Source of the DNA: Psammoneis japonica | Lineage: Eukaryota | DNA: 64,000 nt | Assembly (NCBI GenBank): GCA_008632985.1 | Contig: QPGO01000198.1 | Coordinates: 62,001-126,000, forward strand | Direction of reading: 5' to 3' | Part shown: piece after piece, positions 1 to 64,000 of the stretch | Layout: the number at the start of each line of letters is the position of its first letter | Numbering within the stretch: the first letter of the stretch is position 1 | The notes under the pieces: generated by a model | Told to the model about the DNA's origin: nothing | Database searches by the model: none | What the model saw: only the letters and a program-made list of their open reading frames with translations | Position numbers and translations under genes: made by a program

Positions 1-3000
1 AACAAACAGTTGGGCGCTGGTGCAACCAGAGTCGACGGCCGGGGTGTCGGCATGAACGGTGTCAGTGGCGACAGGCTCGTTGCGGCGGTGCACGTTAAGG
101 GCGGGGTTGGGTGATTTGTAGGCCTTGCGAAGGTGTGTGCCGGCGGGCATGCGGGCGTGCTGCGTGGTGCAGTCAAAAGTGCGACGGACCGCATCGGCAG
201 GTAGGAAGCCAAAGCAAGGCCGAAGAGACTCGAAGGGGGGGTCCTTGGGCTGTACAGTGCGCTCCGGAGGTGGAACGTCATCGCCCTTGGGGTCAATCGC
301 ATGCAGATGACACTCGTAGAACACGTCATCGTTCGGAATGAGGTGATCATCGAGGGCGGACGCGTGATCGGCAGACAAGGAAGCGGACAAGATGGTCTCG
401 TTGACAACGACACGGTGACGGCAGTTGCCGCATTCGTCAAATGGGTTGGCAGTGGGATCGTCCTGCAGGTCAGAGATTGCGTCGTGCCACTGGTCGTCGT
501 CAGTGACAGAGTGATCGAGGACGGAAGGGTCCCATGTGTCATCACCGGTGAGGATGACATGGGGCAGGGTGTCCCATTCGGCGTCAGTGCAAGGTCGCAT
601 GGCAACATAAGGCAGGCCAGCCTTGATGTCAATGGGGATGACATAGCCATCAGGAGTGGCAATGCGTTGCAAGCCGTTGGGCACCTTGACAGAGCGATCG
701 TTGACATCCTGTTTGTGCCATTTGAGCTGGCCACAGGAATGGATGGTCTTGCCCTTTCCCGTGCATGCATGCTGATGGAGGATGGCGATGACGGGACCAC
801 GCTGGGTCTCAATGACGGCACCAGCGGTGACAATGGGGATGTCCACCAATTGATGATCGTCAATGCCCTGAACGTCGACTTGGCGAGAGGTGCGTGCAAT
901 GACGCGAACGTCGTCGCCAGCAATGCCGCCGTTGGCCCCACGATCGACTAGAGCGCCAGTGCGTGTGGAGCGATGAGCAGAGGCAGAGCAAATGACATTG
1001 TGGTTGTTGACGCGGCGGCAAGTGCGGCCGTCAAGTTCCATGTCATCTGCAGAAGCTGGCGGGGTAGAGGAAGCGGCGGATGGCCCCGGTCGACTGGCAT
1101 TGGGGGCTTGGTTAGGGGACAACAGACGTTGCAGATCACCGGGTGGCAGTGGCTTGCGCTTGGTGAGGTGCGCCAGGATGGGATTGTCCGAAGTGGCGTC
1201 CACATGTGTGGCGGAGTCACCACAGTCAGCAGGAGTCGTGTTGGACAAGTTGACATCTCCGTCACTCCCAAGGTGTTGGTCGTGAAGGTTGGCCGTAACA
1301 GACTCATGGCAGTCACTGGCTCGCGGGTTGCGGGGAGGCGGACGACAGTGCTCAAGGATGATCGCCTTGGAGGAATCGGGCAACGAATCCCAGAGCCGTT
1401 GGTGGTCGGGAGGGAGACGTCTCCATTGGACACCGGTGAGGCTGGGACCGCGGGTGTGGGCAGCATTGGCTTGAAGGACGTCAACGTCGCTGTCAATGTC
1501 ACAGAACACATCGTCGGACGGTTCCTCGGAGCAGACGTCATGTGCGCACATGGCGCGTCGGGGAGCTCGAGGTGTCGTCTTGGGTTGAAACGTGCTGTCG
1601 TACTGAGCTGCCGCGGAGAGGAGCAAGCCACAGCATTGATCGTATGTGAGGCTCTTGCCACTCTGCGTACGATGCTGATCAGCTTGGTTCTTGACAGCAC
1701 GGAGTTCCTCGACAGGGTGCACGGCATTCTCGAGCATGACGCGCTTCTGTCCTTCAGAGAAGTGGTCACTGGCGGGGATGAGTGCCTCGCACTTGCGCAA
1801 CTGATCTTGCCAATGAAGGATGAACCCGTGGGTCGGACCTTTCCAAGTGCCATCACCAAGACGTGCGGTGGTGAGGTACGTGAGCAGGGTGGAGGACTCG
1901 ACAGATGCACGGGTGGAGGCAAGCGCGCACTCAGACAAGGAGCGGCAGACGGTCTGTGCGTCAGAAGACCCCACATTTTCGCGAATGAGAGCCTTGCCCT
2001 TGTCGGTGAGAAGGATGCGTTCGAAGACGGCGAACATGCACTTTTGCTGTTCAGCAAAGAGCAGTTTGTCTTCGGGGCTGGTCGGTTTGTACGACGAGTC
2101 TAGAGTGCACTCGACGTCTTGGGCACGGGCTTGTGCCACAAGTGAGGTGTGCCAAGTGTGCCACTGCTTGTCGGATTTGAGAGCCGTGAAAGCGGTGGGA
2201 TCACGCTTGATGCCTCGCTTGAAGTCTCGCACCGGGTCGCGTGCCTTGGTCGGGTTGGCGACATGTGGAGGTGCAAGGGGTGAGCTGCCGATGGACACAG
2301 AGGACATGCAGTCCGGGCTGAGGCGGCAGGCAAGGAACTCGTCATGCGTGAACAAAGAGGAGTCGTTGGACGCGTTCCAGGTCTAGGTGGGACCTCGTGC
2401 TGCTGAACTGTGACATCGACAGTTTTTTGAGTCTCGTCGTATGTCGCGCACGTAGATTTCTACGTGATTTTTTCGATGTTTTGTGTCATTTTACGGCACA
2501 CTTGTTGAGCGATCCGTCCAACAACTTTTGACATTTTTTGTTACAGCGCGATTCTACAATGTCTTAAGAATCGCGTAGGGCAGGCGAAGTTGCAAAAACG
2601 TCGAGTGGTGAGAGGCATAATTGCACCACAAACTTGGCCGTTTATTTGATGTTGAAGATGAGTGTGTCCATTGGTTAAATTCTCGTACTGCGGAGCTCGC
2701 ACGTAGAATTCTACGGGCCCAATGTCACAAGGAGTCCCACCCAGGGCTGGAACGCGTCATTGGCAACGTCAAGACCTTTGTGTGCTTTAACAATGTACAG
2801 GCCAACTAGTGCTGCTAACATGTTCTTGCAACCACGGGGCAAAGGGATTGCACTGGTGCCGTTGTCGCACTCAAGCGAGTCGATTTGGGGCGGTGTGAAC
2901 GTGAACAGTTCCTGATGCGAGTCCGTGCCGTCTTGGGCCAAAGCCAAACGAAGAGGACTCCCAGCACCTTGGGCAAGCACAGTTCCAACAACGTGCTCGA

Positions 3001-3034
3001 AACCATCGGTTTGTTGCTGACGAGTGAGAACCAT
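1..3034 (-). pseudogene. gag-pol polyprotein of the copia element, interrupted by a MITE and carrying Tyr->Cys/His substitutions
   Basis: ATG at 3034 (MVLTRQQQ...). Removing 2369-2758 plus one TSD copy rejoins ...GLDVAN|DSSLFTHDEFL... in frame. The frame appears to stay open to the window edge. Confidence 0.88.
2369..2758. mobile_element. Non-autonomous DNA transposon (MITE) inserted in gag
   Basis: Imperfect TIRs: GACGCGTTCCAGgtCTaGGTGGGAC on the left and, as reverse complement of the right end, GACGCGTTCCAGccCTgGGTGGGAC. 4-bp TSD GTTG (2365-2368) / ATTG (2759-2762). Excision restores the gag frame. Confidence 0.88.
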
Positions 3035-3506
3035 GGCAGACAAAAGTGGTGTCAGGACAATCAATTCTGGTTGGGAAGCGAAGGTAGACTCGAAACTTGG
3101 GTGAGAACAGACTTGACTTGAAACAGACTTGACTTGAAAATCTTGAACTATCTTAAAATCAGAAGTCGCCGGGCTTTGTTGTCCCGTTCGTTGTCAAGTG
3201 CTAAACTTCCTGTCCGGTCCGTAGAGTTGTGCCGGCACGTCCGAACCCGCAGCCAGCGGCGCTTTGGGTTGCTTGCGAGCGGAGCAGCGGGTTGTAAACC
3301 CCTGCAGGTGAGCTGACTGGAGGTGGACAAGACCCCCGAACCGTTCTCATTTTGTGTCGGTTGGATTTCCCGATCAGGCTGGCCAGTTGACGCAGGCATT
3401 GGGCGCTGTGGACGAACGAACAAACGCGGGAAAGCACCCTCGCCCCAACGCAGGCTGCAATCACGGCTGCTTGCTCTCACAGTCGTCCTCGTGGACCTGG
3501 CAGAAC

Positions 3507-4148
3507 TGTAGAGCACCAGCAGTCCGGGGCAGATCAAGTGCAATGGACTCGGTGTGCTTGTAGAGTGGCAGCAAAACCGCAGTCCGAAGAGTGGGCACAG
3601 GTTCTTGGCCGTGAAGACATGCACACATGTGTGTGTCTTCAGCGACTAAGATCCTTGAATGTGTGGGGTTCTTGACCGTCAACCGAGGAACAGGTGTGTC
3701 AAGGGATGTTGATCAAGGATGGACTTGGATGTGACCGTTGAATGCATGTCTTCAGCGATCAAAGGTGGCACAATCAATCCAGATGTCCAGCGGTGAGGAG
3801 ACTTGACGGTGACGTTAACTTCCTGCCGATGCCCTGGTGTTGAATGCGCGTAGACTTGCCGATGTATGTAGAACACACACGGAGGTCCACGTAGAATTGA
3901 AATAGCGTCGTTGGTAAATCAACGACGACGATGGCGGTTGCTCAATGGGTTGACAATGAGCAAGACTGTCAATCTGACAGAAATTGAAGGCAAATGGCAA
4001 GAATTCAAACAATGACTCCTTGCTGCTGTCTAAATGGCAGATGAGTCTCCGCTCAGAGACCGTCACAGGAGCCGAAAGACGTGTAAGTCGGTATAATCGG
4101 GCTACTGTTATTATTCTTGTGAGCCTTGTGGCTCGAAAGCAAACTACA
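3507..4148 (-). repeat. Putative 5' LTR of the copia element
   Basis: Bounded by TGTAG...CTACA inverted termini and located upstream of the gag 5' UTR, which has CAAGTC repeats at 3105-3135. The second LTR is outside the window and no canonical PBS was recognised. Confidence 0.6.
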
Positions 4149-4940
4149 TCGCGCGTGAACGCGCGGAACTAAAGCACACAAAACTGTGCGCGGTAAACTA
4201 AACAGCGCGCGATGCTTCGCGCGCATCCAAATCCTGTTCAAATCCTGTCATCTGCCTTTCGAGAATTTGCAGAGATTTTTGTCATCAATTGTCCTCATTG
4301 ATGCATTTTTTTACATTGTCCATTTCCAATTCGCGAGAACACCTGCACACACAAAATGCGAGTTACAAGGCAAAACAGCAATGAATGAGAGCTTGTGGGC
4401 CCACATGCTTCGAATCGATGCGAGTGTGCACTGTGGACTTGCCACGCTGCTGCCGTTGCAAGAGATGAGATGGCTGAGTGATTGACTTGCTGCACACAGC
4501 TGTGCATGCACTGCCATGCATTCTTCCCACTCTCATTCCAATGCACACCAGTGCAGCATTTGTCAATGGCAGGAAAGTGGCCATGACACTGGGAAAAATC
4601 ACTGTGAACATGCAGGTGCACAGGCACCACCCAGTGCACTGCCCATGTGGTGGGCATGTCATGCATCTCCATCTTCATCTTCAATGCTGTCAAGAAATTG
4701 TGGTCCAAAATGCAATGGCCGAGGCAGGAGTTGCCTGCTTGGCCTTGTGGCCATTCACCACATTGATGCTGTGCCTTGCTTTGGCGGATGTCAGCAAATC
4801 CGTTTGCGAACAAACCCATGAAGAAATTCAAAGACCTTGCCAGCAACAAGCACGCAACAATGGGATTGGCCTCAATCCCCAAATCCAGTGCACACTCATG
4901 TGCATCATTCCATTGAAGAAATCCTGGAATCGACCCACCA

Positions 4941-5470
4941 CAGCACAATCCAAATCACACCCACATGTGGGCACATTGTCAGTCAAGTTGCAGTTGGCTC
5001 CATGCTTGGTCAGATGAATCACAGTCATGGCAAAGAGAATCCACAAGGTCCTGGCCACAAAACAAGCAACAGTCAAACAGCTTCACATGAAGCACATTGC
5101 AATGGACAACATGAAGCATTCATCAACCCATGAATTGGAAATTGTGACTTCCAAAAGAAAGGGAAAAACAACCAACAAGTGCTCAAAGGCAATCACAACA
5201 ATGACAAACCACTTGACCACATGAAAGCCTTGTTTGTGACCCCACACCATCTGCCAGACATGCACGGCAATGGGGGTTGTTGTTTGTGCCAATCCCATCT
5301 GCATCTCCATGACAATCCAGAGCCGATCCACAAAAATCAATGTCAACCAATCTTTGTTCCACCAAACAATGCACTGAATCTGTGGTGATTGTGTGTCAAA
5401 CTTGACCACATCTCCACAATGATCCATGGCTGCTGCAGAACAAACCTCTTTGTTCCACCAAAACAAAGCA
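4941..5470 (+). repeat. Dispersed repeat, copy 1 (copy 2 is split between 7373-7778 and 9584-9745)
   Basis: GCACAATCCAAATCACACCCACATG...GCATCTCCA matches 7373-7775. GAGCCGATCCACAAAAATCAATGTC...AACCTCTTTGTTC matches 9590-9730. Confidence 0.9.
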
Positions 5471-7372
5471 GCAAAGGCAAAAATCACTCTGCAAAATTTC
5501 TGCAGATGTGACAAACAGAAATTGCCGTGCCAATCTTTCGAAAATTGTTGTCGCTTTTCCATTGTTGTCGATCCTTTTCAAGAAGCACAATGTGCTGCAT
5601 CTCAGCACGACATTGCTGCATCTCATTGCAACTTTGCGACTCTCAATCTCAGTGTTGTGGCTCTGCTCTTTGTCAAAATGGGCATGGGTGCAAAGGAGCA
5701 CCCTCGCCATCTTCCCAAAAGTTGAACATGTTTCAACAGAACACGCCAACTTGCTGGAATGGGTTTGCGAATCATGCCCACAACAGGAAGAAGCAATGTT
5801 TAGATGCACATGTTGTCTGTTCAATGAGAGTGAAGAAATGCGAAAGAACGTGCCAACTCGAGTGGGGACACAAATGTGTCCACAGTGCGTGAGGGGACCG
5901 AGCCACAAGAAGGGTCACGATTCCACGTGCCACAGGAATCCGAATGTTTCCAATTGCCATCCACCAGATGAACTGACTGTTTGGGTTCTGAAAGAAGTGA
6001 AGCCCAATTTCCTTCTGGCACTGCCAAATGAGTGCAAAAACAATTTGTTCAGGAGGGGTCTGTTGGAGAATGCATTTCTTGCTGCTCAAGACGGCGGCGG
6101 ACTGCTGGGTTGCTCGGTTCTAGACGGCTTGTGGGAAAGCATCCCCGCTGTGGATCCATTGCATTGCTTGGCTTCCACACCAAATGATGGTTTGCAAACA
6201 CCGCCTTTGCTGGACCCAAATCTCTCACTCGTCAGCCCAACCAATGCGAAGGCGCACGCTTGACCGACAATGTTGGAGTTGCTGATCCGCTGGATTTTGA
6301 ACATTTTGGTCCAGACTTTGAGTCAACAGTGGAAGACATTTTGTGTGAAAAAACTCTGAAGCAAGGAACAACTCTCCACGAACTCCCATCATTGCCCTTC
6401 CACCCAACAACAGCTGCAACATCGATTCCATGCTCGGCTCTCGCGTGTCAACCGGTCTCCATTGGAGCACCAGAATTTGCCCCCCCTGCTTCTCTGACAC
6501 CAATGTCCACTGCTTGTCAACCCAAGAGACAAAAAAACAAGAGAGCAAGAGTGCTGCTGTGAGGGAAGAAAACATCGCGTGGAAAATGGTCTCTGTGGGC
6601 ACGTCGCTCACACGTTGTGGTGCACGAGAGAAAAGCAGGGTTTTCTTGTTTTGCACCAGATCTTGTTGTTCTTGCTGGCATGTGTGTGTTGGCATGAATT
6701 CACCACACTGCCACAGCATGCCATTTGTTTCATAACAAGCCATTTGGAATTGGCAACCAATGGTGCTGCAAATGTGCCACATGCTCTCGTAGCATGCATG
6801 GATTTCACCCATCCGAAACATCAAACACAACAACAACAGCGCCAGCGACGAGCAAGCGAGAGTGACGCAAAAGCAAAAGCAAAGCACGCACACCAAGATC
6901 CCACAATGTGGAGATGTTGAGTGGCCAAATGTTGCTGAGGTGGAATGATCAGAAAGTTGAAGTTTTTGTCAAGTGTTGATGCATCACAATGGGGGATTGC
7001 TGAGTCACAATTCACTCAAGACATGATGTGATTGGCTGAAAATGCAGCGTGCAAGAATGGGACAACCTGGCTCCCAACTGGGAGGTTTGCAGCAGCAGTG
7101 CTCTGTGGAAGAGGGAAAGAGAAGACTTCCCACGACCGGGTCACAACACACCGTGCAATTTTTTGGTTCCTGGCACAAAAACAAGAAATTCCACGCAGAA
7201 TTTGTGTGGCCACCATGGCAAATTTGTGTCGAGTCCACCGTCATTGTCACTGTTCTTCACAAGGTGAGTCACTTGGGATGTTGTCGGCATTTGTCCACTT
7301 TGAGCTTGTGTGAATTATGTTCAAAAAGGATTGTCGATTTGTGCATCACCTGGGGCTGGAACAAGTCTGCCT

Positions 7373-9745
7373 TGGCACAATCCAAATCACACCCACATGC
7401 GGGCACATTGTCAATCAAGTTGCAGTTGGCTCCATGCTTGGTCAGATGAATGATGGTGGCAAAGAGAATCCACAAGGTCCCAGCCACAAAACAAGCAACA
7501 GTCAAACAGTTTTGCATGAAGCACACTGAAATGGACAGATTGTCAAGCTTGACAACACAAAGCATTCAATGATGCTCATCGTGTTGATCGACCCATGAGT
7601 TGGAAATTGTGGCTTCCAAACAAAAGGGAAAAACAACCAACAAGTGCTCAAAGGCAATCACAACAATGGCAAACCACTTGATCACATGAAAGTCTTGTTC
7701 ATGACTCCACACCATCTGACAGACACACGCGGCAATGGGGGTTGTCATTCATGCCAGCCCCACCCGCATCTCCACAATTGGATGCTTTGCTGGACGGCTG
7801 TGTCTTGTCATCTGTGTGAACATGGAGTTGAAATGGAAATTCTTGTGGAGAAGGACACCCACAACATTCTTGGGCTTTGCCACTTGTCTGCACACAAAGA
7901 CTTTGAGCCAATGACACGTCACCAACAATTGGGTTGTTTCGTTGAACTTCAGAGGAAACTGCCAATTTGAGGACAATCCAGTGTGGAGTGAGAGATTTTT
8001 TCTCACTTTTGAACAACAACTTGAGGGCCAGCTCTGCAGATGATTTGAAGGAAATTGACAACAAGAAGTGCGTGATTGCATCTGGGCCTGGTGGTGGCGA
8101 TGCTGGACCAAAGGAAAGCAACCCATGCTGTTGCCACCAATCTTGACAGGAAGGCTGTCAATGGTGGCACTTTCAAGAAGGTGCTGGAGGGAACACAGCC
8201 AAAGCCTCTTGCACATCCATCCACAACCCTCGCCATTCTTGTGGTCCATGCCAGCAACCTCAAGTGGAAAAAACGGAGCATGAGCCATGAGCACACGCAA
8301 GTTTTCCAGATGATCTGTCAAAGAACATTTTGTTTGCAGCTTGTCAAGATGCTCAAGGCATGTGGACCCACTTCTCAAGCTTGCATTGCCACACATGGCC
8401 ACACCCTCTGTGGCACCAATGAGCCTCAGCAAGGAAGTGGACAAAAAAAGGGAGGCCAGCCAGCAGCCAGCTGGCCGCTGTCAGCTTTTTTGATGGAGTT
8501 GGGCAAAAAAGGTGCTTCTTTGGAAGATTTGGAATTGTTGTGAGGATTGACAGTTGTTGGGTGAGGCCAGCCTCCTGTGTTTTGCAAGTTGAGCCCGCTG
8601 TCCAGAGGCATGAGAAAAAGGCAGGGGGGTCTGCCATTTTGCATGGCCCAACAAGGGAGAGAGACATGATGTGTTGTCAAATTTTGTGCCCCTTCTTTGG
8701 GGGCATGTTGACAATCAAACTCCAAAAATCAGCCAGGGCATGCAGACAACCCAGTTCCCAGTTTTGTACAACAATGCAACAACTGCACACAAGCTCTGGG
8801 TGGGACAATTGAGAGCCTGGTTGTCAACAAACTTTGACTGCAGAGAGACAATTGCTGGGTTTGTGTGGTTCTGTCCAGAGTGACAACAAGAAAGGAACTT
8901 TGTCTTTGGGAAGAAGCTTGATGGCAGGAACATGAAGGGCATGTCATTGGCATTGAATGATTTCCTTGGTTGTTTCAGGCTCACAAAAAGAGGGCTTTAA
9001 GAAGGCTCTCAGGCTCCTGCACTGAAAATTGCCATGCAAGGCACATTGCAGCCAAATGTTGAAATCATTGGACACTGATTTTTAAAATGATGTGGCAACA
9101 ATCATGGCTTGCATCATGTGGTTGTCCTTTTTAGGCACAGAAACAAGGGGGGTGAGTTGTTTGCGCCGATTCCTGGTCTGAAAGCAATCGTTCGCCACAA
9201 AGCACAAAATCCAAAAATCCATCTTTTAACCATCTCACAATGGAGAAGAAGTGGCATCTTGTTCAAAGACAAAGGTGAGCAATTGAAAAACAAAAGCAAT
9301 CGGCATTTGAAACATTCATGACTGATGACCTCAAAATGGAAAAAAACAGCCAATCGATTGGCCAGGAGTCAATGGCATCCCAACCCAAAAATGACTCAGG
9401 CAATTCAAAATTTGATGCATTGCACATCAACTCACGCAGTTGTTTTCATGAAGTTCCGAAGCCTTTGAAAGTCATTGGATTCTGTTTCGTGTGCAAAGAC
9501 CACATGCAACAAACCCCAACTTTGTCTTGCCCGTCTGTCTCCGGTCCAGCTGGGGTCAGGGCAGGGGGGGGAGACACAGATGGACAATCAGGAGCCGATC
9601 CACAAAAATCAATGTCGAGCGATCTTTGTTCCACCAAACAGTGCACTGAACCTGTGGTGATTGTGTGTCAAACTTGACTGCATGTCCACAATGATCCATG
9701 GCCACTCTGCAGAATGAACCTCTTTGTTCTGCCAAAACAAAACAG
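7373..9745 (+). repeat. Dispersed repeat, copy 2, interrupted by a ~1.8 kb insertion (about 7779-9583)
   Basis: Homology to 4941-5470 stops at about 7775 and resumes at about 9584. ACAAT is present at both junctions. Confidence 0.75.
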
Positions 9746-10701
9746 CAGCCAGTGTGATTCAAGCTGCGGCCAAGGCAAAAAATTGCTCCTCCCCAGTTGA
9801 TTTGCCCAACAAAACCCAAGAGTGCCAATGTCTTGCTGATGATCAATCGGACACAAGTCAGGACATCAAACAATGACTCTGGGAAGAAATTTCCCAAAGA
9901 GATGGTGAACTGCCGGTCAAGGATGTCAAGAAAGCTCCAGGAGACCGTGAAGCTGTCATGGCTGCAACTGATGCCATGCAGGAGGAGTGGCAACTTGTGG
10001 TCAGTGATGGTGTGGTTTGTCAACTCGAGTGACATGTGCTGTGCACTTCTGCATTTTCAAGGTCTCTGTTGCTGTGGGGTCGCATGACAGTTGGCTGAAG
10101 TGAACATCATGTTGCGCATTGTTCGCAAGGAAGTCCTTTCACCAAACTGGGAGTGTTTGGCACTGCAGTTTGTGCGGCATGACAGTTGGGGATGCCAATG
10201 TCAGCTTCAACGTTGTGGCTGCTGTGCGCTTTGTTCTTCTCTTTGCTGCTCCAAAATTGCAGCAACATGTTGCGGTGGGCCAGAATTGCGTGTTTGTGCA
10301 TTCCAGCAAAAAATCCTGGCCACCTCCTAAAACCTCAATCGACCCCTTTCTAGAGCTTTTTGCTTCCTCCCTGACCCACAGCAATGGCAAACTGTGCTTC
10401 ATCTTCACCATCCTCAACTGTGATCCTTCTCTTTCTGCATTCCCCGCTGACGTCATCGTCATCAGGCACATTTCTGTCTGTTCCCTGCACAGTGCGTTTG
10501 ATGTTTTCCTGTCAACAGATGCCATGGTGGAAGTTGGGCAAGCTGCATGATCAGCCTTGACTGCCATGTCAGGAGAGTCATTGTGAGTGTCACAACGACT
10601 GGCCATGTTGGTGCTGGGCTGCTGCTTGGAGAAAGGTTTTGTGTCATGTGCCTGGCACAATTGACAACACGTCTTGCTTGACACCCGCGAAATCAACTCC
10701 T

Positions 10702-13058
10702 TCACCGGTTGGCACAGGGCTCATGTGCCAGCTTTCTCTTTCTGCTGACATTCACAGCAAATGTGCCAACAGTGACGATGACAATCAGCAACAAAGTTTT
10801 GTTTTTGGCTTTGAAAGCCTCGCCTCCTGTCACTTTCAAGAAGGCAGGCTCCTTGTTGTTCTCCCAGCAGACAACACTCACACCATCTTTGTTGTGAGGA
10901 GGCCCAAAGCACTCTTCACTGATCTTTGCCACAGACTGCCTCAACAGATGTTTTCTTTAAGAAAGGACACAAACACCATGCTGCATTTGACCCTGTGATT
11001 GATGCGCTTGAAGACATCCTTCAGAAGTGAGGCATCAACACCACTCCTGCAGTTCTTGCACTCAACAACCAAGAATGGACTGTTGGTGGTTGTGGGGCTG
11101 TGTTTGTTGCACATCCTGCTGTTGACCATTTTGTTGTCTGCATGCCGGTCAAGGAAGCCAATGGACACGTTGGGCAGGTCGGCAAGCTCTGTTGGAAGGC
11201 CAGAATTTGAGCCACCGAGCGCAGGCACGTCAGGCCAAATGAACTTGAGCTCATTGAAGAATGAAGGAGCAGTGGGTGCTTTCTCAAAGAATTCTTCCAA
11301 TGGGAAGGCGCGAACCAAAGGCAGGAACTCCTTCAGTGACATGCCACCCAAACAAAGGGAATCATTTTTTTGTAGACCTTCATCAATGCCAAGGTCAAGG
11401 CCACATGAGCTGGAGCCTCCAGCAAGTTCCCATCACTCTTGGTTGCATGCTCGATTTCTGTGAATGGCTTGCTGTTGAAGAGATCTTGGCATCTCATGCA
11501 TGCTCCCCTCACGGTCAACGGTTTGCACGGCTTCTTGAGTCCATCGATCAGTGGGAAAAGGGGTTTGGCGTTTTCTTCCAGCATTGCCTTGGTCCATGTC
11601 ACCAGAGCCAGGCAAAGCAACGGCTCCGTCCTTGCACAAACGGGTGCTGCCTCGAGCTGCTTCCCACAGTTTGAAGCCTTGACACACTTGTGGCTTGCTC
11701 TCCCATCATCACCGCCCTGCACAAGCCAGCCAAAATGATGACCAACAAGCTTGTGAGCAGAAGCAAACCAATCTCCTTTGATTTCGACGTCCATTTCAAA
11801 CAGTTGCGCCAGTTGCAAATCTGAGCTTTCCGTCCAAGCATGGCTCTTGCACTGCTGCAACGCACATCAGATGACACCCACACATTCCAGCAGGCTGCCA
11901 TCTCCCTTGATGATTTTTGCCTTGGCCTTTGCCAGAGTCCAGGGTCGCTCCGCATCCCTCCAAAACAATGGTGGTCTGTCCAGCCCTGGAAATGGTGAGC
12001 ATTTTGGAAGCGCAGACATGATCCAAGTCCACACATCAATTGACTTCCGGGATGCTGCTCCAATGCAGTCTTGTGCTCCTGTGTGGGTGCTCATCAAGAT
12101 TGGAGCAATTCCAAGGCATTGAAGGGTGTCCCTCAAACAAAGAGCACACTTGAAGCGGCCATTGTTGCCCATGGGTGGGACTTCGTTGAGAAAAACCAGG
12201 AACTTCTTGCCTTGTGTGGCAGCTTTGAGATCTCTGAGCTTCAACACACTTCACGTCATCCCATCGAAAAGGCTTCCCAGTGAGCAGGTGATGGAGCAAG
12301 CGGACACAGGCAGAATGGCCCTTGTCCTGCTTTTTGGCCCATTGGGTGATCCCGTTTGCTGATGGGGTCATTGCTTTGCGGCCAATCATTTCAATGAACT
12401 TGGCAATTGTTTCCATCAATGGCTTCGAATCGTGAGGATGGCAGAAGCTTTGATCGCTGTCCTGGCCCATGTTCAAGCAGATTGTTTTCGCCCCTTCGAA
12501 GGTGAGACTTTCAGTCGCCGCCAACTGAGTTTTCCCAGTTCCTGACGAGGCAATGATGCAGATGCAGCAGTTCGGCCATTCAACATCAACTTCCTCTTGC
12601 ATTTCTGGAAACTCAGCTTCAATTTCCGCTTCCTCTGGTGCAACCTCTTGTTGGCCCAAGAGAAAATTAAGAAGATCTTGGGTGCCTTCAGATCCACCGC
12701 TCTCAATTGCCCCTTGAATGCAGTCATCCAGGCCATGCCATTTCAGTGGCGACTGGGGAAGGAGGGCATTGCAGCAGCAGCCAGATTTTTCTAGCCCATC
12801 GAGCAACTCAAAGTTGTTCAATTCAGCCTCAACACCCAGTGCCAATGCAAAACAATCCTCCTTCATGGCCTTGCTCAATGTTCGGTGCAAATGATCTTCC
12901 TCTTCCATCAGTCTTTCCAAAGCCATCAGAGGCACCGCCCTTGGTGCCTCTTTCACGGCAAGGATTGTTTCTTCGTTGTTGAACTGGAGAGATGACCCCA
13001 CCCAAGACACCATGGCACTGCGACGCTGCCGCCGCTGCCGCTGCTCTTTGTCACTCAT
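10702..13058 (-). pseudogene. Crinkler-like P-loop NTPase + restriction-endonuclease-fold pseudogene
   Basis: Walker A IIASSGTGKT, Walker B-like FLVFLNEVP, ILMSTHTGA and C-terminal FLVVECKN. Several frameshifts, and Tyr is essentially absent. Confidence 0.65.
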
Positions 13059-14586
13059 GAATGCAACCGAGGAATGAAATCTGAAGCAGCAAGACTTTGT
13101 TTGTTGTTGCCTTTTGTCTTGGTGGCATGGAGGTTGTGGCAATGTGAAAGCAAACAAATGAAGGCAGGTTTGGCAACAAACGATTTCCAGATTTCAGTCA
13201 ATCAAATGGGGGCCTGCAGTGCCGCAGAACCTGGCATGACTTTGCACACATGCTTCACCGTGTTTTTGGATGAGGAGCACAAAAGATGCAGCCATGGCAG
13301 CCAAGCTTTGTTTGGGCGTGTCAAAGCAAGTTATGTTGTCTGTTGCATTGTCATTCGTTGCTCACTGGATTTTGTGCAGTTCAAGTTGGAGGGAATGGGA
13401 AGAGACACAACACTGCTTTCCACAACAAGAAGAGTCCTTGTCAATCCAAGCTGGAGCACAGAGTGGCGCACGCAGCTGCTTCTCTGACAAATGACAGACA
13501 AGCACATTGATGATGAAACCAGTTGTTGTTGTTGTGCTTGTTTGTGCTCAGCATGTGTTTTGGACACATCAACAACAGCACCCACAAAATGCAGCACAGC
13601 AACTGGTCATCAGCTCAAAGTTTTGTGCTCTTGTTGTTCTGCCAAAAGAGCCTCTTCCACCCAGACATCTCCATTGCTGCCCGCACGACTTCCATGTCAA
13701 GGCACCCTGATTGCCATGCAGTCTGGGGTGGTCCATGTTCTTTGCAGGGCATGCATGAGCTTGTGCAAATGAGCAAGAGAGAAAGGGGTTCTCAGATGAC
13801 AGCTGGCGGCAACAGATGCTGGTCTCCCACAAAAGGGTGCAAATGAGATCATCAGCGGAAGCTCACCTTGTTTTCTTTCATCCAATGAGCACAAGAAGCA
13901 ATGGGTGAAGCTGTTGCAATCACTGATGGTGCAGGAGACAAAAATGCAGCCACAGGAGCCACCCAAACCTCCAAATCAGCATCCTCCATGGCAGCATCAA
14001 TGGAGCTGAAGGCAAGTGCAGAGATGTGCTTGCCAGCCATCATCCATGTCCATCATGCCCACACCACAAACAACCGTGATTTCACACTGAAAAGCATGAA
14101 AAAGCAGCATGACAAGTGAGGGCCAGCTGGGGGATCATGGGGCACATGAAAAATGATGCTCCAAAGCAACAAAACAGTGGCACAGCATTGTGCACTTGCT
14201 CGCTCACATGGTGTTCTCCACCAGATTCTGTCATGCAGATGTCAAAAACAACAACAACGATTCTGCTGGTGTTGTTTGTTCATGCATGTTGCAATGCAAG
14301 AAATGCCAACATGACAGCCAGTGAGTTGTGAAGTGGCAACAAGATGGCAACAACACAACAAACTGATCCAAGCCACCATGACACACCTTGCCATGTCAAT
14401 GATCACTCTGCATGGTGTTGGGGCACTGTTGATCGCAATGACTCCAAACAGCAACTTGCCACATTGGCTGTCTTTTTGTTGGTGAATGCGCTGCACTGCA
14501 CACAAAAAATGCGTGCACGTTGCTGTGGCAAACAAAGAGTCAAGCAATTTGGCAATGTTGTTCATTTCACTCAGACATTTTGGTTG

Positions 14587-14712
14587 TGATTTCTTTCATG
14601 ATTTCTGGTGATTTCTTGCATTTTCTCTTGATTTCTTGTGCTTCTTGCAATTTCTCATGCTTCTTGGAATTTCTTGTGCAATTTCTCTGGATTTCTTGTA
14701 ATTTCTCATGCT
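14587..14712 (-). repeat. Degenerate tandem repeat (ATTTCTY-rich; coiled-coil-like EKLQE on the minus strand)
   Basis: Repeated gatttcttg / caatttctc units about 10-11 bp apart. Confidence 0.6.
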
Positions 14713-14994
14713 GATGTCTTTGTGACACATTGTCATCAACGTTGTTGAAGGATGAGAACACATGCCATGATGCTTTCTCCAGATGATGTGCTTTGAAAAA
14801 GGAATTTCACATGAGAGGCAATTTTGCAAACACATCTCCTCCTCCCCACTTCGACAAGCACATTCTTTAAAATTTGCCTGGGCACATTCTTCAGACATCA
14901 AAGAACATGCCCAGCCTGTTGTCATTGTCACAAATGAAGAAAACAGAAGGCCTTTGGCTTTGCAAAACAGGGAGCATGAAACACCAATTTTGCA

Positions 14995-15101
14995 GAAGAT
15001 CACACGTAGAAACTGTGCGCGCGACATGCGGCGTGATCCAAAAAACTGTCAACGTTGCAGCTCAGCAGTGCAAGGGGTCCCACCCAGAGCTGGAGCTTGT
15101 C
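14995..15101 (-). mobile_element. Degenerate terminus of the same transposon family as the MITE at 2369-2758
   Basis: Aligns with the reverse complement of 2369-2475 (CACGTAGAAA..GCGCGACAT.CG...CAAAAAACTGTC...CAGCAG...GGTCCCACC.AGA.CTGGA). Confidence 0.8.
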
Positions 15102-15270
15102 AACAGCCAGAAATTCTGCCATGTCTGTCTCTTCTCTTTGCACATCTGCAGGAGATGGCAGTCATTTTGGATGGAATGTTCTGTGGCAATGTGGGAGATG
15201 CTGGAGGTGACAACGCCATGGCGGAGGCAGGTTGCACAGGAATTTTGAACAAAAACACCACACTTTCAAA

Positions 15271-15491
15271 CAGTGTTGACCAATTGCCAGGATGGGTTGC
15301 AATCAGCCTCGCTTTGATTGCAATCACTGTTGCAAACTCAACTGCAATCACCTGATTGTTGGGAACGAGCTGAGGTTGCAATCACAATTGACTGCTGCAA
15401 TCAATTGCAATCAAAATTCAAGCTCCATTTCCAGCCAAAAGACTGATTGCAATCTGATTGCTGCAGAAAACTTTGCAATCAGTCAACACTG
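15271..15491. mobile_element. MITE with CAGTGTTGAC terminal inverted repeats and internal GATTGC/GCAATC repeats
   Basis: CAGTGTTGACcaATTGC ... GCAATcaGTCAACACTG, with CAAA on both flanks as a putative 4-bp TSD. Confidence 0.8.
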
Positions 15492-16899
15492 CAAAGGGCC
15501 AGTGTGGCACAACCAGAGGTCACTGGAACACAAACAAAGTGTGAAAATGCATGTTTTCAAGCAGGGAGAACTTGTTTGCATGGTCGTTCAAGGCTGGCAA
15601 GGTGCTTTTGCAGATGACAACATTGACAGATTTTTTTTTGTGGTGTCAAAATTAATTTCAACACCACACATGGTGTTGGCTTCTGATTGGCTTTAAAAAT
15701 TGACAGCAAACACATGCAATTGAGTGCAACATCTTCAACTGCCAATTTTGTTTGTGCCTTCATTGGCGATCATCTGTGAAGTCAATGCATGTCACATGCG
15801 ACATCATTTGACAATGTTTGGTGATGATTGTCATTGCATGCAGAGTGTTGAACTTTCTCTGTGCGGGATGTCCCAGAGGGCATGGGAACAAATGAGAACA
15901 AATCTCTTGCATGCAACCTTGGCGCACCATCCATCTTGCATCTGCGACAGTCTGTGAGGAAACTTTGGGTGTGCAAAGCACACACCACAACCATTGACAC
16001 ATGGACTTGCAACAGAGAGTGATGCATGGCAAGGGGCAAGTTCTCCCACACATGGGTCAGAAGTTCTTGCAATGAAAACTGCAGTTGAGCAGATTGAGGC
16101 CTTGCATTGCAAGCTTTGAGGCGCAAGCAGCAGGGATTGTGCAGATGGCTTGGGAGGATGAACACAAAAATCTGGCAGATGCACTCACCAAACTCATGCC
16201 CAGGCCAAAGCCCTGGGAATTGATTCATCACATGCTGTGGTGAGTTGGTTCATCCAAAATGGATGAGCTGGGATTTTCCTCTAAAAACAGAGGGGTTTTG
16301 CCCACCCCAAACAAAGTTGGAATTCTCTAGAACAGGGCGGCAATGTGGGGGTGCAGGTTGTGTCAAACTGACCCAACTGTGATTGGTGTCAGCTCAAGAA
16401 GACTGAGTGATTCCAGCCATGCTGCAGCCAAATGAGCACTGGGACCATTTGGCAAAGACTGCCGCTGTCGTGTGAATGGTGGGTGGCACAGAGCAGCCAC
16501 TTCAGTGTGTGATCCCTTGGAGCAACCCTCACAATTTCCAGAATCCTGTTGACTGCTGTGCAACACTTTTCTGCCATGTCTTGTCAATTTTTGGCAACTG
16601 GTGTGGCACAATTTGCTCAGTTGAGAAAACCAGGCTCACAGTTTGTCCCCCCCAGGAGCATGTGGTGCACAGTCATTGTGTTGTTGCGCACAAAACTGGG
16701 AGCTGGGTCATCTGCATCTTTTGATTGATTTTTGGTGGAGTTCTCTTGTGAATGAAACCCAACACAGCAACAGGAAAGTTGACAACAACACATGTCTCTC
16801 TCCTTGGGAGCCTTGTGATGTGAGACAAGCCTTTCCTCATGATGAGATGCCTCAAGACAGCGGACTCAACTTGTGAAATGTGCAGGCACTGACTTCACC

Positions 16900-17090
16900 C
16901 AACAATGGCCATCAGTCCTGCCCTCATCAACTCCAAATCATCCAAAGAAATGTCTTCCAACAGCTCTGGTCCCTCAAAAAAGCCAGCAGTGCCACTGGTC
17001 TCTTTCATCTTCACATCCTTGTGTTGGCTCATCATCAGAGAGGGTGACAACCATGGGAAAGCTTGAGAAGTGGGCCCACACGCCTGTTGA
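16900..17090 (-). repeat. Diverged inverted copy of about 8355-8560
   Basis: The reverse complement contains TGTGGGCCCACTTCTCAAGCTT...CACCCTCT...ATGAGCC...CAAGGA and TTTGGA.GATTTGGA.TTG, as at 8360-8540. Confidence 0.7.
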
Positions 17091-17857
17091 CTCATCCCCA
17101 GCTTGCTTGATGTGAGCATCTGGGCAGGCTGCAATCAAAATGTCATTGGACATCTCATCTTGAAAATCCACATGCTTGCACCTGGTGTTCCACTTTTTTC
17201 ATTTGGGGTTGCTTTTGCTTTTGGAGCAGGGGACAGCCAAGGCCAGCGGGTGGCGGCTGTGGGGGTTGGGATGAGAGGTGGCAAGAGATTTTGAGTGTGT
17301 TCCTTCTGGCACCTTCTTGAAAATGCCATTGCTTTCTGGTGTCACCAGGCCCAGACACAACCGCGTGCTTGTTGATTTCCTTCTCACACATCATTTGCAA
17401 GAGTGTGTCATCTGCAAGAGTTGTTCAAAAGCACGGTGCTGAAAGAATTTCCCTCCACACTGGATCATCTTTAAATCAGTGGTTTCCTCTCTGAATTTGA
17501 TGAAACAGTTTAGCCATTCTTGATGCCATTGTTCAAAGTCGTTGCGGACAAAGAGCAGATGCTCTTTTGGATCGGTGGCATCGAATGTTACATCTTAAAA
17601 ACATGTCTGTTGTGGAATTGACACGGTTGCACTGCTGCGGCGGGCGGTCGCAAAACCCACCCGAGAGTTTCTGCGCACGACGAGCACGACTCGCACGACT
17701 GACAAATTTTGGCAGCAGACGCAGAACAGCCGCGCCGCATGCACTCGAAACTCGAAAGTCTGATTTTTTCATGAGTTTTGTGCATTGTAGGGCCTCAAGT
17801 TATTGTTGGTGGTTGCAGTGTGCTTGTTGCGTTTGCCGAGTCTCTCCCACAATTGCA

Positions 17858-18791
17858 ATGAGAATTTTGGAGAGCTTGCAAGCGGTGTTGGCCGAAACGA
17901 ACCCGAGTGAGGTCATTCACATCACCATCTTGGGTGAAGAACTCGATGCTGAAGGTGTCCAGCAATTGTGCCGAGTCCTTCCGTCCTTTTGCGAATTAAC
18001 GCATCTTATTTTGTGTGCTTGTAACCTTGGTTCAGAGGGAATGGACGATTTGTCTCTAGCCCTTTTGTTGCTCCCAAAGCTGCATTTCCTTGATGTGAGC
18101 CACACGCGATTGGGGATGACGGTGTCAAGTGTTTGTCGAAAGTCATCCCTTCTCTCTTTCAGCTGGCGACACTTAACCTGAATGATGAAACAGCATTGGC
18201 CCTGAGGGTGTAAAGTCTTTGTGCGAAGTGCTGGAAGAGAATGCAGCAATCACGTATGTCATCCTCGAAAGAAACGCAATAAGCTGTCGAGGTGCAGAAT
18301 ACATTGGGAAAAATGTTGCTAAAAAATCGCAAACTGACAACTTTGTCGTTACGGATTGTCGCATTGGGCAAAAGGGAACTAAAGTGTTGGCCAAGAATCT
18401 GCATGGAAACTCATCCATTGATGCTCTTTATCTTGATGGCAACAACATTAGAGATGGTGGTGCAAGAGCCCTCGGACAAATGCTTGCACAAAACGACACA
18501 ATAAAAAGTTGATTGTGTCGCGGGACTCTTTTGGAGATGCGGGGAGGCGGCCCTGGTGGACGGCGTGAAGCAAAATAGGAAGGTTAATCCTTCCCGTTTA
18601 TGGCCGGCATTGGCAAGGAGCTGGTTTCTGAGATTGAAAGAGACCGCAAGATGTTAAGGGACATTTTGCGGTTGTTGCGTCGTGATTCGGTTCCCGATGG
18701 TATTTGGGCCAAGGTGTTGGCACGGGTTAGCCACAACCCCAACCTTCTTTACCGTGTAATCAAGGCCAAACCAGAGATATTCAGGAAATGA
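17858..18791 (+). CDS. RNI-like leucine-rich repeat protein (NLRC3-like), with frameshifts
   Basis: LxxLxLxxCxLG and LYLDGNNIRDGGARAL repeats spread over three frames. C-terminal GIWAKVLARV motif, also seen in the LRR gene at 30.5 kb. Confidence 0.75.
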
Positions 18792-19421
18792 ATGTTATTC
18801 TGTTTACATGATATTGGGAACAGCAGGTTGGTTCCGAATTCGAGGAGTATGGGATGTACGAGTATGTGAGACGCATCCATGGACGTCACTTGGTGCTTTT
18901 TATTTTTTATAAGTAACCGACAACAATTTAGTAGAACACACCATGTATCTTTTTGTTTCTACCAGAGCCCATTCTTCGTACGGCGGGGTAGTCTCTAGCA
19001 ACCGATGCTCTATTCTTCCGTACAAACGCTCTCTCTTTCTACTTATTGACTCATTGGCGTTGCGGTAGTCATTCTCGTTTAGTTGAAATACCTTTGCCCA
19101 TCCTAAAGCGCAAAGGTAATTGCTTTTCTAGTGAGATACTATAATATACTGGTAGTTTCAAATAGGCCCTAGAGACTACAAGTAGGCCACACGCCCTAGT
19201 CTAGCTGATGCAAACAAACACAATTTTTACACTAAGCTGATGGAGTGCAGAATCTTGATAGTTTCTTGTATGATGGGTGCCTCCGGTTACCAAAAACATT
19301 CTTTACACAAAAAAAAGAGCTTACGTTTTGTGCCTTCCGTAGCTGCTGCAGCACGAACGCACCTTCTCTCTCTTTCCAACGATACAATATCTACCTCCCA
19401 TTCTTCTTCATTACTCCTTGT

Positions 19422-19910
19422 TCATTCCATTCTGTACTTCAGCCGCTTGTATAGGGGAGCTTCATCATCTTCTTCTTGTTTCTTGCATACATTGGCCGCG
19501 TACTGATCCGACACTTTGCACTGGACGCCCGCATAATTGGTAATGCTCTCATAGGCATCCTTTAGAGCGGCAACAAAGAAATGATTCCAAAAGGTCGATC
19601 CATCGACTCGATAGTTCCACAGACACACCGACATGTTGGTACCTTCTTCGATCGATCGACGAATCTTTTCCACCGCCTTGGGATTCGTTTCGGTCCTTGA
19701 AGGAATCGACCACTGCGTCCCCACACTTGATCCCGTGTGTATCCCGTGAGATTTAAAATCCCTGTGCCGCACAGACAATAGGATGGTCGGGACGAGAGAG
19801 TTCTGCCACGATAAAGTTTTTTGTGTCGTTTACAAGGCCCTGATGAAACTAAAGTTGGTATCGTCCAACACGTTGTTGGCATCGTTGGAATTGTTGGCAA
19901 TGAGTCTTCT
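19422..19910 (-). pseudogene. Aureochrome-1a-like LOV domain fragment (no bZIP seen)
   Basis: Joining frames gives VLDDTNFSFIRAL*TTQKNFIV...PDHPIV...LNLTGYTRDQVWGRSGRFLQG/ETNPKAVEKIRRSIEEGTNMSVCLWNYRVDGSTFWNHFFVAALKDA...GVQCKVSDQYAA, close to the diatom AUREO1a C-terminus. It has a stop, frameshifts and loss of the NCRFLQ cysteine. Confidence 0.88.
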
Positions 19911-20064
19911 CCGTGTGATCGTGACCCGTCAGTCCTTCTTACCGTGCCTTGTTGCCGAGACCGTCCTCCTTTCAGTGGTTCTTCCCATCTCAACATGATG
20001 TAGTCCTTTCCTTTGCTGCAATGGACGGGGTTCAAGAAAGCAGCTAATATCATCCATTAAAAGA

Positions 20065-21140
20065 TCAGCTCCAGGCTGTTGAAGATTGAAGCTGAGAAGC
20101 TCTTGATCCTTCATGCGTAAGTTCGTTCCTACGTTCACGGCGGCACAGAATCCTGAGGGCTTCTAAGGCTGCGAAAGTTGTCGAGTAAGAGTAACGAAGA
20201 GTAAAAGTGCACCTATCGTACGGCTTAGCACGCATGTTCCTGAATAAGTATGTCGTTGGTGTACTCGCTAGCCGCCATATCAGGAGCTTATCTTCTTGGC
20301 ACTCCAAAATCAATTCAGTAGCATTTGTAGTCGCGTCGTTTTGGAAAATAGTTACTGAAAGTTTCAATGTTGGAGCTTGCGATGGCGAGGCGGATGGACT
20401 ACTAGTTGGCGGAAGAAGAGACGTCGGTGGTACAGTGGAGTTGGGTGTAGGGAACAACAACGAAGCATCGCCTCCCATCAAGACTATTGAGTCGGGATTG
20501 ATGTTTTCCGATGCCACCTGCAACCACCGGAATGGCAGACTGGTTTAGAGCAAACATGAATGACTCGACCGCTGCAGTGTTTTTGCTTCATTCAGAGAGT
20601 ATCTTAGCAGACTTCGCATCAAAACATTGACCTTCTCGGGATATAACCTATGGAAAGTCTGAGAGGTAGTAAAAGGTGAGCCTTACTAGCTCACTCCCGA
20701 ACAAGGCAATTTTATGTCTTACCCAAAGCGACGGACTCAATGATGTTACTCGGAGTATTCTCAGGCACCCCCAGTCGTCTACGATTGTTCAAGTTCCTTT
20801 GAAATTCTGCAACGAAATGCTGGTTGAGAAATTGTCCATGGCAGCCACCAAGTTTCATTAAGATGTTATTCAGGTAAAACTCCAGGAATCATCTCCACAA
20901 CAACAGCAATCACATAGCCCTGGAGCACAACATGTGTTCAAGGGACTCGAATCGGGTAGGCGACGCTGTTGGGTCTGGCGAGGAGCTTCCACTGTGTCCA
21001 GAAACTACGAGAGATACTGGTACCGCAGCGACAAGTGTCAAAAGAAAGACAACCGGAGCAAGAAAAGAACGTCGTTTCCACCACGAACGTTCACAAGAAG
21101 GCTTGCTTCGGCTAAAGGAACACTGGAGCAACTTTCATAG
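20065..21140 (-). CDS. Hypothetical membrane-anchored protein with Pro/Ser/Thr stalks (exon structure uncertain, possibly degenerate)
   Basis: Hydrophobic segment APVVFLLTLVAAVPVSLVV followed by PTASPT, and a downstream ORF with SPSASPSQAPT. Confidence 0.4.
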
Positions 21141-21244
21141 GGATGTCTCGCTCCAATCCCAAACACCAACATCTCCTCACATAATGTAGCACCAGTCCTG
21201 TTTCTCCAATCTGCAAGCAGAGGAGGAGCCGACAGGAATCACAA

Positions 21245-22341
21245 TCATCCTCGATGGCTGTCTACGCTGTCCGTTCGAGTCGCCGCTTCTTCGCAATCTT
21301 CGTCGATTGGTTCCCCAAAGAAAGCTCTTTCTGGAGGCAAATACTCTTGCCACGTGGAGTAGAAAATCAAGGAATACCGTTCGGTTGTAGAATCATAGGG
21401 AGCAACCCAATGCGGGAATCTTCCATCCACCTTGCCCAGTCGATTCTTGGTGTTGACATGAGCCACAACAAACGGACTGGCTTCCACACAAATACCGCCT
21501 TGTCCATCCGGGAAATTACCCAATGAGAGTCCATAAAAGGGACCTGTATTTTGCTTATCAATATGAGGACTTCCTCGAAAGCCAAACGTAACCGCCAACG
21601 CACTAAATTTGTCGGCATACTCGGGATCCACGTCTACAAGTGCCTCTTCGGCTAGTCCCACAACGCTTGATTCTGTTTTAGTTTCTTGGCAGCCAGCGTG
21701 GCGTTGTGACTGTCTTTTGACCAAATTCCAATGGATTTCGAAGAATCATGTACGACTTTGCATCAATCGACGGTCTCGTGTTTGTCGTGTGTCGTTTTCT
21801 CCACAGCTTCAACTCTGACAGCAGCTCTTGTTGCAGATTTGATCGTATGGGCGTTCCAAGGACTCGAATCACTTTGCGTTCGGGACCTCGTGCTTTGTAG
21901 TGCTCCAATAATTTTTGCATAATTTCACCTCGTTTCAAGGGATCCAAGGCACGATGATTTTCTCCAAATTCCGTCGCAAGTCTCTCCCGCAAAACCGACG
22001 TTGGCCACGGCTCCAACTGCGATCGAAGAAGAGTTGCATCCCTCTCGGCGGGGGACGCACCAATGTTGCATTGTCTTTTTTTTATACCGCTTCCAATATT
22101 CGTCAGGATCTTGAATCGAAACTCGCTTGGCGTGTCCCAGTCGACAAGTAGCACCAAAACAACACGGAGAAACGCCGTCGTCTTTTTGGTGTCGAAAGCG
22201 ACACGGTGGTCGAGGCGGATCGCAAACGCCGTACTTGAAATAAAAACAACACAATCCTACATCAGGGGTTTCTTCTTCTTCTTTCTGTTGACTTTTGCAT
22301 GCTTGTTGTTTCGTAGTTGGTTTTATAACAGTGTCGGTCAT
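21245..22341 (-). CDS. CCCH zinc finger + 2OG-Fe(II) dioxygenase (HxDxxN...H...RxS), two apparent frameshifts
   Basis: CFYFKYGVC..PC.F.H and CCFGATCRLGH fingers. Catalytic motifs PHIDKQN, LGNF..GG, PHWVAP and RYSLIFY. Frame changes at about 22080 (A-run) and about 21720. Confidence 0.75.
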
Positions 22342-22480
22342 CTTTTCAACAGACTACATGCTACAGTATTTTTTGCACGGTGTTGTCGTGTGTTGTGGGT
22401 GTTGGATGTGCCCAACACCGCGGTTTCATTGGTGTGAAAAACGCCCGTGGAATGTCGGTCAGACTGTTCCAGCGCAAAAA

Positions 22481-22490
22481 TGAGTCGTGA
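22481..22490. promoter_or_regulatory. Putative promoter element TGAGTCGTGA (also 26136, 26154, 55285, 55306)
   Basis: The exact 10-mer was seen five times, always in non-coding DNA shortly upstream of start codons. Confidence 0.55.
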
Positions 22491-22732
22491 AGTCTTCCCT
22501 GTTCAGTCCCGAGAGTGGATATAAATAAATTTATGTACGAATAAGAATGTTTATTGAACTTCAAGTTGTAAAGCACAGTCAACTATGACCAATTTCACTC
22601 TGCCACAGTACCGTAACAACCGCAAACCGCAAAAAATGCATGCGACACTCGACACTGCTGTACAACATGTATGCTGGGACAACACTCTGAACTCACTAGT
22701 CGACACCTACATCAAAAGATCACTGTAATGAT

Positions 22733-23986
22733 ATGGTTTCACCGAGGGTGAAAAGAAAAAAGGTTGCCTTTGTTGAAAAGGCGATGTCTCATGTACCAAT
22801 GATTGCAATCGGCTTGGCCGTCCTTCTTGCCATTGCCAGTCTGATGGCAGCGTGTAGCATGCCTCATGATAACAACAACTGGGACATGAACATGACCTCA
22901 ACAACAAGAATGGCAACAACCAAGACTTTGCTTCGACCAAGACCTTTGCCCGACATGTCTGAGGGTGGTATGATTTTTTTCTTGCATGTTCCAAAGACGG
23001 GAGGAACCACGTTGAAGTCTAATTTCGACGAAACTACATCACCCAACGGATTCAGAGTCAGGGCACGCAACAACAATGTAAAAGAGTCCAAATTTTCTCG
23101 ACGCATAAAATACATTAGCGGAAACTGGCGCTCCAATTTGGACAGCAAGTTTGATTACATTAAGGAGTTTTTAACTTGCCACGCGACAGAGAGAAGGAAG
23201 AAATACGACAAGCCCGTGTTGTTTGTGGAGGTGCACGGCATGGATTCCTACAATGCCATTGAATTACAAGAATTTATCAAGGAGTGGCGAAGTTTGGCGA
23301 AAATTGGTGGGGTTCCTTTCTTTGCCTTTACCATACTCCGCGAAGCTCTTTCCGCCCAAGTGTCGTTCTTCAACTTTTATCACTTGGTGTTTTCGGATTG
23401 TCGCTTTGAACAAGTTCCAGCACACATGTCGACACGCGAGATTGAAAAGCAGCTACTCGTCCCTTGGTCGTATAACAATCCTCAGTGCTTGTTTCTGGCG
23501 CGTGGGGAGCGCACCTTTGGCGAACGACCCGCAAGTTGCTACGGGATGCACTCGAGCAAAGGGTTAGAAAGGTCGCTAGCCATGAAGCGTGGTATTCAGG
23601 CAGAAAGAACGCAAATAAATCAGGCCGTTCAGCAACACAGCAAACCTCAAATGGAAGCGTTGCGCAACAATTTGACTCGTGCGGAATGTAGCAACGTGTA
23701 TTCCGTCTTGCAAGAGTCCATGGATTGGATTGGTGTGCTCGATCGCTGCAACGAAGAAACCTTTCCCATGTTGACACAAATGATATACAATAATGCCAGC
23801 CTTGCTTCGGAACTGGTACGAGCACGGCCTAGCGACTATCAGCAGACCAAGCGCCTCTTGCAACTACAAAGCGTCAGTAAAGCAACAATGGAGCAGCTCG
23901 AACGAAAGAGCCAGATGGATATTGAACTCTACCGCAGAGCAAGCAGAGAGTACACGACAGACATGTGGACCAACTTTCCATCGTAA
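22733..23986 (+). CDS. Type II membrane sulfotransferase-family protein
   Basis: N-terminal TM anchor, 5'-PSB motif FFLHVPKTGGTT, TILRE...VSFFNF and C-terminal DIELY. Confidence 0.82.
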   Translation: MVSPRVKRKKVAFVEKAMSHVPMIAIGLAVLLAIASLMAACSMPHDNNNWDMNMTSTTRMATTKTLLRPRPLPDMSEGGMIFFLHVPKTGGTTLKSNFDETTSPNGFRVRARNNNVKESKFSRRIKYISGNWRSNLDSKFDYIKEFLTCHATERRKKYDKPVLFVEVHGMDSYNAIELQEFIKEWRSLAKIGGVPFFAFTILREALSAQVSFFNFYHLVFSDCRFEQVPAHMSTREIEKQLLVPWSYNNPQCLFLARGERTFGERPASCYGMHSSKGLERSLAMKRGIQAERTQINQAVQQHSKPQMEALRNNLTRAECSNVYSVLQESMDWIGVLDRCNEETFPMLTQMIYNNASLASELVRARPSDYQQTKRLLQLQSVSKATMEQLERKSQMDIELYRRASREYTTDMWTNFPS

Positions 23987-24709
23987 TTGTTTCTATGAAG
24001 AGCTGTGTGTTCGGAGAGACGGATGCTGAGCAATGGATGCTGTCGATGGTTTGTTTTCTAACTTTTGTTGCCCTTTCAAGTGATCCCGGTATGGTTGAAG
24101 CGATGCACGCTACAGTGAAGTGGTCGAATGCACAACGAGTTTGGCTCGTTATTTGCAATTGACAGCTGCGGATGGACACGAAAGTCTTCGAGACGAAGCC
24201 ATTTTTGATTGCCCACAAGCTTCCAAAAAGAAGATGCCGAACTACGCGTTGTTTGCGTGACGATCTTGTACACGTGTGGCTTTTGCGGGACGCTCTAGTG
24301 TGACGGCATAAAGAACTTTGCAAGTTACCTTCATCAAAATGCAAGTACGACTTTACTGGAGGCGTCAAATAATTTACTGTTTACAAAAAAAGGTCCAGTG
24401 TAACGTTTGCGCCTCAGTGTGCTACAATGGTTGTCCTCCTCTGCGATACTTGGCGATACACAGTAAATCTGGTACTCTGTAACTTTTATCCAGCTCATTC
24501 AAGTTGAAACGATCTACTCGACACTGTCAACAAAGGCGTCTATATCAGCGCTGCCTAAACTAGGGATGACGCCCGAAAGCCTTCAACTGTATTTTGTTTC
24601 TTCAAACTGTTGTCCGTGCCTTGCGTCTTTCCTAGAAACGTCATCTAGAGTCATGGCGCAGGAACGAAAGAAACAAGCAGTGTGTGAAGTTTACTGAAAA
24701 CTGCCACAT

Positions 24710-25987
24710 TCAACAGCATGCAAGACAATAGCGAGAATAATGTCTCACCTCTAGAGCAAGTAGATAGTTGTTGGTATCTTGTGCGGTCTGAGCATTGTCG
24801 TCGTTACCCTGTTGCTCTTCATAAATAACGAGCGGAGAGGAGCCTTTCCCCAAAACAACGAAAGGTTCGCCTCCATGGATACATGACGCGCCAAGTAGGC
24901 AAGTCCAAAGATGATGAGGTAAATGACATGGAATATGTTTCGTCAAGGGACCAATCATTTGCATCCGTGGATGACTTGCGCAAAGCTCGCGATTCTTCCG
25001 TCTCTACAAAGGGCTCTCCCATTTTAGGCGGACTCGTCCCGGTGGAGTTGCAATTATGTTGTACATTGCAGTCTTTAGCGGAAATGAAATATGAGGCAGT
25101 TGGCCTCTTCCTGTTCCATTTTCACCACCAAAGGAGTAGTCCAGGCTAGGGCCAATATATCGGACGAGAAGCTTTAGCAAAACATTGGCAAGACCTCGGG
25201 TCAACATGCTGCATTGAAAATCCCGTTCGGCAAGCTCTCCGCCACAGTATATTGTTCCTTTGGTTTCCTTTTGAATTTGCCTTGAAGCTGAATTTCAAAC
25301 TTTTTGATTGAAAACGGCGCGTGAAAGAATGAGAAATGCTTTCTTGCAAGAGACGAGACGAGAAACACAACACGACCAAAAACTCACCCTCTCCTTATTT
25401 TCTGTATCTTTGTTTTGCGGGCGCAAGTGAATTAGAATTCTACCGGAAAAGAAATCGTTTTCAATTGGTATCGGCTCACGAGAATTCAACTTGAAATTTT
25501 CGCAATTGTCGTTGAGTAGTCTCAGCTCTAACGACGGAAATTCGTCGTGGATGACTTTACGTGATTCTGTGCGCTGCTCCACACGACCCTTTTCATCTCG
25601 TTGTTCATCATCTCCGAAACCAAACCTTTGAGCCACTGGGAGCCAAGACTCGTTCTTCCACATGCTATAACTTATATAATCATCTAGCATGTGTTGAATG
25701 TCCCCAATTGTTCCTTGTTCCTGAACACCTGAAACACTGCTCTCGTGTGCTTCCATCATGGTGGTTTTCGATCGTCTTGCTTCATCATCTGCGAGCTTGC
25801 AAGCAGCAACGACCAATGCGGTAGCAGCTGCTGCAGCACCCTTCATCGGAGAAGATTTCCAGGGTGTAGTGGGATTGATCGACGAGGAAAAGATTCGCTT
25901 TGAACCATCATTGGAGAGCTTGCTGAACACAGGTTGTTTGGCGCGTAGAATGCTCCTTGTCGCGTTTCTGCAACAACTGATCATCAT
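24710..25987 (-). CDS. DUF1769-family protein (intron near 25330-25387; frameshifts; 3' end approximate)
   Basis: NSREPIPIENDFFSGRILIHLRP, FEIQLQGKFKRKP, YSFG...PHISFPL and YSMSF...LDLPTW motifs. Confidence 0.72.
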
Positions 25988-26348
25988 AATGTTATATGCC
26001 ACGAGACAAAACGATTTGGAAAGAGGTTGTCGCAACACACTTTGTGGTTCTTCAGAACAACAATGGGAAAGACACAAGAAGCAGTCAACCCGCTGACTGT
26101 GTGGTCTTCTGACGTCGTCTGGCGAAAACAATGAGTGAGTCGTGAGTCATTCTTGAGTCGTGAGATTGCAGTCGAACAAGTCCTATTTAGCGCTATCACG
26201 AGCTCCGCGCTCCGCATCTGCGTTCGCTCGCAAGCAGAATTCAAACTTGCTGATGCAGGCTGGCTCGCTGTGATGATTTCGATTGCATCGCGTTGCGTTG
26301 AAAGTTGAAAGGCTTGCCTCAAAAGCCCATGACAACAACAAACACATC

Positions 26349-29289
26349 ATGAAGTTATCATTGGAACAAGAGCATGTCTTGCAACTGACAAAGGCTTGTA
26401 CGCCTCATCTGGATGACAATTATTTGGTTCGCGTGACAGCGGCGGCGGGTACAGGTAAAACCACAACCTTATTGGCACTCGCCGAAAAATGCGCTCAACT
26501 CGGCCACAGTCACTTGACCTATGTGACCTTTTCCAAGTCGGCAACGACCGATGGAAAACGACGTATTGAAGAACGACTTGCAACCTTGAAATGGAAAAAC
26601 CGCCTATCGTGGAAGCACATACGCTCCATGCGTGTGCCAAGCGATTGCTGTCAAACAATAACGAAACGAAACCGCAGAAAAAGAAAATTCTTACACACCA
26701 TGATGATGGACGACGAAGGCGTGAAAAAGTTTATTCAAGAACGCTTTGCAGACGATATCGACAGCTTCTTTGAGGTAGCTCGACTCGAAATTACCAAGAC
26801 GCATCGTTCCAGAGAAAAGGCATTGGGCGCGATTGCTCGAGCCGAGCGTCAGGTGGTGTTTTTCATCTTCAAGACGCTTACGCAATTTTGCAGACACAAA
26901 ATGTCGCTGGAAGAATTCAAAGACGCTAGCAACAAGTGGCGTCATTACTATCCGGCACAGAGATACCACGAAGAAGACACGGACTGTTGTTTTCCTCCTG
27001 GTTACTATAACAGCCGTGTGGGTTGGTATGCCGACACGGCGTGCAAAGCGTGGGAGGCACTCGCTCCGTATGCGTCTTTTGATTTGGAGATGAAACGGGC
27101 TCAGTTGCAAGGATTCGTATATCTGGATCTGTCTTGTTGGTGGATGAGTCGCAAGATATGGACGCCTGTCAAGTCGATTGGGTCTCCAAGCAAGTCTCCC
27201 ATGGTACTCACGTATATCTCGTGGGCGATGAAGCTCAAACCATTTACGGTTTTCGAGGTGCCAAATCCAAATTCATGATGGATCTCAGTGGCACCATGTG
27301 CAAACTGACCAAGTGTTGGAGGTTTGGACCGGAAATTGCAGCCGTTGCCAATGTCGTGCTGTTTGCGAAACGGGTCTCGCCACAAACCAACAGACCAACT
27401 CCCATCTGGAATCCCTACACGGTCGTGGGATGTGCCGCCAACGGACAAGTTACGAGTCGATCCATCTTGGCACAATGGCAAGACACGCCCGTGACGCTGA
27501 TTGCTCGTGCCAATACAACTCTCTTGGAAAAGGCAGTGTCATTGTTGGGCATGACGGCTCCCAGAGATGATGGTGAAGATGAAGACAGCAGCCAAGAACC
27601 CGTCGAGCAACCTGACTTGTCGGGAATAGACGTGATTCCGCCCGACTCTCAAGATGATCTTCAATCTCAAGACAACGTTTTGTCTCAAGATACGACCAAC
27701 TCCGTTAATAACGGCGATGGTATTGTCGGAAACGGACAAGGATTGCCATTGCAGCCCGCTCCTCCAGACGAGGACGACTCTGAACCTCGGGTCGTTACCC
27801 AAAGCCAAGAAGATTCCGATATGACTCCCATTGCACGATTACCGAAAATACACATTAACGGCAAGGGCGAGAACTCGGGTAAGTTATCTTGTTGTGACTG
27901 CTGTAGAATGTGTTGGATATGCAATCTAACGTGTTGTGTGTTTTGCGCAATAGGTATGAGAAAATGGAAGACGACCGTCAAGGAGATTCAGGAAGTGTAC
28001 GTGAACTCGCTCTTGAAATGTAGGCCTTACTTCTCCTCCTTTTGTCATTGTCCTTAAACCTGCTCCCGTTCTATGTTATTGTTCAGATTTGATTTGTACA
28101 AGAGTGAAGTACCCATGGCGTTGCCCGTAACCAAGTTTCGTGAGTTTCGTGGTGAACCATTGACTTGGAACTCCTTTTGTAACGAGGTGGATAAGAAGGA
28201 GCTGATGAAGTATGCATCCACCATTCACATTGTGGCAACATTTGGAGACAGGACCATGGAAGCCATTCGTCTTTTCGAACGAGAAGTCATGGACAAAAAG
28301 TACCCCGCCGAGGAGGCTGATGTGGTTCTCACGACAACACACGCAGCCAAGGGCATGGAATGGGACCATGTTCAAGTGTGCAACGACTTTTTGAAACTCT
28401 GCAGTGTTCGTTGCGACGGTCCGCCCGTCAAGCAGAGAGATGGCAAATCGACACGTCCCACCTGGCAATTTCATTTTCAGAGTTACGGGGATGAGGTCAA
28501 CATTCTATATGTGGCCTGTACACGCGCACGAAAGCTCCTATCCATCCCACCGGCCATGAAGGACCTTCTCTCGACGTGTGATCTGATTCATACAACCATT
28601 CGACGCCGACACTTGTACAAGGTAGATGGAAAGAAATGCAGCAACATGGCCGTATTTGGACAGGACAAGCCCCTTTCGGTGTCGAGTCTTTGTGACTTGT
28701 ATCAGGATATCGTTGTGCCGTTGCGAAGGCAACACAACTAGAAGTAAAACAGAGCCTACTTTGGACGCTAGTCTCACCAACAGATGACGACGATGTCGAG
28801 AAGGAAGAGGAGTTGCCAGGAGACGACGAGCTTTATGAATACTTTTATGCACCCGTCGAGAAAGCAACAGCAGCAGCGGTGGAAGAACCCAAAGAGGAGC
28901 CAGACTGCAAAAAGCCAAAAGAGGAGATCCCTGTTGCCGTGCAAGTTTTGACAGCAGCCAAGGCATCTGCGAGCCACGCCAGCAAGAGTTGTCCCCGGCC
29001 ATATGACAAGAAGGAATCTTCTCCAAACGGTGCCGCCACGTGTCGTCAGTGCCGAAACAAAATCAGCATTGGCGAGACTCGCATTGGGATTCAAGTTTAC
29101 AAGCCTGATAAGGTTGCCTGGTGGGCCAGCTATTTTCACGAAGCTTGCTGCCCCAAAGAAGTGATACGAGAGCTCAGGTTGGCACCTCCCGGAAAGGCCA
29201 GTCACAAAAGGAAGAGATACAGCAACAAGAAGAGCGGGTACTCGAACTGGTCAAAGAAGCGATACTCCGGACGTTACAGGAGATACTGA
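26349..29289 (+). CDS. UvrD/REP (FBH1-like) SF1 helicase with C-terminal PARP-type zinc finger; introns near 27879-27952 and 27997-28087; frameshifts
   Basis: AAAGTGKTT, LVDESQD, VGDEAQTIYGFRGA, LTKCWRFG, TTHAAKGMEW and YVACTRAR. Then CRQC...RIG...W..YFHEAC. Confidence 0.85.
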
Positions 29290-29378
29290 ATGAACGAAGG
29301 AGGGATGGAAGTGGGGATAAGCATTTGTTATGTATGAATAAATTTGTTCTAAGTTCTGTACAAGAATCTTCTTTCGAC

Positions 29379-30050
29379 CTACCAACCACAGATCGTTTGG
29401 TCTACGTCATTGAGCACGCTGATATCGATTCCCATGTCCGTGGCCATTTGTTGAACCTTTTTAATAAGGTCGTTGTTCCTTTTGAAATCTCGTAGAAAGA
29501 TCCAAAGACCCGATCCGTTGTTGGTGTCAGCTCTCGTCTGGCAGAGTCCATTTGTGGTGGGAATGTTTGGTTGACCCCCACTCACCAAAGCGTAGCCTTC
29601 CTCCTCATTGTGCAACAAGACCCAATACGGTCCCGCAAAGAAACTGGGAAGCCATCGTGGACTCACTTGCAATTTGGCGGGATCGCCACTTCCGTCTTGC
29701 CTGGCTCCCAATGTACCACCAATTGAGTTTTGCCCCGTGCTATCCGTAGCTCGGTTGTTCACCTCCACCGTGTAACCCCACGGAAACGTTGCCCTATTCA
29801 AGACCGTATAGTCGGCTGTAACGCAATAGTTGCGATCCTCTGGTAAATAACGAGTCACAGCTTGCTGATGGACATACCAAGTCTTGGAAGCGTACAATTT
29901 CATATCAAAGTTGGCTTGTGTGGAGACTGGTTTGCACTGTTGAAGCTCACGATGCTCTTGTGGTTCGTCAGCGCCTCGGAGCTGTTGAGAACAGGTACCA
30001 GAGGCACTCAGTAAGAGTGTAAGGCATGCAACGATATTGGAAGACTTCAT
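29379..30050 (-). CDS. Secreted lipocalin (ApoD / VDE-lipocalin-like)
   Basis: Signal peptide, NFDM..YAS.TWYV, CVTADY, AGPYWV and GLWIFLR. Confidence 0.85.
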   Translation of the reverse strand: MKSSNIVACLTLLLSASGTCSQQLRGADEPQEHRELQQCKPVSTQANFDMKLYASKTWYVHQQAVTRYLPEDRNYCVTADYTVLNRATFPWGYTVEVNNRATDSTGQNSIGGTLGARQDGSGDPAKLQVSPRWLPSFFAGPYWVLLHNEEEGYALVSGGQPNIPTTNGLCQTRADTNNGSGLWIFLRDFKRNNDLIKKVQQMATDMGIDISVLNDVDQTICGW

Positions 30051-30486
30051 GATGTGTTGATAGAACAGCAAGGAAAGAAATAATGTGATGGATTGGAACG
30101 AGACGGCTGCTTTTCTCGTGTTGTTTTTGACGAACCAGCTCAGCACAGCCTAACGGAAGTTTGAATCCCGTCAATCAATCGTGTCACATATCATCGGATG
30201 AGTCACACGTAGAATCCCACGAGAAGCTTTGGTACGAATTTCGAATGACGTGGGTGGCGGCAGGGTGGCGGAAGAGACGTGGCGAAAGAAACGAAGTGCG
30301 CATTACCAACGCGCGATTGGTCATCATCACTTTTGGTCACACGCCACTCACGGGATTTCCACGACCCACGACCAACCACGTCGCGTCTTCGGGCATTTAC
30401 GAACACAAACTCTCATGTTGCGCCGAGAAGAAGTGAAGTTTGTAGTCTATCCACCAAGCATGATGCAATAACAGCTATTGGCAAAT

Positions 30487-31419
30487 ATGTCGAGAAGAAT
30501 ACGAAAAGCCTTGATAAAGGGCGTTTCGCTTCGTCGTCGCAGCAGACACAACAGCAGTAATGATCAAAACGTGGATTACTTGTCCATGGCGCATCCGCCC
30601 ATTCATCAGCCCAATTGTTCCGAGATTCGCATGGTACAAATGCACTTGCGGGATGATCGCATTCTAGATATTGCCATATCGTTGAGGAACAATAGATGTG
30701 TCCGAGTGTTGAATCTGCACAACAACCATTGTGGCGACGACGGTGCGTTTGCGCTGAGCATGAGCTTTCGCGAAAACTCTGTGTTGCAACGCGTCATGTT
30801 GTCGAAAAACGAAATTGGTGTTTCGGGTATTGCCGCTTTGGCGGATTCCCTGTCTTTCGAGGATTCTTCCATCACGGCATTGGGTCTTCAAGAAAATGCC
30901 CTTGGTAACGCCGCAGCCAAAGCCATGGCGTCGTGTATCGCCAAGAATACGAGTTTGGTGGAGTTGTTTTTGCACAATAATCATATTGAAGACGAGGGCG
31001 CCATGCATTTGGGAAAAGCATTGAAGGAGAATTCAACATTGCGAGTATTGGATTTGAGTGACAATTGTATTGGAAACAACGGGATCCGGGCCTTGTGCGC
31101 AGCACTCAAGCACAATACGACTCTGAAACACTTGTTTCTCGGCGACAATCGGTTCTCCGAACAAGGTCACGCCGAGCTCGTGTCGTTGGTTCGGTCGAAT
31201 GCAACACTGGAACTAGTGGATGCAAGATACAACAATCGCAATCACCAAAATTCAGTTCTTTCTCATTATCTTCAACTCAACCAATGTGGTCGTTCGCTTG
31301 TACGGGATCAAGACTTGCATCGAGGTATTTTGGCCCACGTGTTGGCCAAGGTGTCCGACAAGCATGATGTGATCTTTGGACTCGTTTCAGAATTGCCACA
31401 CTTGTGGGTATCTAGTTAG
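30487..31419 (+). CDS. RNI-like leucine-rich repeat protein (NLRC3-like)
   Basis: Intact ORF with 28-aa LxLxxNxIGxxGAxxL repeats. Confidence 0.9.
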   Translation: MSRRIRKALIKGVSLRRRSRHNSSNDQNVDYLSMAHPPIHQPNCSEIRMVQMHLRDDRILDIAISLRNNRCVRVLNLHNNHCGDDGAFALSMSFRENSVLQRVMLSKNEIGVSGIAALADSLSFEDSSITALGLQENALGNAAAKAMASCIAKNTSLVELFLHNNHIEDEGAMHLGKALKENSTLRVLDLSDNCIGNNGIRALCAALKHNTTLKHLFLGDNRFSEQGHAELVSLVRSNATLELVDARYNNRNHQNSVLSHYLQLNQCGRSLVRDQDLHRGILAHVLAKVSDKHDVIFGLVSELPHLWVSS

Positions 31420-31955
31420 AGAGTCCAAACTACGGAACAGTGAAAAAAAAACTGATTGTCCAAAAATTGTGAGCTCATATTTTAACATTTACCTAATCTT
31501 CCAACTTGTATCAATGCGACTGTGTTTATGCATTTTCAACAGTGCTTGTTTACCTTCATGGGAGGCTCTCTGATGAAACAAGTTTGAAGTAGGCCACAAC
31601 GCTGCTTGCAATATAAAAAGCAGTCTCAGTCTGTATTATCTGCATGCAAACACTTCCCTCGACACACAAGAGACATACGACCAACAAAAGCCTCAGGAAG
31701 GAGAAATAGATGACACTGGGAATATGAAAACCGATACGGTGGGTGACGGCAATGAAGAAGGTGACTGTAACGCAGGATATATGGAACAGCTAGTTATGAA
31801 CTACTGAGCAAAAGCTCGCATTGAATTTTGTATTGGAACATAAACACTATAAACAAAGCTAGAGTGAATCCCAAATTCTACCAAAACCAGCCGCCATGTA
31901 AGACCCCGAGACAGACCGTCAAAGCTGAGTGATCGACATGTACTGTACAAACTTT

Positions 31956-34168
31956 TTAGTTTGAAGGGACGCAACCACCTTGTCCACCTAGCCATTGGCA
32001 ACCTGCATCCCTGCATGTTCCACCCCGCAACGGAGCACAATTCACAGCTACAGGCGCAGGAGTCGGAGAAGGTGTAGGAGAACGAGTCGGCGTCGGCGTC
32101 GGGCCCTTCGTAGGAGATGACGTCGGGGATTCACTCGGAGATGACGTCGGTGGAGGGGAAGGAGTCGGCGACGAGGTTGGCGCCGCTGATGGAGATGACG
32201 ACGGGGATCCACTCGGAGAAGCCGTCGGCGGAGGGGAAGGAGTCGGCGGCGAGCTTGGCGCCGCTGATGGAGACGACGACGGGGATCCAGTTGGAGAAGA
32301 CGTCGGTGGAGGGGAAGGAGTCGGCGGCGAGCTTGGCGCCGCTGATGGAGACGACGAAGGGGATCCAGTTGGAGAATCCGTTGGTGGAGGGGAAGGTGTC
32401 GGTGAATCCGTCGGAGAGGGAGTTGGGGATTCCGTTGGAGATGCAGTAAAACCTTGAACAGTTACCGACGCTATTGCCGGAGTGCTGCTTAGGTTGATGC
32501 TGTTCACGGTAACGGTGACATCTGTTCCACTTCCATCAAAATTCGGGATCACATACTGCCCACCAGCACTCAACTTGGCTACAAGAAGAGACTTGTCGTA
32601 CAAAAGGCCTTCTCTTCCGGTTTCCACAATCATGACCTGGTTTCCGCCTTCTTTCGTGTCCGAGTTGTAGCTAGCCTTTCGGTTGAACATGACAAACAAA
32701 TCATCTTCACTCGTGGCGGTCCTGTTGATCTTGAGGACAATCATTTTGTCGCTTGCCGAGTTCTCGTAGTCGACTGACCCAATCATATCACCGGTCCAGC
32801 CCGCAGTAAGCGGATTGATCGCTACGTGGCGGTCAGAAAACCAACCGACTGTGCATGATGCGAAAAAGAAGGTAAAAGAGAGATTATTGTTGAGAGTAAA
32901 TATTTCACAAACAATGAGAACACTTGCCAAATGATGTAGACTTACGCTGCCACATTTTTGCTGCGTTGAAACACATTTTTGGGGTCTCGCTACTCGAATA
33001 GGAGTACCCCATCATTCCACTCTGGTCCGCGTACTGCTGTGATCCTTCACCGCTGTGTGCCAGGTTAATATTATGTCCAAGCTCATGCATTTGAGCGGAA
33101 ACGTAATTGCACCATTGGTTGGAATAGACAGAGTTCCACGAGTTAATGTAGGCATACGCAATCCCACTCATAGTACCTGAAGGGAGGCAATACATGGCTG
33201 AAACACAAGAAAAGAAGTGAGTTTAACAACAAGAACAAGATCAATCTCTTTTTGTGTGTTGGGCATTTAATTCCACGAATCAAGAGACTCGAAATGAACA
33301 AGGAGTCAAAAAGACGTACCATAATTTGCCAAACTGTTGGGTGAAAGTCCGTATTGGTTCTGGATCGCACTTGTAATGGCGTTTCTCATGACTCCATCGC
33401 CTTCGGTAGTAGCAACGTTTACCGTCACCTCGATGACCCCATCTGTAGCAAAAGGCGCTGGCTCGAACATAAGCTGATTATGCGAACAGGCAGCGTACTG
33501 CGATTTGAGGTTCACCTGGTCGCCAGAGGTGCCAAAAACAAAGTTGCTGATGGCAGCAGTAGAGCTACTTGTTGAACCGTCAGTGGCAATCACACGTACA
33601 GCAAAAACCGTCCAATTACCTGTCCGAAGTCGGCGACCGCCTTGAGCAGCCTCGCGACGACGACGGCCGTACGCAGGTGGGACTCCCGGAGGAACTTTCG
33701 CCTTGGCCTTGCCCTTGTCGATCTTGGTTCCGGGCACAAAGATTGTGGACTCTCCGGAGATAAGCCTCTGCCCGAAGTTATCCTTGGCGTTACGTGGAAG
33801 GTTCAGGCCGTCCAGCTCCATAATGATGCCTTCAACGCCATCAGCGTCCTGAGGATCGAGCTCGCAATCCCAAGCAAAGTCGGGCAAACTCGGGTCAGGA
33901 ATTTCACGATGAATCTCCTTCAACAACATAGTGCAAGGCAATGTCTGATCCTGAAAGGGTGGACCACGAAGGTTAAAGACGTTGCTCTGTAGTGTAGCGA
34001 TCGGGAGAGCAGCAACGGCGTGAGAATACAAAATGACCGTTACCGTGGCTAAGAAAGAGCGCAACGAAGCTCAGCACAAAACGAGTTTCAGCTGCTTACC
34101 GCTGCTGAGCTTCCATGGTAACCCAACTTCAAGGCCGCAGCGAGAGAGATCGCAAGAAACGCTTTCAT
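31956..34168 (-). CDS. Gametolysin / peptidase M11 metalloprotease with Pro/Ser/Thr mucin-like tail (4 exons)
   Basis: Signal peptide exon 34168-34100, intron 34099-33987, HELGHNINLAHSG zinc motif, SGMMGYSY Met-turn and CFNAAK.W. Confidence 0.9.
32060..32450 (-). repeat. Coding tandem repeat, about 78 bp (26 aa) unit x3 plus PT repeats
   Basis: GSPSSSPSAAPSSPPTPSPPPT.SP. repeated. Confidence 0.9.
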
Positions 34169-35009
34169 GTTTTCAACAACAACTTGCAATCAATCAACCA
34201 ATTTCGAGAAATTGTGCCACCACCGTTGACAAAAAAAGCCAATGCGCCCAATAGGCGAGCTCACAACGTGGCAGACGCGGTGTTCATCCTGCACGCACCC
34301 GTAGATTCAGTACGGAGCTTTTCGTTGAAGGAATGTCCTTGTAGCTTGCTGTATTGATTCTACACAACGTCTATGACTCCACCATGATCAACTGCGACTT
34401 TGAGACATTGTGTTATGTATGCAGTTGTCAACGACAATGACCATGACCCGCATATCTTGATAACGAAAAGTCATTGGGTTCAAATAATGACACAAATTTT
34501 ACACAAAGCTTTTATGTACTGTAAATCCCTTTCGACATTATTTATGAGCAGTCTTGTCCCAGAGCACGACACATAGGCCCTAAACTTCATTTTTTCTTAA
34601 TTTCGGATTCAGTACTTATGTAACACCACCACACGAACAAAGTCAGAGAGTTGCCACGATGACCATGACCAGCATTTTCGAATCAGCCAAACGATCACAG
34701 TAGAAATCTAGAGATTGGTAGTATAAACATCAAAAGTCATTGGATTCAAAAACACATTTATTTTGGACAAAGCATTTATGCCTCAGAATGAAAGTCATTA
34801 CGATTGACAAGCTTCCCATTTATGCCGGTAAAGAGGAATGTGTGCCAGAACTGTCATCATAAACCTCAAACCTCCTGCTTCCGCGCGGTAAAGAGGAATG
34901 TTGTACTCTAGCTAGGAACTGTTAGGACCCCATTTCTGCACATCATTCAGGGTTAGTCTTGTCGACTTTTAGCAGGACAAATCGTAGAAGGAATCTGTAG
35001 AACAGACAA

Positions 35010-38000
35010 ACACGTGCAGATGCGTCAGAAGGGGAGCGCTGACAGGGATGTGAGAGTCACAATCGAGTCTGCATGTTTTCCTCCGTCAGCGCACTTGAAG
35101 TTGCTTCAAGATGGTTTTCATTTTGGATCCATGCGCTGCAGTGCGGCACACAGACACCTTCCTCGTCGTCTGTTTGCGTGGGGGTGCACTGTGCGCTTCT
35201 TTGAGATGGCTGCAAGCCAGGCAGTTGCCAGAGAGCCATGCAGCACAGGCACGCAAGCAACAGCTTTTGCAAGCTCTGGCGGAGGGCGGCACTGCAGGCA
35301 GCTCATCATCATTTGGCTGCTGTTTCTTGCACCTCATTTGTTTTCAACCCAGGTGGGTCGTCACTTGGAGACAACAGGCGAGGTTTCCTGCACATTTCTG
35401 TGTGACGCACACTTTTTTGCACACCACAGCCGCCCATGTGCAATTTTTGCACTCTCCCATGCAGTGTTGCCATTTTTTGTTTTTCTCACATCCACAAATC
35501 TTGCACACCAGACAAAGGCACGATGTTGCTGCCATGAAGAAATGTCCATTTGCACACAAACATCTGCCAGGGCTGTGAAAGCAAGAGCACAGTTGTGAGC
35601 TGGTGGCAAGAAAAGGCTGGAGGCTGGTTGATGCAAAAAGTTCACCGGGGTGTTNGCGTGTGGTGATATGTCCACGTAGGCGATGTACTAGTTGATTCAA
35701 TGGTTAAGACATTAAAGTGCCCACTGAGCGAGCGAGATGGTAAAGAGGCTTACCGGTAACCGTCAGGCAGTATGACGGCATCTCATCTATTTATGTAGCT
35801 CGCACTTTGGGTAGGATACATGACATATATCGTGTTGGACAACCAGATGCCGATGCTACTGACAAGGTGTTAGTAGTATCGGCATCTGGTTGTCCAACAG
35901 GTGTTGCTGTGGCCAGTGGTGCATTTTGTCTTGTGGGGACATTTTTGACCAGGTTTGATTTGTGTTTTTATGATTTGTGTTTTCATGACACATTGGAGTG
36001 GTTGCTTTGACATTTCATGCCAACATGTGCAGCACCTTGGCACTTTGATGCACTTGGACAGATTGATTTTTGGCGCCGGTGACAGAATGCCCCCACTCTG
36101 TTTTTGAGGAGGGTTCAAGATGACCAAGGAGCTCAGACATGAGTGACGTGTGTGTCAAACATTGTGAAGCATGACAATGGCACCAACAACATCCAGATTT
36201 TGCAGCCCACTTGCTTTGTTGCAAAACAGAGAGCAGAGTTTGTTGTTGTTTAAAAACATCAGAGGTTCTGCCACAATGTTCGGCCAGTGCACCTGCTTCT
36301 GCCAAGCAACCATTTCATTGCAACACAGTCAACAAAGTCAAAGACTGCCTTTGCAATGCTGGGCATTTGCGCTGGTGAACAAATCTGCTGGCTCTTTTGA
36401 GGGCCGGCGGCCGCACAGAAAAATGTGTGTGAATCAGTTTGCCCGAGTTTTTGCACCAACACAATGGTGCCAGAATGGTCTTTTTTTGCACGAGTTCATT
36501 GCAAAACAGAGAAAGCTGACATTCTTTTGAAATGGTCAAATGCAACAAGAAAAAAACAGAAAAAGAGCAATTCAAGAACATCATTCCAAAAGCTGCCACG
36601 TGCAGTTTCCTGCCACTTTGCTGTGGAAAAAAAGGGACTCTGAAAGAGCTTTGTTCTCTTTTTGTCTGCACCCTCCAACAAACAAAGAAGGTGGTGCCAG
36701 TCATTGAAAGTGAACAGATCTGATGAAAGATGATGCAAAATGTTGGGAAAAAGCATGAGCTCAGATGAGAATTGTTTCTCATGCAAAAAGCATGGTGATG
36801 GAAAACAGATGAACACAGTGTCACACCCGGCAACCAACCCCAACCTGGGATGAAAACTCATCACCTCGCCAGTCTCCCAGTTAAAGAGAGCACTGCCCAA
36901 AGGGCAGTGTGGTGCAGCGCCAAAGCCAAAAAATCAAAAGTTGCAGCTTTGGCTTTAAAAAAGCAGCAGATCATCTGTTGCAATGCAGCAGCTCTTGCCT
37001 CACATGCCAAGCAGGCAGTTTTAGCAAAAGCAGGTTGACAGATTGCAGTTGACTGCAGTTGCAAGAACATTTCTCCTGAGCTGGCACACCTGGCTGAGAA
37101 ACATGAAGTCATTTGAGCACTGCATTTTCTTCATGCAATGGCGTGAACATGTTCATTCACGAGTGAAGAGCAATGCTCCAAGTTTGGCTTGGCACTTGGT
37201 GAATGCTGCACAGTGCAACATTGTGCACTCAGGATTCTTTTCACACATCCAAGGTGCAACGTGCAATGTTGATGGCCAGTCTCTGCACAACCTCTCAGCA
37301 TCACGGATCACTCACAGTTGAAACCCACACTGCAGTCTGCTCCACAAGGGAGGAGAGACATTTGCATGTTGGCAGTTGTGCCAAGGATCACACAGCAGCA
37401 ACTTGTGCAGGAAAATGTTCTGTGACAAAGAGTTGGATGTTGAAGGAGCAGACCTGCTCCAAAGCACAACCTCCTGCTGCACAAGCACTTTGGCTGCTGC
37501 ACAGCTGCACACAAATGCACCACTTCTCTGCTTGCATTGATGAGCTCTGAGGCACATTTGGCACAGTGCTTTAAAGCACCCTCTTTGGATGAATCCATGT
37601 GCGAAGCTTGTGTTTCTGCTGGCTCTGCTGCCCCCCACTGTGTTTGTGACTTAAAAAAATCATGAGTTGTTTGAGATCTGCAGCACAGCACTTTGGGCAA
37701 TGATGACCCACATTGCAGCAATTGTGGCTGCAGCTGTGCTGCTTCTAAGAAGCCCTTGGCTGGGGGTGCTGTGCCACCCAAGCTTTCTCCCAGCTCTTGT
37801 GGCAGACAGGGGGCTGGAGCTGCTGTGTCATTCATTGGTTGGTTGCAAGCTTCAGATGGGGCCCAAAATCCTGGAGCCACAACACCTTCGCCAACCCCGT
37901 GTTGCCTTTGGTGCCAAGGTGCTTGACCTTGTTCACCAGAGAGGTGGTGCTCCCTTGAGATGAGACAAAGAGGTGGCATGGTGTCAACCCCGCTGTGTCC

Positions 38001-38390
38001 CACAGGATTTTGGAGCAAAGAATGGGCAGTTGTGCAACAGGCAGGATGTTGTGGGGGAGGCCATTTTGGGCTCATCACAGACTTGCACCAATGGCAACCC
38101 TCCATCTCCCAGGATGCTCAATCCAATGGAGGGGATGTTGCCATTTGTTGCCACTGGGAGGCCAACATGCATGACCCAACCTTGGACAAATGAGTGGAGC
38201 CAGAACTCTGTCTGTTTTTCATTTTGCCACACAAGCAATGGGCAGCTGTCTGTGGCCTCTCAACTGAGAGCAAGTGTGAGATGATGGGCTCAACCTCACA
38301 GCAGACCTGCTCCAACACATTGGGCTTGAGGTCAGCACACACAAGAGATGGAGCTGAGAGCTGACAGCACCAAGCACAAAGTGGCCCACG
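35010..38390. other. TpA/CpG-depleted degenerate block, containing an N at 35655 followed by a ~240 bp TA-rich island
   Basis: TA is nearly absent except at 35656-35900, and ORFs are Cys/His-rich. Confidence 0.9.
35833..35899. repeat. 32-bp inverted repeat (hairpin, 3-nt loop)
   Basis: TGTTGGACAACCAGATGCCGATgCTACTgACA-agg-TGTtAGTAGtATCGGCATCTGGTTGTCCAACA, with two mismatches. Confidence 0.95.
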
Positions 38391-38680
38391 GTACGCTCGC
38401 GACTCGCGAGAGAGACGCGCGTCTACCTTTCGATGCACGTACGTGGTGCTGATGTCGGCGGCAAATCTTGCAAATCTTGGATCTTCCCTACAAATCAACG
38501 TAGATTTCTACGTGAGGTTCTGAAAACATGAGAACACTCGTCAACACACTCAACTTCATTCAAACTCGCGATGCCAAAAGCCAGTTGAGGAGGTGTTGAA
38601 GCCAACAAGACGTTGCTTCGCGTTCTCATAGAGAGATACGACTCAACAAAAACGACAACAACAACAATAGATAAGACTCG

Positions 38681-38717
<37 letters not shown>

Positions 38718-38718
38718 C
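38681..38718 (+). repeat. (CAA)n microsatellite just upstream of the ACS start codon
   Basis: Uninterrupted ACA/CAA run. Confidence 0.95.
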
Positions 38719-38731
38719 GACAACAGTAAAT

Positions 38732-40859
38732 ATGACTGAAGAAGCAAAGCAAGACCAGCAGAAACAGCAGCAACATAATGTTTGGATGAAGCAAGTGGTG
38801 GAGAGCAAGTCTGACTTGGCTCTGGCTCGGTACAAACTCGAGCACGAGGCTAGCATTGCCGATCCCGAAACGTATTGGGCAAAAAAGGCGACGGAATACC
38901 TCGATTGGTTTCAGCCATTCAATCCCAATAGTGTCATGGGTGGATCCATGGAGTATGGCGATGTCACGTGGTTTGCCGGTGGTAAACTCAACATGAGTTA
39001 CAATGCAATCGACAGGTGGGCAACGGGAACAGCCGCAGGAGGAGCCTGTAACGAGGTTGCCATTTTATGGGAAGGAGACGAGCCGGCCGACGTGCGGTCC
39101 ATTACCTATACCGAGCTGTTGCGCAAAACGTGTCAAGTCGCCAACGCCCTCAAATCGCAGGGTGTCCAACAGGGAGACGTTGTCACGATTTACATGCCCA
39201 TGATTCCCGAATTGGCCTTTACCATGTTGGCGTGCACTCGGATTGGTGCCGTTCATTCCGTGGTGTTTGCCGGATTTTCCGCCGAAGCTCTGGCGCAACG
39301 CATTACGGCGGCGCAAAGCAAGTGTGTCGTGACGGCCGACGTGGGGAAGCGTGGAGGGAAAACCATTCAACTCAAAAAGATCGTCAATGACGCTCTGACG
39401 AGGTGCAATGACGACTTGGTGGAAAAGGTGTTGGTGTATGAGCGGTTTCATGACCCAAAGTCCGAGGACGCACCGTATGATATGCTGGACAAGGATGTAC
39501 GCATGGATCCGCTCGTGGCCTTGCAGCGTCCGTACTGTGTTCCAGCCACTATGGATGCCGAAGACCCGCTCTTTATCCTGTACACCTCGGGGAGCACGGG
39601 CAAACCCAAGGGTTTGCTCCATACGACGGGTGGATACGCCCTCTACGCTGCCATGACGGCCAAGATCGTGTTTGATTTGAAGGTGGGCGATGTCTTTGCC
39701 TGTGTTGCCGATTGTGGTTGGATTACGGGACACACGTACGTTGTCTATGGCCCTCTCTTGAATGGAGGCACGACATTCATGTTTGAGTCCACCCCCGTCT
39801 ATCCAACGCCGGCTCGTTATTGGGACATGGTGGAGCGTCATCAAATCAATGCCTTGTACACGGCACCGACGGCCATTCGTCTCTTGATGCGTTACGGCAA
39901 CGAGCATGTGGAGAACCACAATCTCGACAGTCTCAAAATTCTGGGTACCGTTGGTGAACCCATCAATCCCGAAGCCTGGAAGTGGTACTATGAAGTGGTG
40001 GGCAAGAAGAATTGTGCTGTTGTCGATACCTATTGGCAGACCGAGACGGTAAGTTACAATATATATGATTTGTCCGATTTGTTCAAGCTCCCTCTGTAGA
40101 GGAAAACACTAACGCTGCTATTTTTTCACATTTTTTCACAGGGTGGACACGTGATTACCAATCTTCCCGGAGTGACACCCATGAAACCCGGTAGTTGTTC
40201 CTTGCCTTTCTATGGCATTGACACGGTGGTGTTGGACCCTCACACGGGCAAGGAATTGGATTCCACTGAAGATGGTGTCGAGGGTGTCATGGCGATTCGT
40301 CAACCGTGGCCCGGCATGGCACGGACTTGTTTGGGCGATCACCAACGGTACTTGGTGACGTACATGAAACCCTACAAGGGCTACTACTTTACCGGCGACG
40401 CTGTCATTCGCGACAAGGACGGCTACCACTTTATTACCGGTCGTGTCGATGACGTGCTCAACGTGAGTGGTCACCGCATTGGAACGGCCGAAGTCGAGAG
40501 CGCCCTCGTGGTCATCCCGCCGTCGCCCAAGCCGCCGTGGTGGACAAGCCCACGACATCAAGGGCCAATCGATTTGTGCCTTTTGCATGCTCACGGTGGG
40601 ATTCGAAGAAACGGAAACGCTCGAGAAGGAGCTGCGCCAAATGGTCCGCACCGAGATTGGTGCCTTTGCCAGTCCCGATGTTATTTGTGTCACGCCGTCC
40701 TTGCCCATGACGAGGAGTGGAAAAATCATGAGACGCATTCTGCGCAAAATTGTAGCGGGTGAGGTGGATTCGTTGGGCGATACAAGCACCTTGGCGGACC
40801 CGTCGATTGTCGACACGTTGATTGAAAAGATCAATGCCAAACAAGCCGGGAAAAAGTAA
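38732..40859 (+). CDS. ACS: Acetyl-CoA synthetase (AMP-forming); intron 40049-40141; apparent indels near 40510-40550
   Basis: [62 protein letters not shown] and [13 protein letters not shown]. Confidence 0.96.
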
Positions 40860-41494
40860 AAAGAAGGAGGGGTAGTAGCAGAGGACCAGCTCACGTACAA
40901 TGAAACAGAACAAGCGCAATATAGTAGGGTGGGTTTGTAAGGTCGAAGTAGTGCAATGATGTGATATGATTAACTAGTTTATCCCGATGAAGAACCAAGT
41001 ACTACTGGTACAGAGATTATGAGCTTCGCATGGACGATAGTGCTTCGATGACCCTCGCAGTCGGGGTCGCGTAGCTGAAATGCCCTCCCAGTCTGAAGTC
41101 GTGCTCCAGTCGTGAATCGTGAACTTTTGTGCGGGAAAGAGCCGCGACAACTCAACACGACGTACGGGTATTCACAACATTTTGACTATTGGGTGGCCGG
41201 TATTATATTGTGGATACTGGTGCACTACAGAGAACGCTCTCTAGCCAAACTATTACTGCACCGGTATGGAGATAGGAACATCACGTCGCGAGAAGGACCA
41301 GCTCTGAGCTCTGTCCAAATACCTAGTTTGCATCATTTCACATGCTTCTTGTGTTCGAAACATTTTGGCCATTATGTTGCTGCTGATGTGATTTCAACAT
41401 GGGTACATGTACGCCACCATGCCCACCAAAGATCCTGTTCCAAATCAATAATGCGCTTTTGTATTTTCTTATTTGATCCAATCCCAACAACAAC
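40837..41494 (+). repeat. ~650 bp direct repeat, copy 1 (ACS 3' end, intergenic DNA, degenerate DDI1 3' end)
   Basis: Colinear with 43367-44017. Confidence 0.9.
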
Positions 41495-41738
41495 TGTCAA
41501 AAGAAATGGTCCTTTGATCAATGTTGTGGTCCTTGCGTTTCCGTTGCGGCTTGCGTGCGCTTCCCGCGACCACGTCAGTCGAGACAAGACTGCAGACCTG
41601 CGACCGAGACCTACCTGCGACCACCATGCATCTCATTCAATCATGTTCGTCCCATCCCCAGCATCCAACATCATAAGAAACCACGCTATTTCATTACAAT
41701 CGCGAGACGTTGCTGATCTCTTCAACCATCCAACAAAC

Positions 41739-43027
41739 ATGGACCCACCGCGTGCCTTCTCCTCTGCTTCCAACTGGACTGACAACAAAGAGTCCGTTAG
41801 CATGGACCCACCGGATGCCTTCGCCTCTACCTACAACAACTCGCTATCTCCAATAGCCCGTCAACACATTCAGAATCTAATTTGCTGCTTGGACGACACT
41901 CAAGCTTATCCGAGATGTCCCTCGTGTTACTACGATCTCATGGATCGACACGATTTGATCACCGAGCCTGCATCCATTCGCTTTGACAGAATCGGAAAGA
42001 TCCATGTGGTCCGTTACGAGTCGATCTGTCTCCGCAAGAGCGACGAGAATGACAATGTCTGCACCGAAGACTTGTTACTAGTTGCGCTATTGAGTTGGAA
42101 ACGAAACCCTTGCGGCTCGGTCAATTTCCTTCCCAGGTCATTTGTTTGGGCGTTGCACACGATTTCCGGTAACGACGACGACGACGAGACTATGGACGAT
42201 GACGCCCTTCACAAAGCATTCCAAAACTCGCTGCCTACCAGTTATATTTGGAGCATTTTTGACAAACGCAAGGAGGCGGTCAAATTCGTCAATGAGGATA
42301 CATACTGCCTACCCCTTCACTATGCTTTCTCGAATTATTTATCGCAACATTACACGACGGCTGTCGCAAGAACAAAGTATTTCTCGGACTACTTATCGCG
42401 AGATTACACGCCGGCAACCGCAACCAAATCTTTCTTGGATTATTTATCGCAAGAGGATGGAGCAGCTCTTTATTCCGGCATTTCGGTCCGCCTTGTCAAG
42501 AGGGTCATTCACCGTTATCCTTCGGCCCTGCGACGACAGGACCGCAGGGGAAACAACCCCATGCACTACTTTTTTAAGAATGCGTCGGTGAAAATGATGG
42601 AGTGCTCGAGCTGGCCAATTGGATGGTCCAAAAGTCGTCGACAACCTTGAAATGCCTCAAGACAGCCTTGTTCCAAACCAATGTCGACGGCGACACTCCT
42701 CTTCAGTGTCTCATTTGGAGGCATGGCAACAATAAGGGGGTTTGGCCTCCTGAGATTTTGTCTGCCTTTCTAAATAATGTTGTGTTGCTGGACCACATCA
42801 GAGACAACGTGGACGATGATGGTTCAACCGCCATTCAGTACTCCCGAGACCTGTTGGCAACGGCGTTGTCGATTGGGAATTGCACGGCCATTCAGGCTCT
42901 CTTGGATTCTGCGAACTTGTGTCATAACACGGACCTACTGAACTGGATAGTTCTCGAACTCGTGTTGAAATCAATATGCAAGGGCGAAGAGATGCCATCA
43001 ACTAAAATTGTGTGCCGCAAGCAATGA
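41739..43027 (+). CDS. Hypothetical protein with degenerate ankyrin-like repeats (frameshift near 42590)
   Basis: Long ORF with LPLHYA, GNNPMHY and GDTPLQ motifs. Confidence 0.55.
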
Positions 43028-43366
43028 ACCGGATACGACTTAGAACACTTTGTGAGTGCCAATGCCTATGTTTTTCATTACTGGTAGGTAGCAAAGTGGT
43101 GTATCTTTTTTACACGGGATCCGCGAGCTCATTGTGCGATTGACGACTTTTTGGCGGACCGTATTTAGGGGAAATTGTGACAGGCAGGAGTCAAGTGCTT
43201 CATTGGGAACCTTTAGGGTCAATTGGACAAGCAAATTCTAACATTTGAAACAAGTTACTGTTTGGTCACTTTTGGGGGGGGGTCAATGGTGGCCTAGTTC
43301 GGCTGGATTTCCCTCCGTTCCCATTTACGTACAACGGGGCTAACCTGGGCACCTATTTTTTTGTGA

Positions 43367-44017
43367 CCAAACAGGCCGGGAAAAAGTAACAAGAAGGAGG
43401 GGTAGCAGCAAAGGACCAGCTCATGTACAATGAAAAAGAACAAGCACAATTTAGTGGAGTGGGCTTTCTTGTATAAGGTCAAAGTAGTGATATGATTAAC
43501 TAGTGTATCCCAATTAAGAATCAAGTACCAGTACAGGGATTGTTAGCTTCGAATGGACGATAGTGCTCCGATGACCAACGTGGTTTGGGTCGTGTGGCTG
43601 AAATCAAATCTCCTCTCGCAGTCGTGCTTTGGTCGTGAACTTTTGTGAGCGAAAGAGCCGCGACAACTCAACAAGACGTACGGGTACTATTCGTTATATT
43701 CACAGCATTTTGGCTTTTTGGGTTGGCTGGTGTTGTGGCTACTGGTGCGCTGCAGAAAACTCTCTAACCAAGCTACTCTACTACTGCACCGGTATGGAGG
43801 GAGGAGCATCACATCGCGAAAAGGACCAGCTCTGCCCAAACACCTAATTTACATGATTTCACATGCGTCTTGTGTTCGAAACATTGGCTGTTGTTGCTGC
43901 TGATGTGGTTTCAACATGGGTACCTGTACGCCACCATGCCCACCAAAGATCAGTACATCCTGTTCCAAATCAATAATGCATTTGTATTTTCTCATTTGAT
44001 CCAATCCCAACAACAAC
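43367..44017 (+). repeat. ~650 bp direct repeat, copy 2 (contains the intact DDI1-like 3' end)
   Basis: Colinear with 40837-41494. Confidence 0.9.
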
Positions 44018-44484
44018 AATTGTTGTTGCGGTACATCCAAGACGGAGTAATCCATACAAAACTCGACATGTCCCAATTCGACCGGAACTCCCGATATTTT
44101 TCCCAAAATCTTGGCTTGTCCCACCCCATTGGCGACACCACCGTGTCGGCGGTCGATGCGTGACTCCAAATTCAAGCGTTTGGCCAATTCATACGAAATG
44201 ACCGACGTGCATGCTCCCGAATCCACCATGAGTTCGACACAAATACCACTAATCACGCAGGGAACCGTGCACATGTAGGGTTGTTGTTGTCGAACGAGCG
44301 AAGAAAGCCATGGAGGTAACGAGACACTACTCGTTTGAGACGGTGATGGTTGTTGTTGTGGAGGACGACGTGCCGATGACGAGTCGTGCGCGACAACAGA
44401 AGAATTGTTTGCTGTTGCTTGTTGGTGTTCTTGCTCTGCGATTGCCAAGGCAATTGCAGCATCATTCGCTGTATCTGATTGCAT
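43849..44484 (-). CDS. DDI1-like retroviral-type aspartyl protease
   Basis: MVDSGACTSVIS, GVANGVG..KILG and LLLGLDQMRKYKCIIDL. Confidence 0.85.
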   Translation of the reverse strand: MQSDTANDAAIALAIAEQEHQQATANNSSVVAHDSSSARRPPQQQPSPSQTSSVSLPPWLSSLVRQQQPYMCTVPCVISGICVELMVDSGACTSVISYELAKRLNLESRIDRRHGGVANGVGQAKILGKISGVPVELGHVEFCMDYSVLDVPQQQLLLLGLDQMRKYKCIIDLEQDVLIFGGHGGVQVPMLKPHQQQQQPMFRTQDACEIM

Positions 44485-44940
44485 CGTTTCGTTGTTGTTG
44501 ATGGTTGTTGCTTTTGCAATGATTGTGGGGATTAAAAGCAACAGCAAGAAAAACACCACGCACGATTCGCATCATGTCGATTTTCTTCGTCGATCCACGA
44601 TGGAGGGAGAATCCACACAGTACAGTAAATACCAGGTATATGTAGTATAAGGAATTGTAGTACTATTCAGTTTATAATATATAAAGGATGAATATATAAT
44701 ATTCCACGGCTCGTCGAGTACAAATCTCACAGCGAGCCGTTTCATCGTCAGCTGTAAGCGAAAATCACGTTCTATTTTTGTCATAGTGATTTATTATACA
44801 ATAGTCCGTGCTGTAGATTAAAAATCATCACTGATGCGGAAAGTATCTTTCACCTTGCCATGATAAGCTTTCTCGTGACATCGTCATCACTATGTATCTC
44901 CCCTACAACACCGCTAACACCGCTATTGCAATCTTATTTG

Positions 44941-45779
44941 ATGGCCGCCATGATGGTACAGCTGAAGCCGTGTGTACTTGTCCTTGTTGCTCAGGCGATC
45001 GGATTTGGGGAGGTCTGCATTGCTTTTTCTCTAACTACTCAACAAACGGGCGCCGAATCGACAAAGACAGGAAGTACAGCAACAAGTCGTCGGTCGTTTC
45101 TTACTACAGCTAGCAGCCTCGCGACCTTGTTGACAATCCCATCGGTGGCAAATGCCGGGATCGACCCGTCGCTGCTGAAAAGTCTCCCCGTAGAGGGAGA
45201 TGAATCGGGGACGGCACAACGATTGCGTCAGATCGAAGCCATCCAAAAACCGGCAACAGACCTTGTCGATGTTCCGTTCACGGAGTTGCCGTCTGGCGTG
45301 TCGTATCGTGAATACCGCGAAGGAAAGGGAGAGGAGGGTACGTACCATTGGTGTTGAGCATTTTCAAACATGTAATGCTGTTCACGTACCTTATATAACA
45401 TAAGGCTTTATCCATCTTCACAGTCGTCCGTCAGGGATCCAAGGTGGCTGTCGAAATGACGATTCGATGCAAGTCCTTTGCGACACAGAACGAACCTGGA
45501 GGGATCAAGTTTTTTTCCACAAAGGAAGATACAGATTTTAATGAATTGGCATGGACAATTGGAAGTGGCGAACTATTGCCAGGTCTAGAAGAGGGCATGA
45601 TGGGGATGCATCGAAATGCTTTGCGACGGATCGAGGTTCCATCCACACAGGTTTATCCTGCCCGCAAAGCAAACCAACTTCCCCTACCTACTACAAAAGA
45701 CGGAAAGCGAAGGTTCGAAAACCTATTCAAGACAGACGCGACTCTGCTATTTGAGGTACTTGTTACAAGAATCAAATGA
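44941..45779 (+). CDS. FKBP-type peptidyl-prolyl isomerase, probably thylakoid lumen; intron 45338-45423
   Basis: Signal peptide + AF, twin-Arg SRRSFL...ANA, LPSGVSYREYREGKGE, IGSGELLPGLEEGMMGM and TLLFEV. Confidence 0.88.
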
Positions 45780-46174
45780 AGGCCGTGAAAGGGGCAAACT
45801 GTAACAGATGCATATCTTTTCAGGGTGGAAGCGGATGTAGTCATAACATCTAGCAAGAATACCTAGAATGATTCATCTAACGTAGACGCTTTTCTACCGT
45901 TTCATCAGTAATTGCAGAAGATAATGTTTTATCATCAAGTCTTAATATGGACAGATGGAAATCGCTTTCCTTACCCAGGAAAATTATTCTAGCAAGTCCC
46001 TTGCCCTTTGTGCTTTTATTCTGTCCACGACGATTCTACTGGAAGATGGATGGACCAGACGATTCCGTCACACAGTTTGTTGGATTGTCACTTTTCCGGC
46101 GCGCAACGGCTAGAGAGTCTTCGAAGAGTGGCACGAATTCCTGAGCACAAGTGGAAACAGCATCCATAAAACGC

Positions 46175-48995
46175 CATGGCCACCAAAACCAACAGCACCA
46201 AATGCAAAGGTGCACCGTCCTCCTGCAAGAAGATGGCCACACAAAGCGAGACGACTTCTCCAAAAAAAAATTCGAAGCAACAAGGCATCCAAAACAAGCT
46301 CTTTGACAACATGGGAAAAGATGCCAGCACCCGATGGATGGAAAGCACCACAGGAAACGTGGTGGTGGAGATGGAACACTGGACAACTCTGAGATGACTG
46401 AGAACACAGTCAAGGCTGGGAACCCAAAAGTCACTCAAGCCCCTTTTGAAGATTGGGGGTTGGCATTTCATTTGCCTTTTCTCCTCCGATGAAGCAGTGC
46501 CACAACAAAAGTTCTCAAGAGCGAACCAGACAAGGATGATGACACCTTTCTGATTGACAGTTTTGCATCAGCTGACAGAGAGCTCATCAATCATCACAGC
46601 CAGAAGAACAACAAGAAAGCCCTCATCAAGGTGGTTGACATGGCAAAAGCCAGCAATTGGAAAAAGCATGCTTTCCTTCTTTGGCCCACTTTCAGCCATC
46701 CTTCTGGTCCATTGGCCTTGTCCTTGGACTCCTCCATGCTTCAAGTGGCAAGCAAGCAGCAAGTCAGACAAAGCCAAAGAGGGCATGTTTGAGGAGGGTG
46801 GGATGCCAAAAAGAGGCCCCATCTGCTCTGTTTGAAGCAAAAATCTTGGATGCTGAAGCAGGCAAGAACAAAAAACTTTTGCAGCTGTGAACCCAGCCCG
46901 CAAGGCCAAGAAACCGGCATCAACAAAAAACAGCAATTTTTTAGAGAAACACAAAGTGTGTGTGCCACAATTTGTTCCTCACAGGGCCAGCAAAAACAAT
47001 GACTGGATTGCCAAGAACAAACTTGCAGGCACAAAAAGGGCAAACTCCATTAAGAAAAAATGCAGCTGCTTTGGCCCAAACAAAACATGAGCACAGAGGT
47101 CAATGTGGGTGGCTGGAGCTGCAGAGAGGCTGCCATGTGGGAAAAAATGATGACAAAGAAAAGCAAAAGCCAAAGTGCACAAAGACGTCAGCAAAAAAGA
47201 AACAAAGCCAAACAAACTGACCATCAGCAACAAAAAAAAGAGAAAGAGTTGAGGAAGGGGAAAATGGGTGGTGCACACATGAAGATTGCACCACCAGTTG
47301 CAGCACTGTCACAATGTGTCACTTGCATCTTTCCCTTCTCTAGTTGATGCAGGGCTTCTCCCATGTTTGAACAGCTGTGTTGGCTCAAGTTGGTGCAATG
47401 GACTTTTGCCTTGTCTCATGTTGGGTTCTCCTTTCTCAACTGGCTGTCCACAGCATGACAGCCAATGACTCCTGTTTGCTGGCAGAGGCTTTTTTGCTGA
47501 CAGCTTCTCACAAAACTTGCACTTTGTTTGGCAAAATGCAAGTGCACCTGCCATCAAACACAACACACATGTGAGGGCAAGGAGCAAGAAGTGGCAAGAG
47601 CTGCAACATGAGCCCAGCACACGTGTGCACTCTTGGCCACCACTCTTCTGCTGTCAACTCCCAGCATGACTCATCAAATCAGGCCACAGTTTGGGGGTTG
47701 CAAAGAGAGTTGTCTTCTTTTTCTGCACACAAAGCAGTGCGCCAGATTGTCCGGCCTTTTCTTTGGACAATTTGGGCTGCCACTTCCAGCACACAAGAAG
47801 AAAAAGTTGGGGTTTGGGACACATCCCATCCAAGAAAAAATTGTCACACTGTGTCAACAATCAACAACTCTGAGTTTCAAAATTGCCAGAGAGGATGGGT
47901 GGCTCACCAAACTTGGTGACATCAAATGATTTTGTGGGTCATGACACTTTGCCACAACTCAAAGCACCAATTGAAGACCTGTCGTTCCACACCACATCTC
48001 CCAGCAATGCCAAGCTCCTTTCTTGTTGGTGGCTTGTGCCTCTCCAGCTGCCAACCCCAGTTGCCGCCATCCTCCTCCCACAGAGATGAATTTGAAGGTT
48101 TGCACAATCACATTCTCTTGACATTTGAAACACAATTGAGGCAAACCCTTCTCCAGTTCTGGGCAGGGTTCAAGCCAGGGTTGCAAATGTGCAAAAGGCA
48201 CCCCATGCCCCAATTTTCTTTTAGACCAACTCATTGTTGCCAAGGAAATGGTGGCTTCAAGGAGAGGGAGAGGCATGTTTGAAAGAGCAAGCTGTGTTTG
48301 TTCCAATGTGCCCAGTCTGACAACTCTGTTTGCTGTTGCTGGCTGTCTCCTGCAGAGGATCCAAGTGACATTGCCTCATCCCGCCAGCATGCCCCAAGCT
48401 CTCAGCTGCAACTCAAACATGCTTTTCAGCGCTGCGCTGGGCACAACAAGAGCTGTGCCACATCTGTGGCTCTTTCACAGTTGCTTTGTGGGCACCATTT
48501 GTTTCTTTCTGCTCACTTGAAAGATTTAAGATGAAGATGTTGTCAGCAAAGTTGCTGCGCACACTGCACACCCAATGGGCGGGAAGGCTGAAATGCTGCC
48601 CTTGAGTGTTGCAATGCTGGCCTGGGTTAAAGCTGGCACCACTCTTTCTTCAATGGCCAGCCAGTGGAATGACCTTTCTCTTGACACCCTGAAAGAAAAG
48701 GAGGAACTGCTCCATGGGTGCATTTGAGGTGGACAGCACAGCTGGCCTTGTCCACAAAAGCTTCAGCTGGCATGGGTTCAAAGATCTGCTGCTTCTGTGA
48801 GACAAGTCTTTCTCTGCAGATGCCTCTCAGATTGCAGCATGGCACAATGGGCATTCTGATGCACAATTTGGCATTGAGGTTCTTGTTCATGCCTCATGGA
48901 GCTTTCGTTCGCAGTGTTGCCATTCTGTGAGGAGCACACCAGCACCGTCATGAAGCGAAATGGCAGGATCTTCGCCAATGTCTCGGTCATCTGAA
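46175..48995. other. TpA/CpG-depleted block; two convergent coding relics of unknown identity
   Basis: TA is nearly absent and the survivors are mostly TTAG, TTAA and CTAG. Normal composition on both sides. Confidence 0.9.
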
Positions 48996-49563
48996 TGCCA
49001 TGTATTGTAGTTTTGTCGACTAATGACTCTCTACTCTAGCTAGAATAGAGTTGAACTTGTATGTCGGAGGAACAACTGGAACACTCATTGCACATTATTA
49101 TCTTCCCTGCAACTCTACCGTACACATTATTCAGGAAGCCCATGCTACTCTACTTAAAAAACAAAAAGGAGATACCAAAGCAGCAACACGCAATAAACCC
49201 TAAAGACGAATTGTGTCGTACGAATGAACGACATGCAGCCGCATGTCCAACACGTATGATTGGAGTAAGATGTCGACCCATCTCCTTGCTTTATTGCGCC
49301 ACACGAGAAGAGAGCGAGTCTTGCTCTTTAGCAGTCGAAGAGAAGCTGGAAGTTGTCTATGGGTTGTGGTTCTCCTACATAATTTAAAGTTTTCCTATTC
49401 TAACCTAGTCGTAGCATCCATCTTGCATGTAATATCCTGACCAAGGGCTACTACGTACCCGTGTTACAATGCTAAACGATGCAATCACCACAAGAGATTA
49501 CAAAAACAAGTCTTTCTTTGAATTGTTTGATACATTCAGTAAGCAAAGCTTGAATAGCACCTG

Positions 49564-50748
49564 TTAGTTCGGCGTGACGACTTCTTTGAAATTATGTGCA
49601 CCGTACACATCGGATTTCCCGTCATCAATGTTGATTTTCACGGAGTCGCTCATGTAGTGCCAGAGGTAGTCGGCAAAGTTACTGGTAGAGTGAATGAGTG
49701 TATCACATTGCTGAACCAGACGAAAAATGGACAACATGATGATCACTTCCTGTTTCGGGTCGTTGGATGGGGTCTGACTTTCCCACCCGCCTTCAGCCCC
49801 ACGATGGCGTGGCCTATCTAGAAACACCCAGTTGCAGTCAGGAAACTGGGATGATGCTTCTTCAATTGCATTTTGATCATCTGTCAGCAAAAAAATGCTT
49901 CGTTCATTTTTGTGTAGAGAACGATTTCGTTCCGTTGCTGCGTCGATGTACTCGTGAATCTCGTGGTACTTTCGTGACCAATTGCCATGCAGTACAACAT
50001 CACCTCTACGGACGTGCATGGCCGCACACGGCGTAGATAGATTAGCCGATTTGGTTGAGTACTCATACACGGCACGCCTCAGCCAGCTTTGTGGGCGGGT
50101 CGCGTATTCGTATGCCCAGCTCGACATGAGTTCATGAATATGGAGAGAATATTTCGTTGCAAGAAGAGCATTGACCACTTTCTCTCTGGGAAGGTCATCC
50201 GGTACCTCACAAGATGACATATTCAGAAAGAAGCAAGACAGATCCTTTTTCGGGCACGCAGCATGACTCCCATTCTCCTTGTTGGCCGCGTAGTGCCAAT
50301 GGCTATGTGTGTGCATTTGCACCGGTTGTTTCGCATCGAGGGCGTGAATGAGACCATCATTAATGTTAAGAAAGTCAGCTCCCCAACCTGATGACCAAAG
50401 CTCCTTAACTACCATATTTGAGCAGTCTCCGTGATGTTGAATGTCGTGTAGTCTCCGGAAGAACTTAGCTTTGGCTTTGTCTTCCATCGGCGAAAAGCAG
50501 TAGTGCGTGTCATTCTCAGATGAGAGACTCCAATCGGGATGGCTTGTCCACCAGTCATCCATGTTCTTGTCCCAAGATGCGCATAAGGAATGCTCCTCTT
50601 GCAAGTTAGGCAAGTCGGTAACGGGTTTATCAGGATCCGTTACGAACATTTCTTCCGACTTCTCATGAATCGGATGAAGCCACATCAATCTCAACAACGG
50701 GATGAAATTTAACATCATCAGTGCTGTGTAGCGAAACGGGGATTTCAT
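49564..50748 (-). CDS. GT23 / alpha-1,6-fucosyltransferase-like glycosyltransferase
   Basis: SGWGAD, AMHVRRGD, IFLLTDD and CDTLIHSTSNF, with an N-terminal anchor. Confidence 0.8.
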   Translation of the reverse strand: MKSPFRYTALMMLNFIPLLRLMWLHPIHEKSEEMFVTDPDKPVTDLPNLQEEHSLCASWDKNMDDWWTSHPDWSLSSENDTHYCFSPMEDKAKAKFFRRLHDIQHHGDCSNMVVKELWSSGWGADFLNINDGLIHALDAKQPVQMHTHSHWHYAANKENGSHAACPKKDLSCFFLNMSSCEVPDDLPREKVVNALLATKYSLHIHELMSSWAYEYATRPQSWLRRAVYEYSTKSANLSTPCAAMHVRRGDVVLHGNWSRKYHEIHEYIDAATERNRSLHKNERSIFLLTDDQNAIEEASSQFPDCNWVFLDRPRHRGAEGGWESQTPSNDPKQEVIIMLSIFRLVQQCDTLIHSTSNFADYLWHYMSDSVKINIDDGKSDVYGAHNFKEVVTPN

Positions 50749-50981
50749 GTTGATGAGTTTCTGGACAATCACTTTTAGTAGATCGATCAATCATGCCAGT
50801 TAGTTCTCTACACTAAGAGGGGAGAGGGTGAATTTGCAGCTTTCGGCTTTCGTTTGCAGAGATGCGATTTTGTGAGAGTCTTGCAGAGTCAGGGCGCATG
50901 CTAAGTAAAAGTTAACGGTCATGACTGAGAGTTCCAGTCTTGGCTTTCGCGACTGAAAGGAGCAACAGCTCAAATTTGCGT

Positions 50982-51741
50982 CCCCATTTGCTCAAACTTG
51001 GCAAGTTTGAGCAAAATGCTCAAACTTCCGAGATTGCTCAAACTTGCGCAAGATTGAGCAATTGGTCAAAAACATGTGCCAGCTTGGTGCAACAGAGCCC
51101 TGTGTGAAAAAAATCCACCATGTTGGCACACGGCCGAGGACGTTGCATCATTGCGCTCTGATGACATGAAGACAGTGTCGGCACACTGACAATCCATTTG
51201 CCACATGTTTTTGACTTGGAACAACAAACCTCAATGTTGTGGCACATGTCAATTCCTCAGCACACTTTGAAAAATGTTTTCGATCGAAACAAGAGGCAAA
51301 AATGTTGTGCAACACTTTCTCTTCTTCTTGTTGCACCCCACCCCCCATCAAGCCTGTTCTGCCAGAACTTTCAACATTTTCATGCACAAGTTTGTGCCAC
51401 ATGTTTTTCATTGGATTGCTGGGTTTCTTGAAGGTGTTGTCACAGAGAAACTGCGCTCTTTGTTGGCCGCCAATGGCTGCAAACACCACTTTGTTTCTGA
51501 TGCTTTTGTTTTTTGCACTGACACCCCTGCATGCACCAGTTGACAAAAGCAGCAATTGCAGTGTGCACTGCAAGCACTGTGCAGTGGGGGCCAGCTCTGT
51601 GCAGCTGTTTTGTGCAGGCAGCCTCCACTTTGCACTTGCAGCACATGTTTGAGCAACAATTGCTCAACAAATTTGAGCAGTTGTCCAAACACATTCAGCC
51701 CATTTCTTGCTCAAACACATCATGTGTTTGAGCAAACGGTG
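50982..51741. mobile_element. Putative non-autonomous DNA transposon with TGCTCAAA/TTTGAGCA subterminal repeats, within a TpA-depleted block (about 50940-52300)
   Basis: CcCCaTTTGCTCAAAC on the left and GTTTGAGCAAAcGGtG on the right. Motif clusters at 50987-51062 and 51646-51736. No clear TSD. Confidence 0.6.
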
Positions 51742-52470
51742 CTGGACAAAACATGACTCAAGCGGTGCACCGCAGTGGCTGTGATGGCGGCACATGCTTT
51801 TTCAAATTGTTGTCACACAAAGTCATGCACTTTGAGCAAAATGCCTGCACAGTGCTGCTCTGAGCCACAACTGTGTGCAATGAGATTTTGCAGCTTTGCA
51901 GAAGTTTCTGTGACATCGGATTTGCACCCACTGCCTGAGCTGAATTTCTGTGACACACACCAACTTAGATCAACTGCAAAAATCACAGAGCTCTTTCCAG
52001 CTGCTGCCTGGGACAAGCTCAGTCACATGCCTGGGTGCCCTTTCAATCCACAACCATGGATGGGGCCAAAGTTCCTCACCTGTTCACAAAACAGGGGCGC
52101 ACCTCAACATGGTGGTTGAAGTTGTGGTGGGTGGTGGATGACGCTGCGCTGCTGAAGTTCTTGTCCTCAACCAGCTCCAGCGAAAGTGGGTGTTTGTTTT
52201 GCCACCCGCCCGGCCACTTTAAGCTGGTGAAATTTGACATCAGCATCATTTGTCTGTGCCGACTCCCCGCCGCTGGCCAAGTGATTGAGCCATCGCACAA
52301 AAGATGAGTCGTCGTCGGTCGTCGCTTTTTTTTGTCAACCTCGTGCGCACGCACGCACGCACGAGTTTTGCGTGACTGGTCTGTCCTCCCGCCCTCGTGA
52401 CTCACACAACATCATCCTCGCGTCACAACATCATCATCATCATCGCAATCATCGCATCGACAGCTCATTC

Positions 52471-52687
52471 TGGGGGAAGGTCTCCCAGCCAGCTGCTGGC
52501 TGAAGAATTTTGTGTAGAAATTGAACTGAAAGAGTCTGTCAATCTGTGCGTTAGGGGGTTTTGGTGAACGCTGGACAGACTCGTCTTCTTTTGCGTACGT
52601 AAAAATTGTACTTGCAACTTGCAAAACCCCCAAACGCACTGACGATCAGACTTTTTTCAGCCAGCAGCTGGCTGGAGTCTTCCCCCA
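52471..52687. mobile_element. MITE with ~30 bp TIRs and 4-bp TSD
   Basis: TGGGGGAAG..TCC(C)AGCCAGCTGCTGGCTGAA ... TTCAGCCAGCAGCTGGCTGGAGTCTTCCCCCA, with ATTC on both flanks (52467-52470, 52688-52691). Confidence 0.88.
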
Positions 52688-52799
52688 ATTCTTTCATCTC
52701 TCTCTGATTGCGATGCAGGGCTTCTTTTGTATTGAATAACAGCAGTGTAGTCGTTTTCCATCTTTTGTTTCAATATAGAAACAAAAAATCCTCAATACA

Positions 52800-54471
52800 A
52801 TGTATAGACTTGCGAGAAAAAGCAATTTTCTTTTGAAACAACATGTGAAAAGCCGATTTTTTCAGCCATCATGCTGTTGGTTTGCTACCAAACGCCAATT
52901 GCGCGAATCCAAAAAGAGGAAAAAGCAACAACAAGAAGCATCTCTGATCAAAACAGACCTTGTCGATTATAAAGCTAATCAAATTGAAGGCATTGCCACA
53001 CTACCACAAGAAAAAGTAGAAACCTTTGAAAAGGGCATTGTCAAACCCGACGTGACGCCGGCCTTGATTGATTTGACAGATATTTACGATGAACGTTTGC
53101 ATTATGCACCCAAATTTGATTCTCAAAACATTTGAGTCATCGACTCCTCTTTCACAAGAATTGATTCAAGTATTGGCCGTAACGAATCGTCCCATGACGG
53201 TAGCCGAGTACATGAGACAAGCATTGACGCATCCCGTGCATGGTTATTATACCAATCCAACTTCAAATCTAGACAAAAACGAGCAAGATGATGATGATTG
53301 GGATAATGACGACTGGGATACGGAGAATGGATCCGCTCATGACGTGATCGGTAAACGTGGTGATTTTGTCACGGCACCGGAAATCTCTCAAGTCTTTGGA
53401 GAATGCTTGGCTCTGTGGTTTGTGCACTATCTAGAGACAATGCCTGCAAATACCAAAAACAACAACAACAAGATTCGATTGGTGGAAATTGGACCCGGCA
53501 AGGGAACTCTCATGGCCGACGTGGTACGGACCCTTCAATCGAGTTTTTCACAATATGACATTGAGGAAATTCATCTAATCGAACAGAGTCCAGCCATGCG
53601 CAAGGAACAAAAAGAGGCACTGAGTGGCAAAATCGATTCCGAATCCATCATTTATTGGCACGATTCCTTTTTGGATCTCGTGGCAAACAATCAAAAGAAA
53701 AATTCCAAACAAATACCAACCTTTATCATTTGTCAAGAATTCATGGATGCCTTGCCGATTCACGTGTTTGAACACACGCAAGAGGGATGGAGAGAACGCT
53801 TGGTAGATATTGCCGACACAAAATCTACTGAAAACGAGAAAGCAAACGACGAAACGAAAAAGACACGGTTACGATTTGTGACATCACCCGACACGACACC
53901 GGCACTGCGTACGTTATTAAACGTGGATCAATTGGATGGAATGGTACAAGATAATCAAGTCGTGGAGGTTTGTCCTGAAGGAATCTTGTTGGTCCAAGAC
54001 ATTGCAGCCTATTTGGAACGACAGTGCGGCGGTGTTGGCGCCTGTTTGGTGGTGGATTATGGACAAGAGGGATCGAGTGATTCCTTGCGGGGCTTTTCGC
54101 AACACAAGCAGGTTCACGTGCTGAGTCGTCCCGGTCAAGTGGATGTCACGGCCGATGTCGATTTTGCTGCACTCAAGCATGCTGTGAATCATAACGACAA
54201 GAAGAAGCAATCTACCACCGCAACCGCCAGAGCCTTTGGTCCCTTGACACAGGGACAATTTCTAGCATCCATGGGTATTGTGGAACGGGTTAGTCAATTG
54301 ATTGATTTGGAAGAAACGACCGATCAGCAAGCACACGATTTGTACACGGCGTTGGAACGATTAGTGCTGCCCGAGCAAATGGGGGAACGATACAAGGTCC
54401 TATCGATTGTTTGTGGCGGCAAAGATGAATCATCACTGACGGTTCCTGCTGGATTTGAACATGCTCAATGA
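52800..54471 (+). CDS. NDUFAF7: Mitochondrial protein arginine methyltransferase NDUFAF7/MidA (frameshift near 53130)
   Basis: YMRQALTHP..GYY, GDFVTAPEISQVFGE, VEIGPGKGTLM, EFMDALP, DYG, PGQVDVTADVDF and MGERYKV. Confidence 0.93.
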
Positions 54472-54533
54472 GAATATATTTTGTTTAGCTTGTCTAATAA
54501 TGCAATCGTTTTCCCTTTGCTCTATCCATGTTT

Positions 54534-55204
<671 letters not shown>

Positions 55205-55663
55205 CTATGTTGACACTTGTTTTGTTGTTGTCGTTGATGTCTTTTTTTGTGAGAAAGGAGTTCGGGTCGAACATCTGCGACTTGTGAGTCGTGACGGCGG
55301 AATTTTGAGTCGTGACTCGAGGGACGCACGCCGCGCGCGAAACCGAGCGAACGCGATTCAAATTTCTAATCTGGAATCAAATCGTTCGTTTGCGCCGATA
55401 TAGCGGAAACAAAAGGCACGTGTAACTCTTTGAAAGTGGCCTTGTGAAATATTTCTCTTCCTTACTATCCTTAAATTGATTTACTGGAATGGTGACGAGC
55501 TCACAAAGAGTCAATCGCAACATTTCCAAGACAATCACCGCGAAAGCATCCAGTCCGCCGAATCGCAAAAGCAACAATCATACTTCAATTGAAAAATCGC
55601 GTTCCAGTGCCGACAGTGAGAGACCCCAGTAGTGACACACATTATAAAATTCCGCGCTTCCTA

Positions 55664-57606
55664 TTATACAACTTCAATCATGACATTATCATGCACCCCC
55701 TTCAACAAGAGCTGCCCATCATACTTGATGAGTCCCTTTTTCTTTGCACTTCTCAAGGTCCCCACTAGCGCTTCGTAGGTATTTTGAACCACCTCATCGG
55801 TAAACAATACACCAAATGGGACACATGCTGGCCCTTTTTCATCTGCAGTCGACAAGCGAGCAATATCTTTGAGCAATTGCTGCACTTCCTCGTCGACACG
55901 AACAAACGAGTTTTTGTTGGAGTGAAAGAGAGCCTTGTCCGACTTTGTCCTCGAAAGAGGCGCATCAGACGAATCCAGTTTCCCAACTCGACCTTCCATC
56001 ATGGACGCTCGAAATTTCGGTTTGGGGCGTGGTTTCGGTGCCACTGCTTGGTCCGTTCGCCCCCCGCCTTGCTCCTTTGAATGTGATTCTGTCTCGCGTC
56101 TGTAACTTTTTTGGGAGGGAGTTGATTTAATAGTCATTGACACATCCGGCTGTGATTGAACAGGTGCAGTAGCCGCTTTGCTCTTTCCACCAGGTGAGCT
56201 ATCAATGTTAATTCGGATGGCCTCTTTTTTTGCTTTGCGCGCATTACCGTTTTGTGCAGCGGGCGATAATACTCGGCTCTTGTCTCTTGATTTGCGAGGC
56301 GATGATGAGCCGCTCTTTGTCTTCTTTTCACACGATCCACTACTACTACTCTGTTTCCTTAATCTCCTAGTAGGCTTTTCCATTATTTCCTTCTTGTTCT
56401 TTCTTGTTGGAGAATGTTCTTGAAAGAGTTTGGTCCATCGCTCCGAGACATTGCTCTTGATTCTTCGGTGTTCCGACGTGGCCTTCACCAAAGAGGAATT
56501 ATTGTTTTCTTCTTCTTGACGCTGTTTGCGCGTCACCACCATTTCGGAATCACTCCAAGCGCCACAGGGATAAAGCCTCCCTGCACGTCGGCGGGGACTT
56601 GCCGCAGAATTGCATTCTCCATCCGAGTCATCACTGGACAAAAAGGCAGTCGGTATTTTCAAACGTCCCGGGGAGCCTTCTACAGATGAGTTTGGTGACT
56701 GAGCCTTTGGAATGACACTACTTGTGCTTGGCGGACGGGGCGGAGTTTTGAAGCCCAACGACGATACGGACGTTCTTGTAGGAGGCCGAGGCGGGGTTTG
56801 ATGATGAGCGACTGGCAATTGAGCGGTACGTAGAGGCTTTCGTGGTGGCGTTCCAAGAGGAGGTTTCTTCTCTGTACCGAGAGGAGGTGGTGGTGTCGAG
56901 GCTCTCTGTGTCGTCACGACGGGCGGCGATGGTATTGGGGATGATTCTGGTGTAGACGTCGTAGACTGAATCGGCTTTGTTGGTGTGGTCCTTTTCGTCC
57001 ATCGTGGGGGAGTCCGTTTGCTAACCTTGAGTGAAGCTCCCTGCTTCTGTTGCGCTTGTTGTTCTAACGACGGTAGCGCAGGTGGCAGAGCCGCATTCAC
57101 ATCCTCCATATTGTAGGAAGATGGCACAGGGGTAGTATCATTCTCATCCGAGCTCAAATCCTTTTTCATATGCCGTGGAGGTGGAGGAGTAGGTTTCGGA
57201 GACGGAACAACAGGAGGAGGCACCGGTAATTCTGACTCGGAGGATAGCGACTGTGACTGTGTCAGTGACGGAACTTGTTGCTGTTCCTGTACTAGAGATA
57301 TCCTTACGTCGTCGTGCATGCCCTTGAGGAGCATTTGACCCTTGAAATTGATCAGCTTTCGTTTCTTGGCACTTTTCAACGTCCCCACGAGTGCTTCATA
57401 ATATTGTTGCGCTTCTTCGTCTTCAAACAACTCTCCAAAGAGACAGTACGGCTCCTGAGGGTCACCAATACGAACAATATCCAACTGCAACTGCTTCAGT
57501 TCTTGCTCGAGTCGATGCTATAATGGGCAATAATCGAGAGCTTATACGTGAGAGACATGTCGAATTCAATTGTTCCAAACATGCTTTTCGACAAAACATA
57601 CCTCAT
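55664..57606 (-). CDS. Protein with N- and C-terminal Costars (ABRA C-terminal-like) domains and a long Pro/Ser-rich linker; 5' micro-exon inferred
   Basis: FGELF.DE....YEALVGTLKSAKKR..I.F.GQMLLKG.HD occurs twice. ATGAG|GTATG at 57606 is the probable first exon. Confidence 0.88.
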
Positions 57607-58366
57607 GGTCCTTCACGTGATCCTGCGAAGGTGACGGAGTCCAAGAATTTTGTAACGGTGGACTTGATAACTTGCTAGCCATATTGTCACTGTATACTGT
57701 ATCTATTGCAATCTAATATCCCAAACGTCCTTTCAAAACTTTAGAAAACAGTACCAGGTCCATCAACAACAACAGCCAACAACCAACATAACAGGCAGAG
57801 CATGAAATGCGGTGTCCGTCCTCGCAGAGTCCGTTGGCACAATGTCCCACGTTCGTATCTATATTCGATTTCGGAGAAATTAGTTTGATGTCAAATTTTT
57901 TTTAAATAAGAAAGATTTAGAGAAACATACGTACTTGAATACGGGAATGAATTTTTGATACGAGTGAACCTCGTGCCAGACACACAACGTACAGTGTACA
58001 GTATGCCATTTTGGATTCAGCGGGGTGTGGGGGGCACCTCCCTACAATTTTTCTAAGTACATTCTAATGACGCATTCAACACTTGACTGTTCTTTGGGGG
58101 AGCGTTCCTTCGTCAAACATTCCCCCGCTCATCAATTGGTGAACAACGTGCCAACGCGATCTTGCTTCAACACAGCTTGAAACTTCAACACAAGATCGAT
58201 CGCTAACTAACAAGAAGATCTGGATCGCAGATCGAAGCGAACACATTCTGCCTCTCATAAACCCATCATCACAATAAGCAGCATCTGGCAGCTTATTGTT
58301 TTGTCGTCTCTTTGTTGAAAACATCTTTTCCAGCCCAAATTCGTCTAGCTGGCGAATTCCACAAAG

Positions 58367-59952
58367 ATGAAACTTCTTTTGTTGTGTTCCTTCCTCGGCA
58401 TTGGCATTGCATTCTCATCGCAGTTTTCCGAGCTCGAACATCGATACCCTCCTCACCAGAAACCTCGCAGTCTTACGGACACGATTATTCCGGTGGAACA
58501 CAGTGGCGATTTGTACAGTGAAGGTGTCGACATGCTGATCCTTTCGCAATACATTTACGAGTTGGCGGCTCTGCGAAAGCATGCAAAGAAAAAGAAAGAA
58601 ACAGACTTGTTGAAGAGCCTCGACGTTAGTAAAGAACATCCCAAGTGTCTTGCCGAGCTCAATCAGGTGCTCAAGGCGAATCTTCATCACATGTAAGGGT
58701 CTACGAGTGCGGTTGTCTATAGCAAGTCTTGTGTTTCGAGTCTCACATTACTCTTTCTCGAATGATGTTGCGTATATAGTGGCGGCAAGGGCGGGGAACA
58801 AGAGGCCATTGATGCTGTTGCTGCCTTTTTGAGTAGTGAAGATAAGCACGACCAAGAGCTTGTACATGGAACCAAGCACAATCATGATTTGCACGTGTTT
58901 GCCGACAAAAAGGACGATGCCAAGGCATCTCGTGTTCACGGCATTGCCGTGAATAAGAACAGGAAGCGAGTCGAGATTGTGTTTCGCGGAACGGCCAATG
59001 TATCACTCAAGAATGCCTGGTGGGATTGGTCCACCAACTTGAAAGCGGTATGGAGGGTAAGTAGGAATAGTCTCCAAAGCAGGAAGATGTCATCTGGTCG
59101 ATATAATAATCTTACAGAGTCCAATTTCTTCTTGTTGTGACAAAAGAGAAAGGAATCTAATCCTGATACTGATGCAGAAAAGGATGACGTCGTCAACAGT
59201 ATCTTGGTACACCGGGGCTTTTCCAAAGTCCTTCTTGGCTCCCGAAAGAGCAAGATGAGGCCCATTGACAAGATTCTACAGGAAGACATCAAGCCGCTTA
59301 TGCAACCGGGTTACCGGTAAGTAATACAGCGTTGAGAAAAGAAGAAGAAGAAGAAGTCGTTGTCTGTTTCTAACCATGGTTGCAGATTGTACGTGTCTGG
59401 TCATTCGTTGGGAGGTGCGATTGCGACACTTTTTGGTTTCTACGCGGCCGCGGATCCGGACCTTACCCAAGACGGGCCCGTCACGATTTACACATATGCA
59501 GCGCCTCGCGTCGGTGATGCTACCTTTCGAGAAGCCTGTGGTCATCTCGAGAGACAAGGGAAACTTCGTCATGCTCGTTTCCACAACCAACTGGATAAAG
59601 GTGCGTTTTTTTTATACTGGATCAGGCTTTGGAGCGTTTTCATGTAGGACAATCTCATGTCTCATTCTTAATTTTCTTATTTGTAGTCCCTCAACTACCC
59701 TGGTTGGCTGGGCTTTACAAACATGTTGGTATGGAGGTACGACTTCGAAAGGATGAGCCTCCCATTGTGGATTATCCTGTCAAACGCTCATGGCAGCAAT
59801 CTGGTCAAGGGGTCGTGAAAAGCGTTAAAGCGTTACCACAAGCCTTGAAGAATCATTCCCCCGAAGAAATGATGAAACGATTCAAAAAGGCCAAGGACGC
59901 TTTTCTCAAATCGACGCTGGAGCACGAATACCGTGCCATGTGGGGAATTTGA
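58367..59952 (+). CDS. Secreted class 3 lipase (multi-exon)
   Basis: Signal peptide, IVFRGT, DWSTNL, VHRGF, VSGHSLGGAIA, YAAPRVGD, YKHVG and a C-terminal His. Confidence 0.9.
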
Positions 59953-60274
59953 GCAAAGATGGATCCAAAATAAAGTACAGTGGGCGCTGCATTTGTGAAT
60001 GCTGGTGTGTCAAGGATAGTGCTCGCAAAAACACGTCGGGACTAAGTACTTCCCATGGATTCGTGCAGCTCTCGTGCCAGGCCAAATCAAATCACCTTTA
60101 AAAAGAAAATTAGGGGGTTTGTACCTGTCCTTTTAGTAATTTACGACTAACTTAGCTAAATATTTTTTCCGGAGCACGCTGTCCTCTCTTCTTTGTACTT
60201 CAATCGCTTTGCTTCTGAGTTCCCGTGGTAAGGAAGGTGAAAAACTTAATGTATCAACTCTATTTCTTTCTCTT

Positions 60275-62722
60275 TCATAGTTGAACCACTTCGGCACTCT
60301 TGTCACCGAAGAGCTCCCCGGCCTTCTTGTCATCGACAACAACAAGCCAGTCGCGCTTTTTTCTTTTGCTGCCTGACGTGGACTTGTTGCGTCCGCGGCG
60401 ACCATTCCTGAGGTCGCAGAGGCAGCAGAATCCGCGGGCATCTGAACAAGTAGTCGCAGACAAGGTCGATAATCGGAAACGAGTGTGTCCTGTAGTGTCT
60501 TCCATTCGGTGTGAAGTTCTTCCGACAGCTTCTGAGATACTTTTTCCTTCTTTGGCTTTCCCCGGCTCTCATGATAAAGTTTCGATGGAACAAGGGTTCG
60601 AAGCGCATCTTGTTGATTACTCACGGCAGAAACGTACTTGGACTGCACTATACAGGTGCGAAAGTCGCCATAGTCTAGGCGGTTTCGCAACAAGAAGATC
60701 AAATCGGGGCCAATGTTATCATCTGGATAGCAGAAAGGAGCAACTTGACCCTCGAACTTGGAACTGACTGACTTTGCAACCCAATCGATCGTTTTTCTAA
60801 TACTCTCACTGGTGTCAACACAGAGCACGCCATACGCCGACCTCCTTGAAATGTCGTAGGCCTCCAAAGCCGAACCGCCTTCCTCCAAATGTGAATTCAG
60901 GAAATTGTGCAGTCTGTCCTTCTCCATCAACAGACCAGGCAACAGCAACCTCTCAAACCCTTCGCCGAGGCCACCTTCTTCCTGTTTCTTCAAATTTTCT
61001 CGGAGGTGGTGGTCGAGGTCGAAAAAATTGATCCCAGCTTGAACGACGACAGGTTCGTCGAGATGCCCTTTTATGCTGGTCCCTTGTCGATCAGTTTCGC
61101 AAACTGCAGCCACGCCATTTTCGATCAGCGCTTTTGCAGAAGCATCAGCAAACGGATGCGGTTTCTGGCCAACGGCAAAACGGCACACCGCATGCTCTAG
61201 GTCGTCCACTACCCGCCTAAGCAACTGGTTCATGCTCGATTCAGTGCCGGAACATTTGCGATCCACCCTTGCAAAGCAAGCATGCGCCGAAGTTTCGCCG
61301 GCAGTCCATGACTCTCGTCGGTTGTTTTCTTGATCTGCACGCGTCATGACGTTCAAATGTCGATCCAAGGCTTCAATCAGTTTGGCACCCATGTCCTCGA
61401 AACTACCTTGAGTTCTCCACACTTGATTCGAGTGACTTTTGTTCTCCCGTCGACTGGAGTGTGCTTCCAAAAAGCCAGCAGCCCATCTTGGTCGTCCACG
61501 AAGCCAGTTGGCGATGTGCGTCATGACATCATCGCGCACGCCAGATGGATCAAGCATTTGTTTGGCGCAGGCATTCTTTGACCTCTTCTACACTGAGCAA
61601 CCTGAAACCCACGAAGAAGAGGCTTGCACTGTCACCGAGCGATTTTCCCACAATGGACAGCGTCTGTTCGGAAAGTTGGTCCAATGCGAGACCTGTGCCC
61701 GAGAACACTGGAAAGTGCAAATCCTTTCGCATCTTGGACAAACAACCAAATCCCCCCACAATGGCAGAGAAAGCTGACCTGGCCTGCATGCCATTTCTGC
61801 TCAGAAATTTCATCTTGTTGAGCTCCAAGAGTGCTTGTGCTTCGTCAACAAAGATGGACCAAACTTTCTTTGTGGAGGCACAATGATCGAAGCGAACAGC
61901 TCCATTGACGCGGTCTTCATCACACTTCTCCATGGCATCGTAAAATGTGTCCCCGCCAAGCAGTCTTTCTGGAAATGTTTGATGCAGCAACCACTCGCGC
62001 GGAGTCATGTCCCTCTTCAAAATTTTGTTCAGTTCCTCATGGACAACATGCCGGACAAAAAGGAGCACCGACAGTCGCTCTTGAATTGTGGTGCGATTCT
62101 TGTCGTTCGTGCTTCGTGCGGGTGTCATTCGCCTCTGGCAAATCGCAGTCCAAAACATGCAGGAGATCCCGTGAACCTGGGTTTCTGCAAAAGTCGTCCA
62201 CCAAAAAGTAGAACCCCTTCTCACGGCTCAGACATTCAAAGATGGTGCGGGTCTTTCCAGCACCGGATGTGCCACAGAGAAATGTCGGTCCTTCTTCTTG
62301 CGCTCTGCAAATGTGTTGGTGGCCCTCGGGTTGAGAATGGTGCACTGTGTTGTGTCCACTGTTGTCTGCCAGACCCTGCAGAAGAGAAGGCATGGACGCG
62401 ACGTTGACATGAAGCCTTCCTGCTGTCCAAGGGAGTGCCGCAATGGAACATTCTCGCGCTGGGGCTTCCACAGTGACGCCAACAAGGCGTCTCGTTGGGG
62501 CTCAAAAAATTCCAGCTGTGGTCCATTGACACTGATGCTTTCTTCATGCTCCTGGAGGCAGGCTGCCACGAAGACCTTCACCGTGTCCGCAACCTCTTTC
62601 TTCTCCACACCCATCTTAAGATCCTCGTTTGAGCGGTTGGGTGCTGTTGGTTCAGCAGAAGAAAGTGGGTTGCTGTTGCGTTGGAGCAAGTGGCGTTGCT
62701 TTGTCAACGTTCACTGGGTCAT
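60275..62722 (-). pseudogene. Crinkler-like P-loop NTPase + PD-(D/E)xK nuclease gene, disrupted and partly TpA-converted
   Basis: GTSGAGKTRTIFE.L, IFVDEAQ, VFSGTGL, LRGRPRW, LDEPVV, GEGFE and PDDNIGPDLIF...VQSK. Frameshifts and an early TGA. Confidence 0.75.
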
Positions 62723-62949
62723 TCTGTTGTTCTTTCTTGTTTCTTGCTTTCCCCAGGTTTTCCCACTTCTCCAAAATCGAGCAATGCAACATTCAAGCAC
62801 AGACATGTGTCAAAATCGAATCAGCAATCAACTGTGGGCATCCGTTCATCGCGTTTGTGATCGCAATCCCGCCCGAGGGAACCATCGCACGGTCGTTTGT
62901 GCACCACAGTCAAGTGGTGAACGCCACTTTTCAGTGTGATGGGAGGGGT

Positions 62950-64000
62950 GATTTTGCAAAGCATTCGTGATTGCTTCACTGTGGAATTCAGAAGTTTTTT
63001 CAGCATGTTTGCGACTCAGAAGAGACGCAGAATCCCACCGGAGTGGAGGTGATTGAGCACCTTGATCCGGTGGAACAGAATCTGCGGCACCCAACGCTGG
63101 ATGTCATTGGGGACGGGTGCAATCCGGCAGATTTTCTGAGTGAGAACAAGCTTTCAATGTTGGTCAACAACATGGACCACTCATGTGAGGATGCTGAAGT
63201 GCATCTCACGGCGGAGCTAGAACAGAATCAGGAGCTGTTCGATGCCGAGGTGCACCTGGAGCAGCGCTGTTTTGGCAGGTGCTGTCTCTAGAGAGTTGAC
63301 AGCATGCGGTGCTGTGGTGTCTGTGTCATCCCACTGGTGCATCAAATTGGCATTTCATGCCACAGTCGGGCCAAAAGAAGCGATTCAACAGCTCAGTCTA
63401 GAAAGTTTTAGCGGTGGCGCGCGAACAAAAAATGCGTGGAAGCAGTGCCACAATGTGCGGCCCAAAAAGAATGACACGGCATTCCGTTGTGGACAATTGT
63501 TGGTTGCCGGAGGAAGCACAACAGACAGGGGAAACAAGCATGGTGAAGAGACGACGCAAGCAAAGAGACCGACACTGATGCAAGTGCCGGAGAGAGATGC
63601 AAGGACAGCAATCCAACGACATTGCAAGGGCGCAAAAGAGAGAACAGATCCATTTGAGTTAGTGCCATGTCTTCAACAAAAAAAGAACAATGCAAGACAA
63701 CATTGGCATGCACAAAAACTCACACAGAGAAGCACCACACCAGCGCCAGAAAAATGACCACATCTGCGGTGAGATGCAACAGCACAAGGAGGTGAGAACA
63801 CACTTTTCTACCAGCGCAATGCAACAACGAGCAAATGGGCAATGGAAACTCACCAGTGGGAGCAAAACTTGGGCTGTCTGGATTGCCAATGGCGGGCAGG
63901 GAGGAAAGAAGTCTGCTGGTTCCACGGAGCATGATGACAAAAGCACGCAGCAGATTGGCATGAGCTTTGGCAGAAAGTGGGTGCTTGGGCTTGAGTGACT
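62950..64000. other. TpA-depleted block continuing off the right edge; unidentified coding relic on the + strand
   Basis: The few TAs seen are CTAG or TTAG (63217, 63287, 63398, 63408, 63659) plus CTAC near 63808. CpG is partly retained. Confidence 0.8.

Follow-up and report, generated by a model that had tools for sequence, protein, structure and literature searches.

The window analysed here is a 64,000-nucleotide stretch of the genome of the diatom Psammoneis japonica (contig QPGO01000198.1, positions 62,001 to 126,000). Its positions 1-4212 are one copy of a very abundant diatom Ty1/copia (CoDi-like) family, lying on the minus strand. ORF calling and alignment with relatives delimited an open frame of 785 codons (1..2355, minus strand), which covers the polyprotein from gag to the start of integrase, is cut by the window start and continues past position 1. 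The first 90 codons of the polyprotein are found further up (2764..3034, minus strand, ATG at 3034-3032), as an ORF whose tblastn matches to relatives are weak and lie at their N-termini. They are preceded by the 5′ untranslated region and 5′ LTR (3035..4212, minus strand), assigned with read contigs. The outer LTR border near 4212 was placed from loose contig ends and from a contig at an ordinary depth of 57 covering 4225-5012. The window includes only this 5′ side (3035-4212) of the element, the 3′ LTR being beyond the window start.

In tblastn searches, full-length relatives covered 2379..1 at 37-51% identity. At the protein level, E values ran from 1.5e-238 downward, the best relatives were 51-54% identical over 100% of the query, and the fragment aligned to residues ~88-930 of relatives 1789-1933 aa long, which places it in the gag-protease-integrase region that precedes RT in copia polyproteins. 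PF07727 (RVT_2) is present in 102 of the 103 relatives aligning end to end with the fragment, and was confirmed in P0002, P0003 and P0039 at residues ~1340-1600; the RT part of the window element lies beyond the window start. Pfam searches with the fragment and the N-terminal piece returned no family, and named no gag, protease or integrase domain. As in CoDi (Copia of Diatoms) elements, the polyprotein is of the Ty1/copia type, and the relatives with RVT_2 come from diatoms and marine metagenomes. No second copy of the family was found in the window by tblastn with six relatives. The family is abundant, with 2916 of 12328 contigs at least 99% alike, and so many near-identical contigs indicate that it was amplified recently.

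The copia copy carries a 394-bp secondary insertion (2370..2763), which is MITE-like, with 25-nt terminal inverted repeats (arms at 2369-2393 and 2734-2758) and a flanking 8-bp duplication (GTCGTTGG / GTCATTGG). Contigs from other copies join 2369, where a loose end is seen, directly to the sequence starting at 2764, and by arithmetic, taking out the 394 bp preserves the polyprotein frame. The insertion separates the polyprotein start (ATG at 3034) from the frame 1-2355, so that this copy is broken. The claim of an open frame in the original prediction therefore stands for the 785 codons of 1-2355, but not for the polyprotein as a whole, as its start is cut off. The insert itself remains TpA-rich (o/e 0.56), and a related copy of it is found at ~14700-15100.

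It had been proposed that conserved tyrosines of this polyprotein were turned into Cys and His. To count them, the fragment was aligned with 95 of 103 full-length relatives, 8 being excluded for low coverage (P0093 and P0098-P0104). At the 22 columns with a Tyr consensus of at least 50%, the window copy is changed at 15 (10 Cys, 3 His and 2 Phe) and keeps Tyr at 7, against 76 changes at the 376 columns where another residue reaches this level (Fisher p=3.8e-6). With a consensus of at least 90%, 4 of 5 Tyr and 5 of 120 other residues are changed. Outside Tyr, the protein is conserved like its intact relatives, with 9% of conserved columns changed. Per 100 codons, the window copy has 1.0 Tyr, 3.3 Cys and 4.7 His, and the relatives 2.1-5.2, 0.5-2.9 and 1.9-5.3, respectively.

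All the changed codons are read on the minus strand. Those giving Cys lie at 2038-2040, 1945-1947, 1789-1791, 1633-1635, 1546-1548, 1501-1503, 1018-1020, 988-990, 589-591 and 421-423, and those giving His at 769-771, 157-159 and 52-54. At 1633..1635, TGC (residue 241) replaces a Tyr present in 95 of 95 relatives, by a TAC to TGC change, A>G after T. The columns are 99% Tyr for the TGC at 988..990 (residue 456), and 93% Tyr for the CAT at 769..771 (residue 529). At 52..54, in the motif ATDTVH, the column is 77% Tyr and the window has CAT, whereas in read contigs TGT (Cys) makes up 88% of the read depth of the other copies; CAT and TGT are thus alternative products of an ancestral TAT. Among the six Cys- or His-bearing motifs first singled out as Tyr sites, four do stand on Tyr-majority columns (KCMFAVF, Tyr in 63 of 95 relatives; AQTVC, 80; RKCE, 82; ATDTVH, 73). 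Not so the remaining two: SECALAS stands on a mixed column (44 His and 33 Tyr), and FLACRLSPDC has its first Cys where 71 of 95 relatives have Phe, and its last where Tyr is no more than a plurality (31). Cys or His at the same sites in intact relatives, which the original prediction had named as the evidence against it, was hardly met with: Cys occurs in 0-2 of the 95 relatives at each of the 22 columns, and the median of Cys plus His at Tyr columns is 0.

The substitutions were also sorted by type and context. A single base change explains 62 replacements. In TpA context there are 13 A>G (after T) and 3 T>C (before A), compared to 5 and 4, respectively, in other contexts. AT>GC changes thus outnumber GC>AT ones 25 to 9, and 16 of the 25 fall on TpA. 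Seven of the 9 G:C>A:T changes are at CpG; these inferred CpG>CpA replacements represent some CpG decay. Changes of TAY to both TGY and CAY (10 Cys, 3 His) mean, as anticipated, that both strands are hit, with a lean of the window copy to the sense strand. Dinucleotide counts over 1-2355 agree with this: TpA o/e is 0.18 (17 TpA, of which 8 are Tyr codons) and TG/CA o/e is 1.45, while ApT is unchanged (1.03) and AA/TT is at 0.94. CpG is abundant (0.91), as had been claimed. GC content is 0.596 in the copia part, compared to ~0.47 across the remaining window. The coding part keeps fewer TpA than the 5′ region: TpA o/e is 0.27 over 2711-3064, around the polyprotein start, and 0.23-0.46 in 3035-4212.

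The window copy was then compared with the other copies present in the reads (four read sets, all of a single sample in a single study, which may also have served for the assembly). Transitions were found at 112-127 places per type, and transversions at 14-20. The best-supported 40 of 628 differences over 1-20000 were listed, 38 of them in 1-4212, and these 38 comprise 24 of TA versus TG/CA or TG versus CA, 4 of the CpG type and 10 others. Among the differences listed, TA is still present in other copies at 9 places where the window copy has TG or CA, and Cys makes up 61-93% of their depth at 3 of the 7 sites where the window copy retains Tyr. Tyr, Cys or His can be seen at one same codon among copies of the family. 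Since the corresponding places in other copies hold either TA or the alternative product, TA is the ancestral state and the copies were converted separately. These results fit the proposal that the conversion was caught part-way. Changes were called private when the state of the window is carried by less than half of the depth; private TA>TG changes are at 3212, 3721, 3731 and 3767. Surviving TpA are mostly in YTAR. The idea that a following pyrimidine favours change at TpA comes only from which TpA survive, and was not borne out by the window copy's own changes among the differences listed, which fell equally in favoured and disfavoured contexts (5 versus 5, hand count).

TpA erasure is not restricted to the copia copy. 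Blocks totalling ~24 kb in the rest of the window contain 43 TpA, against 1464 predicted by base composition (~97% erased, o/e 0.03), and have sharp edges and decayed CpG. According to dinucleotide counts, the largest (4365..17471) has 21 TpA versus ~854 expected and a CpG o/e of 0.20-0.34; a TpA-bearing island inside it (14699-15007) coincides with the MITE-like repeat. This 13-kb block is of ordinary read depth and has no recognisable retroelement gene. The others are 34999-35666 (0 TpA), 35970-38391 (7 versus 159 expected), 46168..49002 (6 versus 187, CpG o/e 0.17), 50914..52514 (2 versus 103, CpG o/e 0.51) and the core of a TpA-poor zone at the window end, 61590..63659 (7 versus 123, CpG o/e 0.71). 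GC content is ordinary in the saturated blocks (0.45-0.51) despite the absence of TpA. In each TpA-poor block, TpA (0.00-0.14) is more fully erased than CpG (0.04-0.76), and no 500-bp bin of the window combines low CpG with normal TpA. Together with the 0.18 versus 0.91 of the copia part, this bears out the proposal that TpA loss is separate from CpG decay and faster. Across the copia part and the erased blocks, TpA o/e is 0.02-0.18 and TG/CA o/e 1.45-1.97, and the TG-versus-CA skew is roughly symmetric in the erased blocks. One target is a retrotransposon; for the others, no Pfam family reached the curated score in 180 open frames (46 + 134), the only matches being weak ones to Tfb2 and AAA_22 (E ~0.003-0.007), and neither LTRs nor terminal inverted repeats turned up in a search around four smaller blocks.

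The TpA-poor zone at 61-64 kb has its edge inside a gene. Alignment identified 60263..62710 (minus strand) as a broken member of a diatom family of P-loop-type genes, ~800 aa long. Above 61000, it keeps 1 of 11 conserved Tyr (the others being 4 His, 3 Cys, 1 Arg, 1 Val and 1 Phe), whereas at or below 61000 all 6 of 6 are kept (Fisher p=5.7e-4).

Among the relatives, most loci are not affected. The median TpA o/e of those in metagenomes is 0.68, with 78 of 80 at 0.44 or more, and in 67 of 68 loci the coding part has 29-77 TpA per kb, compared to 7.2 in the window copy. The same mark of TpA loss was found in two contigs and one protein from metagenomes. One locus, L049, has a TpA o/e of 0.01 with Tyr>His/Cys changes, and the protein P0039 has Cys or His at 13 of 46 Tyr columns. 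The nearest relative and best overall match, L001, is intact. It has 24 TpA in 2655 coding bases, 19 of which are Tyr codons and 5 elsewhere, so that silent TA were lost and Tyr codons kept, and its TpA loss is confined to the coding part.

As the direction of change, its TpA context and its occurrence on both strands were all observed, and likewise the block structure, a border inside a gene and copies converted separately, we conclude that the copia copy has probably been hit by a TpA-directed A>G process, acting on integrated DNA in delimited domains, ahead of CpG decay. In such a process, the A of a TpA step would be changed to G on either DNA strand, turning TA into TG, or into CA from the other strand; in frame, TAY (Tyr) would become TGY (Cys) or CAY (His). 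As it removes TAA and TAG and creates no stop, the frame remains open in spite of the ruined protein. The process would also have erased ~97% of TpA in the ~24 kb of other blocks, and would outpace the slower decay of CpG to TpG/CpA. The chemistry may be adenine deamination by an enzyme of the tRNA-adenosine-deaminase type, and a role in defence is conceivable. Action in place on integrated DNA is suggested by analogy with the chlorarachniophyte Bigelowiella natans, in which Mettrop et al. (10.64898/2026.01.13.699255) describe integrated giant-virus and virophage DNA hypermutated at TpA. Two observations fit less well with this reading, namely the sense-strand lean (10 Cys to 3 His) and the higher TpA content kept by the MITE-like insert and the 5′ region.

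Alternatively, editing could take place on the RNA or cDNA of the element at each round of retrotransposition, by an ADAR- or ADAT-like deaminase preferring U before A, so that copies would be already converted at birth. We consider this unlikely, even though several results point that way. At several Tyr sites the same Cys codon is found in 61-93% of the depth of the other copies, and among the differences listed Cys is their majority state at 6 Tyr sites. Such shared codons could have been inherited during amplification, and this would also fit editing at each cycle. The abundance and recent amplification of the family, the sense-strand lean, and the intact L001 with TpA loss in its coding part only, go in the same direction. 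However, both strands are affected, and 13 kb of contiguous, ordinary-depth DNA without a recognisable retroelement gene are 97% erased. A block border falls within the P-loop-type gene, and private changes of the window copy are 8 versus 1 on the strand opposite to the RNA of the element, a small sample drawn only from the differences listed. In addition, the B. natans preprint describes the same signature in silent, single-copy integrated DNA.

RNA editing enzymes share with our case that A is later read as G, and that U is preferred before the edited A (ADAR, ADAT2/3). The natural target of ADAT/TadA, A34, follows an invariant U33, and ADARs, known as metazoan enzymes, edit part of the A residues of double-stranded RNA, in several contexts. 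Here, unlike with ADAR, the DNA sequence is changed, nearly completely and at TpA only. RNA hypermutation of the ADAR type was rejected on the grounds that ~97% of TpA is gone over 13 kb, that ApA and ApT are not depleted, and that the border is inside a gene.

Another reading does without hypermutation: an active subfamily would have evolved Cys and His, and would avoid TpA under selection, for example through its choice of codons or to evade a nuclease that cuts at UA. L001, with 19 of its 24 TpA in Tyr codons, has the pattern expected of selection filtering TpA loss. For the window copy this reading is very improbable, as that copy replaces Tyr at columns 93-100% conserved and is broken by an insertion, as family copies have Tyr, Cys or His at one codon, and as non-coding parts and unrelated blocks are erased too. 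We give hardly any credit to a sequencing or assembly artefact, which would arise if, in heavily modified repeats, a modified base of TpA were wrongly read as G. All read sets do come from one sample, with the library type not on record, and the blocks are also CpG-poor, as expected if modified bases are mis-read. Nevertheless, read contigs built separately recover the large erased block, differing from it at 0-23 positions over lengths of 508-1632 bases, the mark recurs in unrelated metagenome assemblies (L049 and P0039), and mis-calling would not spare some TA in a context-dependent way. Finally, a general GC-biased change, whether from biased gene conversion or from uniform AT-to-GC pressure on an element as GC-rich as this one (GC 0.59), would agree with the GC difference from the rest of the window and with the 9 of 25 A>G and T>C changes outside TpA, but is scarcely credible given that the other 16 fall on TpA, the rarest step, that ApT and AA/TT are close to expectation, and that saturated blocks of ordinary GC lack TpA.

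The TpA-directed process on integrated DNA calls to mind RIP, which in Neurospora and other fungi ruins repeats in place by dinucleotide-specific transitions, in blocks, and can leak to neighbours. RIP turns CpA into TpA, thereby enriching TpA and creating many stops. The present case is alike as a dinucleotide-specific, block-wise transition process ruining mobile DNA, and unlike in that TpA goes to CpA/TpG, that no stops are created, and, as regards dependence on duplication, that a 13-kb block at ordinary depth is hit. Fungal RIP itself was rejected as the cause, as the opposite is seen in the depletion of TpA and excess of TG/CA, with the polarity given by conserved Tyr and sister copies.

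The closest parallel remains B. natans. According to the preprint (10.64898/2026.01.13.699255), mutation-accumulation lines gave 231 mutations in two integrated viral regions, of which 230 were A>G or T>C, all at TpA; new mutations arose at ~1000 times the background rate, in some lines only; and clusters poor in TpA and rich in CpA and TpG occurred across the genome, with reverse transcriptase and DDE domains over-represented in them. Both cases have almost only A>G/T>C changes at TpA, giving TpG and CpA; in B. natans these are confined to delimited regions of invading DNA, and here sharp-edged blocks are seen. The host here is a diatom, a stramenopile, and the target a very abundant LTR retrotransposon family rather than integrated viral DNA. 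TpA o/e is reported as 0.45 in the viral region, compared to a saturated 0.03 over 13 kb here, where CpG decay follows, surviving TpA are mostly YTAR and the border lies inside a gene. Mutations were recorded there in real time, whereas the signature in the diatom was read from sequence.

The single report of TpA-only hypermutation so far is this 2026 preprint, and the full signature of the process is now found in a diatom. The text of Maumus et al. 2009 (PMC2806351) makes no mention of dinucleotide, RIP, point mutation or tyrosine, and full-text literature searches brought up no account of TpA-directed change in a diatom. We put forward, tentatively, that diatoms run an adenine-directed counterpart of RIP, which sweeps silenced domains of TpA faster than methyl-CpG decays, and that retrotransposons respond by shedding silent TpA while keeping the TpA of Tyr codons, as L001 does. 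If this were true, a mutational arms race would be recorded in dinucleotide content and, with B. natans, the system would exist in two major groups, stramenopiles and rhizarians. The presence of the signature in a diatom suggests a widespread, unnoticed genome-defence or mutational system in marine algae. There are practical consequences too: erased DNA, lacking TAA and TAG stops, abounds in long false open frames, broken elements appear intact, and divergence-based dating of elements will mislead. The diatom offers tractable material for enzyme discovery, and the pair formed by the ruined window copy and L001, with only its Tyr TpA kept, makes the arms-race hypothesis directly testable.

The open frame of 785 codons at 2355..1 (minus strand) reaches past the start of the window, and no family was named by Pfam in this fragment. 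A search confined to longer proteins yielded 103 relatives (1404-2702 aa), and identity across the entire query was 51% for the best of them. The copia-type reverse transcriptase domain (PF07727) was present in 102 of the 103, and was confirmed for three. The fragment thus matches the gag-to-integrase portion of a Ty1/copia polyprotein, with the reverse transcriptase predicted further downstream. The outer end of the element was placed at ∼4212, where many contigs diverge and where a contig of ordinary depth (57) spans 4225-5012; its 3′ LTR is beyond the window. Sequence comparison identifies the host as a diatom: the product of an acetyl-CoA synthetase gene (38732-40099) matches proteins from Nitzschia, Cylindrotheca, Asterionellopsis and others at 59-70% identity.

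The original prediction held that conserved tyrosines of this element had been replaced by Cys and His. The fragment was aligned with 95 relatives, eight low-coverage hits being excluded. At a consensus of at least 50%, 15 of 22 Tyr columns were changed (10 Cys, 3 His, 2 Phe), compared to 76 of 376 for all other columns (Fisher's test, p = 3.8×10−6). The imbalance was found again at consensus thresholds of at least 70% (10/14 versus 21/235) and at least 90% (4/5 versus 5/120). Relatives do not share these states, as Cys occurred just 0 to 2 times in each of the 22 Tyr columns, and the predicted replacement is therefore borne out. Among the six motifs initially put forward, four fall at Tyr-majority columns; SECALAS corresponds to a mixed His/Tyr column, and the first Cys of FLACRLSPDC replaces a Phe. 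The claim that TpA was lost while CpG stayed intact also held in 1-2355, with an observed/expected ratio (o/e) of 0.91 for CpG versus 0.18 for TpA; that of TG/CA was 1.45. Sixty-two of the 91 changed conserved columns could be explained by one base change: 13 were A>G after T and 3 T>C before A, while outside those contexts 5 A>G and 4 T>C were found. A further 7 were G>A at CpG and 2 other G:C>A:T, the remainder being transversions or ambiguous.

Contigs from four sequencing runs (one sample, one study; 12,328 contigs) were aligned to positions 1-20000. They pile up on 1-4669, with a summed depth of 69,000-160,000 versus ∼48-60 per contig further on; summed contig depth does not equate to copy number, and the family is clearly very abundant. 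Transitions predominated among the differences between copies, with 112-127 places for each type versus 14-20 for each type of transversion. Site detail was obtained for 40 of the 628 places that differed, those with the best support, and 38 of the 40 lay inside the element: 24 of these 38 opposed TA to TG or CA, or TG to CA at one step, 4 were of the CpG type and 10 of other classes. The codon at 52-54, predicted as a converted Tyr (ATDTVH), is CAT in this copy and TGT in 88% of the depth. His codons at 1456-1458 and 484-486 are Cys in most other copies, TAC being kept by 16% at 484-486, and the Tyr codons kept here at 118-120, 1600-1602 and 1642-1644 are Cys in 61-93% of the depth. The same 40 places include at least 9 with TG or CA in this copy and TA in others. 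We conclude that TA is ancestral in the family, and that conversion, to either product, took place separately in different copies or sub-lineages.

Erasure of TpA extends well beyond the element. Six blocks, at 4365-17471, 34999-35666, 35970-38391, 46168-49002, 50914-52514 and 61590-63659, together hold 43 TpA versus 1464 predicted from base composition. Gaps between successive TpA reach 1451 bp in the blocks, compared to a median of 16 bp and a maximum of 336 in ordinary sequence. CpG o/e was 0.16-0.71 in the blocks; in the sequence between them it was ∼1, with TpA at ∼0.4-0.9. TpA loss was more complete than CpG loss in every block, and the reverse was seen in no bin, which supports the predicted ordering, TpA loss being faster than CpG decay. 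Internal repeats were few, and no gene could be recognised in the blocks, where none of 180 open frames reached the Pfam curated score. Erased DNA (4000-6000 and other blocks) is without TAA and TAG, and each of its strands is full of long open frames that overlap, none with a Pfam family; gene prediction there would call too many genes.

The element itself carries a MITE-like insertion of 394 bp (2370-2763), inside gag, which splits the polyprotein start ATG (3034-3032, minus strand) from the main frame. It has 25-nt terminal inverted repeats (2369-2393 and 2734-2758, 88% complementary) and is flanked by an 8-bp duplication (GTCGTTGG / GTCATTGG). In the contigs of other copies it is absent, 2369 joining straight to the sequence starting at 2764, and the frame is preserved when its 394 bases are taken out. 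Many TpA are retained in it (o/e 0.56). A related copy at ∼14700-15100 forms the sole TpA-bearing island (14699-15007) of the 13-kb block, and the two copies differ at several TA versus TG/CA places.

One border of a TpA-poor zone could be located exactly: it crosses a broken copy of a diatom gene family of ∼800 aa (62710..60263, minus strand). The family has no Pfam name, and its relatives carry a GTSGAGKT-type P-loop; that stretch is unreadable in the window copy, and is followed by a stop. At or below position 61000, all 6 conserved Tyr were kept, compared to 1 of 11 at higher coordinates (4 His, 3 Cys and one each of Arg, Val and Phe; p = 5.7×10−4). The position of this border within a transcription unit favours a process that acts on a chromosomal segment rather than on an entire transcript.

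Relatives elsewhere were mostly ordinary: the 80 metagenome loci encoding them had a median TpA o/e of 0.68, with 78 at 0.44 or more. The two low outliers were the closest relatives. One (L049, JAAUXU010117778.1), with identity of up to 60%, contains a single TpA in its 1388 bp, and many of its Tyr positions hold His, Cys or Phe. The other (L001, JAAUYE010059589.1), the best overall match, is ordinary over its first 750 bases and TpA-poor from base 751 on (751-3516), yet retains Tyr at 12 of 14 conserved positions. Its 2655 coding bases contain 24 TpA, 19 in Tyr codons and 5 elsewhere. Non-Tyr TpA thus amount to 1.9 per kb, versus 17-62 per kb in the 67 other loci that had 1500 coding bases or more, 12 shorter ones being set aside. 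It looks like a lineage in which selection still filters the same mutation pressure. Of the 95 proteins in the alignment, a single one, the environmental P0039, had the Tyr pattern of the window: its open frame is full-length (1888 aa), and 13 of its 46 conserved Tyr are replaced by Cys or His.

The best reading of these data is a TpA-directed process that would change A to G on integrated DNA, within delimited domains. Such a process would destroy TAA and TAG and could create no stop codon, so that a ruined frame would stay open. Among private changes of this copy (window state in less than half of the depth), A>G was 8 to 1 on the plus strand of the window, and the states carried by other copies were 8 to 2 on the opposite strand, both in a small sample of best-supported sites only; the private skew is, tentatively, that expected if a process acting in place had a strand bias particular to the locus. 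For this copia family, the RNA or cDNA of the element may be edited in each round of retrotransposition. This would agree with the Cys states common to many copies and with the Cys:His ratio of 10:3, but it leaves unexplained the 13-kb erased block and the within-gene border. Selection alone, a general GC bias, and a sequencing or assembly artefact fit poorly; the erased blocks were reproduced by contigs assembled from reads.

A TpA-directed process on integrated DNA of the same kind is described in Bigelowiella natans, where it was measured in mutation-accumulation lines. In that preprint (10.64898/2026.01.13.699255), two integrated viral regions gave 231 mutations, 230 of which were A>G or T>C, all falling on TpA, with a rate of ∼6×10−7 per site per generation; TpA-poor clusters rich in CpA and TpG were enriched in reverse-transcriptase and DDE domains, and an ADAT2-like deaminase was proposed. 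In the texts covered by our full-text literature searches, this preprint was the sole match and no TpA-directed change in diatoms was found; the paper that first described CoDi elements (PMC2806351), searched by term, returned nothing on such change. The diatom belongs to a different major group, and adds saturation, the ordering relative to CpG decay, a within-gene border, a selection-filtered relative and, tentatively, neighbour effects.

As to the latter, TpA surviving in saturated blocks were in the context YTAR (TTAA, CTAA/TTAG, CTAG) in 40 of 55 cases, versus 198 of 1330 in ordinary sequence (p = 1.6×10−20), and RTAY (ATAT, ATAC, GTAC) was nearly absent (1/55 versus 410/1330). The partly converted element already had few TpA with T as the next base (13 of 126 strand-sites versus a background of 27%), and an excess of TpA before CG (15% versus 6%, p about 10−3). 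The pyrimidine preference after TpA is only a lead, because it was not seen in changes private to this copy.

Two further features were noted in the window. A direct repeat of ∼650 bp with 79% identity (40837-41494 and 43367-44017) lies in TpA-normal sequence. An open frame at 31956-32786 (minus strand) has long Ser/Pro/Thr-rich tandem repeats, with internal repeats of its DNA at 32071-32405; it naturally lacks TpA over 335 bp, which is unrelated to the erasure.

Follow-up and report, generated by a model that had tools for sequence, protein, structure and literature searches.

Probable region-limited conversion of TpA to TpG and CpA in silenced islands of a diatom-like nuclear genome

We propose that a process acting at the level of DNA, and limited to particular regions, has probably turned TpA into TpG and CpA in silenced islands of a diatom-like nuclear genome. 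When the window (the whole 64,000-nucleotide stretch of DNA that was analysed) is divided into per-kilobase bins, the observed/expected ratio of TA is 0.01-0.05 throughout 5-17 kb, 0.03-0.08 at 36-38 kb and 46-49 kb, 0.01 at 51-52 kb and 0.03-0.12 at 61-64 kb, against 0.36-0.73 in ordinary DNA of the window. The positions of individual TA steps place the island borders at about 4365 and 17472, 35000 and 38392, 46167 and 49003, 50913 and 52515, and 61000 and the window end; most span less than 100 bp, and at its right edge the main island passes through some 500 bp of intermediate TA density. The original prediction had put about two dozen TA in the main block, and the exact count from 4365 to 17472 is 24, where the flanking density leads one to expect 499.9 (Poisson P ~1e-176). 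Its four further islands were recovered too, with TA ratios of 0.01-0.12 and sharp borders, although the one at 35-38.4 kb, TA-depleted as described, breaks off at an N (35655), after which about 220 bp (35667-35877) have normal TA. The islands are as follows.

4365..17472, no strand: main island, TA-free and CpG-poor, with 24 TA in 13.1 kb
35000..38392, no strand: second TA-free island, broken from 35655 (N) to about 35900
46167..49003, no strand: third TA-free island, CpG observed/expected 0.09-0.37, flanked by DDI1-like and FUT8-like genes
50913..52515, no strand: fourth TA-free island, flanked by FUT8-like and NDUFAF7-like genes
60950..64000, no strand: fifth island, TA-depleted, with CpG hardly depleted, continuing past the window end

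The scarcity of TA in these islands is real and regional. It is not general GC drift, as had been argued from the letters alone: AA, AT and TT remain common, at 89, 55 and 80 per kb in islands and 82, 63 and 82 elsewhere, and the predicted enrichment of TG and CA is seen at observed/expected ratios of 1.5-2.0. Host genes adjoining the islands have normal TA, so that the suggestion that nearby genes are also hit is not supported, and a repeat block at 4.4-17.5 kb is not apparent from self-BLAST within the window, in which only four short internal similarities appeared. No terminal repeats defining an element were found around the three small islands, and a search for tandem repeats gave nothing relevant. 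As side observations, the normal-TA patch inside the second island contains a 32-nt hairpin, and positions 1-4250 of the window are partly TA-depleted (0.18-0.38) with normal CpG.

The per-kilobase ratios that confirmed the TA loss within the window revealed a second depletion, which had been overlooked: four of the five islands have a CpG observed/expected ratio of only 0.09-0.6. Per kilobase, the islands have lost 35.9 TA and 34.8 CG and have gained 39.5 CA and 29.6 TG. Because CG falls along with TA while CA and TG rise, two decay processes feed TG and CA, and about half of the excess is ordinary CpG decay. When 94% of TA and 63% of CG were erased in a simulation on the window's ordinary DNA, the shifts of the other 12 dinucleotides correlated with those observed (r = 0.84). 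The CpG loss and TpG/CpA gain expected of methylation decay are seen in four islands, where 5-methylcytosine deamination explains the loss of CpG and roughly half of what TG and CA have gained, and 11 of the 19 variants displayed in the island are CG against TG or CA. Such deamination is, however, unable to remove TpA, and CpG methylation decay leaves the TA loss unexplained. The Copia copy described below and the 61-64 kb island have lost TA at a CpG observed/expected of about 0.6-1.05; TpA loss is separable from, and independent of, CpG loss.

Protein homologues allow the lost sites to be polarised in the gene remnants of the window.

1..4250, minus strand: Copia-type LTR retrotransposon copy, with homologues including a Phaeodactylum 'integrase catalytic domain' protein
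10708..13109, minus strand: frameshifted pseudogene of an uncharacterised family of about 800 aa, found by tblastn with proteins P0228-P0236
60133..62563, minus strand: second P-loop gene remnant, whose homologue is an 863-aa MMETSP transcript product

The pseudogene in the main island aligns with P0228-P0236 over residues 25-805, and at the 31-52% identity of these homologues, through which ancestral Tyr states were inferred, its 11 columns of conserved Tyr hold Cys in eight, His in two, Phe in one and Tyr in none. The predicted destruction of Tyr codons thus extends to 11/11 columns, and the control columns are kept (Trp 7/7, His 6/6, Cys 6/6, Gln 8/8, Leu 56/64). Where the window has Cys, Tyr is retained in a protein of Seminavis robusta that is 82% identical to the pseudogene. 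In the Copia copy the polyprotein starts near 3034, the open frame (1-2382) continues beyond the window and the LTR lies at about 3100-4250; the frame contains 1.0% Tyr, 3.3% Cys and 4.7% His, compared with about 3.5%, 0.8% and 3.3% in homologues. Eighteen conserved-Tyr columns read Cys nine times, Tyr five times, His twice and Trp and Phe once each, with Phe kept in 10/11 and His in 8/8 control columns, and three control homologues keep Tyr at 19/23, 19/21 and 23/23. Copia copies are polymorphic at TA/TG/CA sites, and 17 of the 21 displayed sites at which the window differs from read contigs are TA or CG against TG or CA. Conserved Tyr has become Cys or His in 10/11 columns of the pseudogene, 11/18 of Copia and 12/20 of a metagenome locus (L051) with a TA ratio of 0.02, in which Tyr is kept at 0/20. 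The sequence evidence supports the direction TpA to TpG/CpA, as originally predicted, because the mass balance, the Tyr to Cys/His replacements in three independent coding remnants and the TA/TG/CA polymorphism among copies agree. The change is specific to TpA and regionally limited.

The second P-loop remnant, which has one frameshift and an in-frame stop, shows where the process ends. The TA-depletion border falls within it, at about 60.86-61.0 kb; above 61,000 five Tyr of the homologue are His in the window, below 60,860 eight Tyr codons are kept, and CpG density is equal on either side. Because this border lies within a gene-like frame, it argues for mutation in place and limited to a region. 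The same border bears on the idea that the elements arrived or evolved TA-free, for example by evading a TA-cutting nuclease or TA-targeted insertion, an origin that would suit inserted DNA with sharp borders and a Copia frame that is still open. We consider it very unlikely, since a border cuts through a gene, the affected genes are frameshifted pseudogenes, functionally conserved Tyr is replaced and copies within one family differ at TA sites; open frames are, moreover, the expected residue of a process that makes no stops, and the longest island frame (385 aa) has a length reached in 3.5% of composition-matched simulations.

TG and CA are similar in amount and Cys and His outcomes both occur, so both strands have been affected; Val to Ala changes are also present. 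The Cys:His ratio varies, from 8:2, 9:2 and 11:3 to 6:6 in L051, and is His-biased in the second P-loop gene. These figures weigh on the suggestion that RNA A-to-I hyperediting of element transcripts, by an ADAR- or ADAT-type enzyme with U before the edited A, was fixed through reverse transcription and reinsertion. One target is indeed an LTR retrotransposon, and the Cys-leaning Tyr losses of Copia (9:2) and of the related protein record P0126 (11:3) correspond to sense-strand A to G. The sense-only A to G confined to retroelements that this route predicts is nevertheless not what we found: His outcomes, the parity of TG and CA and Val to Ala changes implicate both strands, non-retroelement P-loop pseudogenes and long non-coding stretches are fully depleted, contiguous islands of up to 13 kb run across unrelated sequence, and one depletion border lies within a frame. 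Hyperediting of RNA is accordingly a highly improbable source of the islands.

The proposed targeting to repeats has partial support. Summed contig depth over Copia is 68,000-158,000, compared with about 50 per unique contig (with 0 Rfam matches over the entire window, this very deep stretch is not rDNA), whereas contigs of read run X1 over the main island have a unique-like depth of 48-59. The most repeated element is the least TA-depleted and the pseudogene at unique depth is fully depleted. The same contigs address the least probable of the explanations considered, that a base modification confined to the islands makes TA read as TG or CA through sequencing, base-calling or polishing. The extremity of the depletion, the involvement of CpG, a known methylated site, and the origin of the matching runs, none of them listed as RNA, from one sample, which may be the assembly's own data, would all fit such an artefact. 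Against it, the TA-less sequence also appears, with 0-23 differences per 0.5-1.6 kb, in 31-mer contigs at about 48-59x, and such contigs depend on accurate reads; the columns of conserved Tyr are where the Cys and His codons stand; and the Tyr-less signature recurs in records from ENA, Logan and JGI and in a named Seminavis protein. Proteins P0126 (Cys:His 11:3) and P0227 show the same Tyr loss, and among environmental Copia relatives the TA ratio is below 0.1 in 1/80 and below 0.3 in 2/80. The corresponding changes in Bigelowiella natans are, moreover, described in its preprint as heritable in Illumina data.

That preprint, from 2026, answers the original prediction's remark that no pathway had been named, as it measured this mutation. 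In mutation-accumulation lines of B. natans, its main text reports, two integrated viral regions yielded 231 mutations, 230 of them A to G or T to C and all of these on TpA; 1-kb windows depleted of TpA and enriched in CpA and TpG form clusters genome-wide, and reverse transcriptase and DDE domains are overrepresented in the depleted coding sequences (bioRxiv 10.64898/2026.01.13.699255). The two systems, as described there, share TpA to TpG/CpA substitution on both strands, in discrete regions with ordinary adjacent DNA, and both the substitutions and this confinement are seen here. They differ in host (a chlorarachniophyte there, diatom-like here), in the TA that is left (3.3% TA in the hypermutable NCLDV region of B. 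natans, about 2 per kb and saturated here) and in targets: integrated viral DNA in B. natans, an LTR retrotransposon and P-loop pseudogenes with no recognisable viruses here, Copia being mobile and the P-loop families giving one weak viral-contig match. In B. natans the mutations were followed in mutation-accumulation lines; here the process is read from its footprint in the sequence. The CpG co-depletion and the sparing of YTAR described below are features of the present islands; the words 'CpG', 'context' and 'flanking' are absent from the preprint's main text. Our literature search turned up no account of TpA being erased in diatoms, and a term search of the main text of the Seminavis genome paper found neither 'dinucleotide' nor 'methylation'; as far as these texts go, the 2026 preprint, which concerns an unrelated alga, is so far the sole report of TpA-erasing mutation.

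Other known systems share parts of this behaviour. Fungal RIP likewise disables mobile or duplicated genomic DNA through transition hypermutation that saturates and is limited to regions, but it turns C to T at CpA in unrelated hosts and makes TpA and stops, whereas here TpA is destroyed without stops; in place of its signature we see TpA nearly absent, CpA enriched and frames lengthened. The two copies of a duplicated segment of about 650 bp, 79% identical and both in ordinary DNA (40837-41494 and 43367-44017), still have 40 and 34 TA; as a separate observation, their TA to TG/CA differences number 9 against 3 in reverse, too few to use. ADAR and ADAT2/3 editing and APOBEC3 are deaminase-driven transition hypermutation against repeats or viruses, as may be the case here, and ADAR and ADAT share the T(U)-A context, yet these enzymes work on RNA or single-stranded cDNA and leave one-strand signatures, while the islands are altered on both strands in resident and non-retroelement DNA.

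The process we propose would convert the palindromic TpA step to TpG or CpA, which is A:T to G:C on either strand, in silenced islands of mobile-element, pseudogene and unannotatable DNA, nearing saturation faster than the ordinary CpG to TpG/CpA decay that marks most islands. It would create no stop codons; since TAA and TAG are destroyed or become TGA, frames would stay open and proteins gain missense changes of the Tyr to Cys/His type. Flanking bases appear to matter, RTAY probably being erased most fully and YTAR least: YTAR makes up 37 of the 50 surviving TA compared with 15% in ordinary DNA, and survival is 0.4% for RTAY, 2-3% for RTAR and YTAY and 27% for YTAR. Targeting may follow chromatin state, as silenced DNA, and not copy number, and the agent could be a polynucleotide adenine deaminase of the ADAT2/TadA kind, turning A to inosine and then to G. 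The natural target of such enzymes is the A after U33 in tRNA. Alternatively, a TET/JBP-type dioxygenase might oxidise the T of TpA to 5hmU or 5fU, which mispairs with G and yields T to C. On a palindromic TpA, A to G on one strand is indistinguishable from T to C on the other, and 5hmU in dinoflagellates is enriched at TpA and on repeats, which counts for this thymine route; having met no evidence of such a base or enzyme in diatoms, we still regard it as unlikely. Mettrop et al. propose the same agent as we do, an adenine deaminase, for B. natans, a preference that rests in the preprint's main text on candidate genes only (bioRxiv 10.64898/2026.01.13.699255). A broader reading, tentative and to our minds a little short of an even chance, is that one enzyme system guided by chromatin, with an adenine deaminase or a thymine oxidase as its enzyme, is common to diatoms and chlorarachniophytes; editing resident double-stranded DNA, it would prefer RTAY, spare YTAR and clear silenced mobile or foreign DNA of TpA completely. 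It would be a RIP-equivalent defence that leaves frames open and proteins ruined, and may be old within the SAR supergroup.

If real, the process would place a DNA mutator that is specific to TpA and targeted to regions in a further major algal lineage, the second, for which genetic tools exist, and a single-species preprint observation would become a wider phenomenon. To the Bigelowiella data in that preprint the saturated diatom islands would add a flank rule, separability from CpG decay and a border inside a gene. For the base-editing field, a natural enzyme that changes A:T to G:C at one defined dinucleotide of double-stranded DNA would be of interest. There is also a hazard for annotation: islands that lose TAA and TAG acquire long spurious open frames on both strands, while true element proteins become Tyr-less and rich in Cys and His, which may mislead gene prediction and homology-based repeat annotation.

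Since no Pfam family reaches cut-off in the scanned frames (180 stop-to-stop frames, taken from the islands and from the Copia part, and a further 9 island/Copia frames gave only weak matches below it), a mobile or foreign origin is established for only part of the island DNA, most of which has no recognisable origin. The N-terminus of the pseudogene is a P-loop NTPase with a Walker A motif, and its C-terminal domain, from a reading of motifs, looks like a PD-(D/E)xK nuclease. For this family Pfam and PADLOC gave nothing above cut-off and a PDB sequence profile nothing; the ESM Atlas returned nothing beyond AAA_22-like leads under 0.9 and eukaryotic clusters without names, and a viral-contig scan one weak match of 80 residues. 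An AlphaFold model (pLDDT 62) found only generic AAA+/STAND ATPases in Foldseek. The two P-loop families of the window have the Walker A motif alone in common in BLASTP, and the named protein relatives are all from diatoms.

Across the window, dinucleotide counts show five stretches (islands) in which TA is almost absent. Per kilobase, TA observed/expected is 0.01-0.05 at 5-17 kb, lies at 0.03-0.08 in two further stretches (36-38 kb, 46-49 kb), drops to 0.01 at 51-52 kb and spans 0.03-0.12 at 61-64 kb, compared with 0.36-0.73 in the ordinary DNA of the window, and TG and CA reach observed/expected values of up to 1.5-2.0 in the islands. The main island holds 24 TA where 499.9 would be expected at ordinary-DNA density (Poisson P ~1e-176), while AA, AT and TT are little changed. 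The original prediction described this loss accurately, although it overlooked a depletion of CpG, a patch of normal TA at 35655 and a partial depletion of positions 1-4250. The island borders, taken from the listed TA positions, are in the majority sharper than 100 bp. The islands and the elements discussed below are:

4365-17472: main island
35000-38392: second island
46167-49003: third island
50913-52515: fourth island
~61000 to window end: fifth island (left border from TA positions)
1 to ~4250, minus strand: Copia-type LTR retrotransposon, recognized from homologues of its 794-aa open frame
10708-13109, minus strand: frameshifted pseudogene of an uncharacterised ~800-aa family (tblastn, residues 25-805 of the relative P0228 at 31-52% identity)
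60133-62563, minus strand: remnant of a second, different P-loop gene, whose homologue is an 863-aa transcript product

The otherwise TA-free second island contains, after an N at 35655 (assembly gap), ~220 bp of normal TA density; this patch, perhaps a recent insertion or a join made in scaffolding, contains a 32-nt near-perfect hairpin (35833-35899).

CpG is also depleted in four of the five islands (observed/expected 0.09-0.6). Relative to ordinary DNA, the islands have lost 35.9 TA and 34.8 CG per kb and gained 39.5 CA and 29.6 TG, so that a loss of 70.7 is balanced by a gain of 69.1, which we take as equal; the gain in TG/CA is fed by two processes, loss of TA and loss of CG. When 94% of TA and 63% of CG in the window's ordinary DNA were erased at random to TG or CA, the simulation, which matches the four main dinucleotide changes by construction, also foretold the direction of the shifts for the remaining 12 dinucleotides (r = 0.84), the observed shifts being larger. 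TG and CA are about equal throughout the islands, with local swings only, which indicates that both strands are affected. In the Copia copy and the 61-64 kb island, TA is strongly depleted while CpG observed/expected stays at ~0.6-1.05; loss of TpA is therefore independent of CpG decay, which it seems to outpace.

The direction of change can be read from tyrosine codons (TAY), which are expected to become Cys (TGY) or His (CAY) when TpA becomes TpG or CpA. At the 11 columns of the island pseudogene where at least five of seven full-length homologues have Tyr, the window encodes Cys 8 times, His twice, Phe once and Tyr never, whereas control residues are kept (Trp 7/7, His 6/6, Cys 6/6, Gln 8/8, Leu 56/64, Gly 18/20). 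The Copia frame gives a similar picture at 18 columns where 60% or more of 47 homologues carry Tyr (Cys 9, His 2, Tyr 5, Trp 1, Phe 1), again with controls kept (Phe 10/11, His 8/8, Leu 28/30); three control homologues retain Tyr at 19/23, 19/21 and 23/23 positions. Its overall composition is shifted accordingly, with Tyr at 1.0%, Cys at 3.3% and His at 4.7%, against ~3.5%, 0.8% and 3.3% in its relatives. This polarised evidence backs the predicted direction, TpA to TpG/CpA.

The border of the fifth island crosses the frame of the second P-loop remnant, which speaks for a change that acts in place and over a limited region. Beyond 61,000, five homologue Tyr codons are His in the window and a single window Tyr codon is present; below 60,860 there are eight window Tyr codons, three of them common to the homologue. 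CpG density is equal on either side. The TA that survives in the islands lies largely in YTAR (37 of 50, versus 15% of ordinary-DNA TA; Fisher P 3e-19); measured against ordinary density, 0.4% of RTAY, 2-3% of RTAR/YTAY and 27% of YTAR survive. A duplicated segment of ~650 bp in ordinary DNA retains its TA, and the proposal that repetition is what marks DNA for this change is borne out only in part.

Copies of the affected elements were compared using read data from the single sample in which the sequence occurs (four runs of one study, as 31-mer contigs). In the contigs of one of these runs, X1, 355 of 423 differences from window positions 1-20000 are transitions. Among the 21 best-supported variant sites displayed for the Copia part, 11 are TA versus TG/CA and 6 are CG versus TG/CA; among the 19 displayed for the main island, 11 are CG versus TG/CA, and CA stands against TG at two adjacent pairs. 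Which TA and CG sites have been lost thus varies between copies of one family.

The Copia element itself (polyprotein start near 3034) has a TA observed/expected of 0.18-0.38 over positions 1-4250, with normal CpG. Its 794-aa frame has 104 relatives at E <= 1e-5, among them a protein from Phaeodactylum that bears the name 'integrase catalytic domain'. Summed contig depth is 68,000-158,000 over this part, versus 48-59 for single contigs within the main island; the element is therefore extremely abundant, and the depth implies at least a thousand copies that are 90% or more alike. In three other, tiny runs from this sample, the Copia part is all that occurs. At 948-2103, 383-aa open frames occupy both strands of the same DNA because TA loss strips TAA and TAG from both, a trap for gene callers.

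No Pfam family reached its cut-off in any island frame scanned. One 385-aa island frame carries a Walker A motif; its length was attained in 3.5% of composition-matched simulations, since TGA is the sole stop left, and a full HMMER search found 14 relatives. The relatives of the two remnants form two distinct uncharacterised families of 780-860 aa, each with an N-terminal P-loop NTPase (P0228-P0236 and P0249), and both families are pseudogenised in the window. By our reading of motifs, the C-terminal part of both resembles a PD-(D/E)xK nuclease. Part of the island pseudogene shares 82% identity with a protein of Seminavis robusta, in which several of the window's Cys positions are Tyr, although identity to that species is only 42% for a housekeeping gene; the difference hints that the P-loop family may be a mobile or transferred element.

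The same signature occurs elsewhere. Of 80 metagenome loci with relatives of the Copia frame, many of them CpG-poor, TA observed/expected is 0.44-0.94 in 78, 0.27 in one and 0.02 in L051, a 2447-bp environmental contig carrying a different, 40% identical Copia family (CpG 0.31). L051 retains none of 20 conserved Tyr (His 6, Cys 6), and two database proteins related to window frames, P0126 (ENA) and P0227 (Logan), are Tyr-poor as well; the signature is thus rare, yet it also occurs outside this assembly. Cys outnumbers His in three cases (8:2, 9:2 and 11:3), the two are level in L051 (6:6), and the second P-loop gene is biased toward His; we read no strand rule into these ratios.

A full-text literature search yielded one directly relevant paper (bioRxiv 10.64898/2026.01.13.699255, Mettrop et al.), and no report of TpA erasure in diatoms was found in the literature searched. 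In the mutation-accumulation lines of Bigelowiella natans described there, two integrated viral regions mutate ~1000-fold faster than the remaining genome; 230 of 231 changes are A to G or T to C, all on TpA, and the authors propose that an ADAT2-like deaminase is responsible. The pathway, for which the original prediction knew no name, is therefore no longer unnamed. A term search of that preprint's main text returned no instance of 'CpG', 'diatom', 'context' or 'flanking'. The pattern is best read as the work of a mutator of the Bigelowiella type that turns TpA into TpG/CpA at the DNA level, within limited regions of a diatom-like genome and atop CpG decay. We infer an enzyme behind the change; because the TpA site is palindromic, adenine deamination and thymine oxidation are inseparable from sequence alone.

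The other genes found in the window are ordinary eukaryotic ones. Every named relative of an NDUFAF7-like housekeeping frame (53077-54471) comes from a diatom, at 38-47% identity. At 32071-32460, a 351-aa minus-strand frame contains a 78-bp GC-rich unit repeated in tandem (3.7 copies, 91% matches). An acetyl-CoA synthetase frame (38675-40762, plus strand) meets a stop at 40097-40099 and then continues in the same frame; the stop probably lies within a short intron.

Follow-up and report, generated by a model that had tools for sequence, protein, structure and literature searches.

What has stripped long stretches of this Psammoneis japonica contig of the dinucleotide TpA, which base changes and in what context, and which DNA is affected? 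We examined the whole 64-kb stretch (hereafter the window) and drew tract borders by HMM segmentation in which the steps counted were TA, TG, and CA. Converted DNA formed eight sharply bounded tracts covering 27,876 of 64,000 bp (43.6% of the window), with short unconverted islands among them (Table 1). Observed/expected ratios (o/e) for TA were 0.01–0.05 in converted tracts. The tracts shared only a few short similarities with each other within the window. Their recognizable content was a Copia element and the remnant of a gene, and otherwise there were no Pfam matches among the ORFs scanned; in the main tract, 25 stop-to-stop ORFs gave no significant match. The main tract was repetitive in the source sample, since 3,271 contigs from run X1 aligned to 4000–23999 at 85% identity or more. 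Normal DNA at 18–24 kb was also covered by several contigs. The short element at ~4037–4250 fell in a depth bin (4000–4666) that was extremely deep in X1, and the tiny run X3 covered it as well. One housekeeping gene had named relatives that were all diatoms.

Table 1 Converted tracts, unconverted islands, and coding features of the window. TpA/steps gives TpA among all TA, TG, and CA steps.
Feature	Position	Strand	TpA/steps	CG o/e	Remarks
P0002, TA-converted Copia-type (CoDi-like) gag-pol	3..2378	-	17/431	0.96	
Unconverted island	2384..2816	.	19/88		25-nt inverted repeats 2369-2393 and 2734-2758 span most of it
Partly converted stretch upstream of Copia frame	2819..3810	.	9/182	0.81	
Unconverted island	3816..4199	.	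18/76		Overlaps short element
Main converted tract	4203..17990	.	32/3,069	0.35	Includes 6120-17513
P0001, P-loop gene remnant	12036..13193	-			385-codon open frame in main tract
Converted tract	35003..35664	.	0/151		Terminates at single N, 35655
Unconverted island	35667..35877	.	21/52		Adjoins N; meets 32-nt hairpin 35833-35899
Converted tract	35883..38387	.	8/589	0.15	7/7 survivors from 36251 on are YTAR
Converted tract	46175..49001	.	6/610	0.16	6/6 survivors are YTAR
Converted tract	50920..52513	.	2/364	0.50	2/2 survivors are YTAR
Converted tract, weaker CpG loss	60865..63996	.	15/595	0.74	

The first-pass annotation had described the TpAs surviving in 6120–17513 as mostly YTAR and had taken this to imply a preferred target of 5'-TAY-3' / 5'-RTA-3'. 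All 22 of its listed positions were correct against a full TpA listing (its coordinates mark the start of the tetramer, the TA itself lying one base further). The YTAR majority stood, at 17/25 and not 17/22, with three non-YTAR sites having been overlooked (6733 ATAA, 6790 GTAG, and 7316 TTAT). An additional YTAR survivor, TTAG at 5801, lay just upstream of this interval. NTAN tetramers were counted in four tracts, A–D (4365–17471, 35970–38391, 46168–49002, and 50914–52514; 19,965 bp in total), with normal DNA from the same window (34,593 bp) as the reference. Survivors were not proportional to background NTAN frequencies: YTAR accounted for 31/39 surviving TpAs in tracts A–D vs 200/1,333 in normal DNA (Fisher p = 3.1e-18), including 15/15 in tracts B, C, and D. 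Survivor density relative to normal DNA was 0.27 for YTAR, 0.017 for YTAY/RTAR, and 0.004 for RTAY. TTAA was by far the best-protected context (n = 17, ratio 0.65), with CTAG and CTAA/TTAG at 0.15–0.16. The flank preference is graded, not all-or-none. In tract 60865–63996 the survivors were YTAR in 8/15 cases and CTAC/GTAG in 5/15. An additive per-strand model returned -ln(survival) values, by the base 3' of A, of 3.69 for T, 3.05 for C, 1.15 for G, and 0.31 for A, and outperformed uniform survival with a likelihood-ratio chi2 of 94.4 (3 df). The rate is governed by the base 3' of A, with T and C nearly equivalent, both far above G, and G above A.

Conversion left a balanced account of dinucleotides. 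From normal to converted DNA, TA fell from 38.6 to 2.0 per kb and CG from 55.3 to 16.8, and TG+CA rose from 149.3 to 222.4. The gain of TG+CA (73.1/kb) matched the loss of TA+CG (75.1/kb), so transversions can have contributed little. Summed, the pyrimidine-purine steps TA, CG, TG, and CA came to 241.1 per kb in converted and 243.1 per kb in normal sequence, with no change in base composition. Differences between the window and other contigs from this sample were mostly transitions (194 A>G, 182 T>C, 154 C>T, 166 G>A), with each transversion at 27–48; the 40 differences listed (1,011 more exist) included 8 with TA and 8 with CG where the window had TG/CA. The tracts are genuine transition products, and the change at TpA was purely a transition. 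A simulation altering TA and CG only, on the assumption that the ancestral composition of the tracts resembled the window's gene-rich DNA, reproduced the densities of TA, CG, TG/CA, and AA/TT, with residuals at non-pyrimidine-purine dinucleotides of at most 12/kb (GC +12, CC/GG +8, AC/GT -9, GA/TC -9). Pol eta errors, which the first-pass annotation had offered as a parallel, fit poorly, given the match of AA/TT to this simulation and the conserved pyrimidine-purine count that leaves transversions so little room.

The products also identified the base that mutates. YTGY+RCAR increased by 26.5/kb and YCAY+RTGR by 12.5/kb. When the flank rule was applied in simulation to the window's own normal DNA and the output compared with the converted tracts, mutating the A beside the deciding neighbor gave 72.3/50.1 per kb vs 71.0/48.5 observed; mutating the opposite base pair (58.4/63.9) or choosing at random (65.3/57.1) fit worse. 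The mutated base is the A adjoining the deciding 3' neighbor, TAY>TGY, or RTA>RCA on the other strand. Runs tests on the order of TG and CA in the four tracts gave z of -1.5 to +0.6, with the strands intermixed and without clustering: both strands were hit independently, site by site.

Tyrosine codons carried the same change into protein. The Copia frame is open for 794 codons and extends beyond the window start. At 20 conserved-Tyr columns it had Cys at 10, His at 3, Tyr at 5, and Phe at 2. Y>C was its commonest mismatch (10/64 over 345 conserved columns), and Tyr>Cys/His together made up 13/64. This Tyr>Cys pattern was found among 105 Copia family members only in the window protein and in one other, P0007; the rest had 0–1 Cys. 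The P-loop remnant contained no Tyr codons and placed Cys (six times) or His (twice) opposite the Tyr of its sole homolog. Among 80 related metagenome Copia loci, one (L030) contained 3 TpA over 2,447 bp, and its residues at the Tyr columns were Cys (6) and His (4), with no Tyr. Pooled over three elements, pyrimidine-preceded Tyr codons had become TGY (Cys) 14 times and CAY (His) 4 times, and the 4/18 that took the latter route matched the ~8–25% predicted to mutate via the poorer strand; the even split in L030 (2 TGY, 2 CAY) counts against the flank rule. Survivor contexts, products, simulation, and Tyr codons thus provided four independent lines of support for the 5'-TAY-3' / 5'-RTA-3' target.

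CpG was lost as well. In tracts A–D, CG o/e was 0.15–0.5, and CpG loss supplied about half of the TG/CA gain (38.5/73.1 per kb). CpG survivors followed no Y/R flank rule (ratios 0.29, 0.39, 0.26), and in two tracts, the Copia one and 60865–63996, CpG had been lost less completely than TpA, so its loss is a separate process. CpG decay is slower than TpA loss. It would most simply be the decay of putatively methylated CpG, as in diatom transposons: CpG>TpG/CpA occurred in the same tracts and in many metagenome Copia loci. Such decay differs from the TpA change in being absent from the TA-converted Copia tract and in having no Y/R flank rule.

We think it probable that presumed-silent repeat and transposon DNA here underwent a region-limited, near-saturating A:T>G:C hypermutation, TpA to TpG/CpA, on either strand. 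The agent would be an enzyme reading three bases, T-A-Y, centered on the edited base, and by analogy with Bigelowiella natans would most likely be a DNA-acting adenine deaminase that converts A to inosine, which is read as G; among its scanned ORFs, the window itself had no deaminase or TET/JBP domain. The target would be DNA that is silenced, repetitive, or foreign, and the trigger could be repetition, silencing, or foreignness. In the Copia tract, where TA o/e was ~0.18, 7/13 surviving target-type TpAs touched CpG (CGTA/TACG) vs 161/1,134 in normal DNA, a hint that cytosine methylation may block the proposed editor.

The nearest known parallel comes from B. natans, where integrated giant-virus and virophage DNA is hypermutated by A>G/T>C changes at TpA only. 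In two integrated viral regions, 230/231 de novo mutations were A>G/T>C, all GC-biased mutations fell on TpA, and the mutation rate in real time was ~1,000x background; the preprint proposes ADAT2 homologs, citing amphioxus and trypanosome ADAT2 enzymes that edit DNA (Mettrop et al., bioRxiv 10.64898/2026.01.13.699255). Both cases involve A>G/T>C only, at TpA only, yielding TpG/CpA on either strand; both are confined to particular silent or foreign regions, silence being presumed here; and both have long-term clusters poor in TpA and rich in CpA+TpG. Reverse-transcriptase and DDE domains are enriched in the TpA-poor coding sequences of B. natans, and a Copia element was converted here. They differ in that B. 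natans is a chlorarachniophyte and not a diatom relative, and in that its depletion is partial (TpA rho 0.45 in the NCLDV region vs o/e 0.01–0.05 here). The main text of the preprint, in which 'flank', 'trinucleotide', and 'CpG' do not occur, gives no flank rule. The B. natans rate was measured in real time, whereas the pattern here is known from sequence alone, and the enzyme is a candidate in both.

Deamination of A in T-A-Y and modification of T in R-T-A cannot be separated by sequence because both produce the same double-strand change. All of our sequence results would therefore fit thymine chemistry equally well, with a TET/JBP-type oxygenase or other modifier acting on the T of 5'-R-T-A-3' in silenced DNA and 5-hydroxymethyluracil passing to, for example, 5-formyluracil, which pairs with G and gives T>C. 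Several protist lineages have thymine-modifying enzymes, and 5-formyluracil can mispair with G. We nevertheless consider this route unlikely. Because 5-hydroxymethyluracil pairs with A and has only a weak mutagenic effect, further oxidation would be needed for near-complete conversion; no TET/JBP domain was found among the scanned ORFs of the 64-kb window; and the sole published parallel argues, by its authors' inference, for adenine deamination.

The tracts might instead be old, with TpA loss a slow by-product of a heritable, mildly mutagenic TpA base modification in heterochromatin, comparable to 5-methylcytosine at CpG. TpA is self-complementary and could bear a maintainable mark, and TpA and CpG losses coincided in four tracts. 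The Copia tract makes such a history quite improbable: about 82% of its expected TpA was gone while its CG o/e was 0.96 and its 794 codons had no stop or frameshift, so TpA loss far outran CpG decay. Many related metagenome Copia loci showed the opposite, with CpG o/e of 0.03–0.25 yet TA o/e of 0.44–0.6, and the thousand-fold rate measured in B. natans also speaks against slow accumulation.

That one tract is a Copia retrotransposon raises the idea of extrachromosomal editing, in which retrotransposon RNA (in the manner of ADAR) or single-stranded cDNA was edited and then integrated. Hyper-editing by ADAR and APOBEC3 likewise produces deaminase-type transition clusters in retroelement copies, and in one partly TA-poor metagenome Copia locus (L003) the sense-strand survivors were 15 YTAY and 0 RTAR (p = 0.005 vs relatives), a one-strand bias that is ambiguous because RCA was not enriched there. 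ADAR and APOBEC3 are strand-specific, on RNA or single-stranded cDNA, whereas both strands and non-retroelements were converted here. The one-strand clustering expected of ADAR-type RNA editing did not appear in the window tracts, either in the runs tests or in the Copia frame, where Tyr codons were altered on both strands (TGY 10, CAY 3). The gene remnant without retroelement features and 13 kb without a Pfam match were also converted, and the left border of tract 60865–63996 fell within an open frame (60136–61587, minus strand). ADAR accepts A, U, or C 5' of the A it edits, with a preference for a 3' G, and the T-A-Y context differs from ADAR and APOBEC motifs. We regard extrachromosomal editing as very unlikely.

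It is more improbable still that TG/CA arose in the assembly as an artifact, through miscalled bases or misassembly where TpA and CpG are heavily modified. Every run containing the sequence came from one sample, possibly the assembly's own source, and long contigs diverged from the window by 0.3–1.9%. Even so, Logan contigs of 625–1,632 bp repeated the TA-free sequence, the Tyr>Cys/His signature recurred in P0007, which is from another source, and in L030, and errors would not be expected to spare TTAA or obey a per-strand additive rule. We give almost no credence to native composition or selection, by which foreign or specialized DNA never had TpA, or TpA was selected against, for example because of TA-targeting transposons or nucleases: TA-poor DNA would, by inference, evade TA-specific insertion, but conserved Tyr of two protein families was replaced by Cys/His, further copies from the one sample retained TA and CG at converted sites, and the tracts had no recognizable function and a conserved pyrimidine-purine step sum.

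The proposed hypermutation by an enzyme acting on T-A-Y can be set beside two further systems. TadA, ADAT2-ADAT3, and the base editors derived from them edit an A preceded by U/T, and to this extent, with loss at TpA only, the TadA parallel drawn in the first-pass annotation held. Natural TadA/ADAT enzymes act on RNA loops, and the bacterial TadA target is U-A-C-G. That preference was not evident: TAC was no more readily converted than TAT, and survivors in the CpG-rich Copia tract were enriched in TACG/CGTA. Fungal RIP resembles the present case in its region-limited, near-saturating transitions in repeats, its dinucleotide preference, its degradation of transposons beyond recognition, and its short unconverted islands within converted DNA. 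As RIP is described, C>T mainly at CpA creates TpA and stops, whereas here TpA was destroyed and no in-frame stop can arise; the RIP signature (TpA up, CpA/TpG down) was reversed in the window tracts. Sequence duplication triggers RIP; here the main tract was repetitive, and normal DNA at 18–24 kb too was covered by several contigs.

The proposed hypermutation may serve as, or result from, genome defense. It would disable genes through missense change, Tyr>Cys/His, and by its nature could not produce in-frame stop codons. We suggest, tentatively, that diatoms, and perhaps much of SAR together with Bigelowiella, may naturally carry a chromatin-targeted DNA adenine editor that acts at 5'-T-A-Y-3' on double-stranded genomic DNA and fully rewrites transposons, pseudogenes, and integrated viruses. 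If true, fungal RIP would have a counterpart that works on adenine and destroys tyrosine codons rather than making stops.

Parts of the window have undergone a region-limited, transition-only, TpA-specific conversion. It acted on both strands and recognised three bases, the edited pair being the middle one. TpA scarcity was blockwise rather than even, and a two-state model on TA versus TG/CA steps delimited eight sharp-edged converted tracts, together 27,876 bp or 43.6% of the window (G+C ~48%). From normal to converted DNA, TA fell from 38.6 to 2.0 per kb and CG from 55.3 to 16.8, and TG+CA rose from 149.3 to 222.4. The four pyrimidine-purine steps summed to 241.1 per kb in converted DNA vs 243.1 in normal DNA, with constant base composition. 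The tracts are mutated DNA and not native composition. Three coded sequencing runs, all from one public sample and none listed as RNA, were compared with the window. On 4000-23999 run X1 gave 3,271 contigs at ≥85% identity, many related copies among them, and the differences from the window were mainly transitions. Among 40 differences listed of 1,051, the other copy had TA at 8 and CG at 8 where the window had TG/CA.

Converted tracts (delimited by the two-state model) and coding features of the window
Feature	Coordinates	Strand	Description
Converted tract 1	3-2378		
Converted tract 2	2819-3810		
Converted tract 3	4203-17990		
Converted tract 4	35003-35664		
Converted tract 5	35883-38387		
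Converted tract 6	46175-49001		
Converted tract 7	50920-52513		
Converted tract 8	60865-63996		
Copia-type gag-pol frame	3-2378	-	open for 794 codons; 104 relatives
P-loop protein remnant	12036-13193	-	385-codon frame, within 6120-17513
UvrD-like helicase frame	26277-29286	+	broken over three successive frames, in normal DNA
Acetyl-CoA synthetase frame			
NDUFAF7-type methyltransferase frame			
Costars-domain protein frame			
Arf GTPase frame			
DDI1-like aspartyl protease frame			
LRR protein frames			
Frames resembling sulfotransferases and fucosyltransferases			

Ordinary eukaryotic proteins were encoded in the window by long, almost intron-free frames. Named relatives of the NDUFAF7-type frame were all diatom (Fragilaria crotonensis 47%, Seminavis robusta 42%, and further ones in Nitzschia, Cylindrotheca, Amphora, and Cyclotella), and its best unnamed matches reached 52%. 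The source was accordingly treated as a diatom or a near relative of one. Downstream of the split UvrD-like helicase were weak matches to a STAND NTPase and a PARP-type zinc finger; the helicase region may represent a gene that either contains introns or has been disrupted, and DNA repair or defence is a possible role. Neither Rfam nor tRNA scanning of the whole window gave a match. Pfam searches found nothing below E = 0.001 in 25 stop-to-stop frames of the main tract, where five weak matches had E values of 0.0028-0.083, and nothing in 106 stop-to-stop frames of the other tracts, the Copia frame included. Self-comparison of the window gave nine similarities, and the converted tracts were not copies of one another. 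The segments 40837-41494 and 43367-44017 shared 79% identity over 684 bp and both were normal DNA, a diverged, unconverted duplicate that bears on duplication alone as a trigger of conversion. Candidate triggers are repetition, silencing, and foreign origin.

TpA survival depended on the flanking bases. We assigned each TpA to a class by the base that follows the A on each of its two strands and expressed survival relative to normal DNA. It was 0.655 in the A/A class (TTAA), 0.16 in A/G, 0.15 in G/G, 0.009-0.025 with one pyrimidine and one purine, and 0-0.014 with two pyrimidines. An additive per-strand model gave -ln(survival) values of 3.69, 3.05, 1.15, and 0.31 for 3′ T, C, G, and A, respectively (likelihood-ratio χ2 = 94.4 vs uniform survival, 3 df). 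Sites with a 3′ T were the first to be lost in the less complete tracts (60865-63996 and 1-2400).

The first-pass annotation had listed 22 surviving TpAs in 6120-17513, described them as mostly YTAR, and inferred a preferred target of TAY/RTA. A full TpA listing reproduced all 22 positions and added three that had been overlooked (6733 ATAA, 6790 GTAG, and 7316 TTAT), so that the YTAR share in this range is 17/25. The YTAR majority held in four fully converted counting tracts (4365-17471, 35970-38391, 46168-49002, and 50914-52514; 19,965 bp), where 31 of 39 survivors were YTAR vs 200 of 1,333 TpAs in 34,593 bp of normal DNA from the window (Fisher p = 3.1e-18). In the three smaller counting tracts every one of the 15 survivors was YTAR. 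The YTAR share in 56 unconverted metagenome Copia frames, 15.5%, resembled that of the window's normal DNA. The per-strand rates both support the proposed target and sharpen it: the preference is graded, and TAY summarises it well.

Two contexts were prominent among the other survivors. CTAC/GTAG made up 8/15 non-YTAR survivors in the four counting tracts plus 60858-64000, and 204/1,133 non-YTAR TpAs in normal DNA. Target-type survivors touching a CpG (CGTA/TACG) numbered 7/13 in 1-2400 (p = 0.001) and 11/34 in 2401-4364 (p = 0.011) against 161/1,134 in normal DNA, a comparison that assumes too low a background for the CpG-rich Copia region. As a guess, a methylated C may not be accepted as the 3′ neighbour.

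The products identified the base that changes. If the A beside the deciding neighbour is edited, YTAY must yield YTGY and RTAR must yield RCAR. These classes rose by 26.5/kb vs 12.5/kb for YCAY+RTGR, and CpG decay was expected to supply ~10.8/kb of each rise. We simulated the fitted rule with 70% unbiased CpG decay on the window's own normal DNA. Editing of the A next to the deciding neighbour gave 72.3 and 50.1 per kb for the two product classes (observed 71.0 and 48.5), editing of the other base pair gave 58.4 and 63.9, and random choice gave 65.3 and 57.1; tract ancestry was modelled on gene-rich DNA here, and non-YR dinucleotides departed from the simulation by up to 12/kb. Among pyrimidine-preceded Tyr codons that had changed, TGY:CAY was 6:1 for both the Copia frame and the P-loop remnant and 2:2 for the metagenome Copia locus L030. 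Composition compared between converted Copia frames and distant relatives was too noisy to inform the product rule. The pooled ratio was 14:4, and the 22% minority fits the 8-25% expected through the slower opposite-strand T-A-R route. TG and CA products were interspersed along the tracts (runs-test z -1.5 to +0.6), and each site and strand was thus hit independently.

CpG loss is a process separate from TpA conversion. CpG survivors showed no Y/R flank rule (ratios 0.29, 0.39, and 0.26). In the Copia tract ~82% of the expected TpA was gone with CG o/e at 0.96 and the frame unbroken, and CG o/e was 0.74 in tract 60865-63996. Many related metagenome Copia loci had lost CpG and kept TpA. Together, the Copia tract and the metagenome loci indicate that TpA conversion outpaces CpG decay and is not general to diatom transposons.

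Converted DNA is probably inactivated by missense changes, chiefly tyrosine loss. TA to TG/CA changes never create an in-frame stop and remove TAA and TAG, which leaves long open frames in all six phases. The relatives of the window Copia frame included one Phaeodactylum tricornutum protein. At 20 Tyr-conserved columns the frame had Cys 10, His 3, Tyr 5, and Phe 2, and Y>C was its most frequent mismatch (10/64 at 345 conserved columns). This Tyr-loss pattern occurred in 2/105 Copia family members, the window protein and P0007. The latter, a 959-aa Copia-type protein from another public source, had Cys 11, His 3, and Tyr 3 at the 20 columns, a signature absent from the remaining 103 relatives. 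Opposite the Tyr residues of its sole homologue, the P-loop remnant had Cys 6, His 2, Phe 1, Pro 1, and no Tyr; a search for a second copy in the rest of the window found none. A 484-codon frame at 60136-61587 (-), P0228, had no Pfam match and spanned a tract edge. Its first ~243 codons were converted and contained no Tyr, the remainder had normal Tyr content, and conversion therefore ignores frame boundaries.

Among 80 related Copia loci, only L030 was as TA-free as the window tracts, with 3 TpA in 2,447 bp and, at the Tyr columns, Cys 6, His 4, and Tyr 0. The process therefore extends beyond this assembly. A second metagenome Copia locus, L003, was TA-poor (o/e 0.27) and was rejected as a converted copy, having kept 14 conserved Tyr and showing no RCA enrichment. 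Its frame (1106-3514) contained 9.1 TpA per kb vs 30-45 in relatives. The survivors had a strong sense-strand bias (YTAY 15, RTAY 3, YTAR 4, and RTAR 0), and L003 may show the process at an early or single-strand stage, or just have an unusual composition.

Unconverted islands lay between converted segments. The ~390 bp at 2369-2758, at the 5′ end of the Copia frame, had normal TpA content with converted DNA on both sides, and carried 25-nt inverted repeats at its ends (88% complementary) and an inner pair at 2448-2466 and 2700-2718. It resembles a MITE-like insertion, either younger than the conversion or too short for targeting. Within the island 3816-4199 was a short CpG-rich element (4037-4250). 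An Rfam search of 2300-4400 at E up to 1 had no matches. Summed depth in run X1 was ~149,000 for the surrounding bin (4000-4666), and the tiny run X3 covered the element on both strands with contigs of 55-81 nt. The element may be small and present in very many copies, or it may be a gene for an abundant small RNA. A single N at 35655 was followed by a 212-bp island with normal TpA and CpG, flanked on both sides by TA-free DNA and ending in a near-perfect 32-nt hairpin (35833-35864 and 35868-35899). A young insertion or an assembly join may account for this island (35655-35899).

An enzyme that flips out and modifies a single base would give a recognition of this form, T-[A]-Y around a central edited base, and adenine deamination to inosine would be the most economical chemistry. 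A thymine-centred chemistry at R-[T]-A may instead be responsible, as it yields an identical pattern. Editing at the RNA or cDNA level is unlikely because both strands were hit and because a non-retroelement gene remnant and DNA without recognisable coding sequence were converted too. A Pol eta-type process, raised in the first-pass annotation as a parallel, is also unlikely, since the conserved YR-step count leaves few transversions possible and AA/TT agrees with a simulation changing TA and CG alone.

A DNA-level adenine deaminase would have a published parallel. In the literature searched (TpA, hypermutation, transposons, diatoms, and deaminases) no TpA-erasing signature was reported in diatoms; the search otherwise returned work on fungal RIP, ADAR, and APOBEC, and a single 2026 preprint on a eukaryotic TpA-erasing process, in an unrelated alga. 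According to the main text of that preprint, A>G/T>C changes accounted for 230 of the 231 de novo mutations that mutation-accumulation lines of Bigelowiella natans acquired in two integrated viral regions, the GC-biased mutations are all stated to fall on TpA at ~6e-7 per site per generation, and adenine deamination was proposed with an ADAT2-like candidate (bioRxiv 10.64898/2026.01.13.699255). The window tracts carry the same TpA-erasing signature to saturation. They also show a flank rule; the main text of the B. natans preprint makes no mention of flanks (bioRxiv 10.64898/2026.01.13.699255). Judged against that main text, the window gives a second case, here saturated and in a diatom-like genome, of the TpA-restricted hypermutation reported not long ago from a chlorarachniophyte.

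The quantitative rule T-A-Y > T-A-G > T-A-A and the identification of the edited base offer a direct way to find the enzyme and test it. Such tracts keep transposons hidden from annotation and inflate open reading frames in each of the six frames, and in diatom genomes and metagenomes they skew analyses based on dinucleotides. A DNA adenine deaminase, if that is what the enzyme is, would be a natural editor that turns A to G in double-stranded DNA, and would add a new arm to genome defence.

Follow-up and report, generated by a model that had tools for sequence, protein, structure and literature searches.

The gene at the edge of a TA-erased block

The window, i.e., the whole stretch of 64,000 nucleotides analyzed here (C195:62001-126000 of a 91-Mb assembly), consists of normal DNA interleaved with almost TA-free blocks. 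In four sampled stretches that total 638 kb, such TA-erased blocks take up 39-47% of the sequence. One of them extends from 60857 to ~73.6 kb (12.8 kb in all), and its left edge falls inside a broken minus-strand gene (Table 1). The stop codon of this gene (TGA) occupies 60275-60277. The ATG at 62614 is more likely to be its start than 62722, because the frame from 62722 hits TGA at codon 4 and the alignments of homologues begin near 62600. With the closest full-length relative of the gene as the query, 53 homologues were retrieved at E<=1e-40; the nearest is 61% identical to the gene over the 3′ part, and the named relatives belong to Nitzschia and Attheya.

Pfam assigned no family at cut-off to the pieces of the gene or to six homologues. 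The Walker A and Walker B (DEAQ) motifs are nearly invariant among the 53 homologues, and the predicted structure of an intact homologue (P0001; pLDDT 87, with the first 42 residues at low confidence) best matched archaeal AAA+/STAND-like ATPases (Z 9.8, rmsd 4.4, 299 aligned). The C-terminal domain was modeled at pLDDT 91. Its best fold match, PaqCI, is weak (Z 3.8, rmsd 3.6, 102 aligned) and no match reaches Z 5; restriction-type nucleases fill many top rows of the comparison, and the domain has a conserved P-D...Q-x-K. We label it a probable restriction-endonuclease fold. In its mode of action, the product would resemble the Crinkler-related (CR) proteins that combine an NTPase with an REase (review PMC5289972). 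It shares the P-loop NTPase domain with them, and we treat it as a candidate member, given the weak nuclease match and no Pfam family at cut-off. CR proteins also carry an N-terminal header domain (Ubl or helical), and none was recognized in this family. Of the frameshifts that break the gene, two are common to both haplotypes, one is confined to the haplotype of the window, and one (60379..60380) is probably an assembly error. The family includes many dead copies, and we regard this member of it as dispensable.

A cluster of multi-copy repeats starts at 62829, ~215 bp upstream of the start codon. Sequence depth is single-copy over the gene and rises to repeat level from 62.73 kb, and the converted zone passes the repeat cluster by ~1.9 kb, into DNA of single-copy depth. 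The repeats are unclassified, and Pfam gave no family for 11 frames tried in the block to the right. The neighbors on either side, a convergent class 3 lipase gene on the left and a sulfatase gene to the right of the block, lie in TA-normal DNA. A contig of run X2 at 58795-60106 skips three GT-AG introns of the lipase gene, so this run, provisionally listed as DNA, behaves like RNA; a low-depth contig of the same run lies at 60435-60787, and the lack of X2 cover over the converted part carries no evidential weight. Ordinary genes are also found at 53077-57517 (a SAM-dependent methyltransferase [PF02636], an Arf GTPase, and a protein with two Costars domains).

Table 1. Features of the locus (window numbering, except for the last row)
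Feature	Position	Strand or orientation	Evidence or remark
Class 3 lipase gene, convergent neighbor	58349..59952	plus	Unconverted DNA; three introns spliced (run X2)
Broken P-loop NTPase (AAA+/STAND-like) gene with C-terminal probable restriction-endonuclease fold	60275..62614	minus	53 homologues, Walker motifs, folds
Unconverted 3′ part of the gene	60278..60860		18 TA in 582 bp; conserved Tyr all kept; RTAY share normal
Apparent 1-bp frameshift	60379..60380		Other haplotype and full-depth short-read contig disagree with window
Best-fit edge (step) of TA-erased domain	60850..60870		Model fits
Possible shoulder	60860..61281		4 TA in 421 bp; haplotypes near-identical except Tyr/His site 61194
Young 390-bp TA-rich inverted-repeat element	61281..61289		Insertion in C143 haplotype only
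Converted tract with deep haplotype divergence	61290..61820		7 TG-versus-CA double differences
4-bp frameshift, window's haplotype only	61557..61564		Heterozygous in short-read contigs
Converted 5′ part of the gene	61820..62614		Conversions common to both haplotypes
Frameshifts present in either haplotype alike	near 62380-62340 and near 62112		Inside converted 5′ part
Gene's 5′ 200 bp, duplicated 3.4 kb to the right	62422..62615	same orientation	86% identity
Start of multi-copy repeat cluster	62829..64000		Block continues to ~73.6 kb
Tandem 1.2-kb duplicate at a paralogous locus	L026:5958-8440 (contig C249)		Paralogue 5′ end, promoter, and start of a glycosyltransferase family 8 gene

Tyrosine loss and the shape of the TA border

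Fourteen alignment columns contain at least 60% Tyr among the 53 homologues: nine in the 5′ part of the gene, four in the 3′ part, and one that is Met in the window, as in the three closest homologues. In the window, the residues of the nine 5′ columns are H C C Y R C H H H. Hence, 8/9 Tyr columns 5′ of 61.2 kb have changed to His, Cys, or Arg, versus 0/4 in the 3′ part (Y Y Y Y; one-sided Fisher 9/1287, ~0.007, by hand). From Tyr codons, His and Cys are what TA>CA and TA>TG produce. None of the 52 control columns (W, F, D, G, P, E) has changed, which indicates that the gene was functional until recently.

An earlier note, made from the letters alone, had described Tyr-bearing motifs in the 3′ part of the gene and His/Cys-rich words farther 5′, and all of the motifs it quoted are present in the translation. 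The retained 3′ residues at 60858, 60834, 60729, 60672, 60636, and 60576 are Tyr here and in most close homologues. LDRHLN (61359), SAHACF (61284), and TFLCGTSG (62276) replace residues that are Tyr in 91%, 64%, and 96% of homologues, respectively. In LEHAVCRF, the other haplotype and the two closest homologues have Tyr at 61194, and the closest homologue has Tyr at 61185 as well. Homologues thus carry Tyr where the 5′ part has His or Cys, so the first of the note's own grounds for refutation, identical residues throughout the paralogues, does not apply; the second, a chimeric misassembly, is dealt with below. The retention of most CpG is likewise borne out (observed/expected 0.70-1.10 across the gene). 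The proposed progressive thinning of TA up to ~62.2 kb is not: ~90% of TA is already lost from 61.28 kb (4 in 1333 bp).

TA counts place the change within the gene. The segment at 60278-60860 has 18 TA in 582 bp, versus 8 in 1754 bp at 60860-62614 (Fisher p=2e-6), and TA in the RTAY context are absent from the window's copy of the gene 5′ of 60860. In two unconverted paralogues, every quarter of the full length retains 15-24 TA, so the TA-poor 5′ part is not inherent to the protein. Divided by zone, the density is 3.1% (18/582 bp), 0.95% (4/421 bp), and 0.3% (4/1333 bp); the middle zone, a possible shoulder, is distinguishable from the 3′ zone (p=0.027), and its difference from the core is not significant (p=0.10). 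A single step at ~60860 describes the data (lnL -137.2) better than a log-linear slope (-140.0) or a uniform density (-148.5), and the best width of a logistic fit was the narrowest tried; a smooth logistic or log-linear gradient over the gene was rejected on this basis.

Other borders have a similar form. Among 60 sampled edges with at least 2 kb on either side, which were called on TA itself and are therefore biased towards steps, a step fitted best at 49 and a ramp at 11 (5 by >=2 lnL); summed over the 60, a 200-bp ramp fell 69 lnL below the step. From one bin to the next, 7.4-9.4 TA per 200 bp give way to 0.5-1.0. In simulations, ramps of at least 400 bp pulled down the outer bins, an effect not seen in the real data. 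Genuine conversion slopes do occur in some young inserts (L021:2907-3982 and C195:7675-8934), the former with 8/8 TA converted at one end and ~3/10 at the other. The border of TA conversion is a fairly sharp step, not a smooth slope, and the conversion itself is real.

The earlier note favored a gradient that spreads in cis from the block, like heterochromatin or RIP leakage, and inactivates adjacent genes. Read as a smooth decay with distance, the probability of mutation would fall off from the repeat block while a front creeps outward and kills neighboring genes. Such graded leakage could explain the three TA zones, the Tyr still polymorphic within the shoulder (61194), the mixed zone at the 5′ end of the paralogue at L026, the slopes in young inserts, and the slope in CpG described below. 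Nonetheless, TA falls in a step here and at most edges, the step is the better fit both at this locus and over the 60 edges, the shoulder is not separable from the core at p=0.10, surviving TA sit in slow contexts, and the flanking lipase and sulfatase genes are unconverted. We consider this reading unlikely.

Nor can the death of the gene be firmly ascribed to the mutator, as had been suggested for adjacent genes, because TA conversion cannot make indels and the gene also has these. Its two neighbors are TA-normal, and few edges cut recognizable genes: long frames cross 11 of 80 edges, this gene included, and the 10 others scanned gave one Pfam match (NUMOD endonuclease-type), in a count that overlooks genes whose introns or short exons fall on an edge. 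That frame (L031:7641-8765) is partly converted, chiefly in its middle; it has NUMOD1 and I-HmuI-like endonuclease domains and a duplicate at C195:19648-20903. The mutator stripped the gene of its tyrosines, and silencing or indels may have come first. A converted copy of the NTPase is unlikely to work, since most tyrosines are gone, including one before Walker A. Either the borders halt at active genes or selection removes the cases in which they do not.

Paralogues and haplotypes

The 10 paralogous loci examined (two of them fragments) comprise six wholly converted, three unconverted, and one, L026, affected only at its 5′ end. Two copies ~47 kb apart on contig C2 (L022:2417-5437 and L023:2791-6132) are 91% identical; in their longest aligned block, 61/67 TA are converted in L023, with no instance of the reverse. 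At L026, the left copy of a 1.2-kb tandem duplicate is TA-erased and the right copy largely spared, including its glycosyltransferase part: 38 TA of the right copy are TG or CA in the left, two are kept, and three show the reverse. The 5′ end of this paralogue includes a mixed zone of a few hundred bases. Place, not similarity, decides conversion, as the 91%-identical siblings with only one converted copy attest. The claim that a TA>TG/CA mutator acts in cis is thereby upheld, with 1.9 kb of single-copy-depth DNA converted beyond the repeats and near-identical copies elsewhere spared.

The paralogues also bear on the possibility that the trigger lay with the gene itself, as a locally duplicated sequence or a selfish NTPase-nuclease element, rather than with the transposon block. 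In the duplication variant, a tandem copy of the 5′ end would nucleate a silent patch, perhaps via convergent or antisense RNA. In both partly converted paralogues, the 5′ end does recur upstream in direct orientation (200 bp at 86% identity for this gene, the 1.2-kb unit for L026), six of the 10 paralogous loci are fully converted, and the L026 patch has no other repeat that we found. A search for high-copy repeats in that patch was negative, but it was a weak one, as the DNA search skips very common words; no further copy of the 1.2-kb unit was found in the genome. Against this, L022 is untouched and the right-hand glycosyltransferase copy of L026 is spared, so similarity alone is insufficient, and the duplicate in the window is short and old. 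A trigger of this kind is unlikely, though still a live candidate.

The second haplotype, represented by contig C143 (96-98% identical), has its edge at the same place, and a short-read contig of 2080 bp (59246-61323) runs over the edge; a misassembly or chimera is excluded by these two contigs spanning the junction. Run X1 may come from the window's own source sample, so that it provides an independent assembly but not an independent organism. One X1 contig joins 60957 to 61464 (the shorter side has 46 bases, and the intervening letters are not known).

Divergence between the haplotypes varies along the gene. They are nearly homozygous at 59.0-61.28 kb, in agreement with short-read depth, and differ at ~3 sites per kb right of 61.82 kb, where conversions are held in common. 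Between these, at 61290-61820, seven sites read TG in one haplotype and CA in the other, beside 15 other differences per kb (ordinary DNA has 12.5 per kb). Judged by the homologues, three of the seven are firmly independent conversions of one TA (61434 Tyr to His/Cys, 61464 Val to Ala/Val, 61548 Leu to Pro/Leu) and two are probably so (61524 and 61813); the remaining two derive from CpG (ancestral CG at 61515-61518 and 61687). Farther 3′, 61194 is His in the window's haplotype and Tyr in the other. Since the same TA sites were converted differently (His versus Cys), conversion was recent and independent in the two haplotypes; the middle of the gene underwent conversion on two occasions, neither of them older than the standing variation. 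At the 3′ density, ~16 TA would be expected in this tract, and by our estimate ~five discordant sites fit independent near-complete conversion after the haplotype split. At 61.29-61.82 kb, neutral divergence is greater, too (15 versus ~3 per kb), so we do not take the excess of independent conversions in that tract to prove that a front has moved.

The 390-bp element inserted in the C143 haplotype belongs to a family of at least 40 copies with 97-100% identity. Its target duplication contains an already converted His codon; therefore, conversion preceded the insertion, and the insert, which keeps its TA, has so far escaped. The family is represented at L018:6285-6676 and at window 2369-2760; in the window copy, 13/28 TA are converted and CpG is intact.

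A recombination or gene-conversion breakpoint, with the unconverted 3′ part of another haplotype pasted onto a converted gene, might also leave a step. The near-identity of the haplotypes over 59.0-61.28 kb between flanks with 12-15 differences per kb does indicate recent homogenization, but the homogenized tract ends at ~61.28 kb, the step at 60.86 kb lies inside it, and steps are the rule at other edges. This origin of the step is very improbable. The C195 and C143 haplotypes are a mosaic of recent homogenization; near-homozygous tracts at 35900-52675 and 59000-61281 lie beside tracts with 12-15 differences per kb.

Mutation chemistry and a proposed silent domain

In 17 repeat-copy pairs, A>G changes affected 493/794 TA, 57/2347 AA, 61/2031 CA, and 40/1857 GA; because the pairs were selected for a difference in TA content, the figure for TA is inflated. 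TAC and TAT (0.69 and 0.76) were converted more than TAA and TAG (0.46 and 0.44), the reverse change TG>TA occurred at 18/2002 sites versus 493/794 for TA>TG, and CG>CA at 240/1604. The mutation is A>G/T>C strictly in the TpA context, on both strands (TA>TG/TA>CA). The motif of polymerase eta is WA, and its action would raise A>G at AA besides TA. AA>AG (2.4%) is no higher than GA>GG (2.2%), and these context counts rule out both the WA and the wider YA motif. Error-prone patch repair of this type around deaminated 5mC would suit the greater reach of TA loss relative to CpG loss, but with these counts, and with the edge spanned by the 2080-bp contig and a second assembly contig, neither this nor an assembly chimera is at all credible.

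It is CpG, not TA, that is graded. Going inwards at the edges, CpG falls from 7.6 to 5.4, 4.6, 4.0, 3.8, and 3.4 per 200 bp, a slope of ~0.8 kb at a typical edge; at this locus, it is 1.1 at 61 kb and has fallen to 0.25 by 65 kb. CpG is kept 2.8 kb inwards at this edge, versus a median of 50 bp among the 55/60 edges that reached the threshold. Between the haplotypes, 22-34% of CpG sites differ inside (from 61.29 kb) versus 0-6% outside. TA loss extends further outwards than CpG loss, and CpG loss trails TA loss. DNMT5-dependent CG methylation of transposons, reported for Phaeodactylum in a preprint (bioRxiv 10.1101/2021.06.11.447926), would be a known source for CpG>TpG/CpA decay in the blocks and would explain the CpG loss only.

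The process matches the TpA hypermutation of Bigelowiella natans, in which, according to a 2026 preprint by Mettrop et al. (bioRxiv 10.64898/2026.01.13.699255), TpA changes to TpG or CpA on both strands in regional clusters that are TpA-poor and rich in CpA and TpG. The de novo rate there is raised ~1000-fold and is active in only some lines; an ADAT2-like deaminase is proposed but unproven, and RNA guides or epigenetic marks are suggested for targeting without a test. Here, too, A>G/T>C is restricted to TpA, affects both strands, and forms regional clusters. Whereas the targets observed in that rhizarian are silent integrated viral DNA, those in the present organism, probably a diatom, include multi-copy repeats, a gene of single-copy depth, and the glycosyltransferase copy of L026. 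Further differences are the large converted share of the sampled stretches, the additional decay of CpG, and an edge that cuts a single-copy host-family gene. The main text of the preprint does not contain 'diatom', 'spread', 'boundar', 'gradient', or 'flank'. Our searches, with most subscription literature outside their reach, brought up no relevant work on TpA loss in diatoms or other algae, and one found only this preprint.

RIP targets duplicated DNA and mutates both copies. In contrast, conversion spares one member of each pair here, at 91% identity (L022/L023) or 85% (L026), and RIP changes C to T and creates TpA, which is erased in our case. The likeness lies in a repeat-associated mutator that overruns adjacent single-copy DNA: RIP leaks into single-copy genes of Leptosphaeria maculans, with transition borders that average 859 +/- 385 bp (PMC3105345).

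Taken together, we assign a probability of roughly 65% to the reading that the gene straddles the border of a silent domain, inside which both strands are exposed to an A-to-G mutator specific for TpA. Patterns in the sequence lead us to favor a domain defined by silence or chromatin rather than by sequence matching. The domain would nucleate on the repeat cluster upstream of the start codon, silence the promoter of the gene, and then engulf the gene body up to the active chromatin of the convergent lipase. Within the border, TA conversion would quickly become near-complete and look like a step, while slower deamination of 5mC would leave a slope in CpG from which the duration of silence could be read for each part. 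The agent would most likely be an ADAT/TadA-type deaminase recruited by chromatin to act on DNA, in line with the proposal for Bigelowiella. The assembly has nine matches to PF00383 (cytidine/adenosine deaminase domain; L091-L099), and the seven profiled lie in TA-normal DNA. Some observations weigh against a silent domain: six of the 10 paralogous loci are wholly converted, so the family itself may be a target; the L026 patch, where the weak search found no high-copy repeat, suggests that repeats are not needed to start one; and slopes exist in young inserts, with 11/60 edges better fitted by a ramp.

A further possibility, which we hold tentatively, is that a position-defined editing domain moves forward in jumps, with an action in cis on any DNA that recombination brings next to it. 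Under such jumps, a young, repeat-laden right arm (~3 differences per kb), converted before the haplotypes split, would have joined two long-diverged, unconverted gene middles (15 per kb), each of which was then converted independently.

The process itself is already known; what this locus adds is a well-polarized border in a host-family gene, together with a haplotype record of independent recent conversion. The border is resolved at base level, and 53 homologues reveal the original residues of the gene that it cuts; the independently converted haplotypes and spared siblings would favor a chromatin-defined domain acting in cis over sequence matching. The step at 60.86 kb and both ends of the L026 patch are precise places at which to profile methylation, histone marks, and transcription. 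For annotators, His/Cys-rich, Tyr-free frames in such genomes are mutated pseudogenes. The mutator hits DNA by location and can overrun single-copy genes. If the domain does advance in jumps, TpA editing would locate its present edge to a few hundred bases, and the slope in CpG would date the capture of each stretch, i.e., a ratchet that swallows dispensable host genes and carries a readable clock.
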